DNA from: an uncultured Granulicella sp.
GTDB taxonomy: Bacteria > Acidobacteriota > Terriglobia > Terriglobales > Acidobacteriaceae
DNA: 64,000 nucleotides
Assembly: GCA_964282835.1 (NCBI GenBank)
Contig: OZ196157.1
Span: 60,600-124,599 of the forward strand
Direction: 5' to 3'
Shown here: one piece after another, positions 1-64,000 of the stretch
How the letters are laid out: each line of letters begins with the position of its first letter
How positions within the stretch are numbered: the first letter of the stretch is position 1
Translations under genes and position numbers: made by a program
The notes under the pieces: generated by a model
Told to the model about the DNA's origin: nothing
What the model saw: the letters and a program-made list of their open reading frames with translations, nothing else
Database searches by the model: none

Positions 1-474
1 GCTTACCATAAACGTCATATGGACTGGATCGTAAAGACCTATCGGTCCATTCAGCGAAAGACCCTGATCTCGGTTGGTCTTGCCTGCGTTCTTTTGGCCT
101 CTTTTGGCCGGCCACTGATCAGGTTCTGGGCCGGAGACGCCGCGGTCCCAAGTCAGAGACTGCTCTGGCTCATGGCCGCCTTTGCCTTCGTGATGACGGT
201 CACTTCGACCCAGGCCCTTTTGCTCACGGCGACCGGCCGGCTGCACTTAGAAACCTCCGTGGCCGTCCTTGCGGCAGTTTCTAACCTTCTGCTCTCCATT
301 TGGCTGGTGCAGCGCATCGGGCCGGAAGGTGTCATCCTCTCCACGCTGCTTTCGTTCTTGGTTTTCATGCTCGTACCGCAGCAGTGGGAAGTGAATCGGG
401 TTTTAGCTGGAAGTTATCTGCCGCCACTTGATCTTGGCCCAGGGAAGATCACAATCCCCTACGGGACAGGGTAA
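1..474 (+). CDS. Wzx-type polysaccharide flippase (MOP superfamily), C-terminal fragment; 5' end lies outside the window
   Basis: The frame is open from nt 1. The hydrophobic multi-TM tail (LLLTATGRLHLETSVAVLAAVSNLLLSIWLVQRIGPEGVILSTLLSFLVFMLV) resembles O-antigen/EPS flippases. Neighbours are methyltransferase, Wzy-like and GT2 genes. Confidence 0.55.
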   Translation, partial: AYHKRHMDWIVKTYRSIQRKTLISVGLACVLLASFGRPLIRFWAGDAAVPSQRLLWLMAAFAFVMTVTSTQALLLTATGRLHLETSVAVLAAVSNLLLSIWLVQRIGPEGVILSTLLSFLVFMLVPQQWEVNRVLAGSYLPPLDLGPGKITIPYGTG

Positions 475-511
475 TACATCCATCTATTAAGTGATCTCAA
501 TGGTCAGGCGA

Positions 512-537
512 GCCTCTCCTTTAGAGAGGCGTTTTCC
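512..537 (+). terminator. Rho-independent terminator candidate downstream of the flippase gene
   Basis: GCCTCTC-cttta-GAGAGGC forms a perfect 7-bp stem (512-530), followed by GTTTTCC. Confidence 0.5.
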
Positions 538-627
538 TTAAGTCAAGCAGCGTTTGCCTATGTCGGAGGCCCCTCCCTGCTTTCCAGAATTATAAATAAG
601 CTGAGAGCGAAAGTAAGCTTTCGCCGC

Positions 628-1353
628 GTGGTCGGACTCTACCGCCGCCGCCTTTCACGAAAGGTCTTCGCCCTGTGTGGCGGCATGATCCATCAGGGAC
701 CGTTCGTTGGCATGCGGTGGCTGGATCACCCAGGCTGGGGAAGATCCGAGCAAGGCGCCATCGTGCTCGGCCTCTACGAACAGGAGGTCAGCCACCATCT
801 CACCAACGCTCCTGATCGTTACAGGGTCTTCGTCGATGTTGGGGCGGCGGACGGTTATTACGCTGTCGGACTTCTTTTCAATCGCACCGTGGATCGATGC
901 GTTGCCTTCGAGTCCATTCCTGAGTGCCGCGCCGCTATCGCGCGGCTCGCGGCCGAGAACCACGTATCCGACAAGATCACAGTCCTCGGCACCGCGTCCG
1001 ACCATTTGGTGGACACGCTTCGTGCACACGGGATCAAGTCGCCCGAGACGATGTTCCTTATCGACATAGAAGGTGCGGAATTCGAGTTACTTACGGAAGA
1101 AGTCTTTGCTTTCTTGAAGGACTCAATGATCATCGTCGAGACCCATGCTCACATCTATCTCCATCCCCAAGCAATGATCGAGCAAATGATTAAAGCTGCT
1201 TCGTCGACTCACCAGGTTTCGAGCTGGTACCCGGGTGCCCGCAACCCGTGGGTTCTCAAGGAGCTTGAAAGCTTCTCAGAGCTTGATCGATGGATCCTTT
1301 GCTCTGAAGGTCGCACCGAATTACAGCAGTGGCTGCGTTTTGATCCCTTGTAG
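628..1353 (+). CDS. FkbM-family SAM-dependent methyltransferase
   Basis: GTG start. Glycine-rich SAM motif VFVDVGAADGYYAVGLL, then VAFES and DIEGAEFELL, in the order seen in FkbM-type polysaccharide methyltransferases. Confidence 0.6.
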   Translation: MVGLYRRRLSRKVFALCGGMIHQGPFVGMRWLDHPGWGRSEQGAIVLGLYEQEVSHHLTNAPDRYRVFVDVGAADGYYAVGLLFNRTVDRCVAFESIPECRAAIARLAAENHVSDKITVLGTASDHLVDTLRAHGIKSPETMFLIDIEGAEFELLTEEVFAFLKDSMIIVETHAHIYLHPQAMIEQMIKAASSTHQVSSWYPGARNPWVLKELESFSELDRWILCSEGRTELQQWLRFDPL

Positions 1354-2569
1354 ACCCGTCCTCTCTAGGATCAATCAGGCCCAGCACAAAGATCAAACCA
1401 TAGCTCACAGCGGATAAGGAGGCAAGCAGATCAGGGTTAAAGAAAGCGGCTGCGATAAAATCCAGCAATAGAAGAAGGACCGCAGCCTGATAAGCGCGCT
1501 TTCCCCGACGCAGATCAAATGCCTTACGGTAAAAGTTGATGAGCAGACCTGCCAGCAAGCACATCCCAACAATGCCAAACTGCACCAATAAAGCGCCGAT
1601 CTGTACTTCATACACATACGGAGTATCGACCGAACGCTTGAGATTCAAGATGTAGCTGCCCATGCCATGCCCGAAGAGCGGCGCATCCCAGAAAAACTGT
1701 TTCAGACCCACAATCTGCCAGGTTCGTTCTATATCTGATGATCCAGCCAAAGCCGTAGAGAAACGGAGCGTGACCAGAGCAGAAAGGACGGGGAAAAAGT
1801 AGGCCGTCGCGGCCGCGCTGATAGAAAGATACAGAAGCACAATTTTGTCGCGACGAGCAATGAAAGATCCGAGCAGCGCGGCCAGCACCGTACTTATCCA
1901 GATAAATCTTGAGAACGTATATAAAGAAGAGAAACAGAGTAATGCCACGCATAAAACGGCAACGCCGCCACGGAGATGCAGACGCTTGCGCAAGCCAATG
2001 ATAGCGAACAGTGTGATTGGCAGCAGATTATCGGATGGAAACTGCAGTCGCCCGCCAGCTCCCTCCAGATCCAGCGCCATCAGCTTCACACCAAAAATTT
2101 TAGAGATCACGTCGACGAGGTCGACTACTGAGGCTCCTGTAATCAGCGAGTAGGTCAGCAGCAACACCTTGAGAAAGCTGCCGAAAGCAACCGTGTAGAT
2201 ACAGAGCCGAATAAACTTTTCACGATCAAGGAGCGTCGGAGTAAAAAGGCGGATGAAAAGACAGCCGGCCAGCGTAGTCAGAACGTCCTTGGCCTGAGAA
2301 AGCGCAAGCTCCGAATAGAAGGAATCGAGGAAGGAACGCAAAGTAGCGGCAATGACAAGACAACCACAGGCCGCCGCAAACGCGTATTGAGCAAGGGCTC
2401 TCTCTTCACTAGCTAACCGGTGCGCGGCAATCACCGCCAGTGGAACAAAAATCAGAATCTTGACATTAACGCCGTAGATGCTACCAGCGGGCAACAAAGC
2501 GAGCAGCACGATAAACAGACTGAACAGATTCCAGATTGTGGGGGAAATAGGAACATGGCGCATCTGCAT
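1256..2569 (-). CDS. O-antigen ligase/polymerase-like (Wzy_C-type) integral membrane protein
   Basis: Many hydrophobic helices and a loop with FWDAPLFGHGMGSY, typical of the Wzy_C/O-antigen ligase family. The 3' end overlaps the convergent methyltransferase gene by 98 nt. Confidence 0.65.
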   Translation of the reverse strand: MQMRHVPISPTIWNLFSLFIVLLALLPAGSIYGVNVKILIFVPLAVIAAHRLASEERALAQYAFAAACGCLVIAATLRSFLDSFYSELALSQAKDVLTTLAGCLFIRLFTPTLLDREKFIRLCIYTVAFGSFLKVLLLTYSLITGASVVDLVDVISKIFGVKLMALDLEGAGGRLQFPSDNLLPITLFAIIGLRKRLHLRGGVAVLCVALLCFSSLYTFSRFIWISTVLAALLGSFIARRDKIVLLYLSISAAATAYFFPVLSALVTLRFSTALAGSSDIERTWQIVGLKQFFWDAPLFGHGMGSYILNLKRSVDTPYVYEVQIGALLVQFGIVGMCLLAGLLINFYRKAFDLRRGKRAYQAAVLLLLLDFIAAAFFNPDLLASLSAVSYGLIFVLGLIDPREDGSTRDQNAATAVIRCDLQSKGSIDQALRSFQAP

Positions 2570-2911
2570 AGGTCATATAAGTTCACTTTGAGATTATCAG
2601 AGGCATCCAGCTCGTTGTTCCTCCAGGCGACCAATGAAGGCCTGGACGGATCAGGACCAAGCCGCTTCAGCCAGGCTGCCAACAGCCCGCAGTGAAGGTG
2701 ACGGGCTTGTCATTTCAAGTCGGAAACTAGGATTGAAAGAACGTGACGCTGACCACGGCAGCACGGTTCGAGACGCAGACCGCAACGATAAATGATGCTG
2801 ATTTGCGCGGGGGCACATCGCCACAGCGTCGACAGGACTGCCGTCGGCTTCCGTGCTGTGGCGTTTAGGGCACGGGTTTCTACAGCCATCTTCAGAGCGG
2901 GACGCGCTATT

Positions 2912-3961
2912 TTATGAAGAGGGCGCGCTGAGGTGAGACTGAGCCGTAAGATTTGCCTCGCGCTCATCCACCCAATAATGGGCTTGGGCGGAAAGCCTCT
3001 CTTTCATGCCCTGGGACAAAAGATGTTCATGACGGCCAAGCTGATAGCTGATCCATTTGCTCACGTTGCGCAGAGCTGCCTTCGGCAGAAGGGTCCACTG
3101 GTGTTCCATAAGGTAGCGCGCCTCTGACACCACAAACTTTCGTCCTTCTCCGCCCGCTTCCCCAAATGCCATCAGCAGCCAGTGTTCCCTTTGGTGATGG
3201 ACTCCAATATCGAAGTAACGCGAGAACTCTTGAGGAATCGTAAGAGAATGCGAATGAATTGCCGTCGCCTCGGCCTGATACGCCACTTTCCAGCCGGTCA
3301 TCAACATCCGCGCGGCCACCGTCACCTCCTCCGACACGATGGTGTTTCGCGGAAACCCCCCAACCTCCGTGAGCGCTGACCTGCGGTAAGCAGCAAAGCT
3401 GTTGGAGAAAAAAGCAGCCCTGAACCCGAGTTGCTTGCGGCTTTCGAAGCTACGCACCTCAGATGCGGCAGGGTAGTTGAACAACCGTGCATGCCTCTCG
3501 ATCGGGTCTGCTCCTGGCCGTGGAAGCTGGCGTCCGTAGCTGGCTCCCACCTCTGGCTGCGCAAACGGGGCAAGCAAATCTCTGAACGCGGTGGTGCCGG
3601 AAGGCACTGCGTCCTGGGTAAGGTAAATAAGAATCTCGGCTCTCGGGAGACATTCCGCGGCAAACTGTCGTGTAGCTCCATGCCGGAAGCTCTCGTGCGG
3701 GATCGTCTTCAACTGGTATCCGGCTCGTTCCACCAATTGCCGGGTACTATCGGTTGAGGAAGAGTCGATAATGAGCACCTGATCAGATGTGACGCCCTGC
3801 TGTTGCAAGGCAGTCTGCATGGCGTACCAGTGACGGCTTGCGTTATAAGTGGGAATGACAACCGCGGCCCGCAAGAGTAAGCTCTGTTGTGCTCTTGAAG
3901 TAGCGACCTCTTTTGCCACGCCATCGTCATGCTTCATACTCTGCAGATTCTCGACCCACAT
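2912..3961 (-). CDS. Family-2 glycosyltransferase (rhamnosyltransferase-like)
   Basis: AAVVIPTYNASRHW, LIIDSSSTDST and YLTQDA match the GT-A/GT2 motif set. The start could instead be the internal Met at about 3934. Confidence 0.75.
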   Translation of the reverse strand: MWVENLQSMKHDDGVAKEVATSRAQQSLLLRAAVVIPTYNASRHWYAMQTALQQQGVTSDQVLIIDSSSTDSTRQLVERAGYQLKTIPHESFRHGATRQFAAECLPRAEILIYLTQDAVPSGTTAFRDLLAPFAQPEVGASYGRQLPRPGADPIERHARLFNYPAASEVRSFESRKQLGFRAAFFSNSFAAYRRSALTEVGGFPRNTIVSEEVTVAARMLMTGWKVAYQAEATAIHSHSLTIPQEFSRYFDIGVHHQREHWLLMAFGEAGGEGRKFVVSEARYLMEHQWTLLPKAALRNVSKWISYQLGRHEHLLSQGMKERLSAQAHYWVDEREANLTAQSHLSAPSS

Positions 3962-4319
3962 ATATATCGGACCCTGTTGTTAAGCTGCTAAATTGCGAAA
4001 TTGCAAAGCCTCAAAAACTTAGGATAACGTTACTATAGTTTACTGTTTTAGGCGATTCTTTGAAAGATTGCTCGTTTTGAACCGGAGAAAAGCTGAATCG
4101 TTATCGGAGACATCGAGCGATAAAGCTGATGTCGTACGATGTCGCTTTTGCGGCCATTTCCGTCCAGCAGTCATCGACTTCGTTTCTGGCGCTTTTCAAT
4201 CTACGCCAGAGGGTGGCCGGCGTTTCTGGAAGTTCTTCAGCGTCAGCATTCGCAAACCCCAACATCCGCCACGCCTGCTTCAAAGCCATCCACGTATGCG
4301 CTGGTGTGTGAAGAAGGGT

Positions 4320-4700
4320 TAGGGGATCTAGCCGGAGTGACGCCAATGCAAGTTGCGGCGTATGTTAGGCAGCTCGGCCGTACGTACTCGCAAACCTGTC
4401 AAGCAACACCTCGCCGCACCCGCCGAGTTCAAGCGCGAGCTCATCCGCGAACGAAACCTTGACGGCCTACCGCAGCTCGCGCTCGAGGCCGCACCGGAGG
4501 ATGGCTGCCGAAGCTCTCACCCAAAGAGATCGAGACGATCCGCGCCCTGTTAAATCCTTGGAAATCCAGTGGTCGAGATCGTCGCCCGCTTCCATATCGC
4601 GCGCTCAAACCTCTCCTGCGCCATCCTCAAGCCTGCCTGTTGACCGCACAGGCCCTCTAAGCGGCTTTGAAGTTCCTCAGCGTACGTGAATTTTCTCTCT
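4320..4700 (+). pseudogene. Tyrosine recombinase/integrase remnant (frameshifted N-terminal and core-binding part)
   Basis: Pieces lie in three + frames: GVTPMQVAAYVRQLGRTYS, KPVKQHLAAPAEF, LPKLSPKEIETIRALL and SGRDRRPL. They resemble the SAM-like N-domain of phage-type integrases (..VKQHLAALR.., ..LS.EE...LL.., G.RDRAL). No intact ORF remains. Confidence 0.3.
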
Positions 4701-4789
4701 TGAACCGTCCCCAAGTACGCGAAAACCTTGCCTTGAAAAGCATCGGCCAGCATCAGCGCTGGCCAATATGGAAATGCTACGCTGCAAAG

Positions 4790-5540
4790 CGGGTACGGTA
4801 GCTCTCTGGCGGCGCAGTCCTCCTGCCAGTTGACGGTGACCTATACCTCGGAACTATCCGGCACGGATCATCTGACCGTGACGGTGCAGAACGGAACCGC
4901 CGGTGTGAACGTAACCACCCAGGTTGTGGTCACGGTGGGACCGAACGAACCGGTGACCCCGAAGATCGCCGACCTCGGCAGCGTGTCGATCGCAGGGGTA
5001 GGCGCAGCACGGCGACCCTGAACTTCACTCTTTATGGTCCGGTCTATAACACAACGCAGCAGTATATCGGCCTCTCCATCAGCGGGGCCAATGCGGGAGA
5101 TTTACCCGGTACCTTCGCCTGCAACACAGATAGCCGTCTCTCCGCAAACAACGATTCAGACGGATTATGCAAGTTGGTACGAGGCCTGGGGCGCGGGTAC
5201 CGTGCCCTACCTTCAACTGTCCAAGACACCACCGCCGAGCGCTTTTGCCGAGCCTTCGATTCTCCCCAGTTACGGGCGCGGCGTCTGGTAGATCTGGCCA
5301 ACGGCGCGATCCAAGAGCGAAGATACGATCTGCCGAAGCGAATCTTAAACAAGCGCAGGCGCTGGACGACAACGCGCGCGACCTTTGGGGAAGATTTAGC
5401 CGTGGACATGCACCACGGCGATCAGAGGGAGGCAATGCGTCTCTACGCAAAAGAAAGCGGAGTTGCATCCGGGAGCCGACTTCGCCTATCGCAATCTGGC
5501 CCGTCTCGAAGACGTGGCTCGGTCTTGCTTCCCGCGTCCA
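4790..5540 (+). pseudogene. Coding debris: Ig-like/choice-of-anchor-type fragment followed by a TPR-like fragment
   Basis: SCQLTVTYTSELSGTDHLTVTVQNGTAGVNVTTQVVVTVG and TATLNFTLYGPVYNTTQQYIGLSISGANAGDLPGTFACNT lie in different frames. They are followed by AEANLKQAQALDDNARDLW and GDQREAMRLYAK..ADFAYRNLARLEDV. There are multiple frame breaks and no start. Confidence 0.25.
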
Positions 5541-5697
5541 GGTTGACCCACCGGAATCTGCAACGCTTCCGCGACGAGTCGTCACGACGGACTCGAACGC
5601 CAGCCGGCTGGCGAACGTGGAATGTCCTCGACAATGTGGGAACCGGCGTGATCGCCGCAGCCACATCCGCCTTATTCCTTCACCGCTTAGTCCAGCT

Positions 5698-8600
5698 TCA
5701 CTCCAAGCCAGTGACGTCTATGATTGCGAGGCTGAGATTACGCACCCGGACGATGGGCTGCGTGTTGTTGCTAAGTGAGGAGAATGCGGAGAGGTCGAAG
5801 TAGAGGCAACCCCCCAAGCGCGAAGGTGAATCTGTCGCGAACCAGTTCGCGACCTCGCCGGCTACGTTCGCGATGTAAATGTCGGCCCGCGTCACCGGGC
5901 CGGTGTTCGCAGTGAGGCTGGTCTGCCAACTCGCTGGGATCTGGAAATCCGACGCAGGATAGAGCAGCACGGGCATCTCAATTGCTGGCAGGGCGGCCGT
6001 TTCGGCGAGCCGGTAGGCGTAGCGCACTTCAAGCTTCACGATCTGGGTCTTGGCCGGGCTGTCCGCAAAGAAGGTCGAAAAGAGAGCGGTCAAGTGACCA
6101 TTCAGGGTGCGCTTCTCGGTCGTCCCGCTGGGGACCTGCGCCACATCGATGGTTGCGGCAGTATCGAGCAACGGTGTGAGCTTATTGCGGAACTGCACCT
6201 CGGGCGTAGTGTAGATGAAGGGTCTGCGAGTCGGGTTCGCCGTACCCACGAGGTCTGCGTTGCGTGTGATCTGGATGCCCGACCAGGCGTTCTGGTACTG
6301 GGTGACGTCAAGCTGAGCAATCTCCGCGGTACGCTGCGGGATGAGTTGCGCTTCGTCCCAGCCGAGGTAGAGATCCTGGCCGGGCTGGGGATTGATGCGC
6401 TTATAAAGCCAAGCCTTGCGCTCGATGGTGGGCGCGGCATCTCCCATGCGGTGTGCGGTGGCGAGCAGTCCGGCACGGACATCCTCGTGCGCGTTGCCGC
6501 GCTGCCGGCCGCGAATGCTTTGCTGCAGCAACTCGCGCGACGCGCTGGCGTCCGGATCGGTCGGTTCGGCGGTGAAGCCGTCGAAGAGTATGCCCGGAGC
6601 CGCGATCCCTTTGGGGAGCGGAACGGTGTAGGCGATGACGACGCGCAGCCGCATGATTTCATCAACGGAGCCGCTGCTCACCGTCACTGCATCTTCAAGG
6701 ACCGAGAACGGCACGTCCTCCTTGGTGGCCGTAAGCAGCGCGTCCTCGGCACCGGCCTGGCGCGCGGTCCACAGCTTCCATTGCGCGGCAAGGTTGCCGA
6801 GCAGGAAGCCAAGTGCGCTCAAGGCGTTGCGCGACCGCACGAAGTCACCAGCAGTCGTCGCCGTAGCTACGTGGATGCCGAGCAGGTCCCTGGCAAAAAC
6901 GGCTTGCAGGTCCGGGAGAACGAAGTTAAGCCGCGCCAGCAGGACGAAGAGGTCGGGCTCTTCGACTGTGAAAGCAGAGAGCTGCGCCGTCTGCGGCACG
7001 TTGAAGCGCACCACAGCGTCGATGCGGTTCTGCAGGGCGTGCACCTGCGCGTAGAAGAAGCGGAAAGCCCATTGCTTGGCGGCCTTGAGGTTGGCGGTCT
7101 GGTCGGTGCCGATCGGCGTAGGAACGAAATCCTGGTTGAGCAACGTCGGCGCGGCGGGGTACGCCCGCAGCGGAATGGGGATTTCCACCGCGATCGACGA
7201 CTCGCCGGTGGTCAAAGCGAGCGGCGCGGGCGGGTCGATGAAGTTGAGGCAGGAGGATGCCTCATAGCCATCCATGGCGGCCAGCGCTTCAACTGCATGC
7301 TCGATGTGCGTGGGCCGATACTGGAACGGCACCTTGAAGCTGGACTGCTGGCTCGCGTCGCGAGCAGCGAAGGTAAACGTCAGCAGCGGGTTTGTGGGTT
7401 CGAGCGGAATCTTGAACGAACTGGCCGTATAGTCCGCAGCGTTTTCGACCTGGGTCGGGTCGACGGGGTTGCCGTAGTAGTGTGGCGGTATGGCCGGGGC
7501 GGTTGTGGCCGGGGCCGCAACCTGCAGTTCGTACTGGACGACGGCATCGATAGCGTATGCATTGGCCAGCTTGATGAGCAGCTGCTGCTTCAGCTTGTCG
7601 CGGGCAGCCTGGAAGTTCGCAGGTTTGCTCGTCGTGGTGATCGCCGGCTCGCTCAGGATGTTGGTCATGCCGGTAACGATCGCGTCGGCCAACAGGCGCT
7701 TCGCGAGCAGGATCTGCGCCAGGTACGACGTGCCGCCGATGGAATCGACCAGAAAGGCCGGCACGGCATATTGCGGCTGCAGCACAGTGTCGATCGTCGC
7801 CAGCGCATTAGCCGCCCACAGGTCTAGATCGATGCCGGTATAGGTCTGGGTCTGGTCTGGCGTGGCGCTCAGCCCCTGCTCCGGGGTAAAGGTGTAGAGC
7901 GTGACGTTCGGCCGATTTTGCAACTCGGTAGAAAGCGGCGCAACCGCAAAAAAGATGGCGGGATTCTTGATGGTGACGGCATATGGCTCGGTAGCGGTCT
8001 TGCCCAGGCGTACCGCCCAAAGGGTATCGGCTCCTCCCTGGCCGCCGAGGTCCGCACGCGGCGTCCCGGAGGCCAGCCGCAGCGAGGACGAGGCCTGCTG
8101 GAAGGCGGCTTCGAAGCTGCGCGTGTACTCATCGAGCGTGTAGCCGGTGGTCTGGTTGGGCTTGCTCAGGCGCGGCGCAATGACGCTTTCCGCCAGGCGC
8201 GAGGCGGCGTTGTCGCGGAACTCCGGCAAGACGCCGCTGATCTCGCGCTCCAGGCGTACGGAAACCAGGATCTCGACAATCGTCTGGCCGGCGGCTGGCG
8301 TGATGGAGCGCGCGAGATCGACGTTCTGCGGCAGGTTGGTAGCCGGAGGGGTGGCTTTGGTGCGGTAGACCGTATCCACATAGCGCCAGGCGGCGAGCAC
8401 ATAGGCGACGATGGCCGTGCGTTCGGCGGCCGTCACGCGCACGGGCGTATCGCCGGCGAGCGTACAGACGGTCGAAACATGCAGCAAGTCGCTGCCGTCG
8501 CGCACGGTCTGGACCATCTGGTAGTAGAGCAGGGCGAACACCTGGCGGTCGGCCTCGGCGTTGGGCAGCCAGCCCTGGTCGCCGGCGGACTGCGGGACGT

Positions 8601-14890: not shown

Positions 14891-17017
14891 ATGCGAGCTT
14901 TACTCCGTTCGACTCTCTTCTCTGCAGTCTCCTGTGCGGCTCTACTGCTTTCCGGCTGCTCGAACAGTTTCGACCCCACGCAGGGCGATAACCCGGAAAC
15001 ATCGACCATGAGCATGCAGGGCGAAGTGTTTGGCGGCTTCTTTCCCGTAAGCGGTGCCCGCGTATTCCTTTTCTCGCCCGGCACAAGCGGCGTGGGCGGC
15101 GCGTCGACCTCGCTGATCAGCGCAAGCACGACCGGATCCGCGATCGACAGCACGAGCGGCTCGATTACGTATGGCGCACGCTATGTGCTGACGGACTCCA
15201 AGGGCGGGTTCACCTTCACGTCGACCTGCACGTCGGGTCGCTACGTTTACCTCTATGCCTCGGGCGGCGTGGCCACCACGGGCGGCGCGAATAATCCCCA
15301 GATCGGCCTGATGTCGGTCGTCGGCGAGTGCCCGGGTACGGACACAGTCGACGCGACGCCCTATGTCCGCATCACGGAAAACACGACGGTGGCGGCAGCC
15401 TATGCGCTGGCCGGTTTTGCGACCGACCCGGGCCACATCAGCTATACCGGCACCTCGCTCGGCCTGGTGGGGCTTGGCAATGCGTTCGGCACGGCGACCA
15501 ATCTGTTCAACCAGCTGGTGGCGGTGGACAGCGCCTCATCTATCAACGGGTTCCCCGCCGTTACGACCACCCCGAGCAGCACGGGCACGATCCCGCAGAC
15601 GCTGCTGAATACGTTGTCGAACATCCTGGTGGCGTGCGTCAACTCAGGCAACAGCGCTTCTGCGACGACTACGGGCTGCGACAACCTGCGGAAGTATGCC
15701 ACCAGCGATGGCGCGGTCGGCACGGGGTCGACGGCTCCTGCCACAGGCAGCTTTAGTGCGGACGCACCGGCCGATACGGCCACGGCGATGATCAATATCG
15801 CGCACCATCCGTTCGCGAATCTCACGAGTCTCTTTAACCTGCAGGGTACCGGCGCCGGCGAGGTGTACAAACCGGCTCTCGGGGCCGCACCCACGAGCTT
15901 TATGGTCGAGGTAAGTTATACGGGCGGCGGGGTGAGCTCCGACACGGCCCAGACCAACAATCACCGCATCGCCATCGACGGCGTGGGGAACGTCTGGTTC
16001 CCAAATACGTTTAACTCAAATGTCAGCAAGTTCAGCCCCCTGGGCATCCCGCTTTCGGGCAACAATGGTTTTACATCGACGAACGGCAGCTGCCCACTTG
16101 GCGGTCCTGGCGGCAGCGGCTCCAGCACCTATGTCGGCCCGATCGCCATCGATCTTTCCGGCAATGCCTGGATCGGGTTTACCGACGCTTCAAATTCCAT
16201 CTGCGAACTCGATCCGACAGGGGGCACAGTCTTCGCGTCATCGCCGGGCGCCGCAGACGGGACTCAAAACTATTTTGGAGTGATCGATATTGCCTTCGAC
16301 TCGGCAGGAAATGCCTGGGCGGCCGACAGCGCCGCCAACTCAGAGAGCGGCGCGCTCTACGAATACAGTGGTACAAACCACACGCTGCTGGTCACGGAAA
16401 ATGGCAACAGCCAAGCGATTTCCTACGGGGTGGCCATTGACGCGCCCAACTCGAACTCGGGACATACGGGTGATATCTGGGTTGCGGATGCCGCTGCAAC
16501 TTACGACAGTGTTTTCAACGCCACAGGCGGCACGGCAAGCTTTTCTCCTGCGTCGGCGGGATCCATTTCCTATTCGACGGGACTCGCCATCGACGCCAGC
16601 GGCAACGTGTGGAATATGTCATCCAGCAGTAACTTTCCCGTTGGAGGGTATCTCAGTAAGACGAACGCGACGGGAACCTCGGGGACGTCCTACACGTTTC
16701 CTTCGATCGACAACGGATTCGCAATCGCGATTGATGGCGCGGGGAATATCTGGATCAGCAACGATGACGAGGGGAACTACATCGATATCGCGGAAGTGAG
16801 CAATAGCGGAGCCTTGCTCACGCCCGCCGCCGGCTTTATTCCTTCCGGTCCGGCAACAGTGGGGGGAGCCCGCTCGCTCGCCATCGACGGCTCCGGGAAT
16901 GTCTGGTATCCGATGGCAGGCGTTGCCCAGTTGAGAGAGTTGGTGGGTGCCGCCGTTCCGGTCGCGACTCCCATTGCCTACGGGACGGCGAACAACAAAC
17001 TAGGTGCGCGGCCGTAA
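14891..17017 (+). CDS. NHL-repeat beta-propeller lipoprotein (paralogue B)
   Basis: The ATG at 14891 gives MRALLRSTLFSAVSCAALLLSGCS (signal peptide plus lipobox); the longer listed ORF from 14822 would abut the divergent gene. Blades GNVWFPN, GNAWIGF, GNAWAADS, GDIWVADA, GNVWNMSS, GNIWISNDD, GNVWYPMAG. The central segment is collinear with paralogue A. Confidence 0.75.
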   Translation: MRALLRSTLFSAVSCAALLLSGCSNSFDPTQGDNPETSTMSMQGEVFGGFFPVSGARVFLFSPGTSGVGGASTSLISASTTGSAIDSTSGSITYGARYVLTDSKGGFTFTSTCTSGRYVYLYASGGVATTGGANNPQIGLMSVVGECPGTDTVDATPYVRITENTTVAAAYALAGFATDPGHISYTGTSLGLVGLGNAFGTATNLFNQLVAVDSASSINGFPAVTTTPSSTGTIPQTLLNTLSNILVACVNSGNSASATTTGCDNLRKYATSDGAVGTGSTAPATGSFSADAPADTATAMINIAHHPFANLTSLFNLQGTGAGEVYKPALGAAPTSFMVEVSYTGGGVSSDTAQTNNHRIAIDGVGNVWFPNTFNSNVSKFSPLGIPLSGNNGFTSTNGSCPLGGPGGSGSSTYVGPIAIDLSGNAWIGFTDASNSICELDPTGGTVFASSPGAADGTQNYFGVIDIAFDSAGNAWAADSAANSESGALYEYSGTNHTLLVTENGNSQAISYGVAIDAPNSNSGHTGDIWVADAAATYDSVFNATGGTASFSPASAGSISYSTGLAIDASGNVWNMSSSSNFPVGGYLSKTNATGTSGTSYTFPSIDNGFAIAIDGAGNIWISNDDEGNYIDIAEVSNSGALLTPAAGFIPSGPATVGGARSLAIDGSGNVWYPMAGVAQLRELVGAAVPVATPIAYGTANNKLGARP

Positions 17018-17037
17018 ACGCTTTCGAGCCAAGGAAA

Positions 17038-17058
17038 TGGCCCCTAGTCTGGGGGCCA
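17038..17058. terminator. Hairpin between convergent genes (possible bidirectional terminator)
   Basis: TGGCCCC-tagtctg-GGGGCCA forms a 7-bp stem in the 70-nt gap between the NHL gene stop (17017) and the tail-collar gene stop (17088). There is no strong U-tract. Confidence 0.35.
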
Positions 17059-17087
17059 CTCCGTTGGACAAATGGCAGCACGGGCGT

Positions 17088-17639
17088 TTACTGGCGCGGT
17101 GGGAAGAGGCCCTGAACGGCAATGCAATACTGCAAGGCCAGATAGGGTGACTGGTTGCTATGTGGTTGGCTGCCGCCTGCCACTCCGGCTTCTGCGGCGG
17201 CCATGGTGACGGCGCTGGAGGATTGAGTAGCCGGGCTGGCATAGACCGGAGGAGCGGGCTGGCGGATTCCTGTGCTCGGCCCAGCGGAAAGATATGACGT
17301 GGGCGAGGGTAGCGTATTGGGAACACCCGGGGACCCGGCGGGCATGGTGTGGACGTGAGCGGGCATCTGCTGGAGCGTGAGCGTCACATTCGTGGTGCCG
17401 ACCGTGACTCCCATTGGGTAATTGGAACCCCCGGTCAGTTGTCCCTGGCCGAGCGCGGCGGCGCCGCTCAGGTTTGGCAGGGCGAAGGTCGTTCTGCCGT
17501 CTCCTCCGAACTGAGTGCCGAGCAAGGAATACAAGGCTGAAAATTGCGAAATGGCCATGACCGCGCCGTTGCAGGCGGCCCAGCCTTGCGGCACGAAAGT
17601 ACAGGCGAACAAACGAATTTCTCCAAGGAACGGATCCAT
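17088..17639 (-). CDS. Phage tail-collar domain protein (MdpB-like), copy 3 of 3
   Basis: MDPFLGEIRLFACTFVPQGWAACNG...FSALYSLLGTQFGGDGRTTFALPNLSG and the C-terminal GGSQPHSNQSPYLALQYCIAVQGLFP match the collar-domain signature. Confidence 0.8.
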   Translation of the reverse strand: MDPFLGEIRLFACTFVPQGWAACNGAVMAISQFSALYSLLGTQFGGDGRTTFALPNLSGAAALGQGQLTGGSNYPMGVTVGTTNVTLTLQQMPAHVHTMPAGSPGVPNTLPSPTSYLSAGPSTGIRQPAPPVYASPATQSSSAVTMAAAEAGVAGGSQPHSNQSPYLALQYCIAVQGLFPPRQ

Positions 17640-17662
17640 CTGGAACTCCTTACCTTCTCGGT

Positions 17663-18181
17663 TTAGTTGCGGGTGGGAAAGATGCCGACGATCGCAATGC
17701 AGTATTGCACCGCAAGGTACGGCTGGAGATTCGAGTGGGGCTGGCTGCCACCTGAACTCGAAGAGCCGCTGTCGAGCATGGTGTTGGCCGAGGTGGCATA
17801 GAGTGGGTAGGTCGACGGCGCCGCCGGGTAATTAGCCTGCGGCGAGCCGGTGAGATTGGTCGTCGTGGACTGATTCGACGCCGCCACGGGATGATTGTGC
17901 ATGGGAATTTGCGTGGTCAGGAGGGTTACATTCTCTGTGCCCGCCTGCTGCCCCGGCGTGTAGTTGCCCCACGCGGAGTTCCCCGTGCCGACAGGAACCC
18001 GGCCCTGCAGGTTGGGAAGTCCGAAGGTGGTCGAGCCATTGCCGCCGTAGGTGGTTCCGAGCAGCGAAAACAAAGCCTGATACTGGTTGACCGCAAGCAG
18101 TTGACCGTTGCACGGCAGCCAGCCTTTGGGCACGAGGCCGAAGGCGAATACCGAGATCTGACTCATATAAGGTGTGCTCAT
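17663..18181 (-). CDS. Phage tail-collar domain protein (MdpB-like), copy 2 of 3
   Basis: ISVFAFGLVPKGWLPCNGQLLAVNQYQALFSLLGTTYGGNGSTTFGLPNLQG and GGSQPHSNLQPYLAVQYCIAIVGIFP. Lies 23 nt upstream of copy 3. Confidence 0.8.
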   Translation of the reverse strand: MSTPYMSQISVFAFGLVPKGWLPCNGQLLAVNQYQALFSLLGTTYGGNGSTTFGLPNLQGRVPVGTGNSAWGNYTPGQQAGTENVTLLTTQIPMHNHPVAASNQSTTTNLTGSPQANYPAAPSTYPLYATSANTMLDSGSSSSGGSQPHSNLQPYLAVQYCIAIVGIFPTRN

Positions 18182-18192
18182 GGTGTCTTCTC

Positions 18193-18702
18193 CTAGCCTT
18201 GGCTCGGGTAAATGCCCACGAGGGCAATGATGTAGTTGACTACAAGCGAGGGCATGCGATTCTCATGCGCCTGGTTTCCACCGACGGGGGTAAGCAGCGG
18301 CGCGGTGATGAGCGTGCCGGAGGGGCCGAACTGCGCCAGGCTCGACGCGCTGAAGACATTGCCGGCCGGACTCTGTTGCCCTCCCATGGCGTTTTGCGCC
18401 GCGATGGTGTGATTGTGCGACGGCAGCTGCGAGGAGCTCAGCGTAACGGACTCCGAGCCCGCGGCCTGACCCGCATAGTAAGGAGAAAGCCCCGGGCCAT
18501 TCCCGGCGTTGACGGCCATACGGCCATTCAGGTTAGGAAGGGCGAAGGTTTGGACGCCATCGCCCCCGTAGGTGGTCCCGATGAGGTTGAACAAGGTCGC
18601 ATATTGATCGATGGGAAGAAATTGTCCGTTGCACAAGGCCCACCCCGGGGGTGGGAAGTTAAAGCCGGCGGCACGTATTTCGCCGATGAATGGATCTGCC
18701 AT
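18193..18702 (-). CDS. Phage tail-collar domain protein (MdpB-like), copy 1 of 3
   Basis: MADPFIGEIRAAGFNFPPPGWALCNGQFLPIDQYATLFNLIGTTYGGDGVQTFALPNLNG and GGNQAHENRMPSLVVNYIIALVGIYP. AGGAGA precedes the ATG. Lies 11 nt upstream of copy 2. Confidence 0.8.
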   Translation of the reverse strand: MADPFIGEIRAAGFNFPPPGWALCNGQFLPIDQYATLFNLIGTTYGGDGVQTFALPNLNGRMAVNAGNGPGLSPYYAGQAAGSESVTLSSSQLPSHNHTIAAQNAMGGQQSPAGNVFSASSLAQFGPSGTLITAPLLTPVGGNQAHENRMPSLVVNYIIALVGIYPSQG

Positions 18703-18865
18703 GAAACTCTCCTGTATTTCTCTGGATTAGGTACAAAGAGCCCTGCCCGCATCTCTGTCGTACGGGTAAGAGACTGCTCTACAAAGTGAACCAAGCTGAG
18801 AGAGAAACGACGCTGCGGCCAAGCTTACACACCCACCGAACAAGTCGGCCAGCAAATTCGCGTCA

Positions 18866-19384
18866 CTACTCGGAGCGGCCCTGGCGGTTTGGCTTTCGCG
18901 TCCAATGCATGGTGATGCTGTGACCATCGCCTCCCGTGAGGGTGAAACCCATGCGCGCGTAAAGCCGTTGAGCAGGGTTATCGACTCGGACGGAGAGCGT
19001 GACATCCAGTTGCTGCGCGCCGGCTTGCTCGCACACACCTTGCAGCAGGAATGTGCCAATGCCCATTCCGCGATACGCTGTAAGCAAAGCGACGTCAACG
19101 ATATGCAACGCGGCGAGATCCCGTGCGACGAGCAGCCGGCCGACACACCGATCTCCACGCAAAACAATGTTGTCGACCGCGTCGGGGAACTGGATGGCGT
19201 AGCCCCTGCTTTGGGCTCGATGCTGCATCCTGAGTATCTGGGTAAGCGCAGAGGACGGAAGAGCGAGCGGCGCAAACTCAGCGCCGCGCGCCTCCTCAAA
19301 GAGCGTGTAAAGGAAAGAGCCGTCTTCGACCGTCGCGGGCCGGAGAGAGATCGTCAAGGAAGCATGTAGTTGGGAAAGGTTCAC
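18866..19384 (-). CDS. GNAT-family N-acetyltransferase
   Basis: LLTAYRGMGIGTFLLQGVCEQA (acetyl-CoA pocket R-x-x-G-x-G) and VDNPAQRLYARMGF. The GTG start overlaps the stop of the upstream pseudogene frame (GTGA). Confidence 0.75.
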   Translation of the reverse strand: MNLSQLHASLTISLRPATVEDGSFLYTLFEEARGAEFAPLALPSSALTQILRMQHRAQSRGYAIQFPDAVDNIVLRGDRCVGRLLVARDLAALHIVDVALLTAYRGMGIGTFLLQGVCEQAGAQQLDVTLSVRVDNPAQRLYARMGFTLTGGDGHSITMHWTRKPNRQGRSE

Positions 19385-20366
19385 GCGACATAGCTCCTGT
19401 GACTTTGACTCGACATTGCGCGGAATGAAGTCCTGACCGGCTTGCTACTGCCGGTCGAGACCTGCTGGGTAAACGTGCCGGCGGCCGTGAGCTCGGTGAT
19501 CGAGCTGTTGCCGGAGTTGGCGTCCAGATGTTGCCGGGCACGTCGATGGCTGCCGGCGCGCTGATGGTGCCGTTGCCCGCAAACGGCGAGCCGGTGTAGG
19601 GCGAACGTAACTGTTGAACGCGGAACCGAGCTGCCGCCGGCGTTGGCGACCCAGGCATTGCCGCCCTGGTCGATCGCGACCGCGGCCGGCGCATTCAGGC
19701 CGTTTCCCGTAAATGGCGAGTCGAAAGCGGCTTGCCCATCTGCGTGAGCACCGAGACCGAGTTGCCGCTTGAGTTCGCCACCCAGATATTGCCGGCGGCG
19801 TCGACCGTGGTCGAGGCAGGCTTGCTGAAGCCGGCTGCGGAGTAGGTAATGGCGAGCATCCAGTCGGCTGGTGCGGAAGTCAGCTGCGGCGCGAAGGGCG
19901 CCGACGGCGTGGTCGTGTTGTAGATCGCCGCCACGTTTAGGATCGGGTTATGCGCGATGCTGAGCGCGCCTGCACGGTGTCGGTTGGCGCCGTGCCGCCA
20001 GCTGAGGTCGCCAGGCTGAACAGCGTCCCGCATGCGGTGGAGTCGCCGGCGGTGCCGCCGGTCGAGTTGATGCACGCCGCAAGAATGTCTGCCAGGGTCA
20101 CAATCTCGCTCACAGGCCCGACTGCGCCCGCCGGAAGCGCGCTGCCCATAGCCGCGCCCGTCCCCACGTTGACCAGCTTGTTTACCGACGCGAACGCGTG
20201 CGTCAGCCCGGTCGTGTTGGCCGCAGACGAGCCCAGGGCGGCGATGCTGCTCATAAACGGTGCGCGCGCGAACACGCTGCCAACCGTCGTAATCTCGTTC
20301 ATGCCTAAGCATGGGGTTTTCAGCACCTGACAACCTTTGCAATTACCCGTCTCGAGATCAATGTTT
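19381..20366 (-). pseudogene. 5'-truncated, multiply frameshifted NHL-lipoprotein paralogue (paralogue C)
   Basis: Collinear with paralogues A and B but split over at least four frames: GNCKGCQVLKTPCLGMNEITTVGSVFARAPF...NTTGLTHAFASVNKL...ACINSTGGTAGDSTACGTLF / ..ADWMLAITYSAAGFSKPASTTVDAAGNIWVANSSGNSVSVL / SPFTGNGLNAPAAVAIDQGGNAWVANAGGSS / GNIW..ANSGNSSITELTAAGTF. The signal peptide and N-terminal domain are missing. Confidence 0.7.
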
Positions 20367-20439
20367 GGCTAACGATTGGGTTGCGGAGACGCCACCTAGC
20401 TCTGACTCCAGCCGCTTAGAGTACTTAAAGTTCAATTCT

Positions 20440-22110
20440 TGAGCTTCCGCTCCTAGTGAACACGGGCAGGAGAACATCCAGTTCGTGCTCATGCATCTGA
20501 ATTTGCTTCATCAAGGGGAAGTCAGCATCGGCATCCTTCCAGATGCTTTCGACTTCTTTAACGCTTTCCTGGCTTCAGCAGGCTTGCCCATGAGCTGGAG
20601 TGATCGACCTGACTCCATTTGTGACAGCACAATATAGGGGAGACTCCGGCGCGATGGCACGATTTTCGATCACTCGCTCGAATTCTTGGCTGGCATCCGC
20701 GAGCCTTCCGGCCTCAAGATAGGCCATGCCCCGAAAATACGCAGGTGCAAGCGCCATGGCGGCGCAGAAATCGAGGGGACGCGCGGCCTCGAGCAAACGA
20801 ACGGCCCCGTCCCGGTCGTCATGTTTCAGCTGAATCGCTGCTCGCGCCGAAGCTAGAACGACGGTATCCGAATGGTATCTGACGGAGATTCCGCCGCCAC
20901 ACTGGAGGCCTCTGACTCAGCACGCTCCGTATCACGCAGACGCGCCAAGATCAAGGCTGCAAAGGCGCGGACGTTGGTACTGGCTGGATCCAGTTGCAGA
21001 CCCTTCAAGGCATCCTCTCTTGCTTCTCGCGGAAATCCGAAATTGAACTCCAGTTCGGCCTCACCTATACTCATCTCCGCTGCAAGCTCGAGGAGATGGT
21101 TTCCCATCGCCATCTGGATGACTTCGGCGAACAGGCGACGAGCCTCGCCGACTTGCCCCTCGTCGAACTTCACAATGGCATAGCTTTTCAGCAGGATAGT
21201 ACCTTCAGGGTTCTCGTGTGCCATTGCAACTGCTGCTGCATGGAAGCGTCGTCCCGCTGTAGGATCGCTTCATCAAAGCAGGCAACATGAAACATGCTAA
21301 CGTCCGATTGCCATGCACGGGATCATGATAAAGAGCATGTAAGTCCGAAGTTCTTCCATCCATCAGGTAAGCCATCGCCAGAGTGGCGTAGCGCATCGGA
21401 GCCGATGGCTTCATCTCGAGTGCGGTGCGAGCCAGAGGGAGCGCCATGTCAGGTTTCCCAAGGGTCAGGTACCACGAGGCGAGATTGTTGACCGGAACAT
21501 CGTCGTGCGGATACAAGGAGTGCCAAAGCTTGTACGCATCGATGGAATACTGAATTGCCCCGGTCGCCGAGTAGTAGTGGCTCACAATGTCCAGCCGTTC
21601 ACGGTCCGTAGCTCGTTCGCGAAGGTCGAAGGCCTTCTGATAGTACTGGCGGCCGCGGGCGTGTTCCCTCGCGTGAGATAAATTGCGCCCAACCTCGCGT
21701 AGGCGAGAGTGAATTTGGGGTCGAGATCCGTCGCAAGTGTATAGCCAGCGATCGCCTGAGACTCCGCTCTACTCATGATTGCGAATGGGGCTGAAACGCA
21801 CATGAGAGTGACAATGGCTGAAGGCATCGCCCGCGTCGGAAAAAAGCGTGAGGGAATCTTTCGAAGAAGGAAGTGTCTGGCGGCGCTGCGATGCCGTCAG
21901 ACTCCTTGCGTTTGGCAACAGAATGTTCGCTCCCATCCAGTTCGCCGCTAAGGTGCACACGCCGCTCGTATCCCCGGCTCCATTCCCGCTTTCATCCGCA
22001 TCATCACCGGAGATTTGCATCAAGTCCACATGGCATTCTAGGTGTATTGGTGACGAAGGTAGCGCACGGAAAGTGGGCTAGAACAGCATCACTTTTAGTC
22101 GCCCTGTCCG
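20440..22110 (-). pseudogene. Decayed C-terminal region of a TPR-repeat (Ser/Thr-kinase-associated type) protein
   Basis: Consecutive fragments in different frames: VHLSGELDGSEHSV, TDLDPKFTLAYARLGAIYL, SHYYSATGAIQYSIDAYKLWHSLYPHDDVPVNNLASWYLTLGKPDMALPLARTALEMKP, GEARRLFAEVIQ, AYFRGMAYLEAGRLADASQEFERVIENRAI, IWKDADADFPLMKQ. The order matches the long TPR tail of acidobacterial kinase/TPR proteins. No kinase domain is present. Confidence 0.5.
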
Positions 22111-22313
22111 CTTTCGTGAAAGGGGCAGACACCTGCGCGGGCGTGGGAGTATCGGAGACGTATCCTGCAGCACTACCTTCTGCTGGCTTCGTATTGCTGC
22201 CGGGCGATTGCGTTACTTTTCCATGCCTGCTTGTAACGCTCTAGATCCCATCTGCGCCTCAGCCGCCATGCCTTGATCATGCAGCAGGGTTCCCTCGCCG
22301 AGAGGCGTTTCTC

Positions 22314-22694
22314 TCACATGGCATGGATCAATAGAAGACCGACGACAAGCATCACCGCGCAGGTCAGGCCATGAATCGAGAATGCTTTTGACTTCGACCC
22401 ACCGGACCCCAGAACAATTGACATATCGCCGAACGGGATGGTGGCAAAGGCGAGTAGTGCTATGCCTAGCGAACGCCTGTCTGATGTCAGCATCAATATC
22501 AGCACAACCAATCCACATCCGACGTCTCGAATTCCTTTGAGACGTAGCCAAGCCCGAGTGTCAGCATTGGGTGAAGGTGGCTTGAGACCAAATGATCCTA
22601 CTACTCGTTCAGGGAAGGCAAGGTAAGAACAACCGAGGGCAGTGACCGCCACAGCGATCAGACCAGCTATAGCCAGCGAAATAGCATTATGCAT
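22314..22694 (-). CDS. DUF4267-like small membrane protein
   Basis: Start taken at MHNAISLAIAGLIAV; the longer ORF would run into the divergent TetR gene. LKGIRDVGCGLVVLILML, IPFGDMSIVL and HGLTCAVMLVVGLLLI match the four-helix DUF4267 pattern. Confidence 0.55.
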   Translation of the reverse strand: MHNAISLAIAGLIAVAVTALGCSYLAFPERVVGSFGLKPPSPNADTRAWLRLKGIRDVGCGLVVLILMLTSDRRSLGIALLAFATIPFGDMSIVLGSGGSKSKAFSIHGLTCAVMLVVGLLLIHAM

Positions 22695-22797
22695 AGAGGA
22701 AACACCCATAGAGAATCTAGCAACGCTATTATGACGCGATCCATCTGGAAAGGATTCCGCAGCAGCGAAGAAAGCTAGCGGTGCTAAGCTTTTATCA

Positions 22798-23397
22798 ATG
22801 GCAACGAAACTGACGGTCAATCGAATTGCGGAACGGAAGCTGCGTGACAAGCAGGCCCGCCGGGCACAGATCATCGTCGCCGCGCGACAAATCGCGGCGC
22901 TTGAAGGCTGGCCCAGTGTGACCGTTCGGCGGCTAGCCGACGAAATCTCCTACAGTCAACCTGTCTTATACGCCCATTTTGGAAGCCGTGAGGGGATTCT
23001 CGCCGCGGTTGCTCTTGAGGGATTTCAGGAGCTGGGCCTGGCGATGGAGAAGGCACGGAAGCGTGCAAAGCGTGGGAATGCAGTCGAATTGATTGCGGCC
23101 GCATACCTAGAGTTCGCCGCGTCTTCACCCGCACTGTATGAGGTGATGTTCTCGCTCAGCCTGAGCCTACCCTTTGATGACGCGGCTACTCCCTCCGAGA
23201 TGCGATCTGCGTTTTCCCAACTCCTGGAGCTCTTCCAGGGGCAGGGTTCGAGGTCGGAGATTCTATCGGAACTATTTTGGGCAAGTCTCCACGGGATCGC
23301 CGAGCTCACAAGAACGAAGCGATTCCCGCGCAACCGCCAGAAAGAACGCGTGAAAGCGCTCGTCGAACTCTTCACTTTCCCAGAGAATCCAACATAA
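22798..23397 (+). CDS. TetR/AcrR-family transcriptional regulator
   Basis: N-terminal HTH IIVAARQIAALEGWPSVTVRRLADEISYSQPVLYAHFGSREG. Divergent from the DUF4267 gene. Confidence 0.8.
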   Translation: MATKLTVNRIAERKLRDKQARRAQIIVAARQIAALEGWPSVTVRRLADEISYSQPVLYAHFGSREGILAAVALEGFQELGLAMEKARKRAKRGNAVELIAAAYLEFAASSPALYEVMFSLSLSLPFDDAATPSEMRSAFSQLLELFQGQGSRSEILSELFWASLHGIAELTRTKRFPRNRQKERVKALVELFTFPENPT

Positions 23398-23452
23398 CAG
23401 GTTCCACTCTAGTGATGAGGTGAGCCGGCGTTTTGTCCCGCCGGCCCCACAT

Positions 23453-24070
23453 TCAGGCCTTCGCAACCTGCAAGACCGACGGCTCAAACTGCCCTAGCAG
23501 TTCCGGCATCGTTGTCTTGCCGAGATCGATGGCTGCCGTTCCCCCTGCAAGTACAACGCTCACATCCGTGATGCCGATGAAGCCGAGGATTTGCTTTAAG
23601 TAGCTGATGGCAACGTTGTACGACTCCGTCTGTGCCCCAGGCGTGTATACACCACCGGAAGCCAGAATGATGGAAGCCTTCTTGCCTTTCACCAGACCTT
23701 CGTAGCTTGGGCTAAAGGTCACGCCTACCCGTACGATGTGGTCGATGTAGGCCTTCAGGTTTGCTGGGATGGAGAAGTTGTACATGGACGTCCCAATCAC
23801 AATATGGTCGGCGGCCATCAACTCGGCAATCAGATTGTTGGAAATTGCAATGGCTTGCTTAATTTCAGGGGAGTGCTGCTCAGCAGGGGTATACGCACCC
23901 ATAATCCATGGCAGATCGACAAACGGCAGGGTTGTTTTCATTAGATCGCGGACTACGACGGTTCCGCCGGAATGCGCGTCCTTCCAGTCGTCGATGAACG
24001 TCTGTGTGAGTTTGCGGGAGACGGAGTAGTCACCCCGGGGGCTGGATTCGATGGCAAGCAGGCTGGGCAC
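23453..24070 (-). CDS. azoR: FMN-dependent NADH-azoreductase / flavodoxin-like quinone reductase
   Basis: SLLAIESSPRGDYSVSRKLTQTFIDDW, IVIGTSMYNFSIPANLKAYIDHIVRVGVTF and KKASIILASGGVY. Start placed at the GTG (GAGG 6 nt upstream), giving 205 aa. The listed ORF extends to 24232, so the start is uncertain. Confidence 0.65.
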   Translation of the reverse strand: MPSLLAIESSPRGDYSVSRKLTQTFIDDWKDAHSGGTVVVRDLMKTTLPFVDLPWIMGAYTPAEQHSPEIKQAIAISNNLIAELMAADHIVIGTSMYNFSIPANLKAYIDHIVRVGVTFSPSYEGLVKGKKASIILASGGVYTPGAQTESYNVAISYLKQILGFIGITDVSVVLAGGTAAIDLGKTTMPELLGQFEPSVLQVAKA

Positions 24071-24247
24071 AGGCGACCTCGTAATTTCGGTTGGAGGATT
24101 GGTGGTCCGGATCACTGGCCTATTCGGCTCAGCAGGCGGGATTGATTTGTTGGCGAACAATCGCGTGAAGAAGTTCATTGAGACCTCGGGTGGGCGTAGC
24201 GGCATGCTGAAAGCCGCGAGCGATCTGCGCAACGCAGGAAGACGAAT

Positions 24248-24565
24248 CTATGTGAGCCCTTTCCACTCTGCGATCGATGAAAACCAGGCCGGTGTACGCT
24301 CGATCTTGAGATCCACGATCAACTTCTCGAACGCCGCACGATAGCCCCTGGTGATTTGGTTTTGCATGAAGGACTCCGGTGTCTCGTTCCAAACCTCATA
24401 GTTCACGATTACGTCCGGGTCTCTCGCATCCTGGATTGAAGATGCTTTGACAAACGTCGGCTCCTTCACAATGTGGCTGAAGAGTTCCTGTAACGAAGCT
24501 AGGAATTCCCGCCTGATCGGCTCGCCGACTCGAAAGTTCACGATGAGAGTTATCTCGTCTGCCAT
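24248..24565 (-). CDS. Antibiotic-biosynthesis-monooxygenase (ABM) domain protein / putative quinol monooxygenase
   Basis: 105 aa with a ferredoxin-like ABM layout: ITLIVNFRV...FVKASSIQDARDPDVIVNYEVWNETPESF. Confidence 0.55.
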   Translation of the reverse strand: MADEITLIVNFRVGEPIRREFLASLQELFSHIVKEPTFVKASSIQDARDPDVIVNYEVWNETPESFMQNQITRGYRAAFEKLIVDLKIERTPAWFSSIAEWKGLT

Positions 24566-24658
24566 GAATCTCCTTGTTGATGGAAGTGGGCACGGTTTCG
24601 CAGCGCGCAGTTAGGTGAATGGCTGGCTACAACGCTGCGATTCCAAAACCCGGCGAAG

Positions 24659-25360
24659 TCATTCCGGCGACGTGATGACAAACACGAGCTCGGTATCCTG
24701 CAAGGCTTCGATACGGATGGTCGCTTCCTCGCGCAGAACGATGCCTTCTCCCGTCGTTGCGTGTACGTCGTTGACCTTCACGGCGCCGGAAGAGACGACA
24801 AGGTAGCCAAGGTCGCCTGGCCTGAATTCGTAATTCGTTACTGTACCCGCAAAAAGAGACGCGCCAAGTACCTCCGCATCGCAGCGGAGCTCCAGGCTGC
24901 CTTTCGTCCCCCGTCCACTTGCCAGAATGATAAAGTTGCCCGCGCGGTCAGACTTCGGAAAGGACTGGGTACCCCAACGCGGAGCGTCCCCAGCCAAGCG
25001 CGGCCTAAGCCAAAGCTGGAAAATCTTTGTGGGCACATCGCCAGGATTGTGCTCCGCATGTTGGAGCCCGGTACCGGAGCTTATGACCTGTACGTCCCCG
25101 GTCTCGATGCGTCCTTCGTTGCCCAGACTATCCTTGTGCGACACAACGCCAGCTCGTACATAGGTGACGATCTCGACATCGGCGTGGCTGTGCATATCAA
25201 AGCCGGTGTGGGGAGCGATCTCATCATCATTGAGCACGTACAGGTTGCCGACTGGCTTGTGGTCAGGGTTGCCGAACCGGCCCATGGCGAAGTGATGTTT
25301 CGCCTTGAGCCAGCCGATGTCCGCGCCGGCAATCGTATCGAGTGATTTCAGTTCAAGCAT
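24659..25360 (-). CDS. Pirin-family bicupin protein
   Basis: Start at MLELKSLD, in an 8-nt overlap with the DoxX stop. Cupin metal motif FDMHSHADVEIVTYVRAGVVSHKDSLGNEGRIETGDVQVISSGTGLQHAEHN. Confidence 0.7.
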   Translation of the reverse strand: MLELKSLDTIAGADIGWLKAKHHFAMGRFGNPDHKPVGNLYVLNDDEIAPHTGFDMHSHADVEIVTYVRAGVVSHKDSLGNEGRIETGDVQVISSGTGLQHAEHNPGDVPTKIFQLWLRPRLAGDAPRWGTQSFPKSDRAGNFIILASGRGTKGSLELRCDAEVLGASLFAGTVTNYEFRPGDLGYLVVSSGAVKVNDVHATTGEGIVLREEATIRIEALQDTELVFVITSPE

Positions 25361-25769
25361 GGACACCTCGGGGTTCAGGAACTGATGCGGTGTGATAGCT
25401 GGCCTGGAAGATCGACTGGAAGGCATTTCGCACATTCCAGAACGTAAGGGCGAGTAGGACGGAAACAAAGAGGGCGACAGGCAAGCCGCTCGGGGCCATG
25501 AACGCGTGGAACAGAACGATATTGGCGGTGATGGCTCCGAGAACGACCAGCGTGAGCGGTACGAAACGGTTCACCAGCAGCAGGAGGCCGCCAATCGCCT
25601 GCAGCGCCATGATGACCAGAAGCTCATGGGACAGGAATAACCCTCCCATAAACATGCCTCCAGGCCCTGGAGGAGGCGGAGTTGGAATGAAGTGCAGGAA
25701 TCCATTGAGCCCGAAGATGAGGTAAACGAGACCAAGCAGGTAGCGTGCGATGGTGGAAGCAAGTTTCAT
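25353..25769 (-). CDS. DoxX-family membrane protein
   Basis: Start at MKLASTIARYLLGLVYLIFGLNGFLHF. Four hydrophobic helices, about 138 aa. Confidence 0.6.
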   Translation of the reverse strand: MKLASTIARYLLGLVYLIFGLNGFLHFIPTPPPPGPGGMFMGGLFLSHELLVIMALQAIGGLLLLVNRFVPLTLVVLGAITANIVLFHAFMAPSGLPVALFVSVLLALTFWNVRNAFQSIFQASYHTASVPEPRGVHA

Positions 25770-25954
25770 GGGCAACGTCCTTTCTGAACTAGCTGGCCAG
25801 CGAGGAAGAGCAGTGGGGTCGTGTGAAACCGGAGGACGCCCCAGTGACATACCAGTTAGGCAACAACTGTTGCCTAATCATGTCTGCCAGTATACACAGA
25901 TTCACAACAGGTGTTGTGTAAACCATGAAAGTTGTTTAGGCGTAAACTGAAAAA

Positions 25955-26527
25955 GTGAATGATCTCAGTAAGAGCCTCGATCCTCGGGTGCGCCGAACCA
26001 GGCAGCTCTTGCACGATGCCCTTGTGCAGCTCCTTGCGAAGAAGACGTTTGCTGAGATCTCGGTAGGAGATGTTACCGACGCGGCCACCGTCAACCGAGC
26101 CACGTTTTATGCGCATTATCCTGATAAGTACGCGCTCCTGGAATGCACCACCGGCGCTCGCTTTGCTGATCTTCTGGAGAAGCGGGCGGTCTCTTTCGAC
26201 GGCACGTGTGACTCTGCCCTCCGAAAGCTTTTTCTGGGTATTACCGACTTCATGCTCAGCGTGCTCGGTCCCGGTCATGAGCACCAGCCCCGTTTGGACC
26301 CCTACATGGAACTGGCGATCATCGCCATCGTTCGTGGCATGGTGATGGAAGGTCTGAACCAATACCCGGCAGACTGGAAGGTGCCTCAGCAAACCCTGGC
26401 GAACATGGTCAGTTGGGGTCTGTACGGTGCCGCAAGGGACTGGATCGCCTCGCCCGAACGAGGACCGGCTGAAGAGATTGCCAACGGTGTCACAGGCTTG
26501 TTGGTCCCTCTCGTGCATCCGGGCTAA
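25955..26527 (+). CDS. TetR/AcrR-family transcriptional regulator
   Basis: HTH TRQLLHDALVQLLAKKTFAEISVGDVTDAATVNRATFYAHYPDKYALL. Divergent from the DoxX-pirin-ABM-AzoR run. Confidence 0.8.
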   Translation: MNDLSKSLDPRVRRTRQLLHDALVQLLAKKTFAEISVGDVTDAATVNRATFYAHYPDKYALLECTTGARFADLLEKRAVSFDGTCDSALRKLFLGITDFMLSVLGPGHEHQPRLDPYMELAIIAIVRGMVMEGLNQYPADWKVPQQTLANMVSWGLYGAARDWIASPERGPAEEIANGVTGLLVPLVHPG

Positions 26528-26578
26528 CTGCAACAAGCTCGTGAAAAGTCTCAGCATCACGGCCTTCTCCAAGAGAAC

Positions 26579-27946
26579 TTACGAACGTGGCAAACGAAAC
26601 GTCACGATGGTGCCGCTTCCTAACTCGCTCTCCAACGCGATCGTGCCGTTGTACCGCTCGACAAGGCATTTTGCGATCGCCAAACCGAGACCAGAACCTT
26701 CGCGGCTTGCGCTGCGCGCGGTATCCACGCGAAAGAACCGGTCAAAGACCTTGTCCCGATGCTCTGGGGCGATGCCAAGGCCTGTGTCGGACACGCTGAC
26801 CTGCAACGAATGCCGCATTGTGTAAGAGATCGAGATGCTTCCACCTAGGGGAGTGTATTTGATGGCGTTGTCGAGCAGGATTCCCAACAGGCGGCGAAGG
26901 TCGGCCTCGTGAACCAGCAGCGTAGGACCTTCGCCGTTGGGGAGGATCGCATGAAGAGTTTGTCCGCGTTGCTCTGCCAACGGACGAAACCGGTCGCAGA
27001 CGTCGACGATCGCCTGGCCTACCGATGTTCTGCGCGTAGTCGGCAGGTTGTGAGCTGCGTCGGCGCGGGCAAGCTTTAGCAGGTCTTCGAGCAGCGCGGC
27101 AGTGTCCGTTGTTTCATCGAGGATCGCTTGCAGGGCGTCCCGGGCTTCTTCAGAAAGATGGCCGTGCAAAAGGCTGTCCTGCGCGGTGGCACGGATGAAG
27201 GCTATGGGGCTGCGGAGCTCATGCGAGGCGTCGGCGGTGAATTGCTCTACACGCCTAAGCGAGACCTCGATGCGGGCGAGCAGGTTGTTCCACTCGAGTG
27301 CCAGCCGTTTTAGCTCGTCGTCCGCCGCGGGGATGGGGAGCCGCTGGGTAAGATCCTTCGCGGTCATCGAGCGTGCCTTGGTGACCAGCACGTCAACCGG
27401 CCGCAAGGAACGTCTGCTTAGCGTATAACCGGCCAGGCTCGATACGATCAGCATCAACGACGCCATCTGGATCAACCGCGTGGTAAGCACACGTGACAGG
27501 ATCTGGTCCTCAAGCAGCGAGCTTGGAACGAGCAGATACGCGGCCCGGCCGTTATAGCGCAGCGGGCTGCAGAGAACGCGAAAGTAGCTTTTGCCCACAA
27601 GAACATTGCTGATCGAAGTGCGCTCGCAGGGCTTGACCGAAAGCGCAAGCAGATTGCCTTCCGCCGCCGGGAAGAGGCGTGCCCCCTGGCTGTCACGAAT
27701 TTCGATCAACTCACCTTCAGGCAGGATGCCTACCAACTCGTCAAGCCTCAGCGCGAGTTGTGCCGACAAAGTCGATTCTGCCACGGAGCGAACGCGCGAC
27801 GCCCGCATCTCAAGCGTCCGGTCCTTCCATGACAAGACCGAACTGCCCAGCGCGAACCACATTACATAACCGCAGAGAAAAATGCCGACAAACGAGATGC
27901 CGGTGTACCAGATGGCAAGTCTCAGGCTGATGGAAAGACTGCGCAC
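26579..27946 (-). CDS. Two-component sensor histidine kinase (HAMP-HisKA-HATPase_c)
   Basis: Two N-terminal TM segments. H-box FTADASHELRSPIAFIRA, N-box LLDNAIKYT, G-boxes DTGLGI and GSGLGLAIAK. The GTG start overlaps the regulator stop (TGAGTG). Confidence 0.85.
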   Translation of the reverse strand: MRSLSISLRLAIWYTGISFVGIFLCGYVMWFALGSSVLSWKDRTLEMRASRVRSVAESTLSAQLALRLDELVGILPEGELIEIRDSQGARLFPAAEGNLLALSVKPCERTSISNVLVGKSYFRVLCSPLRYNGRAAYLLVPSSLLEDQILSRVLTTRLIQMASLMLIVSSLAGYTLSRRSLRPVDVLVTKARSMTAKDLTQRLPIPAADDELKRLALEWNNLLARIEVSLRRVEQFTADASHELRSPIAFIRATAQDSLLHGHLSEEARDALQAILDETTDTAALLEDLLKLARADAAHNLPTTRRTSVGQAIVDVCDRFRPLAEQRGQTLHAILPNGEGPTLLVHEADLRRLLGILLDNAIKYTPLGGSISISYTMRHSLQVSVSDTGLGIAPEHRDKVFDRFFRVDTARSASREGSGLGLAIAKCLVERYNGTIALESELGSGTIVTFRLPRS

Positions 27947-28624
27947 TCAGGCCGCCACCATCTTGAGCGTGTACCCCACGCCACGCACTGTATGCAGAAG
28001 CGCAGGCTGCCGCGCGAACTGAATCTTGTTTCGCAATGCGCGCATGAAGACGTAGAGCGTGTCGTCGCTTACGTCCGCGTCGCCACTCCAGCCAACGCGG
28101 ATCAGTTCCTCTTTGGTCACCACGAGGCCCGCGCGCTGCATGAGAGTCTCCATCAAAGCCAGCTCGGTGGGCGTCAGGGCGATTGCCTCGCCATCACACT
28201 CCAACGCGTGTGTATCGCGGCGTAAGGTAAGCCCGCCCACGTCCAGCCGGCAATCCAGCAGTAAGGGGCTACGCCGGGTGAGGGCGCGAAGGCGGGCCAG
28301 AAGCACAGCCATCTCGAAGGGCTTGGTCAAGTAGTCGTCTGCGCCGAGGTCCAGCCCGTGCACCACATCCTGGCTTGTATCCCGGGCGGTAAGCAGGATG
28401 GTCGGCACTCTTCCGTTGTCCTGCCGCATACGGCTCAGCACCTCGAAGCCGCTGAGTTTCGGCAGCATTACATCCAGCACAATGGCATGCAGGTGGTAAT
28501 TCGAGATGGCCTCAAGCGCGGCTTGCCCGTCGTGAACCAACACGGTCAGATATCCCTCGCGACGAATCGCCTTCTCGAGCAGCGCAGCCATTCGCATACG
28601 GTCCTCGGCGATAAGAATGCGCAT
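27947..28624 (-). CDS. OmpR/PhoB-family response regulator
   Basis: Start at MRILIAEDRMRMAALLEKAI. Receiver Asp context AIVLDVMLP. Winged-helix tail LTPTELALMETL...VRGVGYTL. Confidence 0.85.
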   Translation of the reverse strand: MRILIAEDRMRMAALLEKAIRREGYLTVLVHDGQAALEAISNYHLHAIVLDVMLPKLSGFEVLSRMRQDNGRVPTILLTARDTSQDVVHGLDLGADDYLTKPFEMAVLLARLRALTRRSPLLLDCRLDVGGLTLRRDTHALECDGEAIALTPTELALMETLMQRAGLVVTKEELIRVGWSGDADVSDDTLYVFMRALRNKIQFARQPALLHTVRGVGYTLKMVAA

Positions 28625-28753
28625 GTGAACAGAGTAGGCGAGTTCTGTGAAAATCAGGTTACCCCGGCCGATCTTTAGGTTGTCTTCAGGCAGACGCCCT
28701 AATGTGGGGCAAGCGGCGAGGGAAAGGAATCCTCCTGCGTCGGAGACAGCACT

Positions 28754-31700
28754 TTGAAAATTTCTCGAAAGGCTATTTGCGCTTCGACCGCCATCCCGTT
28801 CGCCCTTTGCGTTTCGCTTCACGCTCAGATCGATCGCGCCAACCTGAAGGGCACCTTGACCGACCGGTCGGGCGCGCTGGTCTCAGGAGCAAGCGTCTCC
28901 GTGCTCTTTCCACAGACAGGCTTTCAGCGCTCGGTCGTATCGTCGGCCGCCGGCGACTACGTCTTTACCGGGCTTCCGCTGGGCACGTGCACCCTGACCG
29001 TGACCGCGCCGGGATTTGCCGCCGCACGGGTGGACAACATTGTGCTTGAGGTTGGCGATGTGCGGACGGCGAACCTGCAGCTTGGCCTTGAAGGCATCAC
29101 GCAGACCGTTGCGGTCGACGCTTCGAGCGTGGATCTCGATCAGGATAGCGCCGCGACCGGCGGTGTGATCTCGCAGCAGCAGGTAGAAAACCTGCCGATC
29201 AATGGCCGCAACTGGGCTGCCCTGCAGCTCCTGGTTCCGGGCGCAATCAACACCGGCGCGGGCAACGAGCTTACCATCCGATTTGCCGGGCGCGGCATCG
29301 ACGATAACCGGGTGACCTTCGACGGCCTGGACGCGAGCGGCATCCTGCGTCAGGCCCAAAAGCTCGATCTGCGGCTTCAGTTCTCGTCCGATTCGATCGG
29401 CGAGTTTCGCGCCCAATCCACCGTCTACTCGGCCCAGTTCGGCGGGACCACCGGCGGCCAGATCGACGTGGTTTCACGAACGGGGACCAACCGCTTCCAC
29501 GGCAGCGTCTATGAGTTCCTGCGCAACGATGTACTCAATGCACGTGCACTGTTTTCGACCAGCCAGTTGCCCCTGCGGCTGAACCAGTTTGGTGCGAGTG
29601 CCGGCGGTCCCATCTTCCGCGACCACACCTTCTTCTTCGCTAACTACGAAGGGCTGCGCCAAACGCTTGGCCAGCCCCTGGTAGGCTTCGTTCCCAGCCC
29701 GGCGTACCGCGCGGCGACGATTGCGAAAACAACGGCGGTTGCATCCCTGGTCAACGCTTACCCCATGGGTCAGACCCCCACGGCGAATGCAAGTGTGTAC
29801 CAGTTCAACGGCTCAGGCCGAGCGATCCAGAACGAAGACTATGGACTCGTTCGCATCGATCAAACCTTCAACGCGCGCACCTCCGCCTTTGTGCGGATCA
29901 ACGTGGACCAGGGCCGGCTGTTGACGCCAAATGGCGATGCAACCGGCTACATCGGCGATTCGCTGGCAACGCAGGACGATCCCAAGAACGGCGTGATCGC
30001 GCTCCAGCATTCCTTTCGCCCCACCGTGCTCAACGACCTGAAATTCGGCATTAATCGAACGCCTTACTACGCTCAGAACGTCAGCCTGGCTCCGTTCCAA
30101 CTTGCGGTCACGGGCTTTTCCACCCTGCACGATACCTTGCAGCAGACCCAGGGCTCGATGGCCTACTCGCTTGTCGACACACTCAACCTTTCCTTCGGCA
30201 AGCAGAGCATCACGACCGGCGGCGGGTTTCGCCGAGTCGAGTTGAACCTGAACAGTACCCAGGAGACGCAGTATGCCGCGACCAGCACGGCCACGCTCGC
30301 GGCCAATACCCTGAGCGGCGCGACCTTTCTGGCCGCAATCCCCAACGAAGACGCGCGCAAGACCGAGTTCAACCTCTTCTTCCAGGACCAGTACAAGATA
30401 CGGGCGAACGTCCTGCTAAGCCTGGGGCTGCGCTACGACAACTTCGGCGCCTTCGATGGCGTGAACGGGCGTGACCTGCCGTTCGATCCGCTCACCTGCC
30501 CTGCAGGGTACTGCCAGGCAGGCATCCCGTTCTACAAGACCGACCCAGGCTCGGTTCAACCTCGCTTCGCGGTAACCTGGACGCCCGCAACACAGCACGG
30601 CGACACCGTCATTCGGGCCGGCTATGGACTTTACGCGGGTGAAGCGCAGCTTGGCGACCTCATCTCGCCCCTGTCCAACCTGGGCCAGCGGCTCTCCTTT
30701 ACAGCGGCGCAACTGGGTACGCCAAGCTATCCTGTGTCGCCTGTGTTGACCTCGCAGGCGCTGGTTTCGAACGCGCCAAAGGGCTTGTATCGCGGACGGG
30801 TGAACGAGCAGGTGAGCGAGTTCGGCATATCCGTCGAGCAACGCTTTCCGTTCCAGATCCTGAGCAGCATCGGGTACATCGGCAGCCATGGGGCGCACCT
30901 GCCGGAGCACACTGTGCTGAACGTGCTCGATCCCGCGACCAGGCTCGCGCCACTGCCGGCGTTCGGACTGATCGACTACAAGCTGACCGGAAGCAACAGC
31001 AACTACTCCGGGCTGGTCACGTCGCTTGAACGCCAGTTCTCCCGAGGACTATCATTCGGGGCAACGTACCTCTGGTCGCACTCGCTCGACGATGGCGCCA
31101 ACGTAGGCAACAACACGGGTGCCGAAACCGACTTCCCGCAGAATGTCGCATGCCGCCTCTGCGAACGCGCGAGCAGCGACCAGGACATCCGCTCGTCGTT
31201 CACCGCCAATACTGTGTATGAGCTGCCCGTGGGCTACGGCCGGGGCTACCTCAACCATGGTGTTGTGGGTCAGTTGCTTGGCGGCTTTCAGCTGAGCGGT
31301 ATCGCGGTAGCCCGCACCGGCCTGCCGGTCAACGTCACGGTGGCGCGCACCGCGGCCAGCCTGCCCGACGGCAATACGTTGTCGCCGCAGCGTCCGAACC
31401 TGGTCCCGGGCGTCTCGATCGTGCCGCCCGCAGGTCGCACACCGGGCAACTGGATTAATGCAGCTGCCTTCAGCCTCCCCGCCAACGGGGCCTTCGGCAA
31501 CGCGCCGCGCAATCTCGTCCGTGCGCCCGGGACGTGGCAGGTCGACGGCTCGCTCCAGAAGGCGCTGGTCACCTCGGACCGGTTCGCCCTCAACTTTCGC
31601 GGCGATGCGTTCAATCTTTTCAACCGTGCGCAATACGGAGCGCCCTCCGGGGTGTTCAACACCACCAGCTTCGGTCAGATCACGACGCAGATCAATCAGG

Positions 31701-31759
31701 GTGCGACCGGCACGGCGACGCAACGGGTCATCCAGGTAAGCCTTCGCCTGACCTACTGA
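28754..31759 (+). CDS. TonB-dependent receptor with N-terminal carboxypeptidase-regulatory-like domain
   Basis: Signal peptide (TTG start). GTLTDRSGALVSGASVSVLFPQTGFQRSVVSSAAGDYVFTGLPLGTCTLTVTAPGF, plug-like ENLPINGRNW, a long beta-rich barrel, and a terminal ...RVIQVSLRLTY. Confidence 0.85.
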   Translation: MKISRKAICASTAIPFALCVSLHAQIDRANLKGTLTDRSGALVSGASVSVLFPQTGFQRSVVSSAAGDYVFTGLPLGTCTLTVTAPGFAAARVDNIVLEVGDVRTANLQLGLEGITQTVAVDASSVDLDQDSAATGGVISQQQVENLPINGRNWAALQLLVPGAINTGAGNELTIRFAGRGIDDNRVTFDGLDASGILRQAQKLDLRLQFSSDSIGEFRAQSTVYSAQFGGTTGGQIDVVSRTGTNRFHGSVYEFLRNDVLNARALFSTSQLPLRLNQFGASAGGPIFRDHTFFFANYEGLRQTLGQPLVGFVPSPAYRAATIAKTTAVASLVNAYPMGQTPTANASVYQFNGSGRAIQNEDYGLVRIDQTFNARTSAFVRINVDQGRLLTPNGDATGYIGDSLATQDDPKNGVIALQHSFRPTVLNDLKFGINRTPYYAQNVSLAPFQLAVTGFSTLHDTLQQTQGSMAYSLVDTLNLSFGKQSITTGGGFRRVELNLNSTQETQYAATSTATLAANTLSGATFLAAIPNEDARKTEFNLFFQDQYKIRANVLLSLGLRYDNFGAFDGVNGRDLPFDPLTCPAGYCQAGIPFYKTDPGSVQPRFAVTWTPATQHGDTVIRAGYGLYAGEAQLGDLISPLSNLGQRLSFTAAQLGTPSYPVSPVLTSQALVSNAPKGLYRGRVNEQVSEFGISVEQRFPFQILSSIGYIGSHGAHLPEHTVLNVLDPATRLAPLPAFGLIDYKLTGSNSNYSGLVTSLERQFSRGLSFGATYLWSHSLDDGANVGNNTGAETDFPQNVACRLCERASSDQDIRSSFTANTVYELPVGYGRGYLNHGVVGQLLGGFQLSGIAVARTGLPVNVTVARTAASLPDGNTLSPQRPNLVPGVSIVPPAGRTPGNWINAAAFSLPANGAFGNAPRNLVRAPGTWQVDGSLQKALVTSDRFALNFRGDAFNLFNRAQYGAPSGVFNTTSFGQITTQINQGATGTATQRVIQVSLRLTY

Positions 31760-31800
31760 CCCGGGCCGCAACGACACACTTTCTTGCTAGGAGAATCAAG

Positions 31801-32745
31801 ATGCCTCTACTCAATCGCCGCCTTTTCTGCCAGCTCGCCTCCGCTGCCGTGACTGGACATCGCCTTGCGCTCAATGCCCAGGATGCAACCCAGGAGTCAC
31901 CCCGCATCCTGTTGCCCGTAAATGTCTGCGGTAGCTTCGGCTATATAGACGCCAAGGGCACCCTTGCCGTCCCGGCACGCTACGACGCCGCTCTTCCGTT
32001 TGCCACCGACTGGGCCGCCGTGTGCCGCGAAGGCAAATGGGGGTACATCGACCGCAGCGGCAAGGAGACAATCCCACCGCAGTACGATGAGGCACGCAAC
32101 TTCCGTTATAACTGCAGCCCCGTCCGCATCGGAGCCGAATGGCACTTCATCCGTCCGGATGGCTCGGAGGCTTTTCCGCAACGGTTTGAGCTGACCCGCA
32201 GCTTTCAGGATGGGCGTGCGCGCGTGCGCGTCAACGGCAAATGGGGCTTTATCGACCCAACGGGAGACCTGGTGATCCCGGCCATCTACCAGACCGTGCA
32301 TGGCTACAGCGATGAGATTGCCCCGGTGCAGCTCGAAGATAAGTGGGGCTTTATCGACAAAGCAGGAAAGACCATTCTGCCATTTCGCTACGATACGGTG
32401 ACGAGCTTCAATGCGGGCGTGTGCGCCATCGTCATGGATGGCAAGTGGGGGTTCATTCATCGCGACGGTTCGGTCGCGCTGCCGGCAAAATGGGAGAAGA
32501 CCGGCGAGTTTGCCGAGGATCTTTGCCCTGTGAAGTCAGATGGCAAGTGGGGCTTGATCGACCTGACCGGGAAACTGGCTCTGGAGCCTACCTACGATGC
32601 GATGGACTCCTTTGACAGCGGCCATCTTTTGGTCACACAGAACAAGCAGTTGATCTACCTGGACCGGTCGTTCGATCCGATCTGGAAGGAACAGATGAGC
32701 TGCCCTGCGGGAACTTCGTATGGAATGTACAAGGCGCCCGCCTAA
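31801..32745 (+). CDS. WG-repeat (KWG-type) protein, probably exported
   Basis: AGGAGA lies 7 nt before the ATG. The N-terminus MPLLNRRLFCQLASAAV is Tat-like. Six repeats of the type GKWGYIDRSGKETIPPQYDEA, GKWGFIDPTGDLVIPAIYQ, DKWGFIDKAGKTILPFRYD, GKWGFIHRDGSVALPAKWE, GKWGLIDLTGKLALEPTYD. Confidence 0.75.
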   Translation: MPLLNRRLFCQLASAAVTGHRLALNAQDATQESPRILLPVNVCGSFGYIDAKGTLAVPARYDAALPFATDWAAVCREGKWGYIDRSGKETIPPQYDEARNFRYNCSPVRIGAEWHFIRPDGSEAFPQRFELTRSFQDGRARVRVNGKWGFIDPTGDLVIPAIYQTVHGYSDEIAPVQLEDKWGFIDKAGKTILPFRYDTVTSFNAGVCAIVMDGKWGFIHRDGSVALPAKWEKTGEFAEDLCPVKSDGKWGLIDLTGKLALEPTYDAMDSFDSGHLLVTQNKQLIYLDRSFDPIWKEQMSCPAGTSYGMYKAPA

Positions 32746-32811
32746 TCCTACTTGTTTCGATCTTCCTCGACCCTCTTCCATATGATTTCAGGAGGCCCGG
32801 TGCCACATACG

Positions 32812-33180
32812 ATGTACTCCTCTCGGCTACGGGGAAAGCTTGCCCTGCTTGCCTTTGCCCTTCCGCTTTTTGCAGCGGCGCAGACGCCCTTGCAGGTAAC
32901 CCACCGATAGGCTGGGCGGTGAAGGCAGTTGAGATTACATGACCTCTGACGGGGCGACGAAGCGCTTCTATGACGAAGCGCCTCTATATAGCTCATCAGA
33001 CCCGCGTGGACATCGTCGCAGCCGACTCCGGCGCCTTTGTAGGAGCCATTGTCGGGCTTACCCGCTGCCACGGCATTGTGATCCTGCCCGACGGCAAGCC
33101 GGCTTCGTGACGGACGGCGAAGCAGGCAACGTCGCTGTCTTCGATCCAGCTTCCCTGAAGGTCGTCGCGGCTACAGTTCG
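32812..33180 (+). pseudogene. Remnant of a YncE/YVTN-type beta-propeller protein (signal peptide plus first blades, frameshifted)
   Basis: MYSSRLRGKLALLAFALPLFAAAQTPLQV then a stop. Downstream in other frames: DYMTSDGATKR.Y..HQTRVDIVAADSGAFVGAIVGLTRCHGIVILPDGKP and FVTDGEAGNVAVFDPASLKVVAAT. Contains a 16-bp tandem duplication (32956-32987). Confidence 0.45.
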
Positions 33181-33218
33181 ATCCGTGTATGGTCTCGAAC
33201 TGCCGCCGCTTGATTGCA

Positions 33219-33539
33219 TCAGTTTGCGGCAATGCTGCCAGAGCCGATCTTGGCAAACTCGTTTACATTGCGTTCCACCACCTTCATGTTGGCGTGGTCC
33301 GCGCAGGTTGTGGAGCTGCTCTTGTACTCAAACAGCACCCAGCCTCCGCGGTTGGTGGAATTCATCGGCCTCGACTGACCGGGCAAAAAGCACTCTGCTT
33401 TGATAATGCCGTCCCGATGGTCTGCAGCCCGGTACGTTGTGACCCAGACCGCAAACCCGCTTTTGTTGTCGATAAAAATCTGGTTGTTGTGGGCTCCCCG
33501 GGCAAAGGGAGCATACGACGCACAGCGCGAACTCCAGCC
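33219..33539 (-). pseudogene. Start-less 106-codon coding-like fragment of unknown family
   Basis: An open frame not in the supplied ORF track because it has no usable start: ..YAPFARGAHNNQIFIDNKSGFAVWVTTYRAADHRDGIIKAECFLPGQSRPMNSTNRGGWVLFEYKSSSTTCADHANMKVVERNVNEFAKIGSGSIAAN*. About 70% of codons end in G/C. Confidence 0.3.
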
Positions 33540-34081
33540 TCACCTATACCCGGTAGATAGTTCTACCCGTTGACACTCTCTCCGGGCGAGGTGGGGATCA
33601 TCTTTGCACGCTTTGTCGATACACTGGAACGAACACGAAGCCCCAGCCAGCGCCAACGGCTGCCCGCGGAGCACCGGCTATGGCCCCACGACCGCGGAGG
33701 AGGCGTAGTTGCCCAGGTTGTAGTTCAGGCTGCGGCGGATCGCAGAAATCTCGACCGCTGGGACGCTCCGCATCACTTCGCTCCCGGGTGGCCGGGGCCT
33801 CTTCGCGGTCGTACAGAGCAACACCGGGTTCTCCGTCGAGAGCGTCGCCAAGAAGCTGGAGCCGTTCATGCCCATTCAGCTGCAGACGTACGCTCCGGCA
33901 CCAGAGCTCTACTCCGCCGTGGCGCGCAGGGTGCTCGGCCTCGCTCACCGGCTCAAGGGCGAAGCGCGCTAGACCGTTTGCCATCCCGGCCATGCTGCCT
34001 TGACTTTGCATATAGTTCCGCTCCCTGGGGCGAGGCCTTGCCGACTGGATCGGGTTGCAACCGGAGCCCATCGTCTGATCG

Positions 34082-34924
34082 CTACGGCTTGTGTCCTCTG
34101 GTTGTGGCCTGCGGAAATGCTTCGGGCCTGAGGACTACGGTCACAATGCAGTGATCCACCGTGTTAGAACCCGGTCGCTGCAGGAGTAGCTCAAGCGTCT
34201 GTCCCGGATGTTTCCAACGTGCGGGATAGTAGGTATCAAGCTGGGAATTAGTGATAAAGCCACGCTCGCAGTCGTATTGATACTCGGCTCCCTGAACCGT
34301 GGGAGCGGGTTCGGGAGTTGCCAGGTTGGCAGTACCCGTCCCATGATTGCCGCTGGCATCTTCCTGCCTTTGTCCATCCACGACGTGAAAGTGAAGTGGA
34401 TAGTCGGGCGCCGGTCCCTCGTAGGCAAAACCCGGGTCTGTCCAGGGCTTCCGAAAGCTGGCGGAGACTCCGTGAACGAAGCGTACACGATTGCTTTCGG
34501 TAAACGGCTGCGCCTCCAAAGCAAGGTTCAGCTTGCAGATGTGGGTGTATTTTCCTCCCACCTCCCCGGTCAAAATTTCAAGCTGATTCGGCGACTTCTT
34601 CCAGCGTGCCTGATACATTTCAGCGGGATCTGCGTTGGGCTGAAAGGGCGCGTCACACTCGAAGGCGAAATCAAAGCCCTGGACGCCGGCAGGGGTAAGT
34701 AGATTGCCCGTGCCATACCCGTGATTACGGTATCCGAGACCTCCCCAGCGAACGTCAAACAGATGAACTCTGAGCGGAAAGGCAGGATCGGGCGCTGTGA
34801 CCGCAATGTCAGGGTTCAACGCTCCTGTGGGAGGCGGTGGGGCCGGATCCCTCCGCATTTGACACAACGCGACCGTCGCAAAGCAGAGGGTCGAAAGGAG
34901 CGCGGAACATTTTGGATAGAACAT
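34082..34924 (-). CDS. Hypothetical secreted protein built from two tandem copies of a ~100-aa domain
   Basis: Start at MFYPKCSALLSTLCFATVALCQ (signal peptide). Internal duplication: HLFDVRWGG..YGTGNLLTPAGVQGFDFAFECD...YQARWKKSPNQLEIL aligns with HFHVVDGQ..HGTGTANLATPEPAPTVQGAEYQYDCE...YPARWKHPGQTLELL. Confidence 0.6.
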   Translation of the reverse strand: MFYPKCSALLSTLCFATVALCQMRRDPAPPPPTGALNPDIAVTAPDPAFPLRVHLFDVRWGGLGYRNHGYGTGNLLTPAGVQGFDFAFECDAPFQPNADPAEMYQARWKKSPNQLEILTGEVGGKYTHICKLNLALEAQPFTESNRVRFVHGVSASFRKPWTDPGFAYEGPAPDYPLHFHVVDGQRQEDASGNHGTGTANLATPEPAPTVQGAEYQYDCERGFITNSQLDTYYPARWKHPGQTLELLLQRPGSNTVDHCIVTVVLRPEAFPQATTRGHKP

Positions 34925-35086
34925 GCGCGGCCTCGCTCGCAGATTGAAGTGCAAAATCATAATAGGCGATTTGTAGCAGGAAGCGCCTACCAACCGATGG
35001 TCTCAACCTGATTGCTACAGTTTCATTACCTTTGCACACCTCAAAGAATTCCACCTACAGGAGTTGCGGTGTAGAACATACTTCCG

Positions 35087-35672
35087 CTATTGAACCGTAA
35101 CCGGGATCAAGACCGACGCCGTGACGGCTCCGCTGGAGGCTTTGACTGTGACGCTATACGTGCCTGCCGGGACGGGAGTAGTGGCGCCGGCAGAGCCTGG
35201 ACCTCTTGCAGAGCCGCAGGCGGCCAGGCCGACCAGCAGGCACCCTGCTGCGAGGCAGGCGCACAAGCGACGCCAACGTGAATGGCGGACTCCAGCGAGT
35301 GCGAGGCCGACTAGCAGGCTTGCGGCTGTGACAGGAGCCACTGCGTCACGGACTGGAGCCCGGCGTCGGACGGGCCGAACTGGCGGCCGAACTGCTGCGG
35401 GGTGAGGTCATGATGATACTCGGGAGAGGCTGGGTCGGACTGCTCGCTACTAACGCGTCCAGCTGCGCCTGCTGAGCGGGAGTGCGACCCAGAAAGAGCA
35501 GAACGCGTGCTGCCGCGAGATTTGCGAGCGCGGGACCGAGATCGATGGAGCCGGGAGGTATGGGGTGAGTAGGGACGGTTACTGTTGCGGCAGGAGACGC
35601 AAGGGCTGGGTTGGACTGGGCCGCGGAAAAGATAGACGGAATGCACAAAAGTAGAACCGCGAGCACTCTCAA
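35087..35672 (-). pseudogene. Sedolisin (S53, pro-kumamolisin-type) protease remnant: pro-domain plus C-terminal tail, catalytic domain deleted
   Basis: Signal peptide MRVLAVLLLCIPSIFSAAQS. RVLLFLGRTPAQQAQLDALV then, after a frameshift, EQSDPASPEYHHDLTPQQFGRQFGPSDAGLQSVTQWL (the pro-kumamolisin activation-domain pattern). This joins directly to a C-terminal Ig-like tail PAGTYSVTVKASSGAVTASVLIPVTVQ. Confidence 0.5.
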
Positions 35673-36494
35673 AGCACAGCCTCGAGTATGACGTCTGGGT
35701 GCAGCACCTGCGTTCTAGCGAATGTTCAAGATGGTGAAGCGAGTGCTTGAGACGCGTGCGAACGGCCAACCTCCTTTCCATGCACATTACGTCAGGGGGG
35801 GACTGCGAAGGTGTATGGATTTGCCGGCGCCTGGTCTGGAATAGGCGACGCTGTTTGCCCCGCAGTGTTCTGGGGACGGCCGCTCAGTGATTGTGAGTGT
35901 CCAGGACACCACCCACACTGGCATTACCGGGTGGCGACCACGGGAGCGCCACGGGTGGAGATGCTGAATCCGCCCAGATGGACAAGGCCATGTTGGACGA
36001 GCGGTATGGCCTGTATTTCTAGGCGAATACGGGCGCAGGCATGCTGCGGGTGCTTTACCGGAAGGGGCTTCCATCCGGGCCGGCTGAGCCGATCCCTGAG
36101 CTTAAGGATGTGAAGCCGGACCGCGACTGGACGATCCAGGATAGCGGGCTGATCTACCTGGGCGCTGCCGCAGGGGTTTACACGCTGGAGCAGTACGATC
36201 TTTCGACCGGGTGAACTACTACGCTACCTGGGCCTGTACCGCGGGTGTCCTTCTTTTGGGGTTCAGCTATGTGGCGCAGACTCACACACTCATCTACCCG
36301 CGGCTGCGCGAGAGCTCCGGAACACAGGTCTTCCTGGTGCACCAGACAAAGTAGACTGTTGTCGCTATGGTAAGCACAGGCTGAGCCGCTGTATCGATGG
36401 CGGTATCCGTTCCGCGTCTGCCGCGGGCTTGAACCGAAGAACAAACTTCACTTGATCTGATCTCCAATCGTCGAAGGTGCAGACCTCGCGATTG

Positions 36495-37568
36495 CTACTG
36501 ATCATTGTGTGTCACACGTTCGACCATGTGGAACAGGGTTTGCATCTGCGGCCCCGATTTTACGGCGTAGTCTGGATCGTTTAGATAACCCCACCAGTTC
36601 CAGCAGCCTTGTGCATTGCTCCCGGTTGCATTCGTTGCAACAGCTTGAGGGTACAAGACTATTGTGTGATTCGTGTCCGCCCATTGATTCACTCCCGAGT
36701 TGTTGATGAATGTCAGGCCAACGGCACTATAAGACTGTTGGCAGCCATGCAGTACAAGCACTAGCGCGCACTTGGTACCCGTAGCGCAATCTTGCGGAAC
36801 GTACACATAGCCCATACTGTCCATGCTGAGCGCGGCCGCGCTGCCACCGGGGGCGAACTCATTCTGGTTGAAGGACAAGAGCGAGCCCTTGAGGATACCG
36901 TTGTTCTTCGGCATAAGCGGTCCTAGCCAACGCGTCAACCATATCTGCTCAGAGTCGTAGGGCTGTGACTCACTGGGTCCGGACGCGCCACTCTGGGTGT
37001 TATCAGCTTTGGAGCATGTAACCAGGTAGGGACTGCCGGCTTGGGGGCAAAGGTTTGGTCCGTAGGGTGACTCCCAACCATGCGCGGCGAGGTAGGAATG
37101 GTCGTAGTGAAAGACGCTTGCTCCTAGAGATTCGTACTGCGTCTTGAGCGCATCCACCAGCGGTTGACGCACGTTGGTATCGAGCAGCCCTGACCACAGG
37201 TAAACCGGACTGCCTTTCAGATTCCCAAGGGGATCGATGAGGCCCTGCTCCGCCCAGCCCCTGACAACGGAAGTTAGAGTTTCAGCGTCGACTGGCGGAA
37301 CGTTGGCGATACAGGTGGTGAGCGCGTTGGCCAGGCTGTCCTGAGCACAATCGTCCGGACCACCGGCATAGATGGCCGCACCATGAAACGTCCTGGAGTA
37401 GGCAACATGCATCTGCACGGCCATGAAGGCCCCGGAGGAGATGCCGGCCACGTAAACGCGGTCAGAAGCGACGTTGTATGTTTGAAGCGCCTGACCGCGA
37501 GCGGCCTGAGAACCCAGGCCGGCCATTGCCACAGCCAGAATAGATGCGAGTCGACTGATGTTGTACAT
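36495..37568 (-). CDS. phaZ: Extracellular short-chain-length PHA (PHB) depolymerase, type-2 (permuted) catalytic domain
   Basis: Start at MYNISRLASILAVAMAGLGSQAARG (signal peptide). The lipase box VYVAGISSGAF is near the N-terminus. The oxyanion/LHGC segment ALVLVLHGCQQS...VLYPQ...AQGCWNWWGY is near the C-terminus. This is the esterase_phb motif set in type-2 order. Confidence 0.65.
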   Translation of the reverse strand: MYNISRLASILAVAMAGLGSQAARGQALQTYNVASDRVYVAGISSGAFMAVQMHVAYSRTFHGAAIYAGGPDDCAQDSLANALTTCIANVPPVDAETLTSVVRGWAEQGLIDPLGNLKGSPVYLWSGLLDTNVRQPLVDALKTQYESLGASVFHYDHSYLAAHGWESPYGPNLCPQAGSPYLVTCSKADNTQSGASGPSESQPYDSEQIWLTRWLGPLMPKNNGILKGSLLSFNQNEFAPGGSAAALSMDSMGYVYVPQDCATGTKCALVLVLHGCQQSYSAVGLTFINNSGVNQWADTNHTIVLYPQAVATNATGSNAQGCWNWWGYLNDPDYAVKSGPQMQTLFHMVERVTHNDQ

Positions 37569-37602
37569 ATGATCCTTCCAGAGGCAATGGTTGAGAGCGC
37601 CA

Positions 37603-37672
37603 CACATCGCAACGAGCAGACGCTCATAAAACGAGCGCCCGATTTATACTTGGTTCAGCCTAAAATTGTCAA
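37603..37672 (-). promoter_or_regulatory. Sigma-70-type promoter (TTGACA-N18-TATAAA) with downstream operator-like inverted repeat, upstream of phaZ and divergent from the TetR gene
   Basis: On the minus strand: -35 TTGACA (37672-37667), 18-nt spacer, -10 TATAAA (37648-37643), then CGCTC-N7-GAGCG (37637-37621). A near-identical copy lies at 46943-47010. Confidence 0.6.
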
Positions 37673-37844
37673 GAAAGGACGAGGATCTCGGCGAAGTCCA
37701 GCGCTTCAGGCACTCCGTACAGGGATGGGTGCAGGATATGGCAGCCGAGAATGGTTAGCTACTCTCGACTCTTCGTCTAAACTGGGTAAGATCCTCGTGA
37801 CAACAGGCTTCAAAGGCTCTTACTCGTTTTGTACTTGAAAGTCG

Positions 37845-38531
37845 ATGCGCATGAAAAGACTCGTTCAGCAGCGAATCCAGGAAAACCGCGAGGCCATCGA
37901 GTCGGCGGCGCTTTCGTTGTTTACGTCACAAGGCTTTCATGGGACGAATATTCGAGAGATCGCTGAACGGTCGGGACTTTCGGTCGGCGCGATGTATAGC
38001 TACTACCCGAATAAGGAAAGTCTTTACGTCAGCGTCGTGCGCAATGTTGAAGTCCGTCTCAGCAACCTTCGCGCCAGCATGCTCTTCGCGGCGGAGGACG
38101 AAGATCCTTTCTCGCGGGAGTCGCTGCGTGCCTTCGCAAACGGGCTGCGAACCCTTATTCGTGAAAACATGGACTACTGGCGCTTGATGTACATCGACGT
38201 TGTCGAATTCAAGAATGCGCACTTCGCCGAAAATTTCCAGAACGTCGTCGAGCAGTTTCGCGAGCGCTATAGAGCCGCCTTCCAATGCGTGATGCAAAAC
38301 AGCAACTGGTGCGGGCACGAACCGGGCTTCGTCTACGCGAACTTCTACCACAGTGTCATCACCTATTTCCTGATTGAAAACCTGTTTGGCGGCAAACAAC
38401 ACCTTGGCATGCCCGAAGATGAAGCGATCGATCGTATGATTGATCTTTCGGTGAAAGGCCTCTGGAAAAACCAGGAAGAAGTTCAGACTAAAAGCAAAAC
38501 AAAAAGCAAAAGAGCGGCAAAACGCAAGTGA
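37845..38531 (+). CDS. TetR/AcrR-family transcriptional regulator (candidate regulator of the PHB locus)
   Basis: HTH AIESAALSLFTSQGFHGTNIREIAERSGLSVGAMYSYYPNKESLY. Divergent from phaZ and convergent with the alpha/beta hydrolase gene. Confidence 0.8.
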   Translation: MRMKRLVQQRIQENREAIESAALSLFTSQGFHGTNIREIAERSGLSVGAMYSYYPNKESLYVSVVRNVEVRLSNLRASMLFAAEDEDPFSRESLRAFANGLRTLIRENMDYWRLMYIDVVEFKNAHFAENFQNVVEQFRERYRAAFQCVMQNSNWCGHEPGFVYANFYHSVITYFLIENLFGGKQHLGMPEDEAIDRMIDLSVKGLWKNQEEVQTKSKTKSKRAAKRK

Positions 38532-38536
38532 GGTCT

Positions 38537-39460
38537 TCAGATACGTTCAGCAGCTTCTAGACGTTGCAAAAACTGCTCGATCCTGAACACTGCCATAGGT
38601 TCGGTAAGGGTCGGGGCGTGCCCCCGGTTGGGTATTACCAAGGCTTCTGCTCGTGAGTGGCGGGCGACCATGGCATCGAGAAGATCGGCCGATAATAAGT
38701 CGGACAGTTCCCCGCGGATGGCGAGAAGTGGGATCTTACCCAGTGCAGGCCACAGCGACCATAGATTTGGCAATTCCACAGTAAAATCCAGATTGTTGAG
38801 TAACTGGATGATTGCCGGATCGTAGGCGGCCACGGGTGTCCCACTTGGGTCTTCAAGGTACGTGCACCGCGCGAAAGCATCCCAGTCAGGCCTTGTGTAG
38901 TCGGGAAAAGCAACTTTGTTGACCAACCTAGCTTGCTCGGCCGCCTCACTCCATGACGTAACGGGCGAGAGCGCGGAAAAGGCATCCCGGATGCGTTTTA
39001 GTCCGGCTATGGGGATGACGGGCCCGACATCGTTCAGGATGATGCCGCGGAAACGGGCAGGCTGGGTCGCGCCCATGATCATGGCCATCAGTCCGCCGTT
39101 CGAGGTGCCGAGCAGGACAGGCCCGCCGGATTGCTGGTTGAAACCTAGCTTATCGAGCAGCACGAACATGTCGCCGGCCTGGACGAGTGGGGTGTAGTTG
39201 GCCGGTTCCGGGTCCCATTGCGAACGGCCGCGGCCCCGCTGATCGACCGAAATCATGCGGTAGCGTGGAAGGTGCCGGGCCAGAGCGGCGAAATCAAGGG
39301 AGTTCCGTGTCAGCCCCGCCATACACAGCACGGTCAGCGGGGCGTCGCGCGGTCCCACGTCTGACGCATGAAGTTCGAGGCGTCCATCGGCACTCATAAA
39401 GCTAAGCTCGTGACGCTCGACAAACATAGCTGCAGATGTCATGGTTTGGTTCCCCGGCAT
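38537..39460 (-). CDS. Alpha/beta-fold hydrolase
   Basis: HG-type oxyanion region VLCMAGLTRNS, nucleophile elbow LLGTSNGG, and a C-terminal IPNRGHAP catalytic His context. Confidence 0.7.
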   Translation of the reverse strand: MPGNQTMTSAAMFVERHELSFMSADGRLELHASDVGPRDAPLTVLCMAGLTRNSLDFAALARHLPRYRMISVDQRGRGRSQWDPEPANYTPLVQAGDMFVLLDKLGFNQQSGGPVLLGTSNGGLMAMIMGATQPARFRGIILNDVGPVIPIAGLKRIRDAFSALSPVTSWSEAAEQARLVNKVAFPDYTRPDWDAFARCTYLEDPSGTPVAAYDPAIIQLLNNLDFTVELPNLWSLWPALGKIPLLAIRGELSDLLSADLLDAMVARHSRAEALVIPNRGHAPTLTEPMAVFRIEQFLQRLEAAERI

Positions 39461-39595
39461 GTGCTTACCGTTGCTGGGCCATGTGTGGCAAGCGCGGAGG
39501 CTGCATCTGGCAAGACTTTATTCATCCTTCCCTCTCTCCCTCTTGTGAAATGGTGAATCCTGTTTGCGGCGCGCTTGACCGCGAAATTGCCTGTG

Positions 39596-40384
39596 TTACT
39601 GCGCGGTCCATCCTCCGTCAAGTGGAAGGGATACGCCGGTCAGATTGGCGGCTGAAACCGAGCACAGAAAACCGACTAACGAGCCGATCTCTTCCACTTG
39701 CGTGAACTGCCCGGAAGGCTGCTTTTCACTCAGGAGCAGGCGCTCTGCCTCGGCTCGGCTCAGCCCGCCGGCGGTCATACGGTCGTTGATCTGGGCCTGT
39801 AGTAGAGGCGTTGCAACGAAGCCCGGGCAGATGGCATTTGCAGTGATGCCCAGCCCCGCGGTTTCAAGCGCAACCACCTTGGTGAGTCCCACGAGCCCAT
39901 GTTTGGCTGCGACGTACGGCGCTTTGTATTTGGAAGCAACCAGCCCATGTACAGACGCGATGTTGATAATGCGCCCAAAGCCTGCGGCCTTCATGCCCGG
40001 CAGCACGGCCGCGATGAGGTGAAAGGCGGCCGACAGGTTCAGGGCCAGGATGGCGTCCCAGCGCTCGGCCGGCATCTCCTCGACCGGCGCGACATGCTGG
40101 ATACCGGCATTGTTAATCAGGATGTCCACCTGCCCCCAGGCTTTGAGGGCATAGTTGGCCAGGGTGCGGCACTCTTTCGGGTCGGTGAGGTCGGCAGCGA
40201 GAAAGAGAGCCTGGACGCCGTACTGAGCCTCGAAGGACCGCCGCAGTTCTTCGATCGCATCTGGATCGCCAAAGCCGTTGAGCAGAACATCACAGCCCTG
40301 CTCGGCGAGCACCCTGGCTATGCTGAGCCCGATCCCGCTGGTGGAGCCGGTAACAAGTGCTTTCCTGCCGGAAAGAGGCATCAT
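39596..40384 (-). CDS. bdhA: 3-hydroxybutyrate dehydrogenase (classical SDR)
   Basis: Start at MMPLSGRKALVTGSTSGIGLSIA. NNAGIQHVAPVEEMP and SVHGLVASKYKAPYVAAKHGLVGLTK closely match the BdhA signature. Confidence 0.75.
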   Translation of the reverse strand: MMPLSGRKALVTGSTSGIGLSIARVLAEQGCDVLLNGFGDPDAIEELRRSFEAQYGVQALFLAADLTDPKECRTLANYALKAWGQVDILINNAGIQHVAPVEEMPAERWDAILALNLSAAFHLIAAVLPGMKAAGFGRIINIASVHGLVASKYKAPYVAAKHGLVGLTKVVALETAGLGITANAICPGFVATPLLQAQINDRMTAGGLSRAEAERLLLSEKQPSGQFTQVEEIGSLVGFLCSVSAANLTGVSLPLDGGWTAQ

Positions 40385-40439
40385 CGTTTGTTGTTCTCTC
40401 TTTCTTTCTTCTGCCCAGATTGCGGCGGTCAAGGAACGC

Positions 40440-41882
40440 TCAGGGCGTTACGGTGAAAGTTGTCGGCATGGTATAGACCGGCTGTGTGGCGGCTTCATCG
40501 TGCGGCGATCGGAACTCCTCGGCGCCGTAGAGCTGCTCAGGCAGTCTATCCGGGCGCGCCGGGTAAACGTCTTCAAGCGCCTGATACACAAGCTGGCGCA
40601 GAAGCTGCCGGTAGAGCACCTTGGTCTCAAACCTGGACTGGGCCGTGAACGAGACTGCGATCAACTGCTGTTCCGGATCAGCCCAGAAGTAGGTGCCGCT
40701 GGCACCGCCCCAGTAGAAATCCCCGACCGAGCCGGGTGCGGGATTGCGGCCGGCAGCGGTGCGCACAGCGAGGCCGAGGCCGAAGCCCTGGCCCATTTCC
40801 GGAGTGGGAGCGATGAGGCGCAGGAGTGCCCGGATGTTGTCTGGAACGGTGATGCCGGGTGGAAGATGATTGGACCGCATCAGCATGACGGATTTGGCAG
40901 AGAGAATGCGCTTGCCTTCCAGTTGACCGTCATTGAGCAGCATTTGTGCGAAGCGCAGATAGTCGCCTGCAGTGGAGAACATACCCCCGCCACCAGAAAG
41001 GCATCCGGAGTGGCCACGCTTGCGAGCTTCAGCAGCGGCCCTCAATGGGTTGGGTTCTGAGCTGGCAGGAAGCGGGTCAAATATTGGGTCCCAGGCATAA
41101 GGCGCACCGGGACTTACATGAAACTTCAATGTCTCGAGGCCCAGTGGCCGACCGATATGCTCCTCGATGAACGCGTCGAGTGACTGGCCCGAAACGACCT
41201 CGATCACACGGCCCAGCACGTCGGTCGAAATGGAATATTCAAACGTGGTGCCAGGCTCGCTGGCAAGCGGCATGGCTGCCAGCCGTGTGATCGTTTCCGC
41301 AAGCGGCACATCAAAGCCAGTGCTCCAAACGTTGGCTTCCATGTAGGCCTGATGTACGGGACCGTTGCCGAACTGCCCGTAAACAAAGCCGCTGGTATGC
41401 CGGAAAAGATCCTGCACGGTGGGCTCGCGTCGTGCGGGCTCAAGTGTCCTGGTCACCTTGCCGGACGCATCGACGCGTTCCCGCAGCACCTTCAGCGAAC
41501 GCAGTTCAGGCAGGTAGCGCGATACCGGCTCATCGAGGCACAATAAACCCTCTTCAACCAACACCATGGCTGCCACCGAGGTGACCGGCTTGGTCAAGGA
41601 CATGAGCGAAAACACGGTGTCCTCGGTCATGGCGATGCCGGCCGGCACGGCCGCGTAGCCGAACGCCCGGGAGTAGGCAAGCTTGCCATTGCGCGCGACC
41701 AGCACGACGGCACCGGGTATCTCACCTGCCTGGACGCCGGCTTCCATGCGCGCGTCCAACCGTCTTAGCCGCTCGGCGGAGAATCCCTGGCCTTCAGCGT
41801 CAGTGCGCGGCAAGGGGTCTTTGTGACTCCTGAGGCGATCCTCCGCGGGTATGTCGGACTTTCCAACTGCTGTTGGTTGCAC
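40440..41882 (-). CDS. Beta-lactamase-fold (class C/EstB-like) serine hydrolase
   Basis: S-x-x-K nucleophile motif FSLMSLTKPVT. About 480 aa and no signal peptide. Its position suggests a 3HB-oligomer esterase (inference). Confidence 0.7.
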   Translation of the reverse strand: MQPTAVGKSDIPAEDRLRSHKDPLPRTDAEGQGFSAERLRRLDARMEAGVQAGEIPGAVVLVARNGKLAYSRAFGYAAVPAGIAMTEDTVFSLMSLTKPVTSVAAMVLVEEGLLCLDEPVSRYLPELRSLKVLRERVDASGKVTRTLEPARREPTVQDLFRHTSGFVYGQFGNGPVHQAYMEANVWSTGFDVPLAETITRLAAMPLASEPGTTFEYSISTDVLGRVIEVVSGQSLDAFIEEHIGRPLGLETLKFHVSPGAPYAWDPIFDPLPASSEPNPLRAAAEARKRGHSGCLSGGGGMFSTAGDYLRFAQMLLNDGQLEGKRILSAKSVMLMRSNHLPPGITVPDNIRALLRLIAPTPEMGQGFGLGLAVRTAAGRNPAPGSVGDFYWGGASGTYFWADPEQQLIAVSFTAQSRFETKVLYRQLLRQLVYQALEDVYPARPDRLPEQLYGAEEFRSPHDEAATQPVYTMPTTFTVTP

Positions 41883-41919
41883 TTATAACTTCCTTGCTGG
41901 AGGCCGAAAATCGGCCTGC

Positions 41920-43254
41920 CTAAGCCTTCAACTCCGCAGGTGGAATAGGAGGACTGACGAGCGTGAAAAGAACGACGGCGGAAAGCGCGGACAGCACGGA
42001 CACGGCGTAGAAGACAGGGCTATAGCTATGGTGGTTCTCAAAGACCAAGCCCGCAGCCAGCGGCGCGAACGCGGCCAGGATGGAAACAAATGGCACCTGG
42101 GCGCCCATGATGGATGCAAAATGCATGGGCCCAAAGTAGTTGGCGACGGTAGTAGACCAGCACACGAGCGAACTGCCGTTGCCTAGCCCGAGCGCGACCG
42201 AGCAGGCGTAGACCTTCCAGTCGGCCGTCGCGTTTACCATGCCGAGCATGCCGGCGCACATCAGCAAGGCGCCTGTGCCCCAAAGAAGGCGCGGCTCGAA
42301 GCGGTCTCCCAGTACCCCGGTCAGGAGCTTACCTGCCGTGGCTCCAATCGCGAACACCGAAACGGAAAAGGCTGCGGTCTGGTGCGTGTGGCCGAGGTCC
42401 ATCAGGTGCAGGATACCGTGCGCCAAGTAAACGTAGATGGAACTCATCTGCGCCAGGGCGCCGAGCAGAATCATCCAGAACGCCTGGGAGTGCATGGCTT
42501 GCCGAACTGTCCACATGGTTTCAGACCGAAAAGTGGAGGCTCGCCGTGGGACCGTCGCGATGGCGCTCTTGAGCGAATCGTCCATGCTGCCTGCGGGCGC
42601 GACACCATCCGCGAACTGCTCTACATCGGCCGGCTTGCCGATAACAAACAACGATGCGGCGACACCTGAAAGCACCATCAGAACCGCTGTAAACAGCCAG
42701 CCTGTTCGCCAGGTGCCCATAGCGCTAAGACGCGTGAGCAGCGGCGGCGCAACAAAGCCACCCAAGCCACCCGCGGTCCAAAGAAGCGAGATCGCAAGGG
42801 CGCGCCGCCGGGTGAACCATCTGGCCACACAGGTCTGTGCCGGCACCTGGGTCGATAATCCGATGCCAAGGCCGATCAGCACTGAGGAGATACCGGCAAA
42901 CTGCCAGGGCCGCGTCAATACAGTGCCATTCAGCGCCATGCCGAGCGCCATGATCAAGCTGCCGACCAGGATGGTTCGTCCCGTGCCGATGCGTCGCATA
43001 CACCATGCCGTAAGCGGACCGGAAAGGCCGAACACGCAAGCGGTAATCAGCGCAATGTATCCCAGGAGCCGGCGGTCAAAGTGCAGGCCGAGTACAGTTC
43101 CCGCGTTCAACACCGTGCCGCCGTACTGCGAGAAGCCCATGTTGATGAGAAAAACAAAGGAGAGCGCACCAAGCACACGCCAGCCGGAAAACTTTTCCTG
43201 TTCCACGAGTGTAAGTGGCGTTGAAGAAGTTGTTGTGAGCGACATGGCCTGCAT
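41920..43254 (-). CDS. MFS transporter
   Basis: About 12 hydrophobic helices, with a loop motif between TM2 and TM3 (MRRIGTGRTILVGS). Confidence 0.75.
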   Translation of the reverse strand: MQAMSLTTTSSTPLTLVEQEKFSGWRVLGALSFVFLINMGFSQYGGTVLNAGTVLGLHFDRRLLGYIALITACVFGLSGPLTAWCMRRIGTGRTILVGSLIMALGMALNGTVLTRPWQFAGISSVLIGLGIGLSTQVPAQTCVARWFTRRRALAISLLWTAGGLGGFVAPPLLTRLSAMGTWRTGWLFTAVLMVLSGVAASLFVIGKPADVEQFADGVAPAGSMDDSLKSAIATVPRRASTFRSETMWTVRQAMHSQAFWMILLGALAQMSSIYVYLAHGILHLMDLGHTHQTAAFSVSVFAIGATAGKLLTGVLGDRFEPRLLWGTGALLMCAGMLGMVNATADWKVYACSVALGLGNGSSLVCWSTTVANYFGPMHFASIMGAQVPFVSILAAFAPLAAGLVFENHHSYSPVFYAVSVLSALSAVVLFTLVSPPIPPAELKA

Positions 43255-43354
43255 CTCGTTTAGAAGGGGTTAGGGGTTAGGGACAGCGACTGGTAGTTTG
43301 ACCGGACGTGCGTCACGCGCATGGCACATCCAGCTTTCATCGAGTGCTATCAGC

Positions 43355-46300
43355 TTAGTAGTTCAACTTAAGAGCGAACTGGATCACGCGTGGGCCGGCG
43401 CTGCTGCTGTTGATGACCCCGAGCGTTGAAGGTACCAGCACGTTGTTATTTGGGTTGTTGAAGTTGGCGAAGTTGAAGACATTGAACAACTCCGAGCGGA
43501 ATTCGAGGTTCGTCTTCTCGACAAAGGGAAAGCGCTTGATGACGCTGAAATCCACGTTCCGCTGACCCGGTCCGCGTAACAGATTGCGGCCCGAGGTACC
43601 ATACGGCGGTGTGTTGGTGCAGGAACCGGCAAAAGCGCTGGTATTGAAGTAGTGGTTGAGCCGAGCCTCCGCCGAGCCGGAGTAGCCGGGCGTCTGGCCG
43701 GTGACAAGGTCGGCCCGATTGTAGAGCGCGGAACCGGAGATGCAGTCTACCGAGAACGGTAGTCCCGTCTGGAAAACAGAGATAATGGAAGCGCCCCAGC
43801 CGTTGGCGGCCTCGGACAGAACGTGTGAGTCGCCGTTGTATGCTCGGCCAAGATCATAGATGCCGCTGATCACGATGCGCTGCGTGCGGTCGAAATCCGA
43901 CGCGCCGTATTGCTGCTGAAGGTTGTCCTGGTCTCCGGGCAGGGCCGCGAGTTCGTTTTCAGGCGCGCCGGAGTTGTTGTCGAGCGACTTTGAGTAGGTG
44001 TAAGCCACAAGCGCCTGGAGATGTTTATCGAAGCGTTTGGTAAGGCTGGCCTGCAGCGAGTTGTAATTCGAAGCGGCATTACTCTGGGCCAGATCAAGCC
44101 CATTCAGAGCCTTGTTGCTCGAAAATCCGGAGTTCTGGAGCACCGCCGGAGAATTCGTCTGCCCAAGCGTACTCACGTTGATAAGGTGCGTGCCCTTTGC
44201 GCCGGCATAACCAACCTCGAATAAGTAGTTGCGCAAAGGCTCGTATTGCACGTTCAAGTTGTATTGGTACGTGTAAGGCGAGGTGAAGTTCTTATCGACA
44301 TAGAGGCCGCTGATGGGCGTTTGTGTGCCCGCGAGCGGAGCCCCAAAGAAATAGAACGGGATGGGCGATGGTACGGTTGCGGGCAGAGGAAATGTCAGAT
44401 TGGCTAGGTTGGGGAACGTGGCCGCAAAATTACCCAGGCCCACTCCTACAATGTCATACGGGTAGTCGAAGATCTGTAGGTTCGCAACGCGTGAAGAGAA
44501 GCGGTCGAAGTAGATACCGAAGCCGCCGCGAACGACGAGATTATCCTTGCCGGTCGGTTTGAGGCTGAAGCCTACGCGCGGAGCCACGTTGTATTTATCA
44601 GGATTGAGCGTCTGGTTGCCGCTCAGCAGGTTGAAGCCGTTGTTGGGTGCACCGCATGGCGCAGCTGATGTGCAAGCCGTGGTGTGATTGGCAAGAAAGA
44701 CATTCTCATCGAAGTTGACCAGGCGCCCGCGAATGTCGCTGAAACCACCAAAGCGTTGGAAACGCAGGCCCGCGTTGACGGTAAGATTCGGCGTTACACG
44801 GATGTCATCCTGAAGGAAAGCATCGGCATCTTTGGCGCGAAAGCCTCGGTCGGGCACACCGTTGCCGAGCAGACCGGTAAGCGGCGCAGTGGGAGTGCCA
44901 CCGCTTAGAAATTGCTGGAAGGTGTTGACCAGGATCTCGCCACGGCTGAAGAAATTGAAGGAGAAGTCCAGGCGCTGTACATAGAAGTCACCACCCACGC
45001 GAATATTCTGGCGCCCGTGCGTATAGGTGACGGTATCGGCGAACTGGAATGTGCCGGTCGTGCTGTGCTCATCGATCAGCGGCGCGGACCCTACGGTGAA
45101 GAGTCCATTTACCTGAATGGTGGCGAGCCCTGGGAAGCGTCCTCCGAGCGGGTTGCCGATGCCGACCTGCGCGTTGGTCAGAGGCTCCTGCGGAGCACTG
45201 TAAACTCTAACTCGATTGAAGCCGGCGTGAAAATCGTTGATGACGTTGGCGCTGAACAGGTGGGTTTCATCAATCGAGATAAGACGGTTGCGCAGGTAAA
45301 CGCTTGCGCCGAAACCAGGCGCCTGGAAGGGATTCGCACCCAGAAACGTCGTCACCCCCTGCAACTGGGGCGCGTTCGCAGAAAAGAAGTGTGCGGCGAG
45401 ATGATCCTTCGAGGTCAGGTTGTGATCGAGGTTTATGTCGAATTGTTCTTCACGAAAAGTGGAAAGTGCGCTGAGGGACGTAGAGCAGGTTGTTGTGCAA
45501 TTGATGCCGGAGGCGCTTGGAATCGCGAACTGCGCATTGGGCAGCGTCGCCTGAAGCAACGCAAGCGCAGTCGGGTTGATGGCGGCGACACCCAGGCCGG
45601 CGGCAAGGGCCGTCAGGGCGGCCGAGCTTCGGTTACTGGTCAGGCCGACCGGAATATTCAGCGTGGTCAGGCTGTTGTTCGGGTCGGCGCCGTTCTTTTC
45701 CCGCGTGCCCTGGTAAGCGAAAAAGAAAAAGGTTTTATCTTTGTAGATAGGACCGCCAATCGTTCCGCCAAATTGATTGCGGCGAAGCTCGGGGCGGACT
45801 CCGGGATGGTCTTGCTTGAAGAAGAAGTCGGTGGCGTTAAGGTCTTCGTTGCGGAAGAATTCGAAGGCTGTGCCATGGATTGCGTTGGTGCCGGACTTGG
45901 TGACCAAAGCGACGTTTCCACCCGTGTTCCTGCCCTGCGTGGCATCATAAAGCGCGGTCTGCACGATGAACTGCTGGATGGCATCCGGAGAGGGCACGGC
46001 GAGGTTAGGCGTGGAGTTAGTGCCGATCGAGTTAGCCTGGATGCCATCGATAACAACGTTATTCGAAGTGGCCTGCTGGCCCCCCACATTGATGTCCGCG
46101 TCCCCACGTCCGAGCGCCGTGTTGTTGGCGATGTTCGACGTGACGCCCGGGGAGAGTGAAAGCAGCTGCTCGAAATTTCTGGTGGGCAGGGGCAGATCAT
46201 GCACCTGGCGCTCATCGATGACCCGCCCGTTGGTCGCATCTTCCGTGTTGAGGAGAGGAGCCTCGGCCGTAACGGACACGGTGGTCGACGTACCGGCGAC

Positions 46301-46627
46301 CCCGAGCAGGGGCGAAACATTGACGGACTGCGTGATCTGAACTTCGATTCGCTCTGCGGAGTACCGCGCGAATCCCGATGCATCTGCCGTCAGCGTGTAG
46401 ATGCCTGGCGGAAGCTGAACAAAGTTGTAGGTACCGGTACCACCTGTTGTAACGGTTCGGTCGGTGCCATTGTCGCCTTGGATGTGGACGGTGGCGTTAG
46501 GAAGCGCTGCACCTCGTAAGTCACGAATCGTGCCTAGCACCTCGCCGGTGGTGGCGGTTTGCGCATACCCTGCAACAAAGGTTGAGAACAGCAAGAGAGA
46601 GATAGATGTGAAGCGGATTGCGATCAT
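43355..46627 (-). CDS. TonB-dependent receptor with N-terminal carboxypeptidase-regulatory-like domain
   Basis: Start at MIAIRFTSISLLLFSTFVAGYAQ (GGAGGA upstream). GTIRDLRGAALPNATVHIQGDNGTDRTVTTGGTGTYNFVQLPPGIYTLTADASGF, plug-like HDLPLPTRNF, and a terminal ...PRVIQFALKLNY. Confidence 0.85.
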   Translation of the reverse strand: MIAIRFTSISLLLFSTFVAGYAQTATTGEVLGTIRDLRGAALPNATVHIQGDNGTDRTVTTGGTGTYNFVQLPPGIYTLTADASGFARYSAERIEVQITQSVNVSPLLGVAGTSTTVSVTAEAPLLNTEDATNGRVIDERQVHDLPLPTRNFEQLLSLSPGVTSNIANNTALGRGDADINVGGQQATSNNVVIDGIQANSIGTNSTPNLAVPSPDAIQQFIVQTALYDATQGRNTGGNVALVTKSGTNAIHGTAFEFFRNEDLNATDFFFKQDHPGVRPELRRNQFGGTIGGPIYKDKTFFFFAYQGTREKNGADPNNSLTTLNIPVGLTSNRSSAALTALAAGLGVAAINPTALALLQATLPNAQFAIPSASGINCTTTCSTSLSALSTFREEQFDINLDHNLTSKDHLAAHFFSANAPQLQGVTTFLGANPFQAPGFGASVYLRNRLISIDETHLFSANVINDFHAGFNRVRVYSAPQEPLTNAQVGIGNPLGGRFPGLATIQVNGLFTVGSAPLIDEHSTTGTFQFADTVTYTHGRQNIRVGGDFYVQRLDFSFNFFSRGEILVNTFQQFLSGGTPTAPLTGLLGNGVPDRGFRAKDADAFLQDDIRVTPNLTVNAGLRFQRFGGFSDIRGRLVNFDENVFLANHTTACTSAAPCGAPNNGFNLLSGNQTLNPDKYNVAPRVGFSLKPTGKDNLVVRGGFGIYFDRFSSRVANLQIFDYPYDIVGVGLGNFAATFPNLANLTFPLPATVPSPIPFYFFGAPLAGTQTPISGLYVDKNFTSPYTYQYNLNVQYEPLRNYLFEVGYAGAKGTHLINVSTLGQTNSPAVLQNSGFSSNKALNGLDLAQSNAASNYNSLQASLTKRFDKHLQALVAYTYSKSLDNNSGAPENELAALPGDQDNLQQQYGASDFDRTQRIVISGIYDLGRAYNGDSHVLSEAANGWGASIISVFQTGLPFSVDCISGSALYNRADLVTGQTPGYSGSAEARLNHYFNTSAFAGSCTNTPPYGTSGRNLLRGPGQRNVDFSVIKRFPFVEKTNLEFRSELFNVFNFANFNNPNNNVLVPSTLGVINSSSAGPRVIQFALKLNY

Positions 46628-46942
46628 ACTTTCCTCCAAACGTTGACGTTTCAACTGTGATCCACTCAGCACGATGTTGTGCGTCCAACGGGTAAGTACG
46701 CGCGTTGAAGCACCGTTCGACCGCTCTCCGGCGTTATGTAAGCTGCTGATGTAGAGAATTTGTGTACCCGTTCGCGATGATGTGGACCTGCTACCATCAA
46801 GCCGCCGCGTTATCCAAAATGTCTACTTGAGTCGCTTTAACCCTTACGATCCGCGCACCTCCGCAGCAGGTTGATGTGGCTCCTGGGCAAGATGGCGCCG
46901 GCAACTCCGCAGTGCCGGGTTGAACACCATTTGTCTAGGCAG

Positions 46943-47010
46943 CACATCAACGAACAAACGCTCAAAATATGAACGTCCGATTTATATGTCGTCAACGGCG
47001 AAGCTGTCAA
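46943..47010 (-). promoter_or_regulatory. Second copy of the TTGACA-N18-TATAAA promoter and operator-like element, about 350 nt upstream of the TonB-dependent receptor gene
   Basis: On the minus strand: -35 TTGACA (47010-47005), 18-nt spacer, -10 TATAAA (46986-46981), then CGTTC-N7-GAGCG (46975-46959). 37/45 core positions are identical to 37603-37649. Confidence 0.55.
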
Positions 47011-47289
47011 GTAGTTCCATGAATTCCGCTCGGCAGAGCAGGCTTAGCATTTTGCGGCGCTTGGCCTTTGATGAATGGGCGGTGGATAGCGAGTCTGAGT
47101 ACATCGAGACGGCCGTCACCCTCCTCGGGCGCTGGCGATAGTCCGAGACACAACGCAAAGAAGTGCGCCACCATGTGAGAGCATCTAAGCTCGCGGCGCC
47201 TGAAGTCTTCGCAGACGATTCAGGCCGAGCTCTTGAACGCCTGATTCGGCGCCGTTGTGCCTTAACTGAAGAATCCTACCCTACTTCTT

Positions 47290-48453
47290 CTATTTGAAGC
47301 CGAGTTGATGCAGGGCGCTCTTCAAGCCTTCTATATCGGCCCCGGTCGTTCGGTAGACGACTTTGCCGTCTTCATTCAGAAGGTAGGAGCCGGGGAAAGC
47401 TTCTGTGACCTTGTACTGTTCGAAGATGCTCCCTTTGCGGACGTTTCCGCCAAGCACCACCGGAAACGTCAGTCCCGCGCTCGCCCTATACTTTGAGGTC
47501 AGGGCCGCTGCATCCCCTTTGTTGATGGCAACGATTTCAAAGCCCTGATCGGTAAATTGCTTGTAGAGGTTTTCGAACTCGGGAAACTCGACGCGGCACG
47601 GAGCGCAGTTGTAGTACCAGAAGTTCACCAGCAACGCTTTTTTGCCTCGGAGCTCCTGGTCCAAGGTGATCAGCTTGCCTTCGGGTGTACGAAGCGAAAA
47701 GACCGGCGCAGCCGCTCCCAGCGGCAGCATGCCATCCGTGCCGCTGACAGCCGCCTGTCCGGCTTTCGGCACAAAGTGAAAGCTTGTCTCCGCGATCTTC
47801 CCGTGATGCACATTGGTCAGCGTGGCTTGGAAGAGGGCCGCGTTCGGGCCCTCACCAAATTGCACACTGCTTTCCACCAGATCTCCTTTCGCGTTGAACG
47901 CAAGTTTTTCAATGTAAACCCCCATAGGGCTGTTGCCTTTGACCAGAACGCTTGGAGAACTGGCGCTGTCACCGGGGTGCGACCCCACCTCACTGTACGT
48001 CGCAGTCTTGTCCGGAGTTGCTCCAAAGGGATTCACGCTCTGGGTAAAGAAGAAGCGGAATGGAAGCCCCCACCAGGGACTATCAAGCCCAGCTCCTATC
48101 CCATCCATCGGGGCCTCTTCAAACTTGTCTTCACTCGAAGCGAGATATCTTGTCTGCCCGTTGGAGACGAGCAGGACCTCAGGGTAGTCGCCTTGGAGGG
48201 TGATGCGCCCCAGGTTGGGTTTCGCCAGCTGAACCGTGCCCTTCGTCTGGTGCGTCACACCTCCAATGCGCCAGGTCAGGAGCATGTCGCCACTCAACGT
48301 CAGGCTAAGCCGGCTCTCCGCGACGGCCTTCCCCAATATCCGATCGCGTTGTTGATCGTGCCTCGGCGATTGGCTCGAGGCTGCCGGGATGAGAAGAAGC
48401 GAGAACAACGCGAAAGACCAGCTATACATTGCGCTTTCAGAAAAGTCGAGCAT
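47290..48453 (-). CDS. TlpA/ResA-family thiol-disulfide oxidoreductase with N-terminal LolA-like domain
   Basis: KKALLVNFWYYNCAPCRVEFPEFENLYKQF (CxxC thioredoxin fold). Signal peptide MYSWSFALFSLLLIPAASSQ. Confidence 0.75.
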   Translation of the reverse strand: MLDFSESAMYSWSFALFSLLLIPAASSQSPRHDQQRDRILGKAVAESRLSLTLSGDMLLTWRIGGVTHQTKGTVQLAKPNLGRITLQGDYPEVLLVSNGQTRYLASSEDKFEEAPMDGIGAGLDSPWWGLPFRFFFTQSVNPFGATPDKTATYSEVGSHPGDSASSPSVLVKGNSPMGVYIEKLAFNAKGDLVESSVQFGEGPNAALFQATLTNVHHGKIAETSFHFVPKAGQAAVSGTDGMLPLGAAAPVFSLRTPEGKLITLDQELRGKKALLVNFWYYNCAPCRVEFPEFENLYKQFTDQGFEIVAINKGDAAALTSKYRASAGLTFPVVLGGNVRKGSIFEQYKVTEAFPGSYLLNEDGKVVYRTTGADIEGLKSALHQLGFK

Positions 48454-48526
48454 GTGACGAAGCTACAGGCTTACGGGCCGAAGCCTACTTCCTTTCGGTA
48501 AACCGGCCATTTGCAAGGGCGAACGG

Positions 48527-49261
48527 CTAAAGGTGCAGTGCCTGCAACGCTTGGAGCCCGGCGCGACTACTGGAAACCTCAGAGCCATCCGACATCTGAA
48601 GGATGATGCGCCGCCCATGTTGACTCGCCTGTTTTACATGCGCCAGATTGACGATGTCGCACCGATGAACGCGCACAAAAGAAAGCGGGTCGAGCCGTGA
48701 AGCCATCTCGCGCAAGGGCAGGTGGACCATCAGCCGTTTGCCCCTCACATAGAGAGCCGTGTAGTCGTCATCCGATTCCAGGCGAACGATGTCCATTACT
48801 TGGACCGGAAGCAATGTGCCGAGATGACGGACGAAAAAGTGCTGGAGGTAAGTGCCTTCGAACACACTGCTCAAGCGGTCGCCCAGCAGCTCAGGAGTAT
48901 GCCCCGCCGCTCTGCGTTTGCGGATGCGGCCGAGCGCCGTGGCAAAGCGTTCCGGGAGCACCGGCTTGAGGAGATAGTCGAACGCGCCCAGCTCGAACGC
49001 GGTCGTGGCATACGCGTCGTGCGCTGTGATGAAGATGATGGAAACGTCGCGATCGATTTGCCTTGCCAGTTCTACGCCCGACATCTCAGGAAGGTGAATG
49101 TCGAGAAGCAGAAGGTCCGGCGTGGTTTCCTGAACGAGGGCCAGGCCGCTACGCCCGTCGGCGGCCTCTCCGACGAGGTCTATGTCGCTCTCCAGGGCGA
49201 GATAGGAGCGCAGGAGATCCCGCGCGAGAGGCTCATCTTCCACCACTGCGGTGCGGATCAT
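48527..49261 (-). CDS. LytR/AlgR-family (LytTR) response regulator
   Basis: Start at MIRTAVVEDEPLARDLL, in an ATGA overlap with the kinase stop. Receiver LLLLDIHLPEMSG. C-terminal LytTR domain ESDDDYTALYVRGKRLMVHLPLREMASRL...FVRVHRCDIVNL. Confidence 0.85.
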   Translation of the reverse strand: MIRTAVVEDEPLARDLLRSYLALESDIDLVGEAADGRSGLALVQETTPDLLLLDIHLPEMSGVELARQIDRDVSIIFITAHDAYATTAFELGAFDYLLKPVLPERFATALGRIRKRRAAGHTPELLGDRLSSVFEGTYLQHFFVRHLGTLLPVQVMDIVRLESDDDYTALYVRGKRLMVHLPLREMASRLDPLSFVRVHRCDIVNLAHVKQASQHGRRIILQMSDGSEVSSSRAGLQALQALHL

Positions 49262-50358
49262 CGGAGCGCCATTCCCTGCTCCGCTTCCGCAGGCAGCTCG
49301 TATTCGCGCGCATCCTGCGGAATGGAAAACGATACGGTACATCCACAGCCTGGTGCCGCTTGAACCTGAAACCCTGCACATCCCTGGCTGAACAGCTCCA
49401 GACGCTGTCGCACTGTGCGTAACCCAAGCCCCTGCGCGCCAGCGATTACTGCGGGATCGCTGCCGAGGCCATCATCCTGAATCTCCAGATGCAGCACCCC
49501 TTTGAGGACCGTTGCCCGCAGCGTCAACGTTCCGATTGCTGCTCTTGGCTCAAGCCCATGCCGAATCGCATTTTCCACCAGCGGCTGCAGAGTAAGGGGC
49601 GGCAACCTGCAAACCAGCGCAGCGGCAGCAATTTCGCGCCGGACCTGCAGGCGCTGGCCAAACCGCAGGGCCTCCAGGGCAAGGTACTGCTCAGTAAACT
49701 CCAGCTCCTGTCGCAGGCTTACTCCTTCCTCTTCCGTATTCTGGCCTAACGTGTAGCGCAGCATGGCCGCGAGCTGTGCGATTGCCTGCATTGTGCGCGG
49801 CTGGCCTGGACTGGCCAGAGCCATGATGGAGTTGAGGGTATTGAAAAGGAAGTGCGGATTGAGCTGGGCACGCAGGGCGGATAGTTCAGCAACGGTACGG
49901 AGCGACTCGGCTTGCTCACGTCGGCGCTGTTCCTGCTGCAGTCGCTGGTTAACCTGGGCAACATACAGCAAACCAGCCATGTTGCCGTAGATCATCAAGC
50001 CGCTGAAGAACTGCCATTGCAACGCATAACCGCTGAAGTAGATCACCCGCAGCCGGTGTGTCAGCAGTGCCTGGCCGACTGTACCAATGACCAGCACGCC
50101 GAAGTACCACAGAGAGGAGTAGACAAGCGCGGACGCTAATTGCGCCGGATAAAACCACCAGCGCGCATGCAGGCGCCAGTTGAAAACTTTAGTCCAGGGC
50201 ACGATCAACACACCGAACCCAACGGCCGGAGTGATGTTGTAGAGCGTAAGCCGTAACGCGTCCAGATTGCCGGGCAGAATGCGGAAGAGCACAAAGTAGC
50301 TCAAGGCAAGAGGCGACCATGCAGCGATGTAGAAAAGCCAGAACCTGCGTCGCATCAT
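49258..50358 (-). CDS. LytS/YehU-type sensor histidine kinase
   Basis: Start at MMRRRFWLFYIAAW. Five or six TM helices, then the His_kinase motif LRAQLNPHFLFNTLNSIMAL and an HATPase region LVENAIRHG. Confidence 0.8.
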   Translation of the reverse strand: MMRRRFWLFYIAAWSPLALSYFVLFRILPGNLDALRLTLYNITPAVGFGVLIVPWTKVFNWRLHARWWFYPAQLASALVYSSLWYFGVLVIGTVGQALLTHRLRVIYFSGYALQWQFFSGLMIYGNMAGLLYVAQVNQRLQQEQRRREQAESLRTVAELSALRAQLNPHFLFNTLNSIMALASPGQPRTMQAIAQLAAMLRYTLGQNTEEEGVSLRQELEFTEQYLALEALRFGQRLQVRREIAAAALVCRLPPLTLQPLVENAIRHGLEPRAAIGTLTLRATVLKGVLHLEIQDDGLGSDPAVIAGAQGLGLRTVRQRLELFSQGCAGFQVQAAPGCGCTVSFSIPQDAREYELPAEAEQGMALR

Positions 50359-50522
50359 CCTGCACTCCTCCTTCCATCCTCCGACGAACTTCAACGCTTC
50401 GGACACCTTTTCGGCCAAGCAGTCATGCCCGGCGGTGAGCGGCGCGACCCGTTTACCGTTCCCTATGGATCGTTCGCCGAACTCCTGCCCTGCTTGCACA
50501 GCCGCCGCTCTACGCTGCTCTT

Positions 50523-51908
50523 ATGACAAGACTCGCTGCTGCTCTTATTTTTCTCACCATCGTATGTGCCGGCACTGCCTGGGCGTCCGTTACGGTTGCT
50601 CCCATGGTGAGTTCGAGTGTACTCGACGGCGAGTCGCCCCATCTCCTGATTGCAGGGTTGAAGCCTGGGGAACTCACCACAGTTCACGCATTCCGCAGAA
50701 CGTTGGCCTACGCTCCGGGAAGCTATACCGGAAGTCCCATGCTTGCGCATGCCGAGATTGTCTTTGCCGCGGACAGTACGGGCAGAATCACGGTCGACTC
50801 CGCAGTACCCCTCAGCGGAACCTACAGCGGCGCAGACCCATTAGGGCTGCTCTGGTCCGGGACGCGCCTGCCGCTCGATGGGAAAGTGACTGAGCCGGTG
50901 ACCCGCGATTTACACCTTACTAACAGCAACGAGGTCGTGGTCCGAGTGGAGGCACCATCGCTGGGCACAAAGTGGGTTGAGACAGCGTTCCAACTCACCG
51001 ACGGCGCCGGAGCAGTCACTGTGCAGGAGATCTCCCAGCCTGGGTTGAACGGTGTCTTTGCACGGCCGAAAGCTGCGCCGGCCGGTCCTTTGCCGGTGAT
51101 CCTTCTGCTGCATGGAAGCGAGGGCGGAAGCGAGGAAGCGGCGCGCAACGCAGCCATTCGCTTCGCAAACCTCGGCTACGGGGCCTTGGCGCTCAACTAC
51201 TTTGCATGGTCTCCAGCCGGCCTGACCGGCATTCCCCAGGTTCTGGTCGACGTTCCCGTGGAAGAACTTGCCACCGCCCGCAGCTGGTTGCAGGCACAGC
51301 CCGGCGTCGATGCAGAGCATGTGGCCCTGTGGGGCGCCTCAAAAGGAGCGGAGCTTGCGCTGGTCGGCGCGGCCCACTACGCCTGGGTCGATCGCGTCGT
51401 CGCGTGTGTTCCCAGCAGCGTGGTCTGGGAAGGTTTTGGCCGACCGCCGCTCACCGGCGAAGTCTACTCGTCGTGGAGCATAGACGGCAAAGGCTTGCCC
51501 TACGTACCCTATGACAACTTCAAGGATGCAAACGATCGCAAGTACTCCTGGGCGTTTGTTCACGCCCGCAGTCTGGCAAAAGCCTCTCCCGGGCAGCTTG
51601 CGCTCGCGCGCATCCCGATCGAAAATGCCAAGGCAAACATCCTGTTGCTTGCCGCCACCAATGACGTCGTCTGGCCGTCCGGAGTCATGGCGGATGACAT
51701 TGAGAAAGCACTCTCGACCGCACACACACAAGCAACGGTTCACAGCATGATCTTTCCCAATGCCTCGCATTACATCTGTGGCACGGGTTCCGAACCGCGA
51801 CGAATTAATCTTGTCCACAAGCCGGAGGGCAACGATCCTTCTCCTGAGGCCGATGCGCACGCCGCAGCAACGGGCTGGAAGGCGATCGAAGCTTTTCTTC
51901 GACGCTAA
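50523..51908 (+). CDS. BAAT/acyl-CoA thioester hydrolase C-terminal-domain protein (secreted alpha/beta hydrolase)
   Basis: Signal peptide MTRLAAALIFLTIVCAGTAWA. PVILLLHGSEGG, nucleophile elbow LWGASKGAELAL, and a C-terminal FPNASHYI catalytic His context. Confidence 0.65.
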   Translation: MTRLAAALIFLTIVCAGTAWASVTVAPMVSSSVLDGESPHLLIAGLKPGELTTVHAFRRTLAYAPGSYTGSPMLAHAEIVFAADSTGRITVDSAVPLSGTYSGADPLGLLWSGTRLPLDGKVTEPVTRDLHLTNSNEVVVRVEAPSLGTKWVETAFQLTDGAGAVTVQEISQPGLNGVFARPKAAPAGPLPVILLLHGSEGGSEEAARNAAIRFANLGYGALALNYFAWSPAGLTGIPQVLVDVPVEELATARSWLQAQPGVDAEHVALWGASKGAELALVGAAHYAWVDRVVACVPSSVVWEGFGRPPLTGEVYSSWSIDGKGLPYVPYDNFKDANDRKYSWAFVHARSLAKASPGQLALARIPIENAKANILLLAATNDVVWPSGVMADDIEKALSTAHTQATVHSMIFPNASHYICGTGSEPRRINLVHKPEGNDPSPEADAHAAATGWKAIEAFLRR

Positions 51909-52061
51909 CATCCCACAACCATTACGCCGAACTCTGTATTGCAGCAGCTACAGCCGTTGACGGAATCTCGGTACACCCAGGGTCACCCTTTCCGTCACTG
52001 GCTAACGCAGAGGCTTGAGTTCGGGGTTCGCTTCCGTTACTACACAGTAGGGAAACCTTCA

Positions 52062-52643
52062 ATGCCAATACGTCTTCTTTGTGTCCTCTTCATGTGCTGT
52101 GCGTCGTCCGCTTGCGCTCAACAAGTCCCGGCGCCCTCGGTGAACCTGACAGGCGGACAGTTTGCTGGCCGTTCGTTCGCGCTCGTCATTCAATCCAGAG
52201 TGCTTACCACTGAGGGTGATTGGAAGCAAGGCAATCGTCTACGCGCCTTCGCCACCACTTATCCTGGCAGCTACATCGTCTTCACTGAAGAGGGTTCGCT
52301 TCGGCTATTCCAGGATTCTGCTGCCGTTTCGGAAGTAGCTCAGCTTTACAGCGTGTTGCAGGACCTCGGCGAGCGACAAGTCTTGCTCGGGGCAAAGCAG
52401 ACCCCGCTATTGCAACGGCAGAATGACCTTGCCAAACAAATGAAGCTCGCATCATCCTCTGAAGAGATGCAACGCATAGGGGCAGAAGAAGGGCGGCTTG
52501 GAGCCCAGCAGGGTGAAATTGGTCGTGAGCAAGGCGAAGTCGGCAGGAAACAGGGCGTAGCTGGAAGAGCCTTTTATAACCGAGTTCAAAAGCTACTAAG
52601 TCTTTGTCTCAGTGAGCATTCGTGCAAGCCGGCCATACCATAG
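52062..52643 (+). CDS. Hypothetical secreted protein with Gln/Gly-rich coiled repeat tail
   Basis: Start at MPIRLLCVLFMCCASSACAQQ. Tail EMQRIGAEEGRLGAQQGEIGREQGEVGRKQGVAG. It resembles domains I recall downstream of BlaR1/M56-like proteins in acidobacteria; this is from memory and unverified. Confidence 0.5.
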   Translation: MPIRLLCVLFMCCASSACAQQVPAPSVNLTGGQFAGRSFALVIQSRVLTTEGDWKQGNRLRAFATTYPGSYIVFTEEGSLRLFQDSAAVSEVAQLYSVLQDLGERQVLLGAKQTPLLQRQNDLAKQMKLASSSEEMQRIGAEEGRLGAQQGEIGREQGEVGRKQGVAGRAFYNRVQKLLSLCLSEHSCKPAIP

Positions 52644-52813
52644 CCGAACAACAATCGTTTCCGGGCAACCGGTATCGTCAACGACAAACGCCGTACGAAC
52701 CAGTAAGCCACCCCCGCCTCGAACTGCAGCAGACCGGCGAACTTACAATGCTGCGACATAGGAGGACCCAATACATAAGATTCGGGAGTCTATCGCGCCT
52801 TTAGCTTGCCCAC

Positions 52814-55460
52814 TTAGTGCGCCACTGTCAGCATCGCTGCCGTCCCATCGTTCACCGTTATGGTATAGACCCCATTAACCGGCATGACCTGCGTAGACAC
52901 TGCGGGTCCGGTAAGTTCTCCATTGCTCGTCCCGTCAAACGTCTGCCCGCCAATCGTGATGCCGCTGGTTGCACTCAGGCTCGGTGCCGTCAACGTCGTC
53001 AGCGTTCCAGGCTTCCCATAGCTTCCCAGATTCAGCACTACCGTTTTCGACTGAGCCGGTCCGTCCAGATCCTTTTCGAGCACCGCCACACGCAGGGTTC
53101 CCGCCGCATCCAGCGTCGCCCAGACCTTCACGTTGCCTGCGGTCTGCGTGATCGCCACAGGTAGAGGACTGGCACCGTTCTGAATCGCCTGCGCCAGAAA
53201 CAGCACACCATAGAACGGTGCGTATACGCTTAGAATGCCATTGTTGTTGTAGCCGATGTCATACGGCAGCGGCCCTGTCGAGGTTGTGCCGTTCGAGTGA
53301 AGATTGAACCCGGCCGCTCCTCCCGCTTTGGACTCAAACGCCATGTCCACCACCCACAACGCGGCAGCCATAGTATCGCTTACGCCGGCAAAGCCCCCAC
53401 AGGCGACCGAATTCACCTCACCCACACGCACCGGCACCGGACTCAGGGTCTTGACCAGCGCGCTGTAACGCGAAAAGTATCTGGCTGTGGACAGATCCTC
53501 CATCAGCTGCGGGATGGTCGGCGTGTTGCTGCAGGCCGTCAGCGCATACAGATGCGCCGTAAAGGTGGAGATTTGTCCCTGCAACTGCGTCATCATTGCA
53601 GGCACGCCGGGGTCCCAGACGCGTCCTGCCTCGGCGGAGACCACCAGTTGCGGTGCCGTGAGGTATGGCGCGAACGTCGTCTGGTAACCGGCGGTCTCCG
53701 TCAGAAAGTCTGTATAGGTCCAGTTCGACGGCCGATAGCCGTTCCTTACGTACAGGTCCGGCTCGTTGTCGAGCTCCACTCCTTGCAGCTGCGCGCTGCC
53801 CACAGCCGCGGTCACCTGCGCTACATCCGCGGCATACAAGGCAGGATTGTATTCGGACGGAGTGGTAAGAAAGAAGCTCGGCTTGGTCGTCACACCGCCG
53901 GCGGTAAAGGTCGCCCCGTTCGTCAGCGCACCCAGTTCGGCCACCGTTGAGGCCGTCAACCCGGACCGTATGCTCGGCGAGCCTACATACTGCTGGAGGT
54001 TTGCCAGCAGGTTGAGGAAACTGGGGTACGTGGTCGCATCCGTGCCCGTGAACTCCTCAAGCGTCGTCGGCGGCAGAGAGAACCCAATAAAGTACGGCGG
54101 GAACGCCGTGCCGGGTGCCGCAGGGTTGACTGTTGCCGCAACCACGTTCGTCGGCGCGGTGGTCAGGACAATGGCATTCTGATGAGTCTGCGCACCGGCC
54201 GTCGCAGTGACGGTGAACGGGGCCGTGCCACTGCCCAGTGGCGATGTTCCCGTCAACTTCACCTCTCCTGAGCCGAGCCCGTCCGGCGACAGACTCACCG
54301 AGAAGCTGGACGGGCTGGCCGTAACGCCAGGCGGCAAGCCGCTCACCTGGATGTTCACCGGCCCCTCGTACCCGCCGACGCCGTAGGTAATGGCATCGAA
54401 GACTGCCGAGCCGCCGGGCGACACGCTTAGGCTGGCTGGCGTCGACAGCGCAATATCCTGGAGCTCCGAGCCCACGTTTACCGACACCGGCAGCGTGTGC
54501 GTCGCCGTGTTCGATGAGGTCAGCACGGTAAGCACACCATTGCCCGGGGTCAACCCGGCCGACGCCGCCGTGACCGTCACCGGAACCGCCGTTCCCAGCG
54601 GCAACGCAAAGCTCGCGGGCGACACGGAGACACCCGGAGGCAAGCCGCTCAATGAGCCCATCACGGCTCCGCTAAAGCCGTTCACCGCCGTTGCCGTAAC
54701 TGTCATCGTCTGCGTGGAGCCCGGCACGATGCTCAGCGCTGGTGTCGAGGTGGTAAGGGTGTAGTCGGGCGTCGTTCCCGTCGTCAGGGTCACCTGCGCC
54801 GTGTGCGTCAGGCTGCCGGAGGTCGCCGTTACCGTGAAAGGCGTAAGGCCCGAGGGCACGGTCGCGGCCGCGCTGAGGCCGACCGTCGTCGGAACGCCCG
54901 GGTTCACGGCATAGCTGGTACGCGTCTGCGTCACCCCGCCGGGAAGTCCGCTCACCGTCACCGTGACCGGCCCACTGAAGCCGTTCAGCGCTCCCACCGT
55001 AACGTTTAAGGTGGTGCTTGCTCCTCCAGCCAAGGCAAGGCTCTGCGGACTCGCACTCAGGCTGAAGTCCGCTGCCGGTGTAATCGACGCCGTCGTCGCG
55101 GCGGCCGGCGATGGAAGTCCTGCCGTGTCCGTAACCGTCAGGGACACATTGTAGGAGCCCGCCGCCGTATAAACATGGGTAGGGCCCGGGCCTGTTCCGC
55201 TGGTGCCGTCGCCAAAGCTCCACGCGAAGCTCAGCGCCTGCCCCTGAGGATCGCTTGATGCCTTCCCATTGAAGCTTACCGCCGTACCCGCCTGCCCTGT
55301 GTACGGACCGCCAACGTTCGCCGTGGGCGCCTTGATATATGGCGTGGCCACGCTACCTGTTCCTCCTTTTGCGCAGCCAAACAAGGATAGGAGTGATACG
55401 GCCAGGCAGACAAGCGTAGCCGTAAAGCCACAACTCCGGTGAAGCTTGGTTCGACGCACG
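52814..55460 (-). CDS. GH79-like glycoside hydrolase lipoprotein with PKD domain and three Ig-like repeats
   Basis: A GTG start at 55460 gives VRRTKLHRSCGFTATLVCLAVSLLSLFGC (lipobox); the listed ORF extends to 55597. PKD-like FSFGDGTSGTGPGPTHVYTAAGSYNVSLTVTD. Three ~100-aa repeats (..NGFSGPVTVTVSGLPGGVT.., ..NGFSGAVMGSLSGLPPGVS.., ..GGYEGPVNIQVSGLPPGVT..). Catalytic part LQGVELDNEPDLY and VGEVNSVACGGFAGVSDTMAAALWVVD. Confidence 0.65.
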
Positions 55461-55665
55461 TCGTTTCCCCTTTTATGTCCGAAGGCTTTTAGGCTTTTTC
55501 GGTTTAGCTCCGACCCACGTTTGGCGTTCACCAGAACTGTTGTGCCCCTGTACCGGATCTCGCTGGAACAGCGGCGGTACGCTCCTGCGACAACCAACTT
55601 AGGGCGGGCTGCGGTGCGCCGGCTTGCCTACGAAGCGTCTCACTGTGGCTCCTCAGCAACGTGCG

Positions 55666-56601
55666 CTAACGGGGATCGGCCGGGTCGTCGTAAACGCTCT
55701 TCACAAAGGTGGCTGCGTTGGTGTCCGGCCAGTCGGGATGTTGCTTCCTAAGGGTGGCGTTGATTTCTTTTGCAGCAGCATCGACCGAGACGCCCTGGCG
55801 CTTCAATGCAAGGGCTTGCGTGCGGATCGAGCCGATCAACTCCCGCTCTGAAGCAACGAGAGATCCATCGCCCGGTGCGCTATGATCCGGCAACACGTGC
55901 GCCACGTTCAGCATGGCTACCTTGTCCAGCGTGGCCAGCCACTCCGTAGGTGTACCGTCCTGGCCAAAGATGTTCGGCATGGTCTTGTTCTGCACCACAT
56001 CGCCCGCAATCAAGGTACGGTCCGGCTCGACCAGGGTCAGCTCGTCTCCTTTGGTATGGGCGCCACCGAGCCAGAGCAGACGCGCCGTCACACCACCGCC
56101 GAGATCGAGCGAGGCTTCGTCATCAAAAAGAACATCCGGCGAGCGCAAGACGACACCCGCAAGCAGCCCTTTGTTCTGCGCCGACATGCCGCTGAAGAGA
56201 TCGGTGAGCACCTGCCCGTCCTTCTCCAGTTCCTGCTGCTGCACCGTGTTGCGGATCAGGATGGTGCCAGGAGGGAAGCCGGGCTCGCCGGTGACATGCT
56301 CCGTATGGTAGTGCGTTGTTGTCAGGAACAGCCTGGAATTATTCGGCGCGAGCCTGGCAACGACGCGGGCAACCCTGGCTCCATTCTCTGGCCCCATCCC
56401 TGTATCGACGACGAGCGTCGCACGGGTGCCGACGACAATCGCAACGTTCGGGAAACCCGTCATCTGCCACACATGCTCGGAGACCTTTGTCGTAGTCTCG
56501 CTCAATATCGGCTGGTTCGAATACGGAACGTGGGGTGGGGCCTGACCGGCTGCCGATAGGACGAGCAAGGATAGAAGGGCAAACAGCAGCTTCTGTGTCA
56601 T
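55666..56601 (-). CDS. MBL-fold metallo-hydrolase (secreted)
   Basis: Start at MTQKLLFALLSLLVLSAAGQA. Metal motif TTHYHTEHVTG (HxHxDH variant) and a later GGAHTKGD. Confidence 0.7.
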   Translation of the reverse strand: MTQKLLFALLSLLVLSAAGQAPPHVPYSNQPILSETTTKVSEHVWQMTGFPNVAIVVGTRATLVVDTGMGPENGARVARVVARLAPNNSRLFLTTTHYHTEHVTGEPGFPPGTILIRNTVQQQELEKDGQVLTDLFSGMSAQNKGLLAGVVLRSPDVLFDDEASLDLGGGVTARLLWLGGAHTKGDELTLVEPDRTLIAGDVVQNKTMPNIFGQDGTPTEWLATLDKVAMLNVAHVLPDHSAPGDGSLVASERELIGSIRTQALALKRQGVSVDAAAKEINATLRKQHPDWPDTNAATFVKSVYDDPADPR

Positions 56602-56876
56602 ATCGTTCTTCTCCATTGAAGCCGCTACGCGGTCTATCTGGGCCGCCACTGCAATTTGAAGCGAGACTTCACTCGATGGGCAAGTCTATTCCGTTGTCTA
56701 CATACTAATCGTTCTAGCGGCCAATTCTGCAATTACAAGATGAGTGCAAACGACTGGTTGACCTCCCGAGTCCGCGAAAGGGCAATGAAGGGCCGTGCGG
56801 AGGCACGAGGGCGATCATCGCGGGTTGACACTGTCAACATGACGCGTGTACGGTGTCAACCAAGGAGTCAAAACCA

Positions 56877-57842
56877 ATGCGTACTACACTCATCACGGGC
56901 GGACACGCAGGATTGGGCCTTGAGGCGGCAACGCGCCTCGCAGGGAGGGGGGAAAACCTTGTGCTTGCCGGAAGAGATCTCGCAAGGGTCGATGAAGCGG
57001 CCTCAAACTTGCGCAAACGTTTCACCGTGCAGGTGATCACGGTGCAACTAAACCTGGCTTCCCTTACCTCGGTCCGTTCCGCCGCGCTACACGTCCGGCA
57101 GTTGGTTGCTGAAGGTCACATCCAACGCCTCGATGCGTTGCTCTGCAACGCTGGCGCACAATTCCAAGGACCAATCTCATACAGCAAAGAAGGGTACGAG
57201 GAGACGTTCGCCACCAACCATCTCGGCCATTTCCTTCTGGTAAATCTGCTACTCGATACTCTGACAGAGAACGGCAGAGTTGTGTTCACGGCGAGCGGTA
57301 CCCACGATCCTGAGACGATGGATGGCAAGATGGTCGGTAAGGCTGTCGAGCCTGACGCACGCGCCCTGGCGAACGACGGAAAGTATGGAACAAAGCCCAT
57401 CTCAGGCGGAACACGCTATGCGACATCGAAGCTTTGCAACATTCTATTCGCCTATGAACTCACCCGCCGACTCAAACGCAACCACAGCCATCTCGAGTCG
57501 ATCGCCTTCGATCCGGGCCTGATACCAGAAACCGGCCTGATGCGGACGGCGCCCGCGTTTGCTGCAAGGCTCATGCAAACGAACCTGGCAAAGTGGCTGC
57601 TGCGAAAGCTTGGAGTTACCATGGGCAGCCTTGCTTACTCAGGCGACGCTTTGGCTCGGATTGCGGTCGACCCACACTTTGCGGAGGCCACAGGCCAGTA
57701 CCTGCAGTCGAACAATGGGTCGCTGATGGAGGCACGTTCTTCCAAGGCCTCTTACGATGAAAGTAAGGCCGCTAAGCTCTGGAAGGACTCAGAGGCGCTG
57801 GTGCATCTGCAGCCCGAAGAGCTGCCGGAAATGCTGCGATGA
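56877..57842 (+). CDS. SDR-family oxidoreductase
   Basis: Start at MRTTLITGGHAGLGLEAA (TGxxxGxG). Catalytic YATSKLCN (YxxxK). Confidence 0.75.
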   Translation: MRTTLITGGHAGLGLEAATRLAGRGENLVLAGRDLARVDEAASNLRKRFTVQVITVQLNLASLTSVRSAALHVRQLVAEGHIQRLDALLCNAGAQFQGPISYSKEGYEETFATNHLGHFLLVNLLLDTLTENGRVVFTASGTHDPETMDGKMVGKAVEPDARALANDGKYGTKPISGGTRYATSKLCNILFAYELTRRLKRNHSHLESIAFDPGLIPETGLMRTAPAFAARLMQTNLAKWLLRKLGVTMGSLAYSGDALARIAVDPHFAEATGQYLQSNNGSLMEARSSKASYDESKAAKLWKDSEALVHLQPEELPEMLR

Positions 57843-58414
57843 AGACTAGTGAACGCCTTGTCGAGTCGGCAGCTGCACTCATCGATTCTGGAGGAGCTGC
57901 AGCTGTTACGCTTCGCGCTGTAGGGCAGGCGAGCGGCGTCTCGCACAATGCACCCTACAAACATTTTCTAAACCGCGATGCCTTGTTGGGCGCAGTCGCG
58001 ATACAAGACTTTCAAAAGCTGGCAGCTATGTTTACTGCCGTCGCGCAGGAGCGAGCCAGGCCCTTGACCAGACTCAAACGAGCCTTGCAGGCGTTTTCAG
58101 AATACGGCCGCAACTATCCCAATCGATACCAGCTACTCTTCAGTGATCCCGATATCGCCAAGCAGGGAGGGGATTTGCAGAAGGCGGCGCTGGCCTCCTT
58201 CTCCGCATTCGCTCTTCTGGTCGCCGACTGCCAGCGGGCGGGAGTCTTGCCTGCGGTTCCCACCCCGGCACTGGCCGGATTGCTTTACGCCTCGGTCCAC
58301 GGATTGATCGATCTCCAGGCAAGCGGGCGTATGAAGACTGAAAAAGGCTTTATGAACGTAAGCCAAGGTATCGCTCTCCTGCTCCATGTACTCGCCAAAG
58401 AAAGCAAGAGGTGA
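57839..58414 (+). CDS. TetR/AcrR-family transcriptional regulator
   Basis: ATGA overlap with the SDR gene. HTH LVESAAALIDSGGAAAVTLRAVGQASGVSHNAPYKHFLNRDALL. Confidence 0.8.
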   Translation: MKTSERLVESAAALIDSGGAAAVTLRAVGQASGVSHNAPYKHFLNRDALLGAVAIQDFQKLAAMFTAVAQERARPLTRLKRALQAFSEYGRNYPNRYQLLFSDPDIAKQGGDLQKAALASFSAFALLVADCQRAGVLPAVPTPALAGLLYASVHGLIDLQASGRMKTEKGFMNVSQGIALLLHVLAKESKR

Positions 58415-58418
58415 CGCA

Positions 58419-58886
58419 ATGACGATGGAAGAGCTTGCACGGCTGGCCGCTGCAGAGCGGATGATCTCAACTGCTTCGATACAGGCAACGCGTTCCGTCC
58501 AAATCGCTGCGCCGCTCAACAAGGTCTGGGGCATCCTGATCAAAGTATCCGACTGGGAGCGTTGGTATCCCTATTTGGAGCAGGCAACGCTGGAGGGTCC
58601 GTTTGCTGCAGAAACAAAACTGACCTACGGAAAGCTGGTCAAGCATAAGCTCCGCATCGCAAAAGTGGTAGATGGAATGCTAGTGATGCTCTACGGCACA
58701 ATGGTGGGCTACAAGGGAATTACTCGCTGGGACGTAAGAGCGATGAGCGGAGACCAGACAGAGGTGTCTTTCACGGAGTCTTCTTCCGGTTTTTTGATCG
58801 GGACTTTGTATAGCAACACCAAGCTTGGCGAACACCTGCAGCAATGGCTGTACGCTCTCAAGACCGAAGCAGAGCGTTTATTGTGA
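58419..58886 (+). CDS. SRPBCC-family (polyketide cyclase/START-like) protein
   Basis: SVQIAAPLNKVWGILIKVSDWERWYPYLEQATLEG. About 155 aa. The start could be 58386. Confidence 0.55.
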   Translation: MTMEELARLAAAERMISTASIQATRSVQIAAPLNKVWGILIKVSDWERWYPYLEQATLEGPFAAETKLTYGKLVKHKLRIAKVVDGMLVMLYGTMVGYKGITRWDVRAMSGDQTEVSFTESSSGFLIGTLYSNTKLGEHLQQWLYALKTEAERLL

Positions 58887-59172
58887 CTGTCTGAGCGCAT
58901 CGCCTACTCTGCCTCCCTGCCGCCCTCGGGAACGCCCTTGAAAAAGTCCCTGACCACACCCCACAAGGCTGGCCGCCGCGCTGAAAGAGAGCGCGGTTCG
59001 AAGAAACGGTGCCTCGTATAAAGCGGGCCCTGGCACCTGAGCTCCTGAACGACACCTGCGGGAGAGCGACTGCGTGCTGCCTACAATCATACGTTCAGAG
59101 CGATGCAGAGGTGCCCTCAGCGGCCGGACGCTTTCGAGTGCGGCATCGCTGGCAAGGGCTTCCATGTTGGCT

Positions 59173-59823
59173 TCAACGCCGCCCTGTAACCGCAATCAGC
59201 GGATCGCTCGCGGAGCCGTCTCGCAGCACCTCTGCGCTGACCTCGCGAAAGCCGGCGCGCTCCAGGTAGAGTCGCACCAGAGCGGCATGTCCGCCGGCGT
59301 CGAGCGAGCGCCAGATGGCTACGGCCTTGGTCGGAAAGCAGCGATTGGAAAAGCTGACGATGAAGGGCGCGCCCGGACGCAGGACCCGCAGGATTTCGGT
59401 GAACACCTCCAGCGGGCGCTGGAGATACTGGACGCCGACACAGCACAGGGCGGCATCGCAGCTTTCGTGCTCGAGCGGCAGGATGGGGTTGCGGTTGAGA
59501 TCCTGCACGAAACTCCGGCTCAGCCGCGGGTTGGTTCTGAGCTCTTCGGCATTCATGCCCTGGCCGATCACCTCGGCAAAGGCCATCTCCGGCGGCAGAT
59601 GGCTCACCCAGCTCGACATCAAGTCCAGAACCACGCCACCAGCCGGCAGAGTTGCTCGATAGCAGGCGGTAAGGGCTTGCGTTGCCTGCTCGTCGATATG
59701 GGTGACCAGCCGGGCAGGCGCGTAGAAGTCGGCGTCATCGCCTGCGTCCTGCTTGTGGAAGGCTTCGGGCGGTAGGTCGGGCAGGCGATCGCTCCTCCCT
59801 GCCATAGATGTCCCATCCTTCAT
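59173..59823 (-). CDS. Class I SAM-dependent methyltransferase
   Basis: Motif I-like GGVVLDLMSSWVSHLP, then AALCCVGVQYLQRPLEVFTEILRVLRPGAPFIVSFSN (Methyltransf_11-like). Confidence 0.65.
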   Translation of the reverse strand: MKDGTSMAGRSDRLPDLPPEAFHKQDAGDDADFYAPARLVTHIDEQATQALTACYRATLPAGGVVLDLMSSWVSHLPPEMAFAEVIGQGMNAEELRTNPRLSRSFVQDLNRNPILPLEHESCDAALCCVGVQYLQRPLEVFTEILRVLRPGAPFIVSFSNRCFPTKAVAIWRSLDAGGHAALVRLYLERAGFREVSAEVLRDGSASDPLIAVTGRR

Positions 59824-59876
59824 AGAACCTCATTCCTGCTACCAGGGAATCCTGATCAAAGGCTTCGTTTTGAAAG

Positions 59877-59895
59877 GGCGGGGCTTCAGCCCGCC
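59877..59895 (-). terminator. Hairpin downstream of the UPF0182 gene (weak terminator candidate)
   Basis: GGCGGG-gcttcag-CCCGCC. On the minus strand it is followed by CTTTCAAAAC. A second small hairpin, GCGGC-ttta-GCCGC, lies at 59917-59930. Confidence 0.35.
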
Positions 59896-59979
59896 GTAAG
59901 TCCAATCGAAAGAGTGCGGCTTTAGCCGCCGAGGGAATGTCCAGGACTTGATCAGACCTTCCCCAGAGCGCGACTGAAC

Positions 59980-62868
59980 TCACTTCGGGTGCGCGTTGAG
60001 GCGGTCGAGGGTTTGTTTCAGGGCATCCAGCTTCTGGCCGGCTTCGGAGAGTTTGCCGGCGGCGGTCAGGCGCTGGTAGTCGGCGAAGTCCTGGCTGGCT
60101 TGCTGGATGAGGGTGGCGGTATCTTGCTGGCCGGCAAGGGGTACTGGGGTGCCGGATACCGGGGTGCCTGAGGGTGGGGTCTGGGTTGGAGGCGTCGGCG
60201 TGGAGGTGTAAGTGGCGGTCAGGCTGCTTGGCTGGTCGGCGAAAAGGCTGGTCAAGGCAGCCTGAAAAGTTGGGCCGTAGGCCAGCCGATCCTGCAGGGC
60301 CAGGACGACCAGACGAAGCTCGGGCATGGGCGATTGCTGGGCCTGCAGGTAGATGGGCTCGGCATAGAGGAGAGCCCGGCCGGTGGGTATGACGAGCAGG
60401 TTGCCGCGCAGCACATGGGAGCCCTGCTGGTTCCACAGCGTGAGCTGGCCGGAGAGCTGCGCGTTCTGGTCGATGCGCGCTTCGATCTGCTGCGGGCCGT
60501 CGACCAGGCGCGTCTTGGGGAAGTCGTAGACGACCGTTTCGCCGTAGTGAGGCGCGTCCGAACGCGCGGCGATCCAGCCGATAAGGTTGTTGCGGTTGGC
60601 GGGAGTGAAAGGGAGGATCTCGACGAATTCTTCCTGATTTCGAGCCGCGGCACTGTTCGGCTCAGCAGAGGCACCGGCAGCCTGCTCGGGAAGCTTCATG
60701 AGGACGAAGTTTGGCTTCATGGGGGTGACGGCCTGCTGGCCGGTTTCGTCGGAGGTGGATTGGGTCGCAACGGTCCAGAGGTCCTCGCGGTTGAAGAAAA
60801 CTTCCGGATTGGTCATGTGGTACAGCCCGTAGAGCTGGGCCTGGATGCGGAGCAGGGCCTCGGGGTAGCGCACGTGGGTGCGAAGGTCCGCGGGCATCTC
60901 GGACGCGGGCCGGAAAAGGGAGGGGAAAACGCGCTGCCAGGTGGCGACGATGGGGTCGGACGGGTCGAAGACGTAGAAGGTCGTGGTGCCATTGTAGGCG
61001 TCGACCACTACCTTGACGGAATTGCGGATGTAGTTCAGCTCGCCGTCGGCCATGGTGGCGTGGGTGCTGTCGGGATACGAATCAGAGGAGGTAAAGGCGT
61101 CGAGGATCCAGGAGAGACGGCCGTCGGCCCCGACAACGATGTAGGGGTCGGGATCGAAGGTGAGAAAGGGGGCTAGGCGGGCCACGCGCTCGCGGATGTT
61201 GCGATGCATGAGCAGGCGTGAAGAGGCCGAGATGTCGTCCGAGAAGGGCATCTTGCCGAGATCGTTGCGATCGTAGGCCAGGGCGATGCGGCGAGGCAGT
61301 GAGCCGAGCGGAATGCCGCCCGTGCCCTGGTAGGAGGTGAGATTGTTGGACTGGCCCTGGGGGTAGTCGAACTCCTGCTGGCGGGTTTTTACGTAGACGT
61401 CGGTATCGGTAAGCTCGCCGAAGTAGATTTCAGGCCGCGTGACGTTGAGGCCCGGAACGGTGGATTGGACGGGCATGTTCGAGAGCAGCAGGTTGGGCAG
61501 GCCTTCGGAGGTAAAACCGTTGACGGGGTTCATGGTAATGCCGTAGCCGTGCGTGTAGATGAGCCGCTCGTTGATCCAGTTGCGGGAGGAGACGGGAAGC
61601 TTTTCCACGTTGAGCTCGCGCACGGCGAGCATGACCTGGCGCATGGTGCCATTGATGGGGTAACGGTCGATGTCGATGTCGGGGAAGTCGTAGTAGGTGC
61701 GGATTTCCTGCACCTGGCGGAGGGTGTCCTGGAGGGCGTGCCAGTCCCACAGGCGGATGTTCTGCAGAGTGGGCTGGTTATTGGCGGGGTCGGCGGCGGC
61801 TACGGTGGTTTCAGCCGGAAACTCCTGCTGGGTGAACTTGTCGAGCCCGTAGGCCTGGCGAGTGAGCTGGATGTTGTGGGTGATGAAGGGCTGCTCGCGG
61901 ACGAGCTCGTTAGGTTTGACGATGAAGTTGGCGGTGTAGGCCGAGACTACGCCGACACCGACAAAACAGAGCGCCGCCGGCACGATGGAGAAAGCAATGC
62001 GGCGCCCGGTGGAGGTGCCGAAGGCGTTGACGGCCGCATTGGCCGCGCCCAGCAGCAGCGCGAGCGCGATGAGCAGCTGGCCGGGGATGGTAATGTGGGC
62101 GTCGGTGTAGGTAGCGCCGTCGAAGATGGTGTGGTGGTCGAGCAAGGTGGTGTAGCGAGAGACAAACACATTCAGGGCGAGCACGGCAAGGAGGAAAGCT
62201 ACGGTAAGCGAAAGGCCGCGCCAGGGGCTTGGACCGTAACGGAGGGATTGCTTGTTGAGCGCGCGAGCGCCGCTGGTAAGCACAAGGAACAGGATGGCTA
62301 CGCCCACGGTAGCGAAAGCAAGCACGAGAAGCCAGTCTTCGATGACCTGGAGCGCGGGAAGGGTAAAGAGGAAGAAGTTGACGGGGCGAGCAAAAATTGG
62401 ATCAAGAGGGGAGCCCGGGGTGGCGTGTGGGGCGTACCAGAAGAGCGCGAAGGTAGGCCACTCGGCAAGCATGTTAAGGCCGGCAACGAGGGACACGAAT
62501 GCGGCTACGAGGAAGGAGATGATGCGGAGCGCAGGGCCGACGGAGAAGCGGATGGGGCGGCCGCCGACGACGAGGTCATGCGCCGTGGGAAAGTCCGCGG
62601 CGTGCGAGCGGCGGATGATGGTGAAGGCGGTGTAGAGGAGCGCGAAGGTGAGCAGGGTGAAGAGCAGGAAGTCGCCGACCTCAAGCGCCAGGGTGCGGGT
62701 GAACACCTGGCCGAAGCCAAGCGAGCGGAACCAGAGGAGGTCCACCCAGGTGGAGAGCAGGATGCGGAACGCAATGAAAAGAGCAAACAGAAACGCGCCG
62801 GCGAAGAGGAGAGTGCGGCGCCCGAAGAAGCCGGCGGTGCGGTGGTCTGATTCGATGTAGTCGGGCAT
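59980..62868 (-). CDS. UPF0182-family large membrane protein
   Basis: Start at MPDYIESDHRTAGFFGRRTLLF. Seven N-terminal TM helices, then a large soluble part with ERLIYTHGYGITMNPVN, FDYPQGQ and VRYPEALLRIQAQLYGLYHMTNPEVFFNREDLW, which are characteristic of UPF0182. Confidence 0.75.
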   Translation of the reverse strand: MPDYIESDHRTAGFFGRRTLLFAGAFLFALFIAFRILLSTWVDLLWFRSLGFGQVFTRTLALEVGDFLLFTLLTFALLYTAFTIIRRSHAADFPTAHDLVVGGRPIRFSVGPALRIISFLVAAFVSLVAGLNMLAEWPTFALFWYAPHATPGSPLDPIFARPVNFFLFTLPALQVIEDWLLVLAFATVGVAILFLVLTSGARALNKQSLRYGPSPWRGLSLTVAFLLAVLALNVFVSRYTTLLDHHTIFDGATYTDAHITIPGQLLIALALLLGAANAAVNAFGTSTGRRIAFSIVPAALCFVGVGVVSAYTANFIVKPNELVREQPFITHNIQLTRQAYGLDKFTQQEFPAETTVAAADPANNQPTLQNIRLWDWHALQDTLRQVQEIRTYYDFPDIDIDRYPINGTMRQVMLAVRELNVEKLPVSSRNWINERLIYTHGYGITMNPVNGFTSEGLPNLLLSNMPVQSTVPGLNVTRPEIYFGELTDTDVYVKTRQQEFDYPQGQSNNLTSYQGTGGIPLGSLPRRIALAYDRNDLGKMPFSDDISASSRLLMHRNIRERVARLAPFLTFDPDPYIVVGADGRLSWILDAFTSSDSYPDSTHATMADGELNYIRNSVKVVVDAYNGTTTFYVFDPSDPIVATWQRVFPSLFRPASEMPADLRTHVRYPEALLRIQAQLYGLYHMTNPEVFFNREDLWTVATQSTSDETGQQAVTPMKPNFVLMKLPEQAAGASAEPNSAAARNQEEFVEILPFTPANRNNLIGWIAARSDAPHYGETVVYDFPKTRLVDGPQQIEARIDQNAQLSGQLTLWNQQGSHVLRGNLLVIPTGRALLYAEPIYLQAQQSPMPELRLVVLALQDRLAYGPTFQAALTSLFADQPSSLTATYTSTPTPPTQTPPSGTPVSGTPVPLAGQQDTATLIQQASQDFADYQRLTAAGKLSEAGQKLDALKQTLDRLNAHPK

Positions 62869-62996
62869 GGGTGACGCTCCACCCGTGTTGCAGAACACGG
62901 GTTAAAGCGATTGTACGGGGCGGGGCTCTGCCGGCAGAGCTTTTCATCGCCCGGTCCAGCAACGTAGTTGTGGCGTAGCAGGGCCTGCGCGTTCTT

Positions 62997-63074
62997 GTTG
63001 TCATCCCGAAGGAATCTGCCTCGTTGTCATCCCTAAGAGATCTTTCTTGTTGTCATCCTGAAGGGATCTGCGGT
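62997..63074. repeat. Three tandem copies of a 26-bp intergenic repeat (GTTGTCATCC[CT].AAG.GATCT...)
   Basis: gttgtcatcccgaaggaatctgcctc / gttgtcatccctaagagatctttctt / gttgtcatcctgaagggatctgcggt, starting at 62997, 63023 and 63049 (period 26). Confidence 0.85.
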
Positions 63075-63145
63075 TGCTCTTGCCATTGCTTCAAGCACTT
63101 ACTCTGACCCGTGCTTCGTTCGCGGGCACCATCCGCCAGACCGCT

Positions 63146-63925
63146 CTAATTCTTGTAGCTCGGGTCCAGCCGATCCAGCTTGCGCAGCAACGCCGGCCAG
63201 ATCAGCATGTCCGAAAGCTTGCCGATGCCCGGACCGCTCGTCTGCTGCTCTACCCTCTCCGGCATGCCTTTGGCCGGCGCCTGCAGGTTGGCCATGGTTG
63301 CCGAAAGCATGTGCACCTGGGCCTCGCACGCACGCTCGAGAAAGTACATGCGCACGAACGCCACCGCAATGGATTCGCCCACCGTCAGGGTGCCGTGATT
63401 GCGCAGCAGCATGCTGTTCTTGCTGCCGAGATCCCGCGCCAGCCGCTCGCGCTCCCCAATGTCCGTCGCCACGCCTTCATAATCGTGGAACGCCAGGTCG
63501 TGACCCGCAATCATCGCCGTCTGCGAGTACAGCAGCAGTCCTTCCGACATCGCCGACACCGCCTGGCCGTAGGGCGTATGCAGATGCAGCACCGCCTGCG
63601 CATCTTCGCGCGCCATATGGACCGCGGAGTGGATCACAAAGCCAGCCGCATTGGTCATGTACGGCGTTTGCATCACCTGGTTCCCGTCCACGTCGATCTT
63701 TACTAGCGAAGACGCGGTAATCTCCTCGAACATCAGGTTGTAAGGGTTGATGAGAAAGTGATGTTCCGGCCCCGGAACGCGCGCGGAGAGATGCGTGAAG
63801 ATCAGGTCGTCCCACTTGAACAGCGCAACCAGCCGGTAGGCCGCCGCAAGGTTGACGCGCAGCTTCCACTCTTCTTCCGAAACAGTATCGCGAACGCTGA
63901 GCGGAGCTTGTGTAAGTGTCGTCAT
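63146..63925 (-). CDS. Class II aldolase/adducin N-terminal-domain protein
   Basis: GFVIHSAVHMAREDAQAVLHLHTPYGQAVSAM and LLRNHGTLTVGESIAVAF match the class II aldolase fold signature. Confidence 0.8.
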   Translation of the reverse strand: MTTLTQAPLSVRDTVSEEEWKLRVNLAAAYRLVALFKWDDLIFTHLSARVPGPEHHFLINPYNLMFEEITASSLVKIDVDGNQVMQTPYMTNAAGFVIHSAVHMAREDAQAVLHLHTPYGQAVSAMSEGLLLYSQTAMIAGHDLAFHDYEGVATDIGERERLARDLGSKNSMLLRNHGTLTVGESIAVAFVRMYFLERACEAQVHMLSATMANLQAPAKGMPERVEQQTSGPGIGKLSDMLIWPALLRKLDRLDPSYKN

Positions 63926-63966
63926 CTTCCTTTTCCTCTTGCAACTAGACTGCGCCCATGCCCTTT

Positions 63967-64000
63967 GTTGTCGCCTTTTGTTGTCATTCCCGAAGGGAAT
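63967..64000. repeat. Further copies of the same 26-bp repeat family, cut by the window end
   Basis: gttgtcgcctttt (half copy, 63967) followed by gttgtcattcccgaagggaat (63980-64000). Confidence 0.7.

Follow-up and report, generated by a model that had tools for sequence, protein, structure and literature searches.

The open reading frame (ORF) at 5698-12801 is most probably (probability about 0.8) what is left of a beheaded gene in a widespread and uncharacterised family of giant LysM proteins. It lies on the minus strand of the 64-kb stretch of DNA analysed here (the window), and the original prediction described it as a single uninterrupted frame of genuine coding sequence, an orphan, and the best candidate in the window for an undescribed system. 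The frame is indeed open over its whole length (2,367 aa, beginning MIKGVIAIWHPYD and ending DVTGLE), and its GC contents at the three codon positions, 0.63, 0.49 and 0.82, are those of real coding sequence. It is no orphan, as 56 word-indexed homologues and 995 clusters at 50% identity were found, and the gene is not complete as had been implied, since it corresponds to residue ~1,063 to the end of relatives that are 3,350-4,100 aa long. What stands of the undescribed LysM megaprotein is therefore the real coding sequence, the LysM modules and its position outside curated libraries and solved structures; its intactness does not, the window copy being truncated at the 5' end. The annotation of the window is corrected accordingly, from an undescribed system to a decapitated gene within a strain-variable island, with an NHL-repeat gene and a tail-collar triplet as accidental neighbours. 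The features that define the truncation are:

5698-12801, minus strand: truncated giant-LysM gene, the 3' ~69% of the gene, collinear with residues ~1,063-3,452 of the relative P0003 up to the normal family C-terminus.
12802-12923, minus strand: out-of-frame relic of the core, its last ~40 codons with two frameshifts, recognised by three-frame translation against homologues.
12924-12968, no strand assigned: truncation junction, where family homology ends, ~45 nt from the stop codon of the NHL-repeat gene (12969-12971).

The ORF aligns with its relatives P0002-P0010 at 100% query coverage and 49-58% identity, and the alignment runs to the last residues of these proteins. Its first residue falls on residue 1,063-1,078 of relatives of 3,357-3,452 aa, with 51-52% identity across the whole ORF. 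All of the 45+ full-length homologues extend 900-1,600 aa beyond window residue ~45 on the N-terminal side, and conservation in the family alignment peaks directly before and across the start of the window ORF. Family sequence continues upstream of the ATG in pieces: DPTSGTFLPVIEF at 12923-12885, GLSLQVGWGKTINFAILSAGIS at 12883-12818, and then VTIVGMIKGV... in the frame of the ORF, with frameshifts near 12884 and 12817. Using tblastn on this relic we obtained three collinear HSPs in three frames across 12923-12802 (linked E = 2e-10 to 4e-9). Because family homology extends 5' of the ATG in two other frames, this codon is not the original start of the gene but a fortuitous one within a disrupted gene. 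The family core is marked by the motifs IYTNGNF, GSGGFYFG and PVIEFG.G.QVG.GK; in the window PVIEF/GLSLQVGWGK is readable out of frame and nothing of the core lies farther upstream. A tblastn search with four N-terminal regions gave no match at E <= 0.01, the N-terminal ~1,070 aa of the family being absent from the 64 kb.

In this genome a deletion or replacement took out a partner gene, an enzyme slot (both described below) and the first ~1,020 codons of the giant, and two-thirds of the most conserved amphipathic β-strand core went with them. The following ~40 codons are kept only as the out-of-frame relic with its two frameshifts, after which an internal ATG begins the remaining 2,367 codons. 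We infer that the window copy cannot perform the ancestral function. A simple duplication was rejected as the source of the junction, since the NHL gene and the NHL pseudogene at 19.7-20.3 kb are no closer than ~40% paralogues. It is extremely improbable that the frameshifts and the truncation are assembly or sequencing errors in a gene that is truly full length. Long-read assemblies often carry single-base indels, and both frameshifts fall within 70 nt; however, the truncated structure and its junction recur in a sister strain that was assembled independently (98.5% identity over 22.8 kb, with 12655-14822 free of indel differences), and the protein cluster has members from three contigs. Moreover, base errors cannot account for the missing ~3.2 kb and partner gene, and the NHL gene sits where the missing parts belong.

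The architecture of the surviving part was assessed with AlphaFold2 (AF2) models of tiles of the ORF, built from 21-row alignments, together with family and structure searches:

12397-12642, minus strand: residual core, aa 54-135, four amphipathic β-strands of 17-18 residues, from AF2 and conservation.
10942-11376, minus strand: LysM block 1, three modules at aa ~476-620, from Pfam (LysM and LysM3_LYK4_5), AF2, Foldseek (4uz2 and 5k2l) and profile matches to LysM structures.
9235-9657, minus strand: LysM block 2, three modules at aa ~1049-1189, from Pfam LysM (best stretch aa 1096-1139), AF2 and Foldseek.
5701-9234, minus strand: C-terminal region, ~1,180 aa, confidently modelled (AF2 pLDDT 79) as a chain of β-sandwich and helical domains.

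The β-strand-rich N-terminus that had been read from the sequence corresponds to the four long strands of the residual core. This segment is what survives, the final third, of the core that is most conserved in the family, and period-2 amphipathicity reaches its family-wide maximum here; only these last four strands are in frame in the window, which falls short of a full core. The best Foldseek matches of the N-terminal tile are the hairpins of pore-state gasdermin, MACPF and CDC proteins, and they are weak (E = 1.5e-3, TM 0.2-0.26, pLDDT 60-70). The two LysM-like blocks also proved real, as two triplets of β-α-α-β modules. Their fold is confirmed by the 3 + 3 modules of the AF2 models and by superposition on 5k2l in Foldseek (TM 0.87, rmsd 1.4 Å, 48 columns), and the family profile matches LysM structures at 1e-6. 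Pfam LysM (PF01476) is the sole family match of the ORF, at 44.6 bits over two stretches against a cut-off of 20.9. Occupancy of block 2 in the family alignment varies from 0.56 to 0.77. The modules belong to the type that would bind GlcNAc glycans or peptidoglycan.

The C-terminus, said to be unplaceable, has no match over its ~1,180 aa in curated families or solved structures, and it holds family-invariant motifs such as NPYAG...W.D..GN. In PDB and BFVD, Foldseek found no true structural counterpart of the C-terminal tile, the only returns being β-sandwich strings (A2ML1, integrins, fibronectin-type phage proteins) with TM < 0.1 from a whole-tile comparison that is a blunt instrument for multidomain models. 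In agreement with the absences listed in the original prediction, the ORF has no signal peptide and no consistent transmembrane (TM) helix, and a regex search for Walker A, HExxH, RTX GGxGxD, YD and collagen-like motifs was empty; regex and Pfam searches likewise returned no tandem motifs of RHS/YD, RTX or cadherin/Ig-repeat adhesins.

The remnant leads to a large family of ~1,000 homologous clusters at 50% identity, the 995 mentioned above being pulled in by the C-terminal tile alone. It spans many phyla (Actinomycetota, Proteobacteria, Bacteroidota, Ignavibacteriota, Cyanobacteria and Gemmatimonadota), mostly from soil-derived material. Full-length members have ~3,000-4,300 aa, of which LysM makes up only ~12%, and a region of 500-1,600 aa precedes the core; in some subfamilies the complete open frame is shorter, at 2,440-2,870 aa, yet includes the core. 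A conserved short isoform was considered and rejected, as the shorter family proteins in the representative library begin at scattered positions, in the way contig fragments would. A scan of genome contigs with a single protein gave only LysM look-alikes (L007 and L008). Neither signal peptides nor TM anchors were detected in any family member or partner examined, leaving the description of the window protein as envelope or exported unsupported. The giant family matches nothing characterised beyond LysM; for giant and partner alike there is no curated family or solved structure, and literature searches, protein accession numbers included, found no description of either. Cultured carriers of the giant (Aurantimonas endophytica, Aurantimonas sp. 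HBX-1 and Kitasatospora kazusensis) and of the partner (Massilia, Mucilaginibacter and Actinomadura) open the family to experiment.

The giants are strictly paired with the ~1,200-aa partner, whose gene lies immediately upstream in 62 of the 62 loci with at least 4.5 kb of upstream DNA, all found via core-derived patterns, a search that natural core-less forms would lie outside. Its orientation is that of the giant in 74 of 75 copies. Between the two genes often sits a polymorphic hydrolase slot, occupied by a variable, phosphodiesterase-type enzyme of EEP or metallo-beta-lactamase (MBL) fold. The EEP-fold gene is embedded between carbohydrate-binding or large carrier genes in ~36 of 87 loci, an assignment that is weak and draws on EEP motifs and a sphingomyelinase C profile match (E = 1e-4); alternative middle genes carry Pfam Exo_endo_phos or Lactamase_B. 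One or two small β-rich proteins are often added to the cassette, and a chitinase gene adjoins it at locus L010. The partner profile matched nothing in the PDB, and the possibility that the partner is a diverged paralogue of the giant's N-terminus was discarded (hhalign probability 0.1%). The partner, the enzyme and the other cassette genes are all absent from the 64-kb window.

The composition of these loci bears directly on the system first proposed, in which an intact, autonomous envelope or exported megaprotein works with the NHL-propeller lipoprotein and the tail-collar triplet. The spacings given for it are correct: the NHL gene lies 167 nt from the ORF, and the collar triplet 4.3 kb. 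ORF and NHL gene share one orientation and no terminator was found in the gap, so read-through transcription is possible; the arrangement recurs in the sister strain, and collar triplets occur less than 10 kb from the cassette at loci L010 and L053. These two loci are, however, the only collar-positive ones among the 87, while the NHL gene and the 669-aa neighbour of the window ORF are each found in 0 of 87, and the conserved neighbours are wholly different genes. The NHL and collar counts imply that the proposed system is not conserved, and orthologues with unrelated neighbourhoods, as found here, are what the original prediction had named in advance as refuting it. Considering also that ~1,070 aa present at the front of all full-length relatives are missing from the ORF, which has out-of-frame family sequence 5' of its ATG, carries no signal peptide and belongs to a block missing in a third strain, we regard the intact megaprotein as very improbable.

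To place the giant family among known systems, we compared it with four groups of proteins. LysM proteins (PF01476; the Thermus NlpC/P60 endopeptidase 4uz2, the Volvox chitinase LysM 5k2l and Ecp6, 4b8v) have the module fold in common with the window ORF. Known members have a signal peptide, are a few hundred residues long and act as secreted hydrolases, receptors or effectors, whereas the giants reach 3,000-4,300 aa, have no signal peptide and come with an obligatory partner. Tc (ABC) toxin complexes consist of very large soluble proteins without signal peptides, encoded in a co-oriented cassette with a variable enzymatic component. The likeness of the giant family to them lies in cassette organisation only (islands, scattered phyla, a variable enzyme): the ORF has no Pfam or NCBIfam match to VRP1, TcA, TcB or RHS and no PDB sequence, profile or Foldseek match to TcA structures, and LysM modules are not a Tc feature. 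Gasdermins and MACPF/CDC proteins in their pore state resemble the conserved core in its long (17-18 residue), strongly amphipathic β-hairpins; the amphipathicity is in favour of such a likeness, but the matches are marginal, confined to the hairpins and located in a low-confidence part of the model, no MACPF or gasdermin globular domain is present, and the window keeps only four strands. Cytolethal distending toxin combines an EEP-fold nuclease, CdtB, with lectin-like carrier subunits. The giant loci recall it where an EEP-fold enzyme stands amid carbohydrate-binding or carrier genes, but the carriers are unrelated, the EEP assignment is the weak one given above, and the window has no such enzyme gene.

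By analogy with such systems, the intact cassette could encode a soluble complex that would leave the cell without the Sec pathway. Anchored by its six LysM modules on GlcNAc polymers, either peptidoglycan or chitin, it would form a pore or translocon through oligomerisation and insertion of its amphipathic hairpin core, with the variable EEP or MBL enzyme serving as a payload or a processing activity. This scheme is tentative and held with low confidence, because it draws on weak structural matches (E ~1e-3, TM 0.2-0.26, pLDDT 60-70) and on analogy. It is possible though unlikely that the family is a novel class of toxin or lysis complex that is independent of Sec and has several components, namely giant, partner, small proteins and a polymorphic EEP/MBL phosphodiesterase; if so, the window copy may be a decayed example whose LysM-bearing rear was kept for another use. 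Two other origins were tried and rejected. Three IMG/VR contigs speak against a phage origin, as they hold the cassette beside integrase and transposase fragments and no virion genes; the ORF had no match among phage/eCIS tape-measure or baseplate families and folds, its only PHROGs match being a LysM-type endolysin (E = 0.0025), and Foldseek against BFVD stayed at TM <= 0.1. An anti-phage defence system was discarded after PADLOC returned no match for the ORF, one full-length relative, the EEP-like enzyme and the small protein; of two scanned partner proteins, one had just a weak AbiEii match (E = 0.008, 13 bits) that we judged to be chance.

Comparison of strains shows that the block has a GC content of 0.60-0.68 against 0.54-0.58 in its flanks, and that a third strain has positions 1-5101 of the window in common and then IS481 and unrelated genes, with the whole block missing. 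The block is thus a high-GC, strain-variable island. Between the window and its sister the ORF has accumulated 46.7 synonymous and 43.3 non-synonymous differences (dN/dS 0.33), and adjacent intact genes give dN/dS values of 0-0.35. Over its 7.1 kb there is no frameshifting indel, the sole indel being an in-frame one of 3 nt; the adjacent debris has 14 indels in 5.2 kb. The retained part still holds all the residues that are invariant in the family. The window lineage carries 1.4-2.0 times as many unique amino-acid changes as its closest relative, P0002 (p = 1e-4 to 1e-13). Taken together, the remnant is under reduced but real constraint; the substitutions are patchily distributed, so recombination could account for part of this apparent constraint.

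The open frame, its dN/dS and the complete set of invariant residues would also be expected if a rearrangement had moved the 5' part and the partner elsewhere and the pieces still cooperated in trans, and the region is prone to rearrangement, with IS481 at the junction in a related strain. We consider such a split but functional system improbable. The search for the partner yielded 43 homologues (26-61% identity), none of them on the contig of this genome or of its sister; the break falls inside the β-sheet core with two frameshifts behind it, a pattern of decay and not of a clean split; and no natural split form was seen among the 87 loci.

As a beheaded remnant, the ORF is a small natural experiment on which part of the giant persists under constraint when core and partner are gone. 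It is probably still translated. We give a slightly better than even chance that the protein is still produced and of some weak use in glycan binding, and a little under even that it is inert. The dN/dS of the ORF and its freedom from frameshifts over 2,367 codons are unlike those of a long-dead pseudogene, which counts against the remnant reading, and the fragment could serve some function by itself.

The 2,367-aa ORF on the minus strand (5698..12801), which the original prediction took for a complete, orphan megaprotein gene, is a truncated copy of a giant LysM gene, and it has lost the partner gene (coding for ~1,200 aa) that directly precedes the giant in related loci. A word-indexed search returned 56 homologues. 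A filter-free HMMER search using only the LysM-free C-terminal 1,190 aa as query gave 995 clusters at 50% identity, 498 of them with E <= 1e-30, so the protein is not an orphan. Most of these clusters are 3,000-4,300 aa long and are matched at their C-terminal end; shorter family entries have scattered start positions, the pattern expected for metagenomic fragments. Apart from P0001, the sister-strain protein (2,366 aa, 98% identical, same gene order), all well-covered homologues measure 3,350-4,100 aa. By BLASTP, residue 1 of the window ORF aligns with residue 1,063 of the homologue P0003 (3,452 aa) and residue 1,078 of P0008 (3,357 aa), with 51-52% identity across the whole ORF and up to the C-termini of these relatives. 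By phmmer, 900-1,600 residues precede window residue ~45 in every full-length homologue; the window ORF is not a whole gene.

The reading frame itself is real, and its translation stands as originally given: it is open across 2,367 codons, and GC at codon positions 1/2/3 (0.63/0.49/0.82) is a clear coding signature, the plus-strand ORFs within it (577 and 758 aa) being shadows of a GC-rich gene. Regex searches for Walker A, HExxH, GGxGxD, YD and collagen-like motifs were negative, in agreement with the first reading, and neither an N-terminal signal peptide nor a convincing TM helix was found. The sole Pfam match is LysM (44.6 bits, cut-off 20.9), beyond which NCBIfam, PHROGs, PADLOC and a PDB sequence search gave no match.

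In the family alignment, the most conserved block lies directly before and across the start point of the window ORF, with the consensus ...IYTNGNF.VDFGFP...GSGGFYFG...GTF.PVIEFG.G.QVG.GK.I..GIL.AG.S.TVFGI.EGV.A.W.PY...YYY...GT.GIIGKLYG.VDFAIIKA.... This consensus is still readable 5' of the ATG, spread over three frames, as the following segments of the family core, read in three frames against the consensus:

12923-12885, minus strand: relic DPTSGTFLPVIEF
12883-12818, minus strand: relic GLSLQVGWGKTINFAILSAGIS
frame of the window ORF, minus strand: continuation VTIVGMIKGVIAIWHPYD

BLAST links the three segments as collinear HSPs (E = 2e-10 to 4e-9), and the ATG aligns with Ile or Val in the family. 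Family homology ends at ~12923, 45 nt from the stop of the NHL-repeat gene upstream (12969-12971), and neither the first ~1,020 giant residues nor any partner gene was found within the 64-kb window. Together, the three-frame relic and these absences indicate that the giant gene was decapitated and its stump later frameshifted twice; what now serves as the start is a codon from the interior of the giant gene.

The remnant lies among the following genes:

12969-14819/14892, minus strand: NHL gene, NHL-repeat protein of 616 aa in the window and 640 aa in the sister strain
15008-17017 (longest ORF from 14822), plus strand: gene of 669-731 aa, flanked by the NHL gene and the collar triplet
17088-18702, minus strand: collar triplet, three Collar-domain (PF07484) genes of ~170-183 aa
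19695-20254, minus strand: NHL-repeat pseudogene, with two internal stops in the window; in the sister strain an ORF of 186 aa

GC is 0.60-0.68 from ~5.1 to ~22 kb, against 0.54-0.58 on either flank, and a third related strain is collinear with the window over 1-5101 (90-95% identity) and then carries an IS481 transposase (L094 7310-8290 region) and unrelated genes (hopanoid, others). Given this GC shift and the lack of the block in the third strain, the ORF sits in a strain-variable island with debris-filled edges, where single-base indels between strains concentrate (3962-5697 and 19.3-22.8 kb). The distances reported originally, 167 nt to the NHL gene and 4.3 kb to the Collar genes, are correct; the supposed co-orientation from NHL gene to collar triplet is broken by the opposite-strand 669-731-aa gene, which had gone unmentioned. 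This gene has weak beta-propeller matches (SGL, SBBP, PorZ), and its dN/dS of 0.18 against the sister strain marks it as real. A 1-nt indel at 14822 relative to the sister strain alters the N-terminus of the NHL-repeat protein, which leaves its "lipoprotein" start in doubt for one of the two strains. As a paralogue of the NHL gene, the NHL-repeat pseudogene reaches only ~40% at the amino-acid level.

Window and sister strain share 98.5% nucleotide identity over 22.8 kb. The ORF shows 46.7 synonymous and 43.3 non-synonymous differences (dN/dS 0.33), against ~134 non-synonymous differences expected under neutrality; intact neighbouring genes range from 0 to 0.35. Its 7.1 kb contain one in-frame 3-nt indel and no frameshifts, against 14 indels in 5.2 kb of adjacent non-genic sequence (3962-5697, 19.3-22.8 kb), and the retained part keeps every family-invariant residue. 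Because the substitutions are patchily distributed, recombination may make the constraint look stronger than it is. In Tajima relative-rate tests the unique amino-acid changes of the window lineage exceed those of its closest relative P0002 by a factor of 1.4-2.0 (317 against 173 with P0003 as outgroup; p = 1e-4 to 1e-13 across outgroups). We read these comparisons as constraint that is relaxed yet not abolished, and the remnant is probably still translated. Neither a sigma-70-like promoter nor a terminator nor an obvious Shine-Dalgarno sequence was found upstream of the ATG; the remnant may be transcribed by read-through that starts at the NHL gene.

The contexts of seven relatives, including Aurantimonas endophytica, Kitasatospora kazusensis and one Kapaibacterium MAG, contain a co-oriented cassette in which one or more small beta-rich proteins are followed by a protein of ~1,130-1,230 aa, frequently by one of 370-470 aa, and last by the giant. 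Seed searches were extended over 87 related loci (80 metagenomic plus these seven). The ~1,200-aa partner occurs in all 62 loci where 4.5 kb or more of sequence precedes the giant frame and is co-oriented with the giant in 74 of 75 cases. NHL genes and the 669-aa neighbour each occur in 0/87 and Collar genes in 2/87, the latter probably by chance; the orthologues thus stand in unrelated neighbourhoods, a result which the original prediction had itself named as refuting it, and the proposed single system of NHL lipoprotein, megaprotein and collar genes falls. The two Collar cases are a similar triplet accompanied by a DUF6916 gene in Kapaibacterium (L010 26882-28601), 5.5 kb from an intact cassette, and Collar homology downstream of the cassette at L053 16725-17252.

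A search with the partner protein gave 43 homologues, all labelled "hypothetical", from Mucilaginibacter, Massilia, Filimonas, Actinomadura, Leptolyngbya and Actinocrinis, and none on contigs of the window or sister genome. A PADLOC AbiEii match of one partner protein (E = 0.008) was taken as chance. The slot between partner and giant holds an EEP-like gene in 31/87 loci, a member of another, divergent EEP cluster in 7 (together ~36 loci), a metallo-beta-lactamase-fold gene in 7, an uncharacterised 541-622-aa gene in 5, an unrelated 345-aa gene in Kitasatospora, and nothing in some of the loci L001-L093. The EEP-like gene has the hallmarks N-terminal WNIE, GDFN and C-terminal SDH, and its profile matches sphingomyelinase C (E = 1e-4) and, weakly, DNase I and nocturnin; one variant cluster matches Pfam Exo_endo_phos at 22.8 bits, slightly below the cut-off, and another matches Lactamase_B. 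Such polymorphism recalls a slot for cargo or effectors.

AlphaFold2 models of the window ORF in two tiles, from 21-row family alignments, were usable (pLDDT 77 over aa 1-1190, 79 over aa 1178-2367). The N-terminal tile is predicted to comprise:

aa 1-53: disordered head
aa 54-135: four 17-18-residue strands (pLDDT 60-70)
aa ~180-440: alpha/beta domain
aa ~476-620: three LysM modules
aa ~620-1050: mixed domains
aa ~1049-1189: three further LysM modules

Its Foldseek matches in the PDB include LysM structures; ranked highest are the hairpins that gasdermin, MAC and CDC pores insert into the membrane (E = 1.5e-3 to 5e-2, TM 0.2-0.26). In the family alignment, period-2 (beta) amphipathicity over the whole protein peaks in the conserved core, which makes up 15% of the length and contains 58% of the top-5% windows. 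The C-terminal tile is modelled as beta-sandwich and helical domains strung together, for which Foldseek gave no meaningful match in PDB or BFVD. Against PDB sequences the giant profile matched LysM only and the partner profile nothing; direct comparison rejected kinship between the two proteins.

Tentatively, the intact cassette would produce a soluble complex with Sec-independent release, proposed because no family member checked has a signal peptide. LysM triplets might fix it onto GlcNAc polymers, the amphipathic hairpin core could form an oligomeric pore or translocon, and the polymorphic EEP or MBL phosphodiesterase may serve as payload. We infer that the remnant cannot perform the function of the intact cassette. 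The proposed logic resembles that of Tc toxins and cytolethal distending toxin, whereas sequence and fold differ. LysM aside, giant and partner match no family in Pfam, NCBIfam, PHROGs or PADLOC and no solved structure, and no description of the family was found in the literature; the family is remote from all known kinds of system, with the window copy a decayed example.

Adjoining the island, window 1-4000 holds an exopolysaccharide-type locus, continued in the sister strain (L002) by polysaccharide-synthesis/MatE-type, GNVR and GT4 genes; two more distant genes, the last listed, are ordinary chromosomal genes with no relation to the remnant:

1256-2569: Wzy/O-antigen-ligase-like gene, exopolysaccharide-type locus
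2912-3961: GT2 glycosyltransferase, exopolysaccharide-type locus
36495-37607, minus strand: extracellular type-2 short-chain PHA depolymerase (NCBIfam score of 318 bits, exceeding the cut-off)
59980-62898, minus strand: large UPF0182/PRK00068-type membrane protein

Follow-up and report, generated by a model that had tools for sequence, protein, structure and literature searches.

A tandem triplet of phage-type Collar genes on a Granulicella chromosome belongs to a widespread bacterial gene set with a dedicated acetyltransferase

Phage domains of the collar and fibre-tip type are trimeric and bind molecules on the host surface. Those of myovirus fibres, such as T4 gp12, the C-terminal domains of gp37 and gp10, and the fibre of cyanophage A-1(L) (PDB 8kec, 1ocy and 5iv5), combine an N-terminal Collar with a metal-binding HxH motif and with a strand at the C-terminus that runs back to the collar. 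Collar proteins (COG4675) also occur free-standing in bacteria. RhiB is encoded in the quorum-sensing-regulated rhiABC(D) operon of Rhizobium leguminosarum, while MrpB, the source of the name ‘microcystin-dependent protein’, comes from Microcystis, where MrpA is a prominent differentially accumulated spot in proteome comparisons. Both Collar proteins are co-transcribed with partner genes, and each operon is reported to contain one of them. The partners (RhiA, RhiC, RhiD, and MrpA) either lack a Pfam domain or are unrelated. With LuxI/LuxR genes or transposases on their flanks, the operons have not been described as containing a GNAT acetyltransferase or a DUF6916 protein.

The sole experimentally characterised Collar triplet found in the literature is that of the virophage DSLV2. 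Its three products form a 1:1:1 heterotrimer, as established by co-purification, native PAGE, and electron microscopy (J Virol 2025, PMC12724248). Seen as a fibre some 16 nm in length, the heterotrimer binds to cyanobacterial cells; in simulations, one of the three homotrimers likewise proved fairly stable (PMC12724248). The triplet lies beside capsid genes, its complex is proposed to sit on the capsid, and it was reported without a GNAT, DUF6916, or adhesin partner.

A Collar triplet is also present in a 64,000-nucleotide stretch of DNA, hereafter the window, from an uncultured Granulicella sp. of the phylum Acidobacteriota (contig OZ196157.1, positions 60,600 to 124,599). All three genes lie on the minus strand: gene A (triplet position 1; 18193..18702, 169 aa), gene B (position 2; 17663..18181, 172 aa), and gene C (position 3; 17088..17639, 183 aa). 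Spacers of 11 nt (A to B) and 23 nt (B to C) separate them, and an AGGAG Shine–Dalgarno sequence precedes each start codon. A first-pass annotation, made from the sequence alone, had described three tandem paralogues of these lengths and spacings with the phage tail-collar fold. The open reading frames confirm the former, and matches to Pfam PF07484 (Collar) confirm the latter, with E-values of 1.8e-25, 1.6e-26, and 2.1e-25 for A, B, and C, respectively, and scores of 89–92 bits against a cut-off of 24. The three proteins also match tail and tail-fibre families in PHROGs (e.g., phrog_9116 at E 1e-20 to 1e-31), and gene B alone has a weak match to Gp10_C (20 bits against a cut-off of 27). Pairwise identities are 43% (B and A), 40% (C and A), and 47% (B and C).

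The N-terminal motif that the three had been said to share is present, although gene B deviates from it at the extreme N-terminus, where MSTPYMSQIS replaces DPF.GEIR. A shared C-terminal motif and a divergent G/S/T/P-rich centre were both seen, and gene C has the longest central insert of the triplet. All three proteins carry an HxH motif (PSHNHT, PMHNHP, and PAHVHT), which had gone unmentioned in the first-pass annotation. Neither histidine varies across 110 relatives, and both align with PSHQH in the fibre 8kec. The Collar fold begins at residue 1–6 (model position 1–6) in each protein, and inspection of the N-termini agreed with the earlier statement that none has a signal peptide. Compared with two orthologous loci, dN/dS is 0.16–0.27 per gene (0.18–0.27 for A and 0.16–0.21 for C), and A, B, and C are therefore all under purifying selection.

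The window proteins share a fold and a sequence family with the myovirus fibre tips. A family profile matches the cyanophage A-1(L) fibre 8kec at E 2.6e-10 and gp12 at 3e-4, and its alignment to the fibre covers both the HxH motif and the C-terminal QPYLV strand. Foldseek searches with an AlphaFold2 model of gene B (pLDDT 77 overall, but only about 60 in the head region) returned 8kec at 9e-6 and gp12 at 3e-4 to 9e-4. Unlike the myovirus fibres, the window proteins consist of the tip only (about 170 aa, with the collar starting at residue 1), are encoded by three different genes rather than one, and are chromosomal, linked to a GNAT gene and unaccompanied by other virion genes. In viral contigs, the Collar unit usually forms the C-terminal end of a single, longer fibre protein (250–1700 aa); A, B, and C, unlike these viral homologues, have neither a shaft nor a region for baseplate attachment at the N-terminus. 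It is in bacterial genomes and plasmids that full-length, stand-alone triplets are typically found. Viral triplets of 227-aa proteins do exist (loci L097 and L099), and their PHROGs context includes collagen-like fibre genes. PDB 6ov6 (C24), considered as a bacterial relative, was rejected because it is a prophage fibre tip.

The window triplet resembles that of DSLV2 in having three consecutive, co-oriented PF07484 genes with position-specific lineages, a likeness of gene arrangement. Unlike the viral set, it occupies a bacterial chromosome and has no virophage capsid genes around it. It resembles RhiB and MrpB in comprising free-standing bacterial Collar proteins, but has three of them where the rhi and mrp operons have one, and no LuxI/LuxR-type domains were found among the window neighbours scanned.

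Comparison with other genomes was based on 80 related loci from at least 10 phyla. Because these loci are the closest relatives of gene B, the percentages obtained from them describe its subfamily and not all Collar proteins. Exactly three genes make up 78 of the 96 tandem Collar runs. Median gaps within triplets are 15 and 13 nt, and median sizes are 170, 171.5, and 174 aa; the window triplet fits this norm in orientation, size, and gaps. The best hit outside the locus occupies the same triplet position in 65/78, 62/78, and 68/78 cases, where about 26 would be expected by chance. Window protein A finds mostly position-1 proteins and C mostly position-3 proteins, while the best hits of B are a mixture of positions 1 and 2, the least separated groups. 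Positional signatures are subtle: GRxPxH is found in positions 1 and 2 and is absent from position 3, and no clean diagnostic column emerged from the comparison of triplet positions. On sequence comparison, the three positions behave as separate ancient orthologous groups.

Three Collar units also occur together within single polypeptides. All 16 of the three-stretch proteins examined, drawn from about 26 such proteins among 150 listed cluster representatives, contain three complete Collar units, and five of the 16 bear Sec signal peptides. Collar units are further found embedded in giant fn3/Ig/cadherin proteins, and a few atypical Collar proteins themselves carry Tat leaders; canonical triplet subunits have no signal peptide. 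The family comprises 19,355 cluster representatives at E <= 1e-10, and its hosts are soil, water, and plant-associated bacteria. COG4675 proteins have been detected in soil metaproteomes (PMC5579227). NCBIfam holds no model for the triplet or for DUF6916.

The first-pass annotation had called the triplet an orphan, which proved wrong. A gene for a GNAT N-acetyltransferase (18866..19384, minus strand; 172 aa, GTG start; Pfam Acetyltransf_1/7/10) lies 163 nt upstream of gene A on the same strand, and had been missed as a partner. Its subfamily is recognisable by the signature LRP..D..FL..YASTR..ELA..PW...K.AFL.MQF.AQ, and the window protein aligns with GNATs from triplet loci of many phyla across the MQFxAQ part. 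Neighbours were counted at the 59 loci with at least 3 kb on both flanks, and a member of this subfamily lies within 3 kb of the triplet at 48 of them. In the reverse test, which started from the GNAT in metagenomes, each of the ten loci flanked by at least 2 kb on either side also contained Collar genes. A narrow GNAT alignment served for the collection scan, a first one having been too diverse. GNATs from three related loci outside the model seed (L001, L002, and L052) score E 1e-42 to 1e-53 against the subfamily model; the score of the window GNAT (E 1e-59) is high by construction, since this protein is in the seed. The nearest solved relatives are N-terminal acetyltransferases, matched weakly (E 2e-4 to 3e-4). 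This GNAT is thus a dedicated partner of the triplet. The triplet is not an orphan because of this upstream subfamily tied to such triplets, the three-gene rule, the usual neighbours, and the fusions.

The non-coding stretch between the GNAT gene and gene A (18703..18865, minus strand) is conserved across loci, being nearly identical in L001 and partly kept in L002 (blocks TTGTGTAAGCTT and CCGTACGACAGAGATGCGGG..GGGCTCTTTGTAC). It is probably the promoter or operator and 5' leader of the triplet. It contains no match to the sigma-70 consensus, and a scan for sigma-70 promoters and intrinsic terminators gave nothing informative. A structured RNA or riboswitch upstream of gene A was rejected, as there was no Rfam match and the folding z-score was +0.79.

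Two further kinds of neighbour recur at triplet loci. The first is DUF6916 (PF21880), encoded within 3 kb of the triplet at 41/59 loci and present together with the GNAT at 40 of the 48 GNAT-bearing ones. Its model is a confident beta-barrel (pLDDT 87) whose fold has no significant match in PDB or BFVD; a likeness to phage hub barrels was weak and was not counted as evidence. Canonical twin-arginine leaders are found on 27 of 150 DUF6916 open reading frames, the leaderless form being commoner, and at L004, L007, L012, and L073 a DUF6916 gene with a Tat leader lies directly upstream of Collar gene 1. Literature searches on DUF6916/PF21880, TM1040 locus tags, and the combination of a triplet with an acetyltransferase found nothing relevant, and those on ‘MdpB’ were obscured by a dental monomer of the same name.

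The second kind is a giant surface protein. Open reading frames of at least 800 aa lie within 3 kb of the triplet at 46/59 loci, and frames of at least 1000 aa abut the block at 25/49 (background 2.4%). Giant surface proteins are about 10-fold enriched beside triplets. Depending on lineage, these giants are marked by SLH, T9SS sorting, or autotransporter domains, or by Ig/cadherin repeats. The idea of one single family of giant partners was rejected, since they differ among themselves and are linked by common repeat domains alone.

Neither kind of neighbour accompanies the window triplet. DUF6916 has no match in any frame of the 64 kb, nor at L001, L002, or L052. No giant adhesin abuts the window triplet, the nearest open reading frame of at least 1000 aa being 4.3 kb away. 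This is a LysM megaprotein of 2367 aa (5698-12801), which has neither a signal peptide nor adhesin-type repeats. Neither of the orthologous loci L001 and L002 contains its gene, and a phmmer search against the open reading frames of the window and related loci found no homologues at the other triplet loci examined. An earlier suggestion that the triplet works with the megaprotein is therefore unsupported.

The neighbouring NHL propellers, proposed as partners in the same suggestion, fare somewhat better. A 731-aa lipoprotein with an NHL/SGL-like beta-propeller (14822..17017, plus strand; lipobox LLLSGC; weak propeller matches) is convergent with gene C. It is a divergently transcribed paralogue (27% identity, E 4e-24) of a 616-aa NHL-repeat lipoprotein (12969..14819, minus strand; Pfam NHL E 6e-12; lipobox LALTGC). 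At L001 and L002, the closest relatives, the 731-aa protein has orthologues (737 and 697 aa, respectively) in an equivalent location, although the outer flanks differ, and the 616-aa protein is conserved in both. At L052, a homologue of the 731-aa protein lies within 6 kb of the triplet but is not adjacent, and none was found at any other triplet locus examined. The link is thus weakly supported by adjacency in the closest relatives and amounts to lineage-specific synteny, with no cross-phylum association. Judged from this gene order, the two lipoproteins may possibly be lineage-specific partners outside the cross-phylum core.

The remainder of the window is ordinary chromosome. About 45 of the larger open reading frames, spread over the 64 kb, were scanned with Pfam and gave, among others, TonB-type outer-membrane barrels, two-component systems, TetR regulators, dehydrogenases, and polysaccharide genes. 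None of the scanned frames encodes a capsid, sheath, tube, baseplate, tape-measure, or lysis protein, in agreement with the earlier observation that the 64 kb holds no virion or injection gene; the sheath, tube, baseplate, tape-measure, and lysis genes are also absent from the related loci L001, L002, L163, and L164. The 64 kb contains no tRNA genes or Rfam matches. PADLOC 2.0 found no match for A, B, C, the GNAT, DUF6916, or the two NHL proteins. Evidence for expression of the locus comes from one 185-nt permafrost metatranscriptome contig, which maps on 17766-17950 in gene B with two mismatches; no RNA runs of the source organism were found.

Taken on balance, it is somewhat probable that A, B, and C make one domesticated, metal-stapled heterotrimeric knob that acts outside the cytoplasm together with surface proteins. 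Each gene would supply a different chain of a single trimer of about 55 kDa, homologous to the receptor-binding tip of a myovirus fibre (collar and head) and devoid of a shaft. A metal ion held by the invariant HxH motifs would clamp the knob on its three-fold axis. The first-pass annotation had supposed that three different subunits could build a heterotrimer, and the three-gene runs, positional orthology, single-chain triples, and analogy with DSLV2 all favour this (PMC12724248). It had also pictured a surface recognition device rather than part of a virion, an idea that gains general support from the enrichment of giant proteins, the Collar fusions, and the Sec and Tat signals. The module would be cellular and vertically maintained, with no role in a virion or tailocin. 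The gene set to which it belongs spans phyla and comprises a dedicated GNAT, three Collar proteins, usually DUF6916, and usually a giant surface protein. The knob would most likely serve as a variable, lectin-like ligand-binding unit that acts outside the cytoplasm together with large cell-surface proteins, and in the lineage of the window its partners may be the two NHL-propeller lipoproteins. The substrate of the GNAT is probably some component of the complex, with the conserved subunit N-termini as one candidate.

Export of such a knob may follow a known route. In Tat hitch-hiking, a twin-arginine leader on one subunit allows leaderless, cofactor-loaded partners to be co-exported, as in the HybO-HybC pair of Escherichia coli hydrogenase-2; DMSO reductase DmsA-DmsB is a second example. 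By analogy, many triplet loci have a Tat-DUF6916 gene directly upstream of three leaderless, putatively metal-binding subunits, and in these the folded, metal-loaded trimer probably crosses the membrane in the same manner. The likeness is no more than an analogy, and unlike the hitch-hiking systems, most DUF6916 genes are leaderless and the window has none. As DUF6916 is absent from the window, L001, and L002, the proposed export route has no visible carrier there.

A more ambitious reading, which we offer tentatively and as the less probable one, joins these elements into an undescribed system of a GNAT, three Collar proteins, and DUF6916, in which a phage-derived knob exported by Tat or Sec arms giant adhesins. 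A fast-evolving heterotrimeric receptor-binding knob would be assembled and metal-loaded in the cytoplasm and exported folded through Tat on a DUF6916 carrier, or through Sec when the three units are fused. On the giant adhesins, it would recognise surfaces, polysaccharides, or other cells. The window would represent a reduced, NHL-paired form.

Other explanations are less compatible with these data. Rather unlikely, although the best of them, is that each gene encodes a homotrimeric knob of its own with its own specificity, the locus being a small ‘library’ of binders. Phage fibre tips of the Collar fold (8kec, gp12) are indeed homotrimers, each paralogue could trimerise alone because it keeps the HxH motif and the full fold, and one of the DSLV2 homotrimers was fairly stable in simulation (PMC12724248). 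Yet the copy number of a library should vary, whereas three-gene runs dominate (78/96), each position is a separate ancient orthologous group by sequence, single-chain proteins of exactly three units are common, and the homologous DSLV2 triplet co-purifies as a 1:1:1 complex (PMC12724248).

It is less likely still, and in our view improbable, that the knob stays in the cytoplasm, for instance as a mimic that joins the fibre tips of phages during infection, co-assembling with and so poisoning them, or in some other intracellular function alongside the GNAT. The lack of signal peptides on canonical subunits and the commoner leaderless form of DUF6916 would suit such a role, as would a report of positive selection on Solibacter paralogues (PMC3174227), which an arms race would be expected to produce. 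A cytoplasmic location nevertheless leaves the association with giant proteins, the embedded Collar units, and the Sec and Tat signals unexplained, and no PADLOC defence model was matched, for which reason a known anti-phage defence system was rejected.

Toxin–antitoxin pairs built on a GNAT, whose toxins acetylate tRNA, resemble in size and adjacency the combination of a GNAT (about 175 aa) with a partner of about 100 aa. This resemblance, together with the co-occurrence of GNAT and DUF6916 at 40/48 loci, could suggest a bacteriocin-like weapon with a GNAT toxin, a DUF6916 antidote, and the Collar trimer as targeting module. Such a weapon is very improbable: the window, L001, L002, and L052 keep the GNAT without DUF6916, which would be intolerable for a toxin, the Tat signals on some DUF6916 proteins are odd for a cytoplasmic antidote, and there is no toxin-family match in NCBIfam, PADLOC, or Pfam. 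Least credible of all is a prophage or tailocin leftover, or a servant of a tail or injection cluster outside the window: the fold is of phage origin, annotation pipelines name such genes ‘tail fiber protein’, and the inspected DNA is 64 kb of a 4.25-Mb contig, but this reading was rejected given that the scans of the 64 kb turned up no feature of a phage, tRNA, or integrase, that all three genes are under purifying selection and lack a shaft or baseplate-attachment region, and that the block recurs in at least 10 phyla with GNAT, DUF6916, and adhesins but no tail genes.

The proposed heterotrimeric surface knob has implications beyond this one chromosome. The set of a GNAT, a Collar triplet, and DUF6916 is very widespread and uncharacterised, and is defined in the present work; most likely, its product is a binding knob of three chains that works with large proteins of the cell surface. 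The Collar family is extremely common, yet annotation gives its members no names beyond ‘tail fiber protein’ or ‘microcystin-dependent protein’, and the triplets can be taken for prophage remnants by genome tools. For DUF6916 (PF21880), this is the first functional context. Should the knob prove to be a programmable heterotrimeric binder, it could have practical value as well, as a small and stable scaffold for binding. Together, the fixed triplet, its GNAT and DUF6916 partners, the links to adhesins, and the Sec and Tat signals provide a testable hypothesis, namely that phage receptor-binding hardware has been reused for surface recognition by bacteria.

The triplet comprises three Collar genes on the minus strand, arranged head-to-tail in the order A (18702..18193, 169 aa), B (18181..17663, 172 aa) and C (17639..17088, 183 aa), with gaps of 11 nt between A and B and 23 nt between B and C. 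An AGGAG ribosome-binding site lies ahead of the start codon in all three. Each product matches the Pfam Collar family (PF07484) with an E value of about 1e-25 (about 90 bits, where the cut-off is 24), and also matches PHROGs phage tail and tail-fibre families. Identity is 43% between B and A, 40% between C and A, and 47% between B and C. The proteins have in common their N-terminal 60–90 residues and the C-terminal motif GG[SN]Q.H.N..P.L, and all three, like 110 relatives, have an invariant HxH motif. None of A, B and C shows an N-terminal signal peptide. Compared with the orthologous loci on two metagenomic contigs (L001 and L002), dN/dS per gene is 0.16–0.27, which indicates that A, B and C are working genes. 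The tandem Collar triplet described in the first-pass annotation is thus confirmed by its open reading frames, spacing, Pfam matches and dN/dS, and the centre of the proteins is divergent and rich in G/S/T/P, as described there. The N-terminal motif quoted at the time is indeed common to the triplet, but gene B deviates from it over the first ten residues.

The AlphaFold2 model of gene B (mean pLDDT 77) is confident for the collar (residues 1–90) and less so for the head. It matches the fibre of cyanophage A-1(L) (E 9e-6) and T4 gp12 (E 3e-4 to 9e-4). The family profile aligns with the cyanophage fibre structure (8kec; E 2.6e-10), including the HxH motif and the C-terminal strand. The cellular Collar-triplet system is derived from a phage receptor-binding tip. 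In viral contigs, the Collar unit usually forms the C terminus of a single, longer fibre protein, and full-length stand-alone triplets are rare. On two IMG/VR contigs (L097, 3509–5579; L099, 4742–6836), the Collar proteins of the triplet are 227 aa long, having about 25 additional residues at the N terminus, and the triplets adjoin collagen-like fibre or RCC1-like repeat proteins.

Runs of three are the norm among the more distant bacterial relatives. When one genome per species was scanned, 80 loci were recovered, representing at least 10 phyla and spanning Acidobacteriota, Alpha-, Beta- and Gammaproteobacteria, Bacteroidota, Actinomycetota, Chloroflexota, Bacillota, Verrucomicrobiota, Myxococcota, Eremiobacterota and Cyanobacteriota; Deinococcota come in through plasmid and chromid records. 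Across the window and 82 related loci (L001–L082), 78 of 96 tandem Collar runs consist of exactly three genes; two triplets occur at several loci. The three products have median lengths of 170, 171.5 and 174 aa, and the median gaps are 15 and 13 nt. The best match outside the locus is a gene at the same position in 65/78, 62/78 and 68/78 cases for positions 1, 2 and 3, respectively, where about 26/78 would be expected by chance. This positional orthology, together with the prevalence of runs of three, indicates that the triplication is ancient and that the three partner genes have retained their distinct identities and their order.

Gene fusions point in the same direction. An exhaustive HMMER search of the Collar family recovered 49,912 cluster representatives at E <=1e-3 and 19,355 at E <=1e-10. 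Among 150 listed, about 26 are proteins of 500–670 aa with three matched stretches, and all 16 of the three-stretch proteins examined contain three complete units in one chain, joined by linkers of 0–25 residues. Five of these 16 have a Sec signal peptide at the start. Nine of the 16 end in a unit of the position-3 type, and the first unit is of that type in only one of 20 fused proteins parsed. Other representatives (P0174, P0198, P0193 and P0205; 1083–4832 aa) are giant proteins in which three, six or more Collar units are set amid fn3, Ig or cadherin domains (six Collar with five fn3; six Collar with HYDIN-type Ig/cadherin; three Collar with matrixin and cadherin). By the classical gene-fusion argument, the three units would form one body, which would be extracytoplasmic and functionally tied to large surface proteins. 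A two-unit fusion on a single short metagenomic contig (P0013), possibly an artefact, has a PEP-CTERM-like tail, PTPGAIILGSLGVGLVGFLRRRRTL, suggesting that some relatives use exosortase-dependent surface sorting.

That A, B and C would assemble as a heterotrimer, as the first-pass annotation proposed, is well supported by this comparative evidence: runs of three, positional orthology and triple fusions. Three Collar proteins encoded consecutively in a virophage were shown in a 2025 study (PMC12724248) to assemble as a 1:1:1 heterotrimer, which binds cyanobacterial cells. The name ‘microcystin-dependent’ originates with RhiB, from the quorum-sensing-regulated rhiABC operon, and MrpB of Microcystis, each of which is a single Collar protein, whereas the window has three Collar genes. 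Positive selection has been reported for tail-collar paralogues in Solibacter (PMC3174227), and COG4675 proteins occur in soil metaproteomes (PMC5579227). We found no literature on DUF6916 or on a GNAT–triplet system.

The triplet had been regarded as an orphan, a description that does not survive clustering of the neighbours at the 80 loci. Three partners recur: a GNAT acetyltransferase of about 180 aa, a small DUF6916 protein, and very large proteins. The window's own GNAT belongs to the first of these groups; its gene (18866–19384) is directly upstream of the triplet and on the same, minus strand. At the 59 loci flanked on each side by 3 kb or more, a GNAT gene is found within 3 kb in 48, DUF6916 in 41, both in 40, and an ORF of 800 aa or longer in 46; only three loci have none of these. 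At 25 of 49 loci the block has an adjoining ORF of 1000 aa or more, which in 21 cases shares its strand, and ORFs of this size make up 2.4% of the background. The reverse scan, starting from the GNAT subfamily, covered 80 mostly short metagenome contigs and found Collar ORFs on 56. Where both flanks were at least 2 kb, Collar ORFs were present on 10/10 contigs and DUF6916 on 9/10. The triplet-linked GNAT has its own N-terminal signature and weakly resembles N-terminal acetyltransferases. DUF6916 is absent, and GNAT present, in the window, L001, L002 and one further relative (L052). The full set can be seen in annotated replicons of cultured bacteria: the Ruegeria sp. TM1040 megaplasmid encodes an autotransporter, three ‘tail fiber proteins’, a hypothetical protein, GNAT and DUF6916, and Rhizobium bangladeshense p4 encodes an Ig-domain protein, three ‘tail fiber proteins’, GNAT and DUF6916. 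Sulfotransfer_3-like and Asp/Arg beta-hydroxylase-like genes at about 10 triplet loci (e.g., L005, 5150–6397; L069, 7970–9238; L080, 8528–10357) are a hint that certain versions of the system include additional modification enzymes.

The giant partners are adhesin-like surface proteins. A single family of such partners was considered and rejected, as they are heterogeneous. Each carries an anchoring or secretion device typical of its own lineage: SLH domains in Paenibacillus, SprB repeats with a T9SS sorting domain in Bacteroidota, and an autotransporter domain in Ruegeria. Proteobacterial examples have He_PIG, Big_9 and cadherin repeats, and those of Acidobacteriota have Laminin_G_3, DUF11 and Big_9.

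DUF6916 (PF21880), modelled as a small beta-barrel (pLDDT 87) for which no significant known structural relative was found, occurs in two forms. One is leaderless and about 100 aa long; the other, of 140–200 aa, has a canonical twin-arginine leader (e.g., MKISRRKFVAAAPLAAGVLL...ALAQ) and accounts for 27 of 150 ORFs (L004, 8982–9431; L007, 5887–6336; L073, 8449–8928; L082, 8604–9014; and about 23 others). The twin-arginine form is directly upstream of Collar gene 1 in L004, L007, L012 and L073, and at many acidobacterial loci the two forms lie side by side directly upstream of the triplet. A few atypical Collar proteins themselves have Tat leaders. The Tat pathway exports folded, cofactor-loaded complexes. 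Such export would suit a metal-stapled trimer of leaderless subunits; no carrier for it is visible in the window.

The surroundings of the triplet, as indicated by Pfam scans of about 45 larger ORFs, are those of an ordinary acidobacterium-like chromosome. No virion, tailocin, injection or lysis genes were found among these ORFs, which bears out the earlier statement that no other phage or injection gene is nearby, and the window yielded no tRNA genes or Rfam matches. Polysaccharide genes occupy its left end, and other genes encode two-component systems, TetR regulators, dehydrogenases, UPF0182, and two CarboxypepD_reg + OMP_b-brl_4 outer-membrane proteins of the TonB-dependent-receptor type (28754–31759, plus strand, 1001 aa; 43355–46672, minus strand, 1105 aa). 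Between the window and L001, the intergenic region upstream of gene A (18703–18865) shows higher conservation than the synonymous sites of the genes, and in L002 it is partially conserved; it lacks an Rfam match and any unusual fold, and so probably serves as a promoter or operator.

Downstream of the triplet are a convergent 731-aa lipoprotein (14822..17017) and its 616-aa NHL-repeat paralogue (12969..14819), both with a lipobox (27% mutual identity, E 4e-24). Beyond them lies the 2367-aa megaprotein (5698–12801, minus strand), which has one clear LysM domain (residues 1096–1139) and no signal peptide, repeats or other Pfam match. Between a glycosyltransferase gene and the end of the megaprotein gene, about 1.7 kb of lower G+C (3961–5698; 0.55–0.58) contains no convincing gene. 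The first-pass annotation had suggested that the triplet might work with the NHL proteins or the megaprotein. On L001 and L002, where gene B orthologues have 84% and 64% identity, the block of GNAT, A, B, C, a 700-aa protein and an NHL protein is kept, and the outer genes differ. Synteny in these close relatives lends the NHL link weak support. The link to the megaprotein is unsupported, as this gene is missing beside the triplet in both relatives and no homologue was found near any other Collar triplet examined. A 15-kb lichen-metagenome contig (run X3) is collinear with 12800–20400 at about 98% identity, so a lichen community harbours an organism very closely related to the source organism. 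All indels between the two lie outside the triplet and GNAT. Small indels fall within 19385–20400 (minus strand), upstream of GNAT, where NHL-repeat-like peptides appear in at least two reading frames (e.g., AAGNIWVANSSGNSV and IDQGGNAWVANAGGSSV); a frameshifted NHL pseudogene or a sequencing error is the probable explanation.

With GNAT and three Collar genes, the window triplet represents a reduced member of a cellular system that is widespread and uncharacterised. Its function is most likely that of a variable binding knob at the cell surface, acting together with large adhesins.

Follow-up and report, generated by a model that had tools for sequence, protein, structure and literature searches.

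A duplicated, predicted promoter-operator cassette and an adjacent TetR-family candidate repressor at a predicted PHB utilisation locus of an uncultured Granulicella sp.

A cassette of ~70 bp stands before each of the two structural units of a PHB locus in an uncultured Granulicella sp., and sequence comparison supports its reading as a predicted sigma-70-type promoter fused to the predicted operator of an adjacent TetR-family regulator (37845-38531). The duplication of this cassette is real and far beyond chance. It is likely that the regulator represses both promoters by means of the two copies, and that the cassette was copied when an ancestral operon was broken up. The locus lies in a stretch of 64,000 nucleotides, which is referred to here as the window.

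The first of the two units is a single gene on the minus strand (36495..37571), found after copy 1 of the cassette. Its product carries a signal peptide and the catalytic domain of an extracellular type-2 short-chain-length PHA (PHB) depolymerase, as identified by NF050059 (318 bits against a curated cut-off of 280). The gene likely starts at the ATG at 37571, which has GGAAGGA in front, and the leader past copy 1 is then ~65 nt long. The second unit, behind copy 2, is a presumed operon of five co-directional genes (38537..46627, minus strand), as inferred from gaps of 37-135 nt. It encodes a TonB-dependent receptor with CarboxypepD_reg, Plug and OMP_b-brl_4 domains (43355-46627), an MFS transporter of the monocarboxylate type (41920-43254), a beta-lactamase-fold esterase (40440-41882), a 3-hydroxybutyrate dehydrogenase (39596-40432; TIGR01963, 327 bits against a cut-off of 307) and an alpha/beta hydrolase (38537-39460). 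Between both units, on the plus strand and divergent from the depolymerase gene, lies the gene of the TetR-family regulator. The sequence-only reading had called this region a PHB locus, and the two family models, one for each unit, agree with the name. A secreted short-chain-length depolymerase together with a 3-hydroxybutyrate dehydrogenase suggests the utilisation of extracellular PHB, and this pair is found in the window as well as in the related loci L082 and L084. No PHA synthase or phasin gene was seen in 33-50 kb of the window.

Copy 1 occupies 37603-37672 and copy 2 occupies 46943-47010, both being read on the minus strand. They share the pattern CTTGACA-N18-TATAAA-TCGGn-CGYTC-N7-GAGCG-N2-TGYTCGTTG-(N0-2)-ATGTG. 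In full, copy 1 reads CTTGACA ATTTTAGGCTGAACCAAG TATAAA TCGGG CGCTC GTTTTAT GAGCG TC TGCTC GTTG CG ATGTG, and copy 2 reads CTTGACA GCTTCGCCGTTGACGACA TATAAA TCGGA CGTTC ATATTTT GAGCG TT TGTTC GTTG ATGTG. The similarity first noticed between 37603-37649 and 46943-46987 was reproduced by global alignment, with 37 of 45 positions identical and a single 2-nt gap. The identical -35 hexamers and their 18-nt spacing were also recovered, as TTGACA-N18-TATAAA on the minus strand at 37643-37672 and 46981-47010. The 18-nt spacers themselves have diverged and are essentially unrelated, so the likeness of the two copies is limited to the -35, the -10 and the following 45 nt. This is the pattern expected if only functional positions are kept.

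In sigma-70-type promoters, the -35 and -10 elements lie near TTGACA and TATAAT, with a spacing of 17 +/- 1 nt. The -35 hexamer TTGACA, extended to CTTGACA, is found at 37667..37672 in copy 1 and at 47005..47010 in copy 2. It is followed after 18 nt by a -10-like hexamer TATAAA, at 37643..37648 and 46981..46986, respectively. The arrangement agrees with the consensus at 11 of 12 positions, and its position is conserved. As this -10 ends in A and not in T, both promoters remained unlisted by a strict generic promoter scan. CTTGACA recurs in the 12 orthologous cassettes of class T, although L004 and L095 have TTGACT. The -10 region of the orthologues is an A/T-rich (C/G/T)ATAAA at an unchanged distance from the -35.

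The predicted operators are located at 37610..37637 in copy 1 and 46948..46975 in copy 2, each ending in GTTG. The inverted repeats described earlier are present; on the plus strand, they read CGCTC-N7-GAGCG at 37621-37637 and CGCTC-N7-GAACG at 46959-46975, the latter being CGTTC-N7-GAGCG on the minus strand. Each operator, however, carries a third conserved half-site, which had not been singled out as a repeat. In copy 1, the half-sites are H1 CGCTC (37637-37633), H2 GAGCG (37625-37621) and H3 TGCTC (37618-37614), and in copy 2, they are H1 CGTTC (46975-46971), H2 GAGCG (46963-46959) and H3 TGTTC (46956-46952). An alignment of 14 sites places H3 (YGYTC) 2 nt past H2 and 19 bp from H1, in the orientation of H1. 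The order is therefore forward-reverse-forward, that is, CGYTC-N7-GARCG-N2-YGYTC (H1-N7-H2-N2-H3). In the copies of the window, H1/H2 forms the better palindrome. In other clades, the H2/H3 part alone survives as a compact palindrome of 14-18 bp, whereas H2/H3 of the window lacks the 14-bp palindrome of those clades. Past the operator, a conserved tail, (CG)ATGTG at 37603..37609 and ATGTG at 46943..46947, completes each copy. The ATG in the tail of copy 1 (37607-37605) shares its reading frame with the depolymerase ORF. From copy 2, the leader runs for about 347 nt to the most likely receptor start, an ATG at 46627 with GGAGGA in front, and owing to this length, a second promoter nearer to the receptor gene is possible. 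The remainder of this leader (46628..46942, minus strand) shows no unusual fold, TetR relic or Rfam match.

The regulator matches PF00440, the TetR_N helix-turn-helix, with 51 bits against a cut-off of 24. Its AlphaFold model is confident (pLDDT 86) and has the all-helical TetR fold, and the 50 best fold matches listed all belong either to the TetR family or to other transcriptional regulators with a helix-turn-helix. The matches are to generic TetR folds, such as RutR, FasR, FadR and KstR, with TM of 0.5-0.6, and sequence matches in the PDB cover the helix-turn-helix only. In these sequence and fold searches of solved structures, the C-terminal ligand domain resembled no TetR closely enough to name an inducer. 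Neither a second homologue of the regulator in the window nor, by nhmmer, an operator copy before its own gene (37673-37844) was found. As to a relic of the TetR gene, neither the leader of copy 2 nor the intergenic sequence beside copy 1 gave more than chance-level tblastn matches. Autoregulation is common among TetR-family repressors, though it is not obligatory. In orthologous loci where the TetR gene comes first in the operon, the operator does stand in front of it. A block at 37763-37784 (TCTCGACTCTTCGTCTAAACTG), which is conserved with locus L081, may be the promoter of the TetR gene in the window.

TetR homologues are numerous in Terriglobales. The loci used for comparison comprised 80 genome loci, seven more (L081-L087) from exact-protein look-ups of homologues, and ten from a metagenome scan that was independent of TetR. 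Two further loci, L098 and L099, are ~99% identical to the window and are uninformative for strain-level footprinting. The proposal that the adjacent TetR is the candidate regulator gained support from this comparison, as the cassette was found directly before orthologous TetR genes or operons in L001-L004, L082, L084-L086, L088, L089, L093 and L095. The cassettes of the 12 other distinct sequences align gap-free and in register, and the TetR orthologues associated with them are 48-62% identical to the regulator of the window. In L001, for instance, the cassette reads CTTGACA-N17-TAAAAA-CACAAA-CGTTC-GTTTTAT-GAACG-AA-CGTTC-GTTTT, followed by the ATG of the TetR gene. Each of the 13 distinct class-T sites has 28-30 nt between the -35 (TTGACA) and H1. 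In 58 of the 80 genome loci, the TetR gene has a receptor gene behind it on its own strand. In L081, the closest relative of different sequence (TetR 78% identical), no cassette was found in the 13 kb available; its contig has the TetR, hydrolase and CoA-transferase genes, lacks the receptor as well as the cassette, and bears an integrase-like fragment upstream of TetR.

The metagenome scan was carried out with an exact pattern of the operator alone (CRYTCRTWTTWTGARCRNNYGYTCRTT), blind to TetR, and it returned ten stretches. Seven of them have the operator immediately upstream of homologues of the window TetR (48-58% identity). Of the other three matches, the first stands before an unrelated TetR gene with ABC-2 exporter genes behind it, the second is at the end of a contig, and the third, on an AT-rich plant-metagenome contig, is probably due to chance. 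In the window, pattern search and nhmmer (--max, E <= 10) found no operator beyond the two copies, and the nhmmer operator profile recovered only cassette sites over the window and all loci (~1.4 Mb). The motif is, hence, not the generic repeat that the sequence-only reading had named as a way in which it could be wrong. Together, these results link the cassette to this TetR family and show the site to be essentially exclusive to its neighbourhood.

Across ~80 loci, the recognition helix of the TetR protein changes together with the promoter-proximal palindrome, which defines the operator type. The three-half-site CGTTC-type operator goes with ...GTNIR...S(V/T)GA(I/M)Y(T/S)Y..., the AAAACGARCGTTCRTTTT operator with ...GTSVR...S(I/L)GN(L/I)YNY..., and the GAGCGAGCGCTCGCTTTG operator (also given as GAGCGAGCGCTCGC) with ...GTTVR...SMGKLYIYY.... 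Further, intermediate helices pair with intermediate operators in L046, L047, L051 and L056. In comparative work, a joint change of this kind, in the specificity residues and in the site, is the standard sign that a factor and a site are cognate. The code is not absolute, since the tandem-TetR loci L005-L019 have a helix like that of the first class, yet no such operator was found within 10 kb of them. These loci, and the missing site before the TetR gene of the window, would also agree with a different account, in which a global carbon-control factor or a PhaR-like protein binds the element and the TetR gene is a mere neighbour. However, the site occurs essentially only beside this TetR family even when TetR is left out of the search, the operator type shifts in step with its helix, and the window contains no further homologue of this TetR. 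It is very unlikely that another regulator is responsible.

The position of the operator argues for repression by the TetR protein. The operator had been said to overlap the transcription start, and it indeed begins 5-6 nt past the -10, so that it spans the predicted starts at ~37636 and ~46974; it covers ~+1 to +30 relative to the predicted start. The site is at the -10 or past it in each of the three operator classes, which is where a repressor would act as a roadblock and not where an activator would be expected. A helix-turn-helix with the TetR fold, a promoter-overlapping inverted repeat, adjacency to the targets and cross-genome co-occurrence with covariation, as looked for in a TetR repressor, were all found. 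It is proposed that, without inducer, one or more TetR dimers would sit on the operator at both promoters and block open-complex formation or promoter escape. This would keep off both the depolymerase gene and the receptor operon, with its MFS transporter, esterase, 3-hydroxybutyrate dehydrogenase and hydrolase genes. The repressor would come off once a PHB breakdown product in the cytoplasm had bound to its C-terminal domain, and both units would be switched on together. The inducer could be 3-hydroxybutyrate, a dimer or oligomer of it, acetoacetate, or a CoA thioester of one of these.

The TetR protein might instead bind the site as an activator or a dual regulator. PhaD of Pseudomonas putida, described in PMC7590123 as a TetR-family regulator of the mcl-PHA cluster that activates pha promoters, is a precedent for this, and the imperfect -10 could need the help of an activator. 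The two systems are alike in having a TetR-family protein, polyhydroxyalkanoate genes and two related operator-bearing promoters, which in the window are predicted ones. PhaD, though, activates genes for the intracellular synthesis of medium-chain-length PHA and for granules from a site upstream of the promoter. In the window, the site is downstream of the -10, and the targets would serve the extracellular degradation of short-chain PHB and its uptake. Neither a site upstream of or at the -35 nor linkage to synthase and phasin genes, as in PhaD-type control, was found in the window, and no sequence relationship of its TetR with PhaD was found beyond the helix-turn-helix. With the -35 being a perfect TTGACA and the site at or past the -10 in every operator class, activation is very unlikely.

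Since the repeat lies downstream of the -10, it would be transcribed, and it could act as RNA: a 5'-terminal hairpin CGCUC-N7-GAGCG that stabilises the mRNA, or a small cis-regulatory leader. The CGUUC/GAGCG of copy 2 can still pair through a G-U wobble. Among the 14 sites, however, covariation of H1 and H2 does not rise above that of column shuffles, of which 343 in 500 give values at least as high, and the outer pair is lost in six of the 14 sequences. The symmetry of H1:H2 is kept in 85.7% of cells and that of H2:H3 in 87.1%, even though pairing of the latter would require a sterically impossible loop of 2 nt. The symmetry thus comes from repeated DNA half-sites. The start codons of orthologues lie 3-17 nt past H3, which leaves no room for a riboswitch, and the copy 2 leader folds like its shuffles (z -0.07). 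In Rfam, no match to the cassette was obtained (36400-47400, E <= 1); one chance sRNA match fell inside the dehydrogenase gene. A role of the element as RNA is, on this evidence, highly improbable.

The claim that the likeness was unlikely to be chance rested on two copies within 64 kb of one genome, and it can now be put in numbers. In the window, TTGACA-N18-TATAAA with <=1 mismatch has just two matches, with 0.08 expected, and both are the cassette copies. The 39-nt degenerate core TATAAATCGGNCGNTCNTNTTNTGAGCGTNTGNTCGTTG with <=3 mismatches matches the window twice, again at both copies, with 0 expected from shuffles. The local alignment of the two intergenic regions scores 27 against 11.0 +/- 1.35 in 500 shuffles (max 20; z ~12). 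These values, the orthologous conservation at one functional position in other genomes and the lack of other copies in 1.4 Mb of related loci effectively refute a likeness by chance, and likewise a repeat or mobile element with no regulatory role that is dispersed in the genome.

The cassette would, therefore, be the control element of a conventional, textbook-type TetR repressor-operator switch, whose regulon itself is apparently undescribed. Like the classical switches of the family (TetR-tetO, QacR-IR1, KstR, FadR-type), the system has an N-terminal TetR_N helix-turn-helix, an all-helical fold, a regulator gene beside its targets, and a short inverted-repeat operator that overlaps the core promoter and the start. 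The GAAC/GTTC-type half-sites recall the KstR motif. It is unlike these switches in its C-terminal domain, which has no close solved relative (the helix-turn-helix alone matches, and the TM is 0.5-0.6), and in its three half-sites with fixed spacers of 7 and 2 nt in place of one palindrome. It would act on the genes of an outer-membrane receptor and of a secreted polymer depolymerase instead of an efflux pump, and the regulator gene here lacks its own operator copy.

Other systems offer partial parallels. PhaR/AniA, introduced in PMC12542648 as a PHB-granule-binding repressor of phasin and pha genes, similarly links PHB status to transcription, as is proposed here. It comes from another protein family, however, and governs the intracellular metabolism of PHB by direct sensing of the granules. 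The gene content of the locus resembles that of the polysaccharide utilisation loci (PULs) of Bacteroidota and of the peg operon of sphingomonads, with its TonB-dependent receptor PegB (summarised in PMC11644497): a TonB-dependent receptor, a secreted depolymerising enzyme, an inner-membrane transporter and catabolic enzymes are encoded together, their co-regulation in the window being predicted. In contrast to these systems, the substrate would be a polyester (PHB), and a one-component TetR would stand in the place of SusR, hybrid two-component, ECF-sigma or AraC-type regulators.

For extracellular PHB depolymerases, mainly repression by soluble carbon sources has been reported. Full-text searches of the literature, with incomplete coverage, found no description of this regulator or of TetR control of an extracellular PHB depolymerase, no specific regulator for any such enzyme, and no TonB-dependent uptake of PHB oligomers or products. 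A broader proposal, for which the chances appear evenly balanced, is that the locus exemplifies an undescribed one-component control of PHB scavenging in Acidobacteriaceae. Here, a TetR repressor that senses a metabolite derived from 3-hydroxybutyrate would gate PUL-like genes through a three-half-site operator, namely those of the secreted depolymerase, the TonB-dependent receptor, an esterase acting on oligomers, the MFS transporter and 3-hydroxybutyrate dehydrogenase. It would form a branch of a Terriglobales-wide module of 'TetR plus TonB-dependent receptor', in which the promoter specificity is set by a simple code between recognition helix and operator, with A/N/K at helix position 49 and T/N/I at position 52. 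If this holds, an extracellular PHB depolymerase would for the first time have a dedicated transcription factor assigned to it. The system would also supply a ready-made and compact part, a promoter responsive to PHB or 3HB, with possible use in biosensing the degradation of bioplastics. The locus further suggests the uptake of PHB oligomers by TonB-dependent receptors in Acidobacteria, an abundant and poorly understood soil phylum, in which the operator code may be family-wide. The prediction names a concrete regulator, a base-resolved operator and a regulon of two promoters, and with independent support from about a dozen genomes, it is unusually well supported for one made from sequence.

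The reason for two copies may be sought in the related loci, where the same genes are arranged differently. In L082, the order is cassette, TetR, receptor, esterase, MFS and type-2 PHA depolymerase. L084 has a divergent 3-hydroxybutyrate dehydrogenase gene, then cassette, receptor, esterase, MFS, depolymerase and TetR, and L085 has the divergent dehydrogenase gene, then cassette, TetR, receptor, esterase and MFS. In L086, divergent 3-oxoacid CoA-transferase and dehydrogenase genes are followed by the cassette, TetR and an ORF cut by the contig end; this ORF stands at the position expected for the receptor gene. The window itself lacks a 3-oxoacid CoA-transferase gene. L082, L084 and L085 have the gene set of the copy 2 unit together with TetR in one presumed operon behind a single cassette. 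In the genome of the window, this unit is split in three, namely the depolymerase gene alone, the TetR gene alone and the receptor operon, with a cassette on each structural unit.

The break-up of an ancestral single operon best explains the duplication. The presumed ancestral order, which is cassette, TetR, receptor, esterase, MFS and depolymerase, persists in relatives. In the rearrangement to three transcription units, the ~70-bp cassette would have been duplicated along, so that both structural units kept their control. A regulon could, in this way, survive the break-up of its operon by the copying of a promoter-operator cassette. The two copies are identical at 34 of 44 positions, and either of them matches any orthologue at 19-29 of 44. 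They also have lineage-specific features in common, TATAAATCGG and the GTTG..ATGTG tail. This likeness suggests that the cassette was duplicated within the lineage, or that both copies have co-evolved with one repressor. In both copies, an ATG lies 4-6 nt past H3, the place at which the orthologous TetR genes of L082, L085 and L086 have their start codons; speculatively, the ATG could be left over from the first gene of the ancestral operon.

The pairing of a TetR gene with a TonB-dependent receptor gene downstream on the same strand is a very common module in the Terriglobales, as it was found at 58 of the 80 genome loci of TetR homologues (L001-L080), often with an SDR gene in third place. 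Each such module carries TTGACA-N17-TATAAAA along with a clade-specific palindrome. Across these loci, the palindrome type and the recognition helix of the regulator vary together, the helix having A/N/K at one position and T/N/I at another. Examples of the module are L010, L017 and L022 for class A of these helix/operator types, and L036-L064 for class B.

The layout of three half-sites, H1-N7-H2-N2-H3, was also seen outside this family. At L096 (1560-1632), an unrelated TetR gene, with ABC-2 exporter genes downstream of it, is preceded by TTGACA-N17-TATAAT and then by such a site. Its sequence, CACTC ATTTTAT GAGCA AA CGCTC, matches the layout, and the three-half-site operator design may be a more general one.

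In both copies of the cassette in the window, an ATG is present 4-6 nt past the third half-site (37605-37607 and 46945-46947). The same position is occupied by the start codon of the TetR gene in the orthologous cassettes of L082, L085 and L086. The ATG of copy 1 shares its reading frame with the depolymerase ORF and was chosen as the start by one gene caller, giving 370 aa in L098, a locus almost identical to the window. This ATG may be the relic of an ancestral first gene or, alternatively, may act as another start.

Copy 2 is separated from the start codon of the receptor gene by an unusually long leader of about 347 nt (46628-46974, minus strand). Its fold is unremarkable, and neither an Rfam match nor a gene relic was found in it. 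It holds a 9-nt inverted repeat with the arms GTTGATGTG (46951-46943) and CACATCAAC (46878-46870), the former being the cassette's conserved tail. The receptor gene may also have a second promoter, closer to it than copy 2.

Upstream of the TetR gene itself, the block TCTCGACTCTTCGTCTAAACTG (37763-37784) is shared with L081 (about 9800-9830), a further homologue locus whose TetR is 78% identical to that of the window. This block is a candidate promoter of the TetR gene, with TAAACT as the -10 element; it contains no copy of the operator. Several other family TetR genes without an operator are directly preceded by ATAATC(A/T)GCGG, in the form ATAATCAGCGG in L084 (9960-10000), L009 and L013 and ATAATCTGCGG in L008. 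The motif is possibly a conserved constitutive promoter with its discriminator.

In L081, an integrase-like fragment (...LLVGYTGGLRRSEL...) is encoded 5' of TetR (9700-10000), and both the depolymerase and the receptor genes are absent nearby, which hints that the PHB locus has been reshuffled by recombination. In L082 (GCA_030012865.1), a contractile-injection-system (phage-tail-like) gene cluster (1-8700) stands just 5' of the PHB operon. A gene for 3-oxoacid CoA-transferase adjoins the TetR or dehydrogenase genes in relatives (L081, 11735-12436; L086, 276-977). No such gene was found in the window (1-64000); the acetoacetate-activating step of the pathway must be encoded elsewhere, and a third cassette may be present at that gene.

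The window also holds other repeats. An intergenic tandem repeat (62997-63071; 2.9 copies of the 26-nt unit GTTGTCATCCCGAAGGGATCTGC), with a small hairpin, ATCCC-GAA-GGGAT, inside every unit, looks like a REP-type element. The repeat search further returned periodic coding repeats at 32004-32562 and 15969-16907. One has a 102-nt period with GGCAA(A/G)TGGGG...ATCGAC. The other, of which there are mirror copies at 19523-19682, has units of the form TCGCCATCGACGGC..GGGAA..TCTGG. The two probably encode protein repeats of the beta-propeller type.
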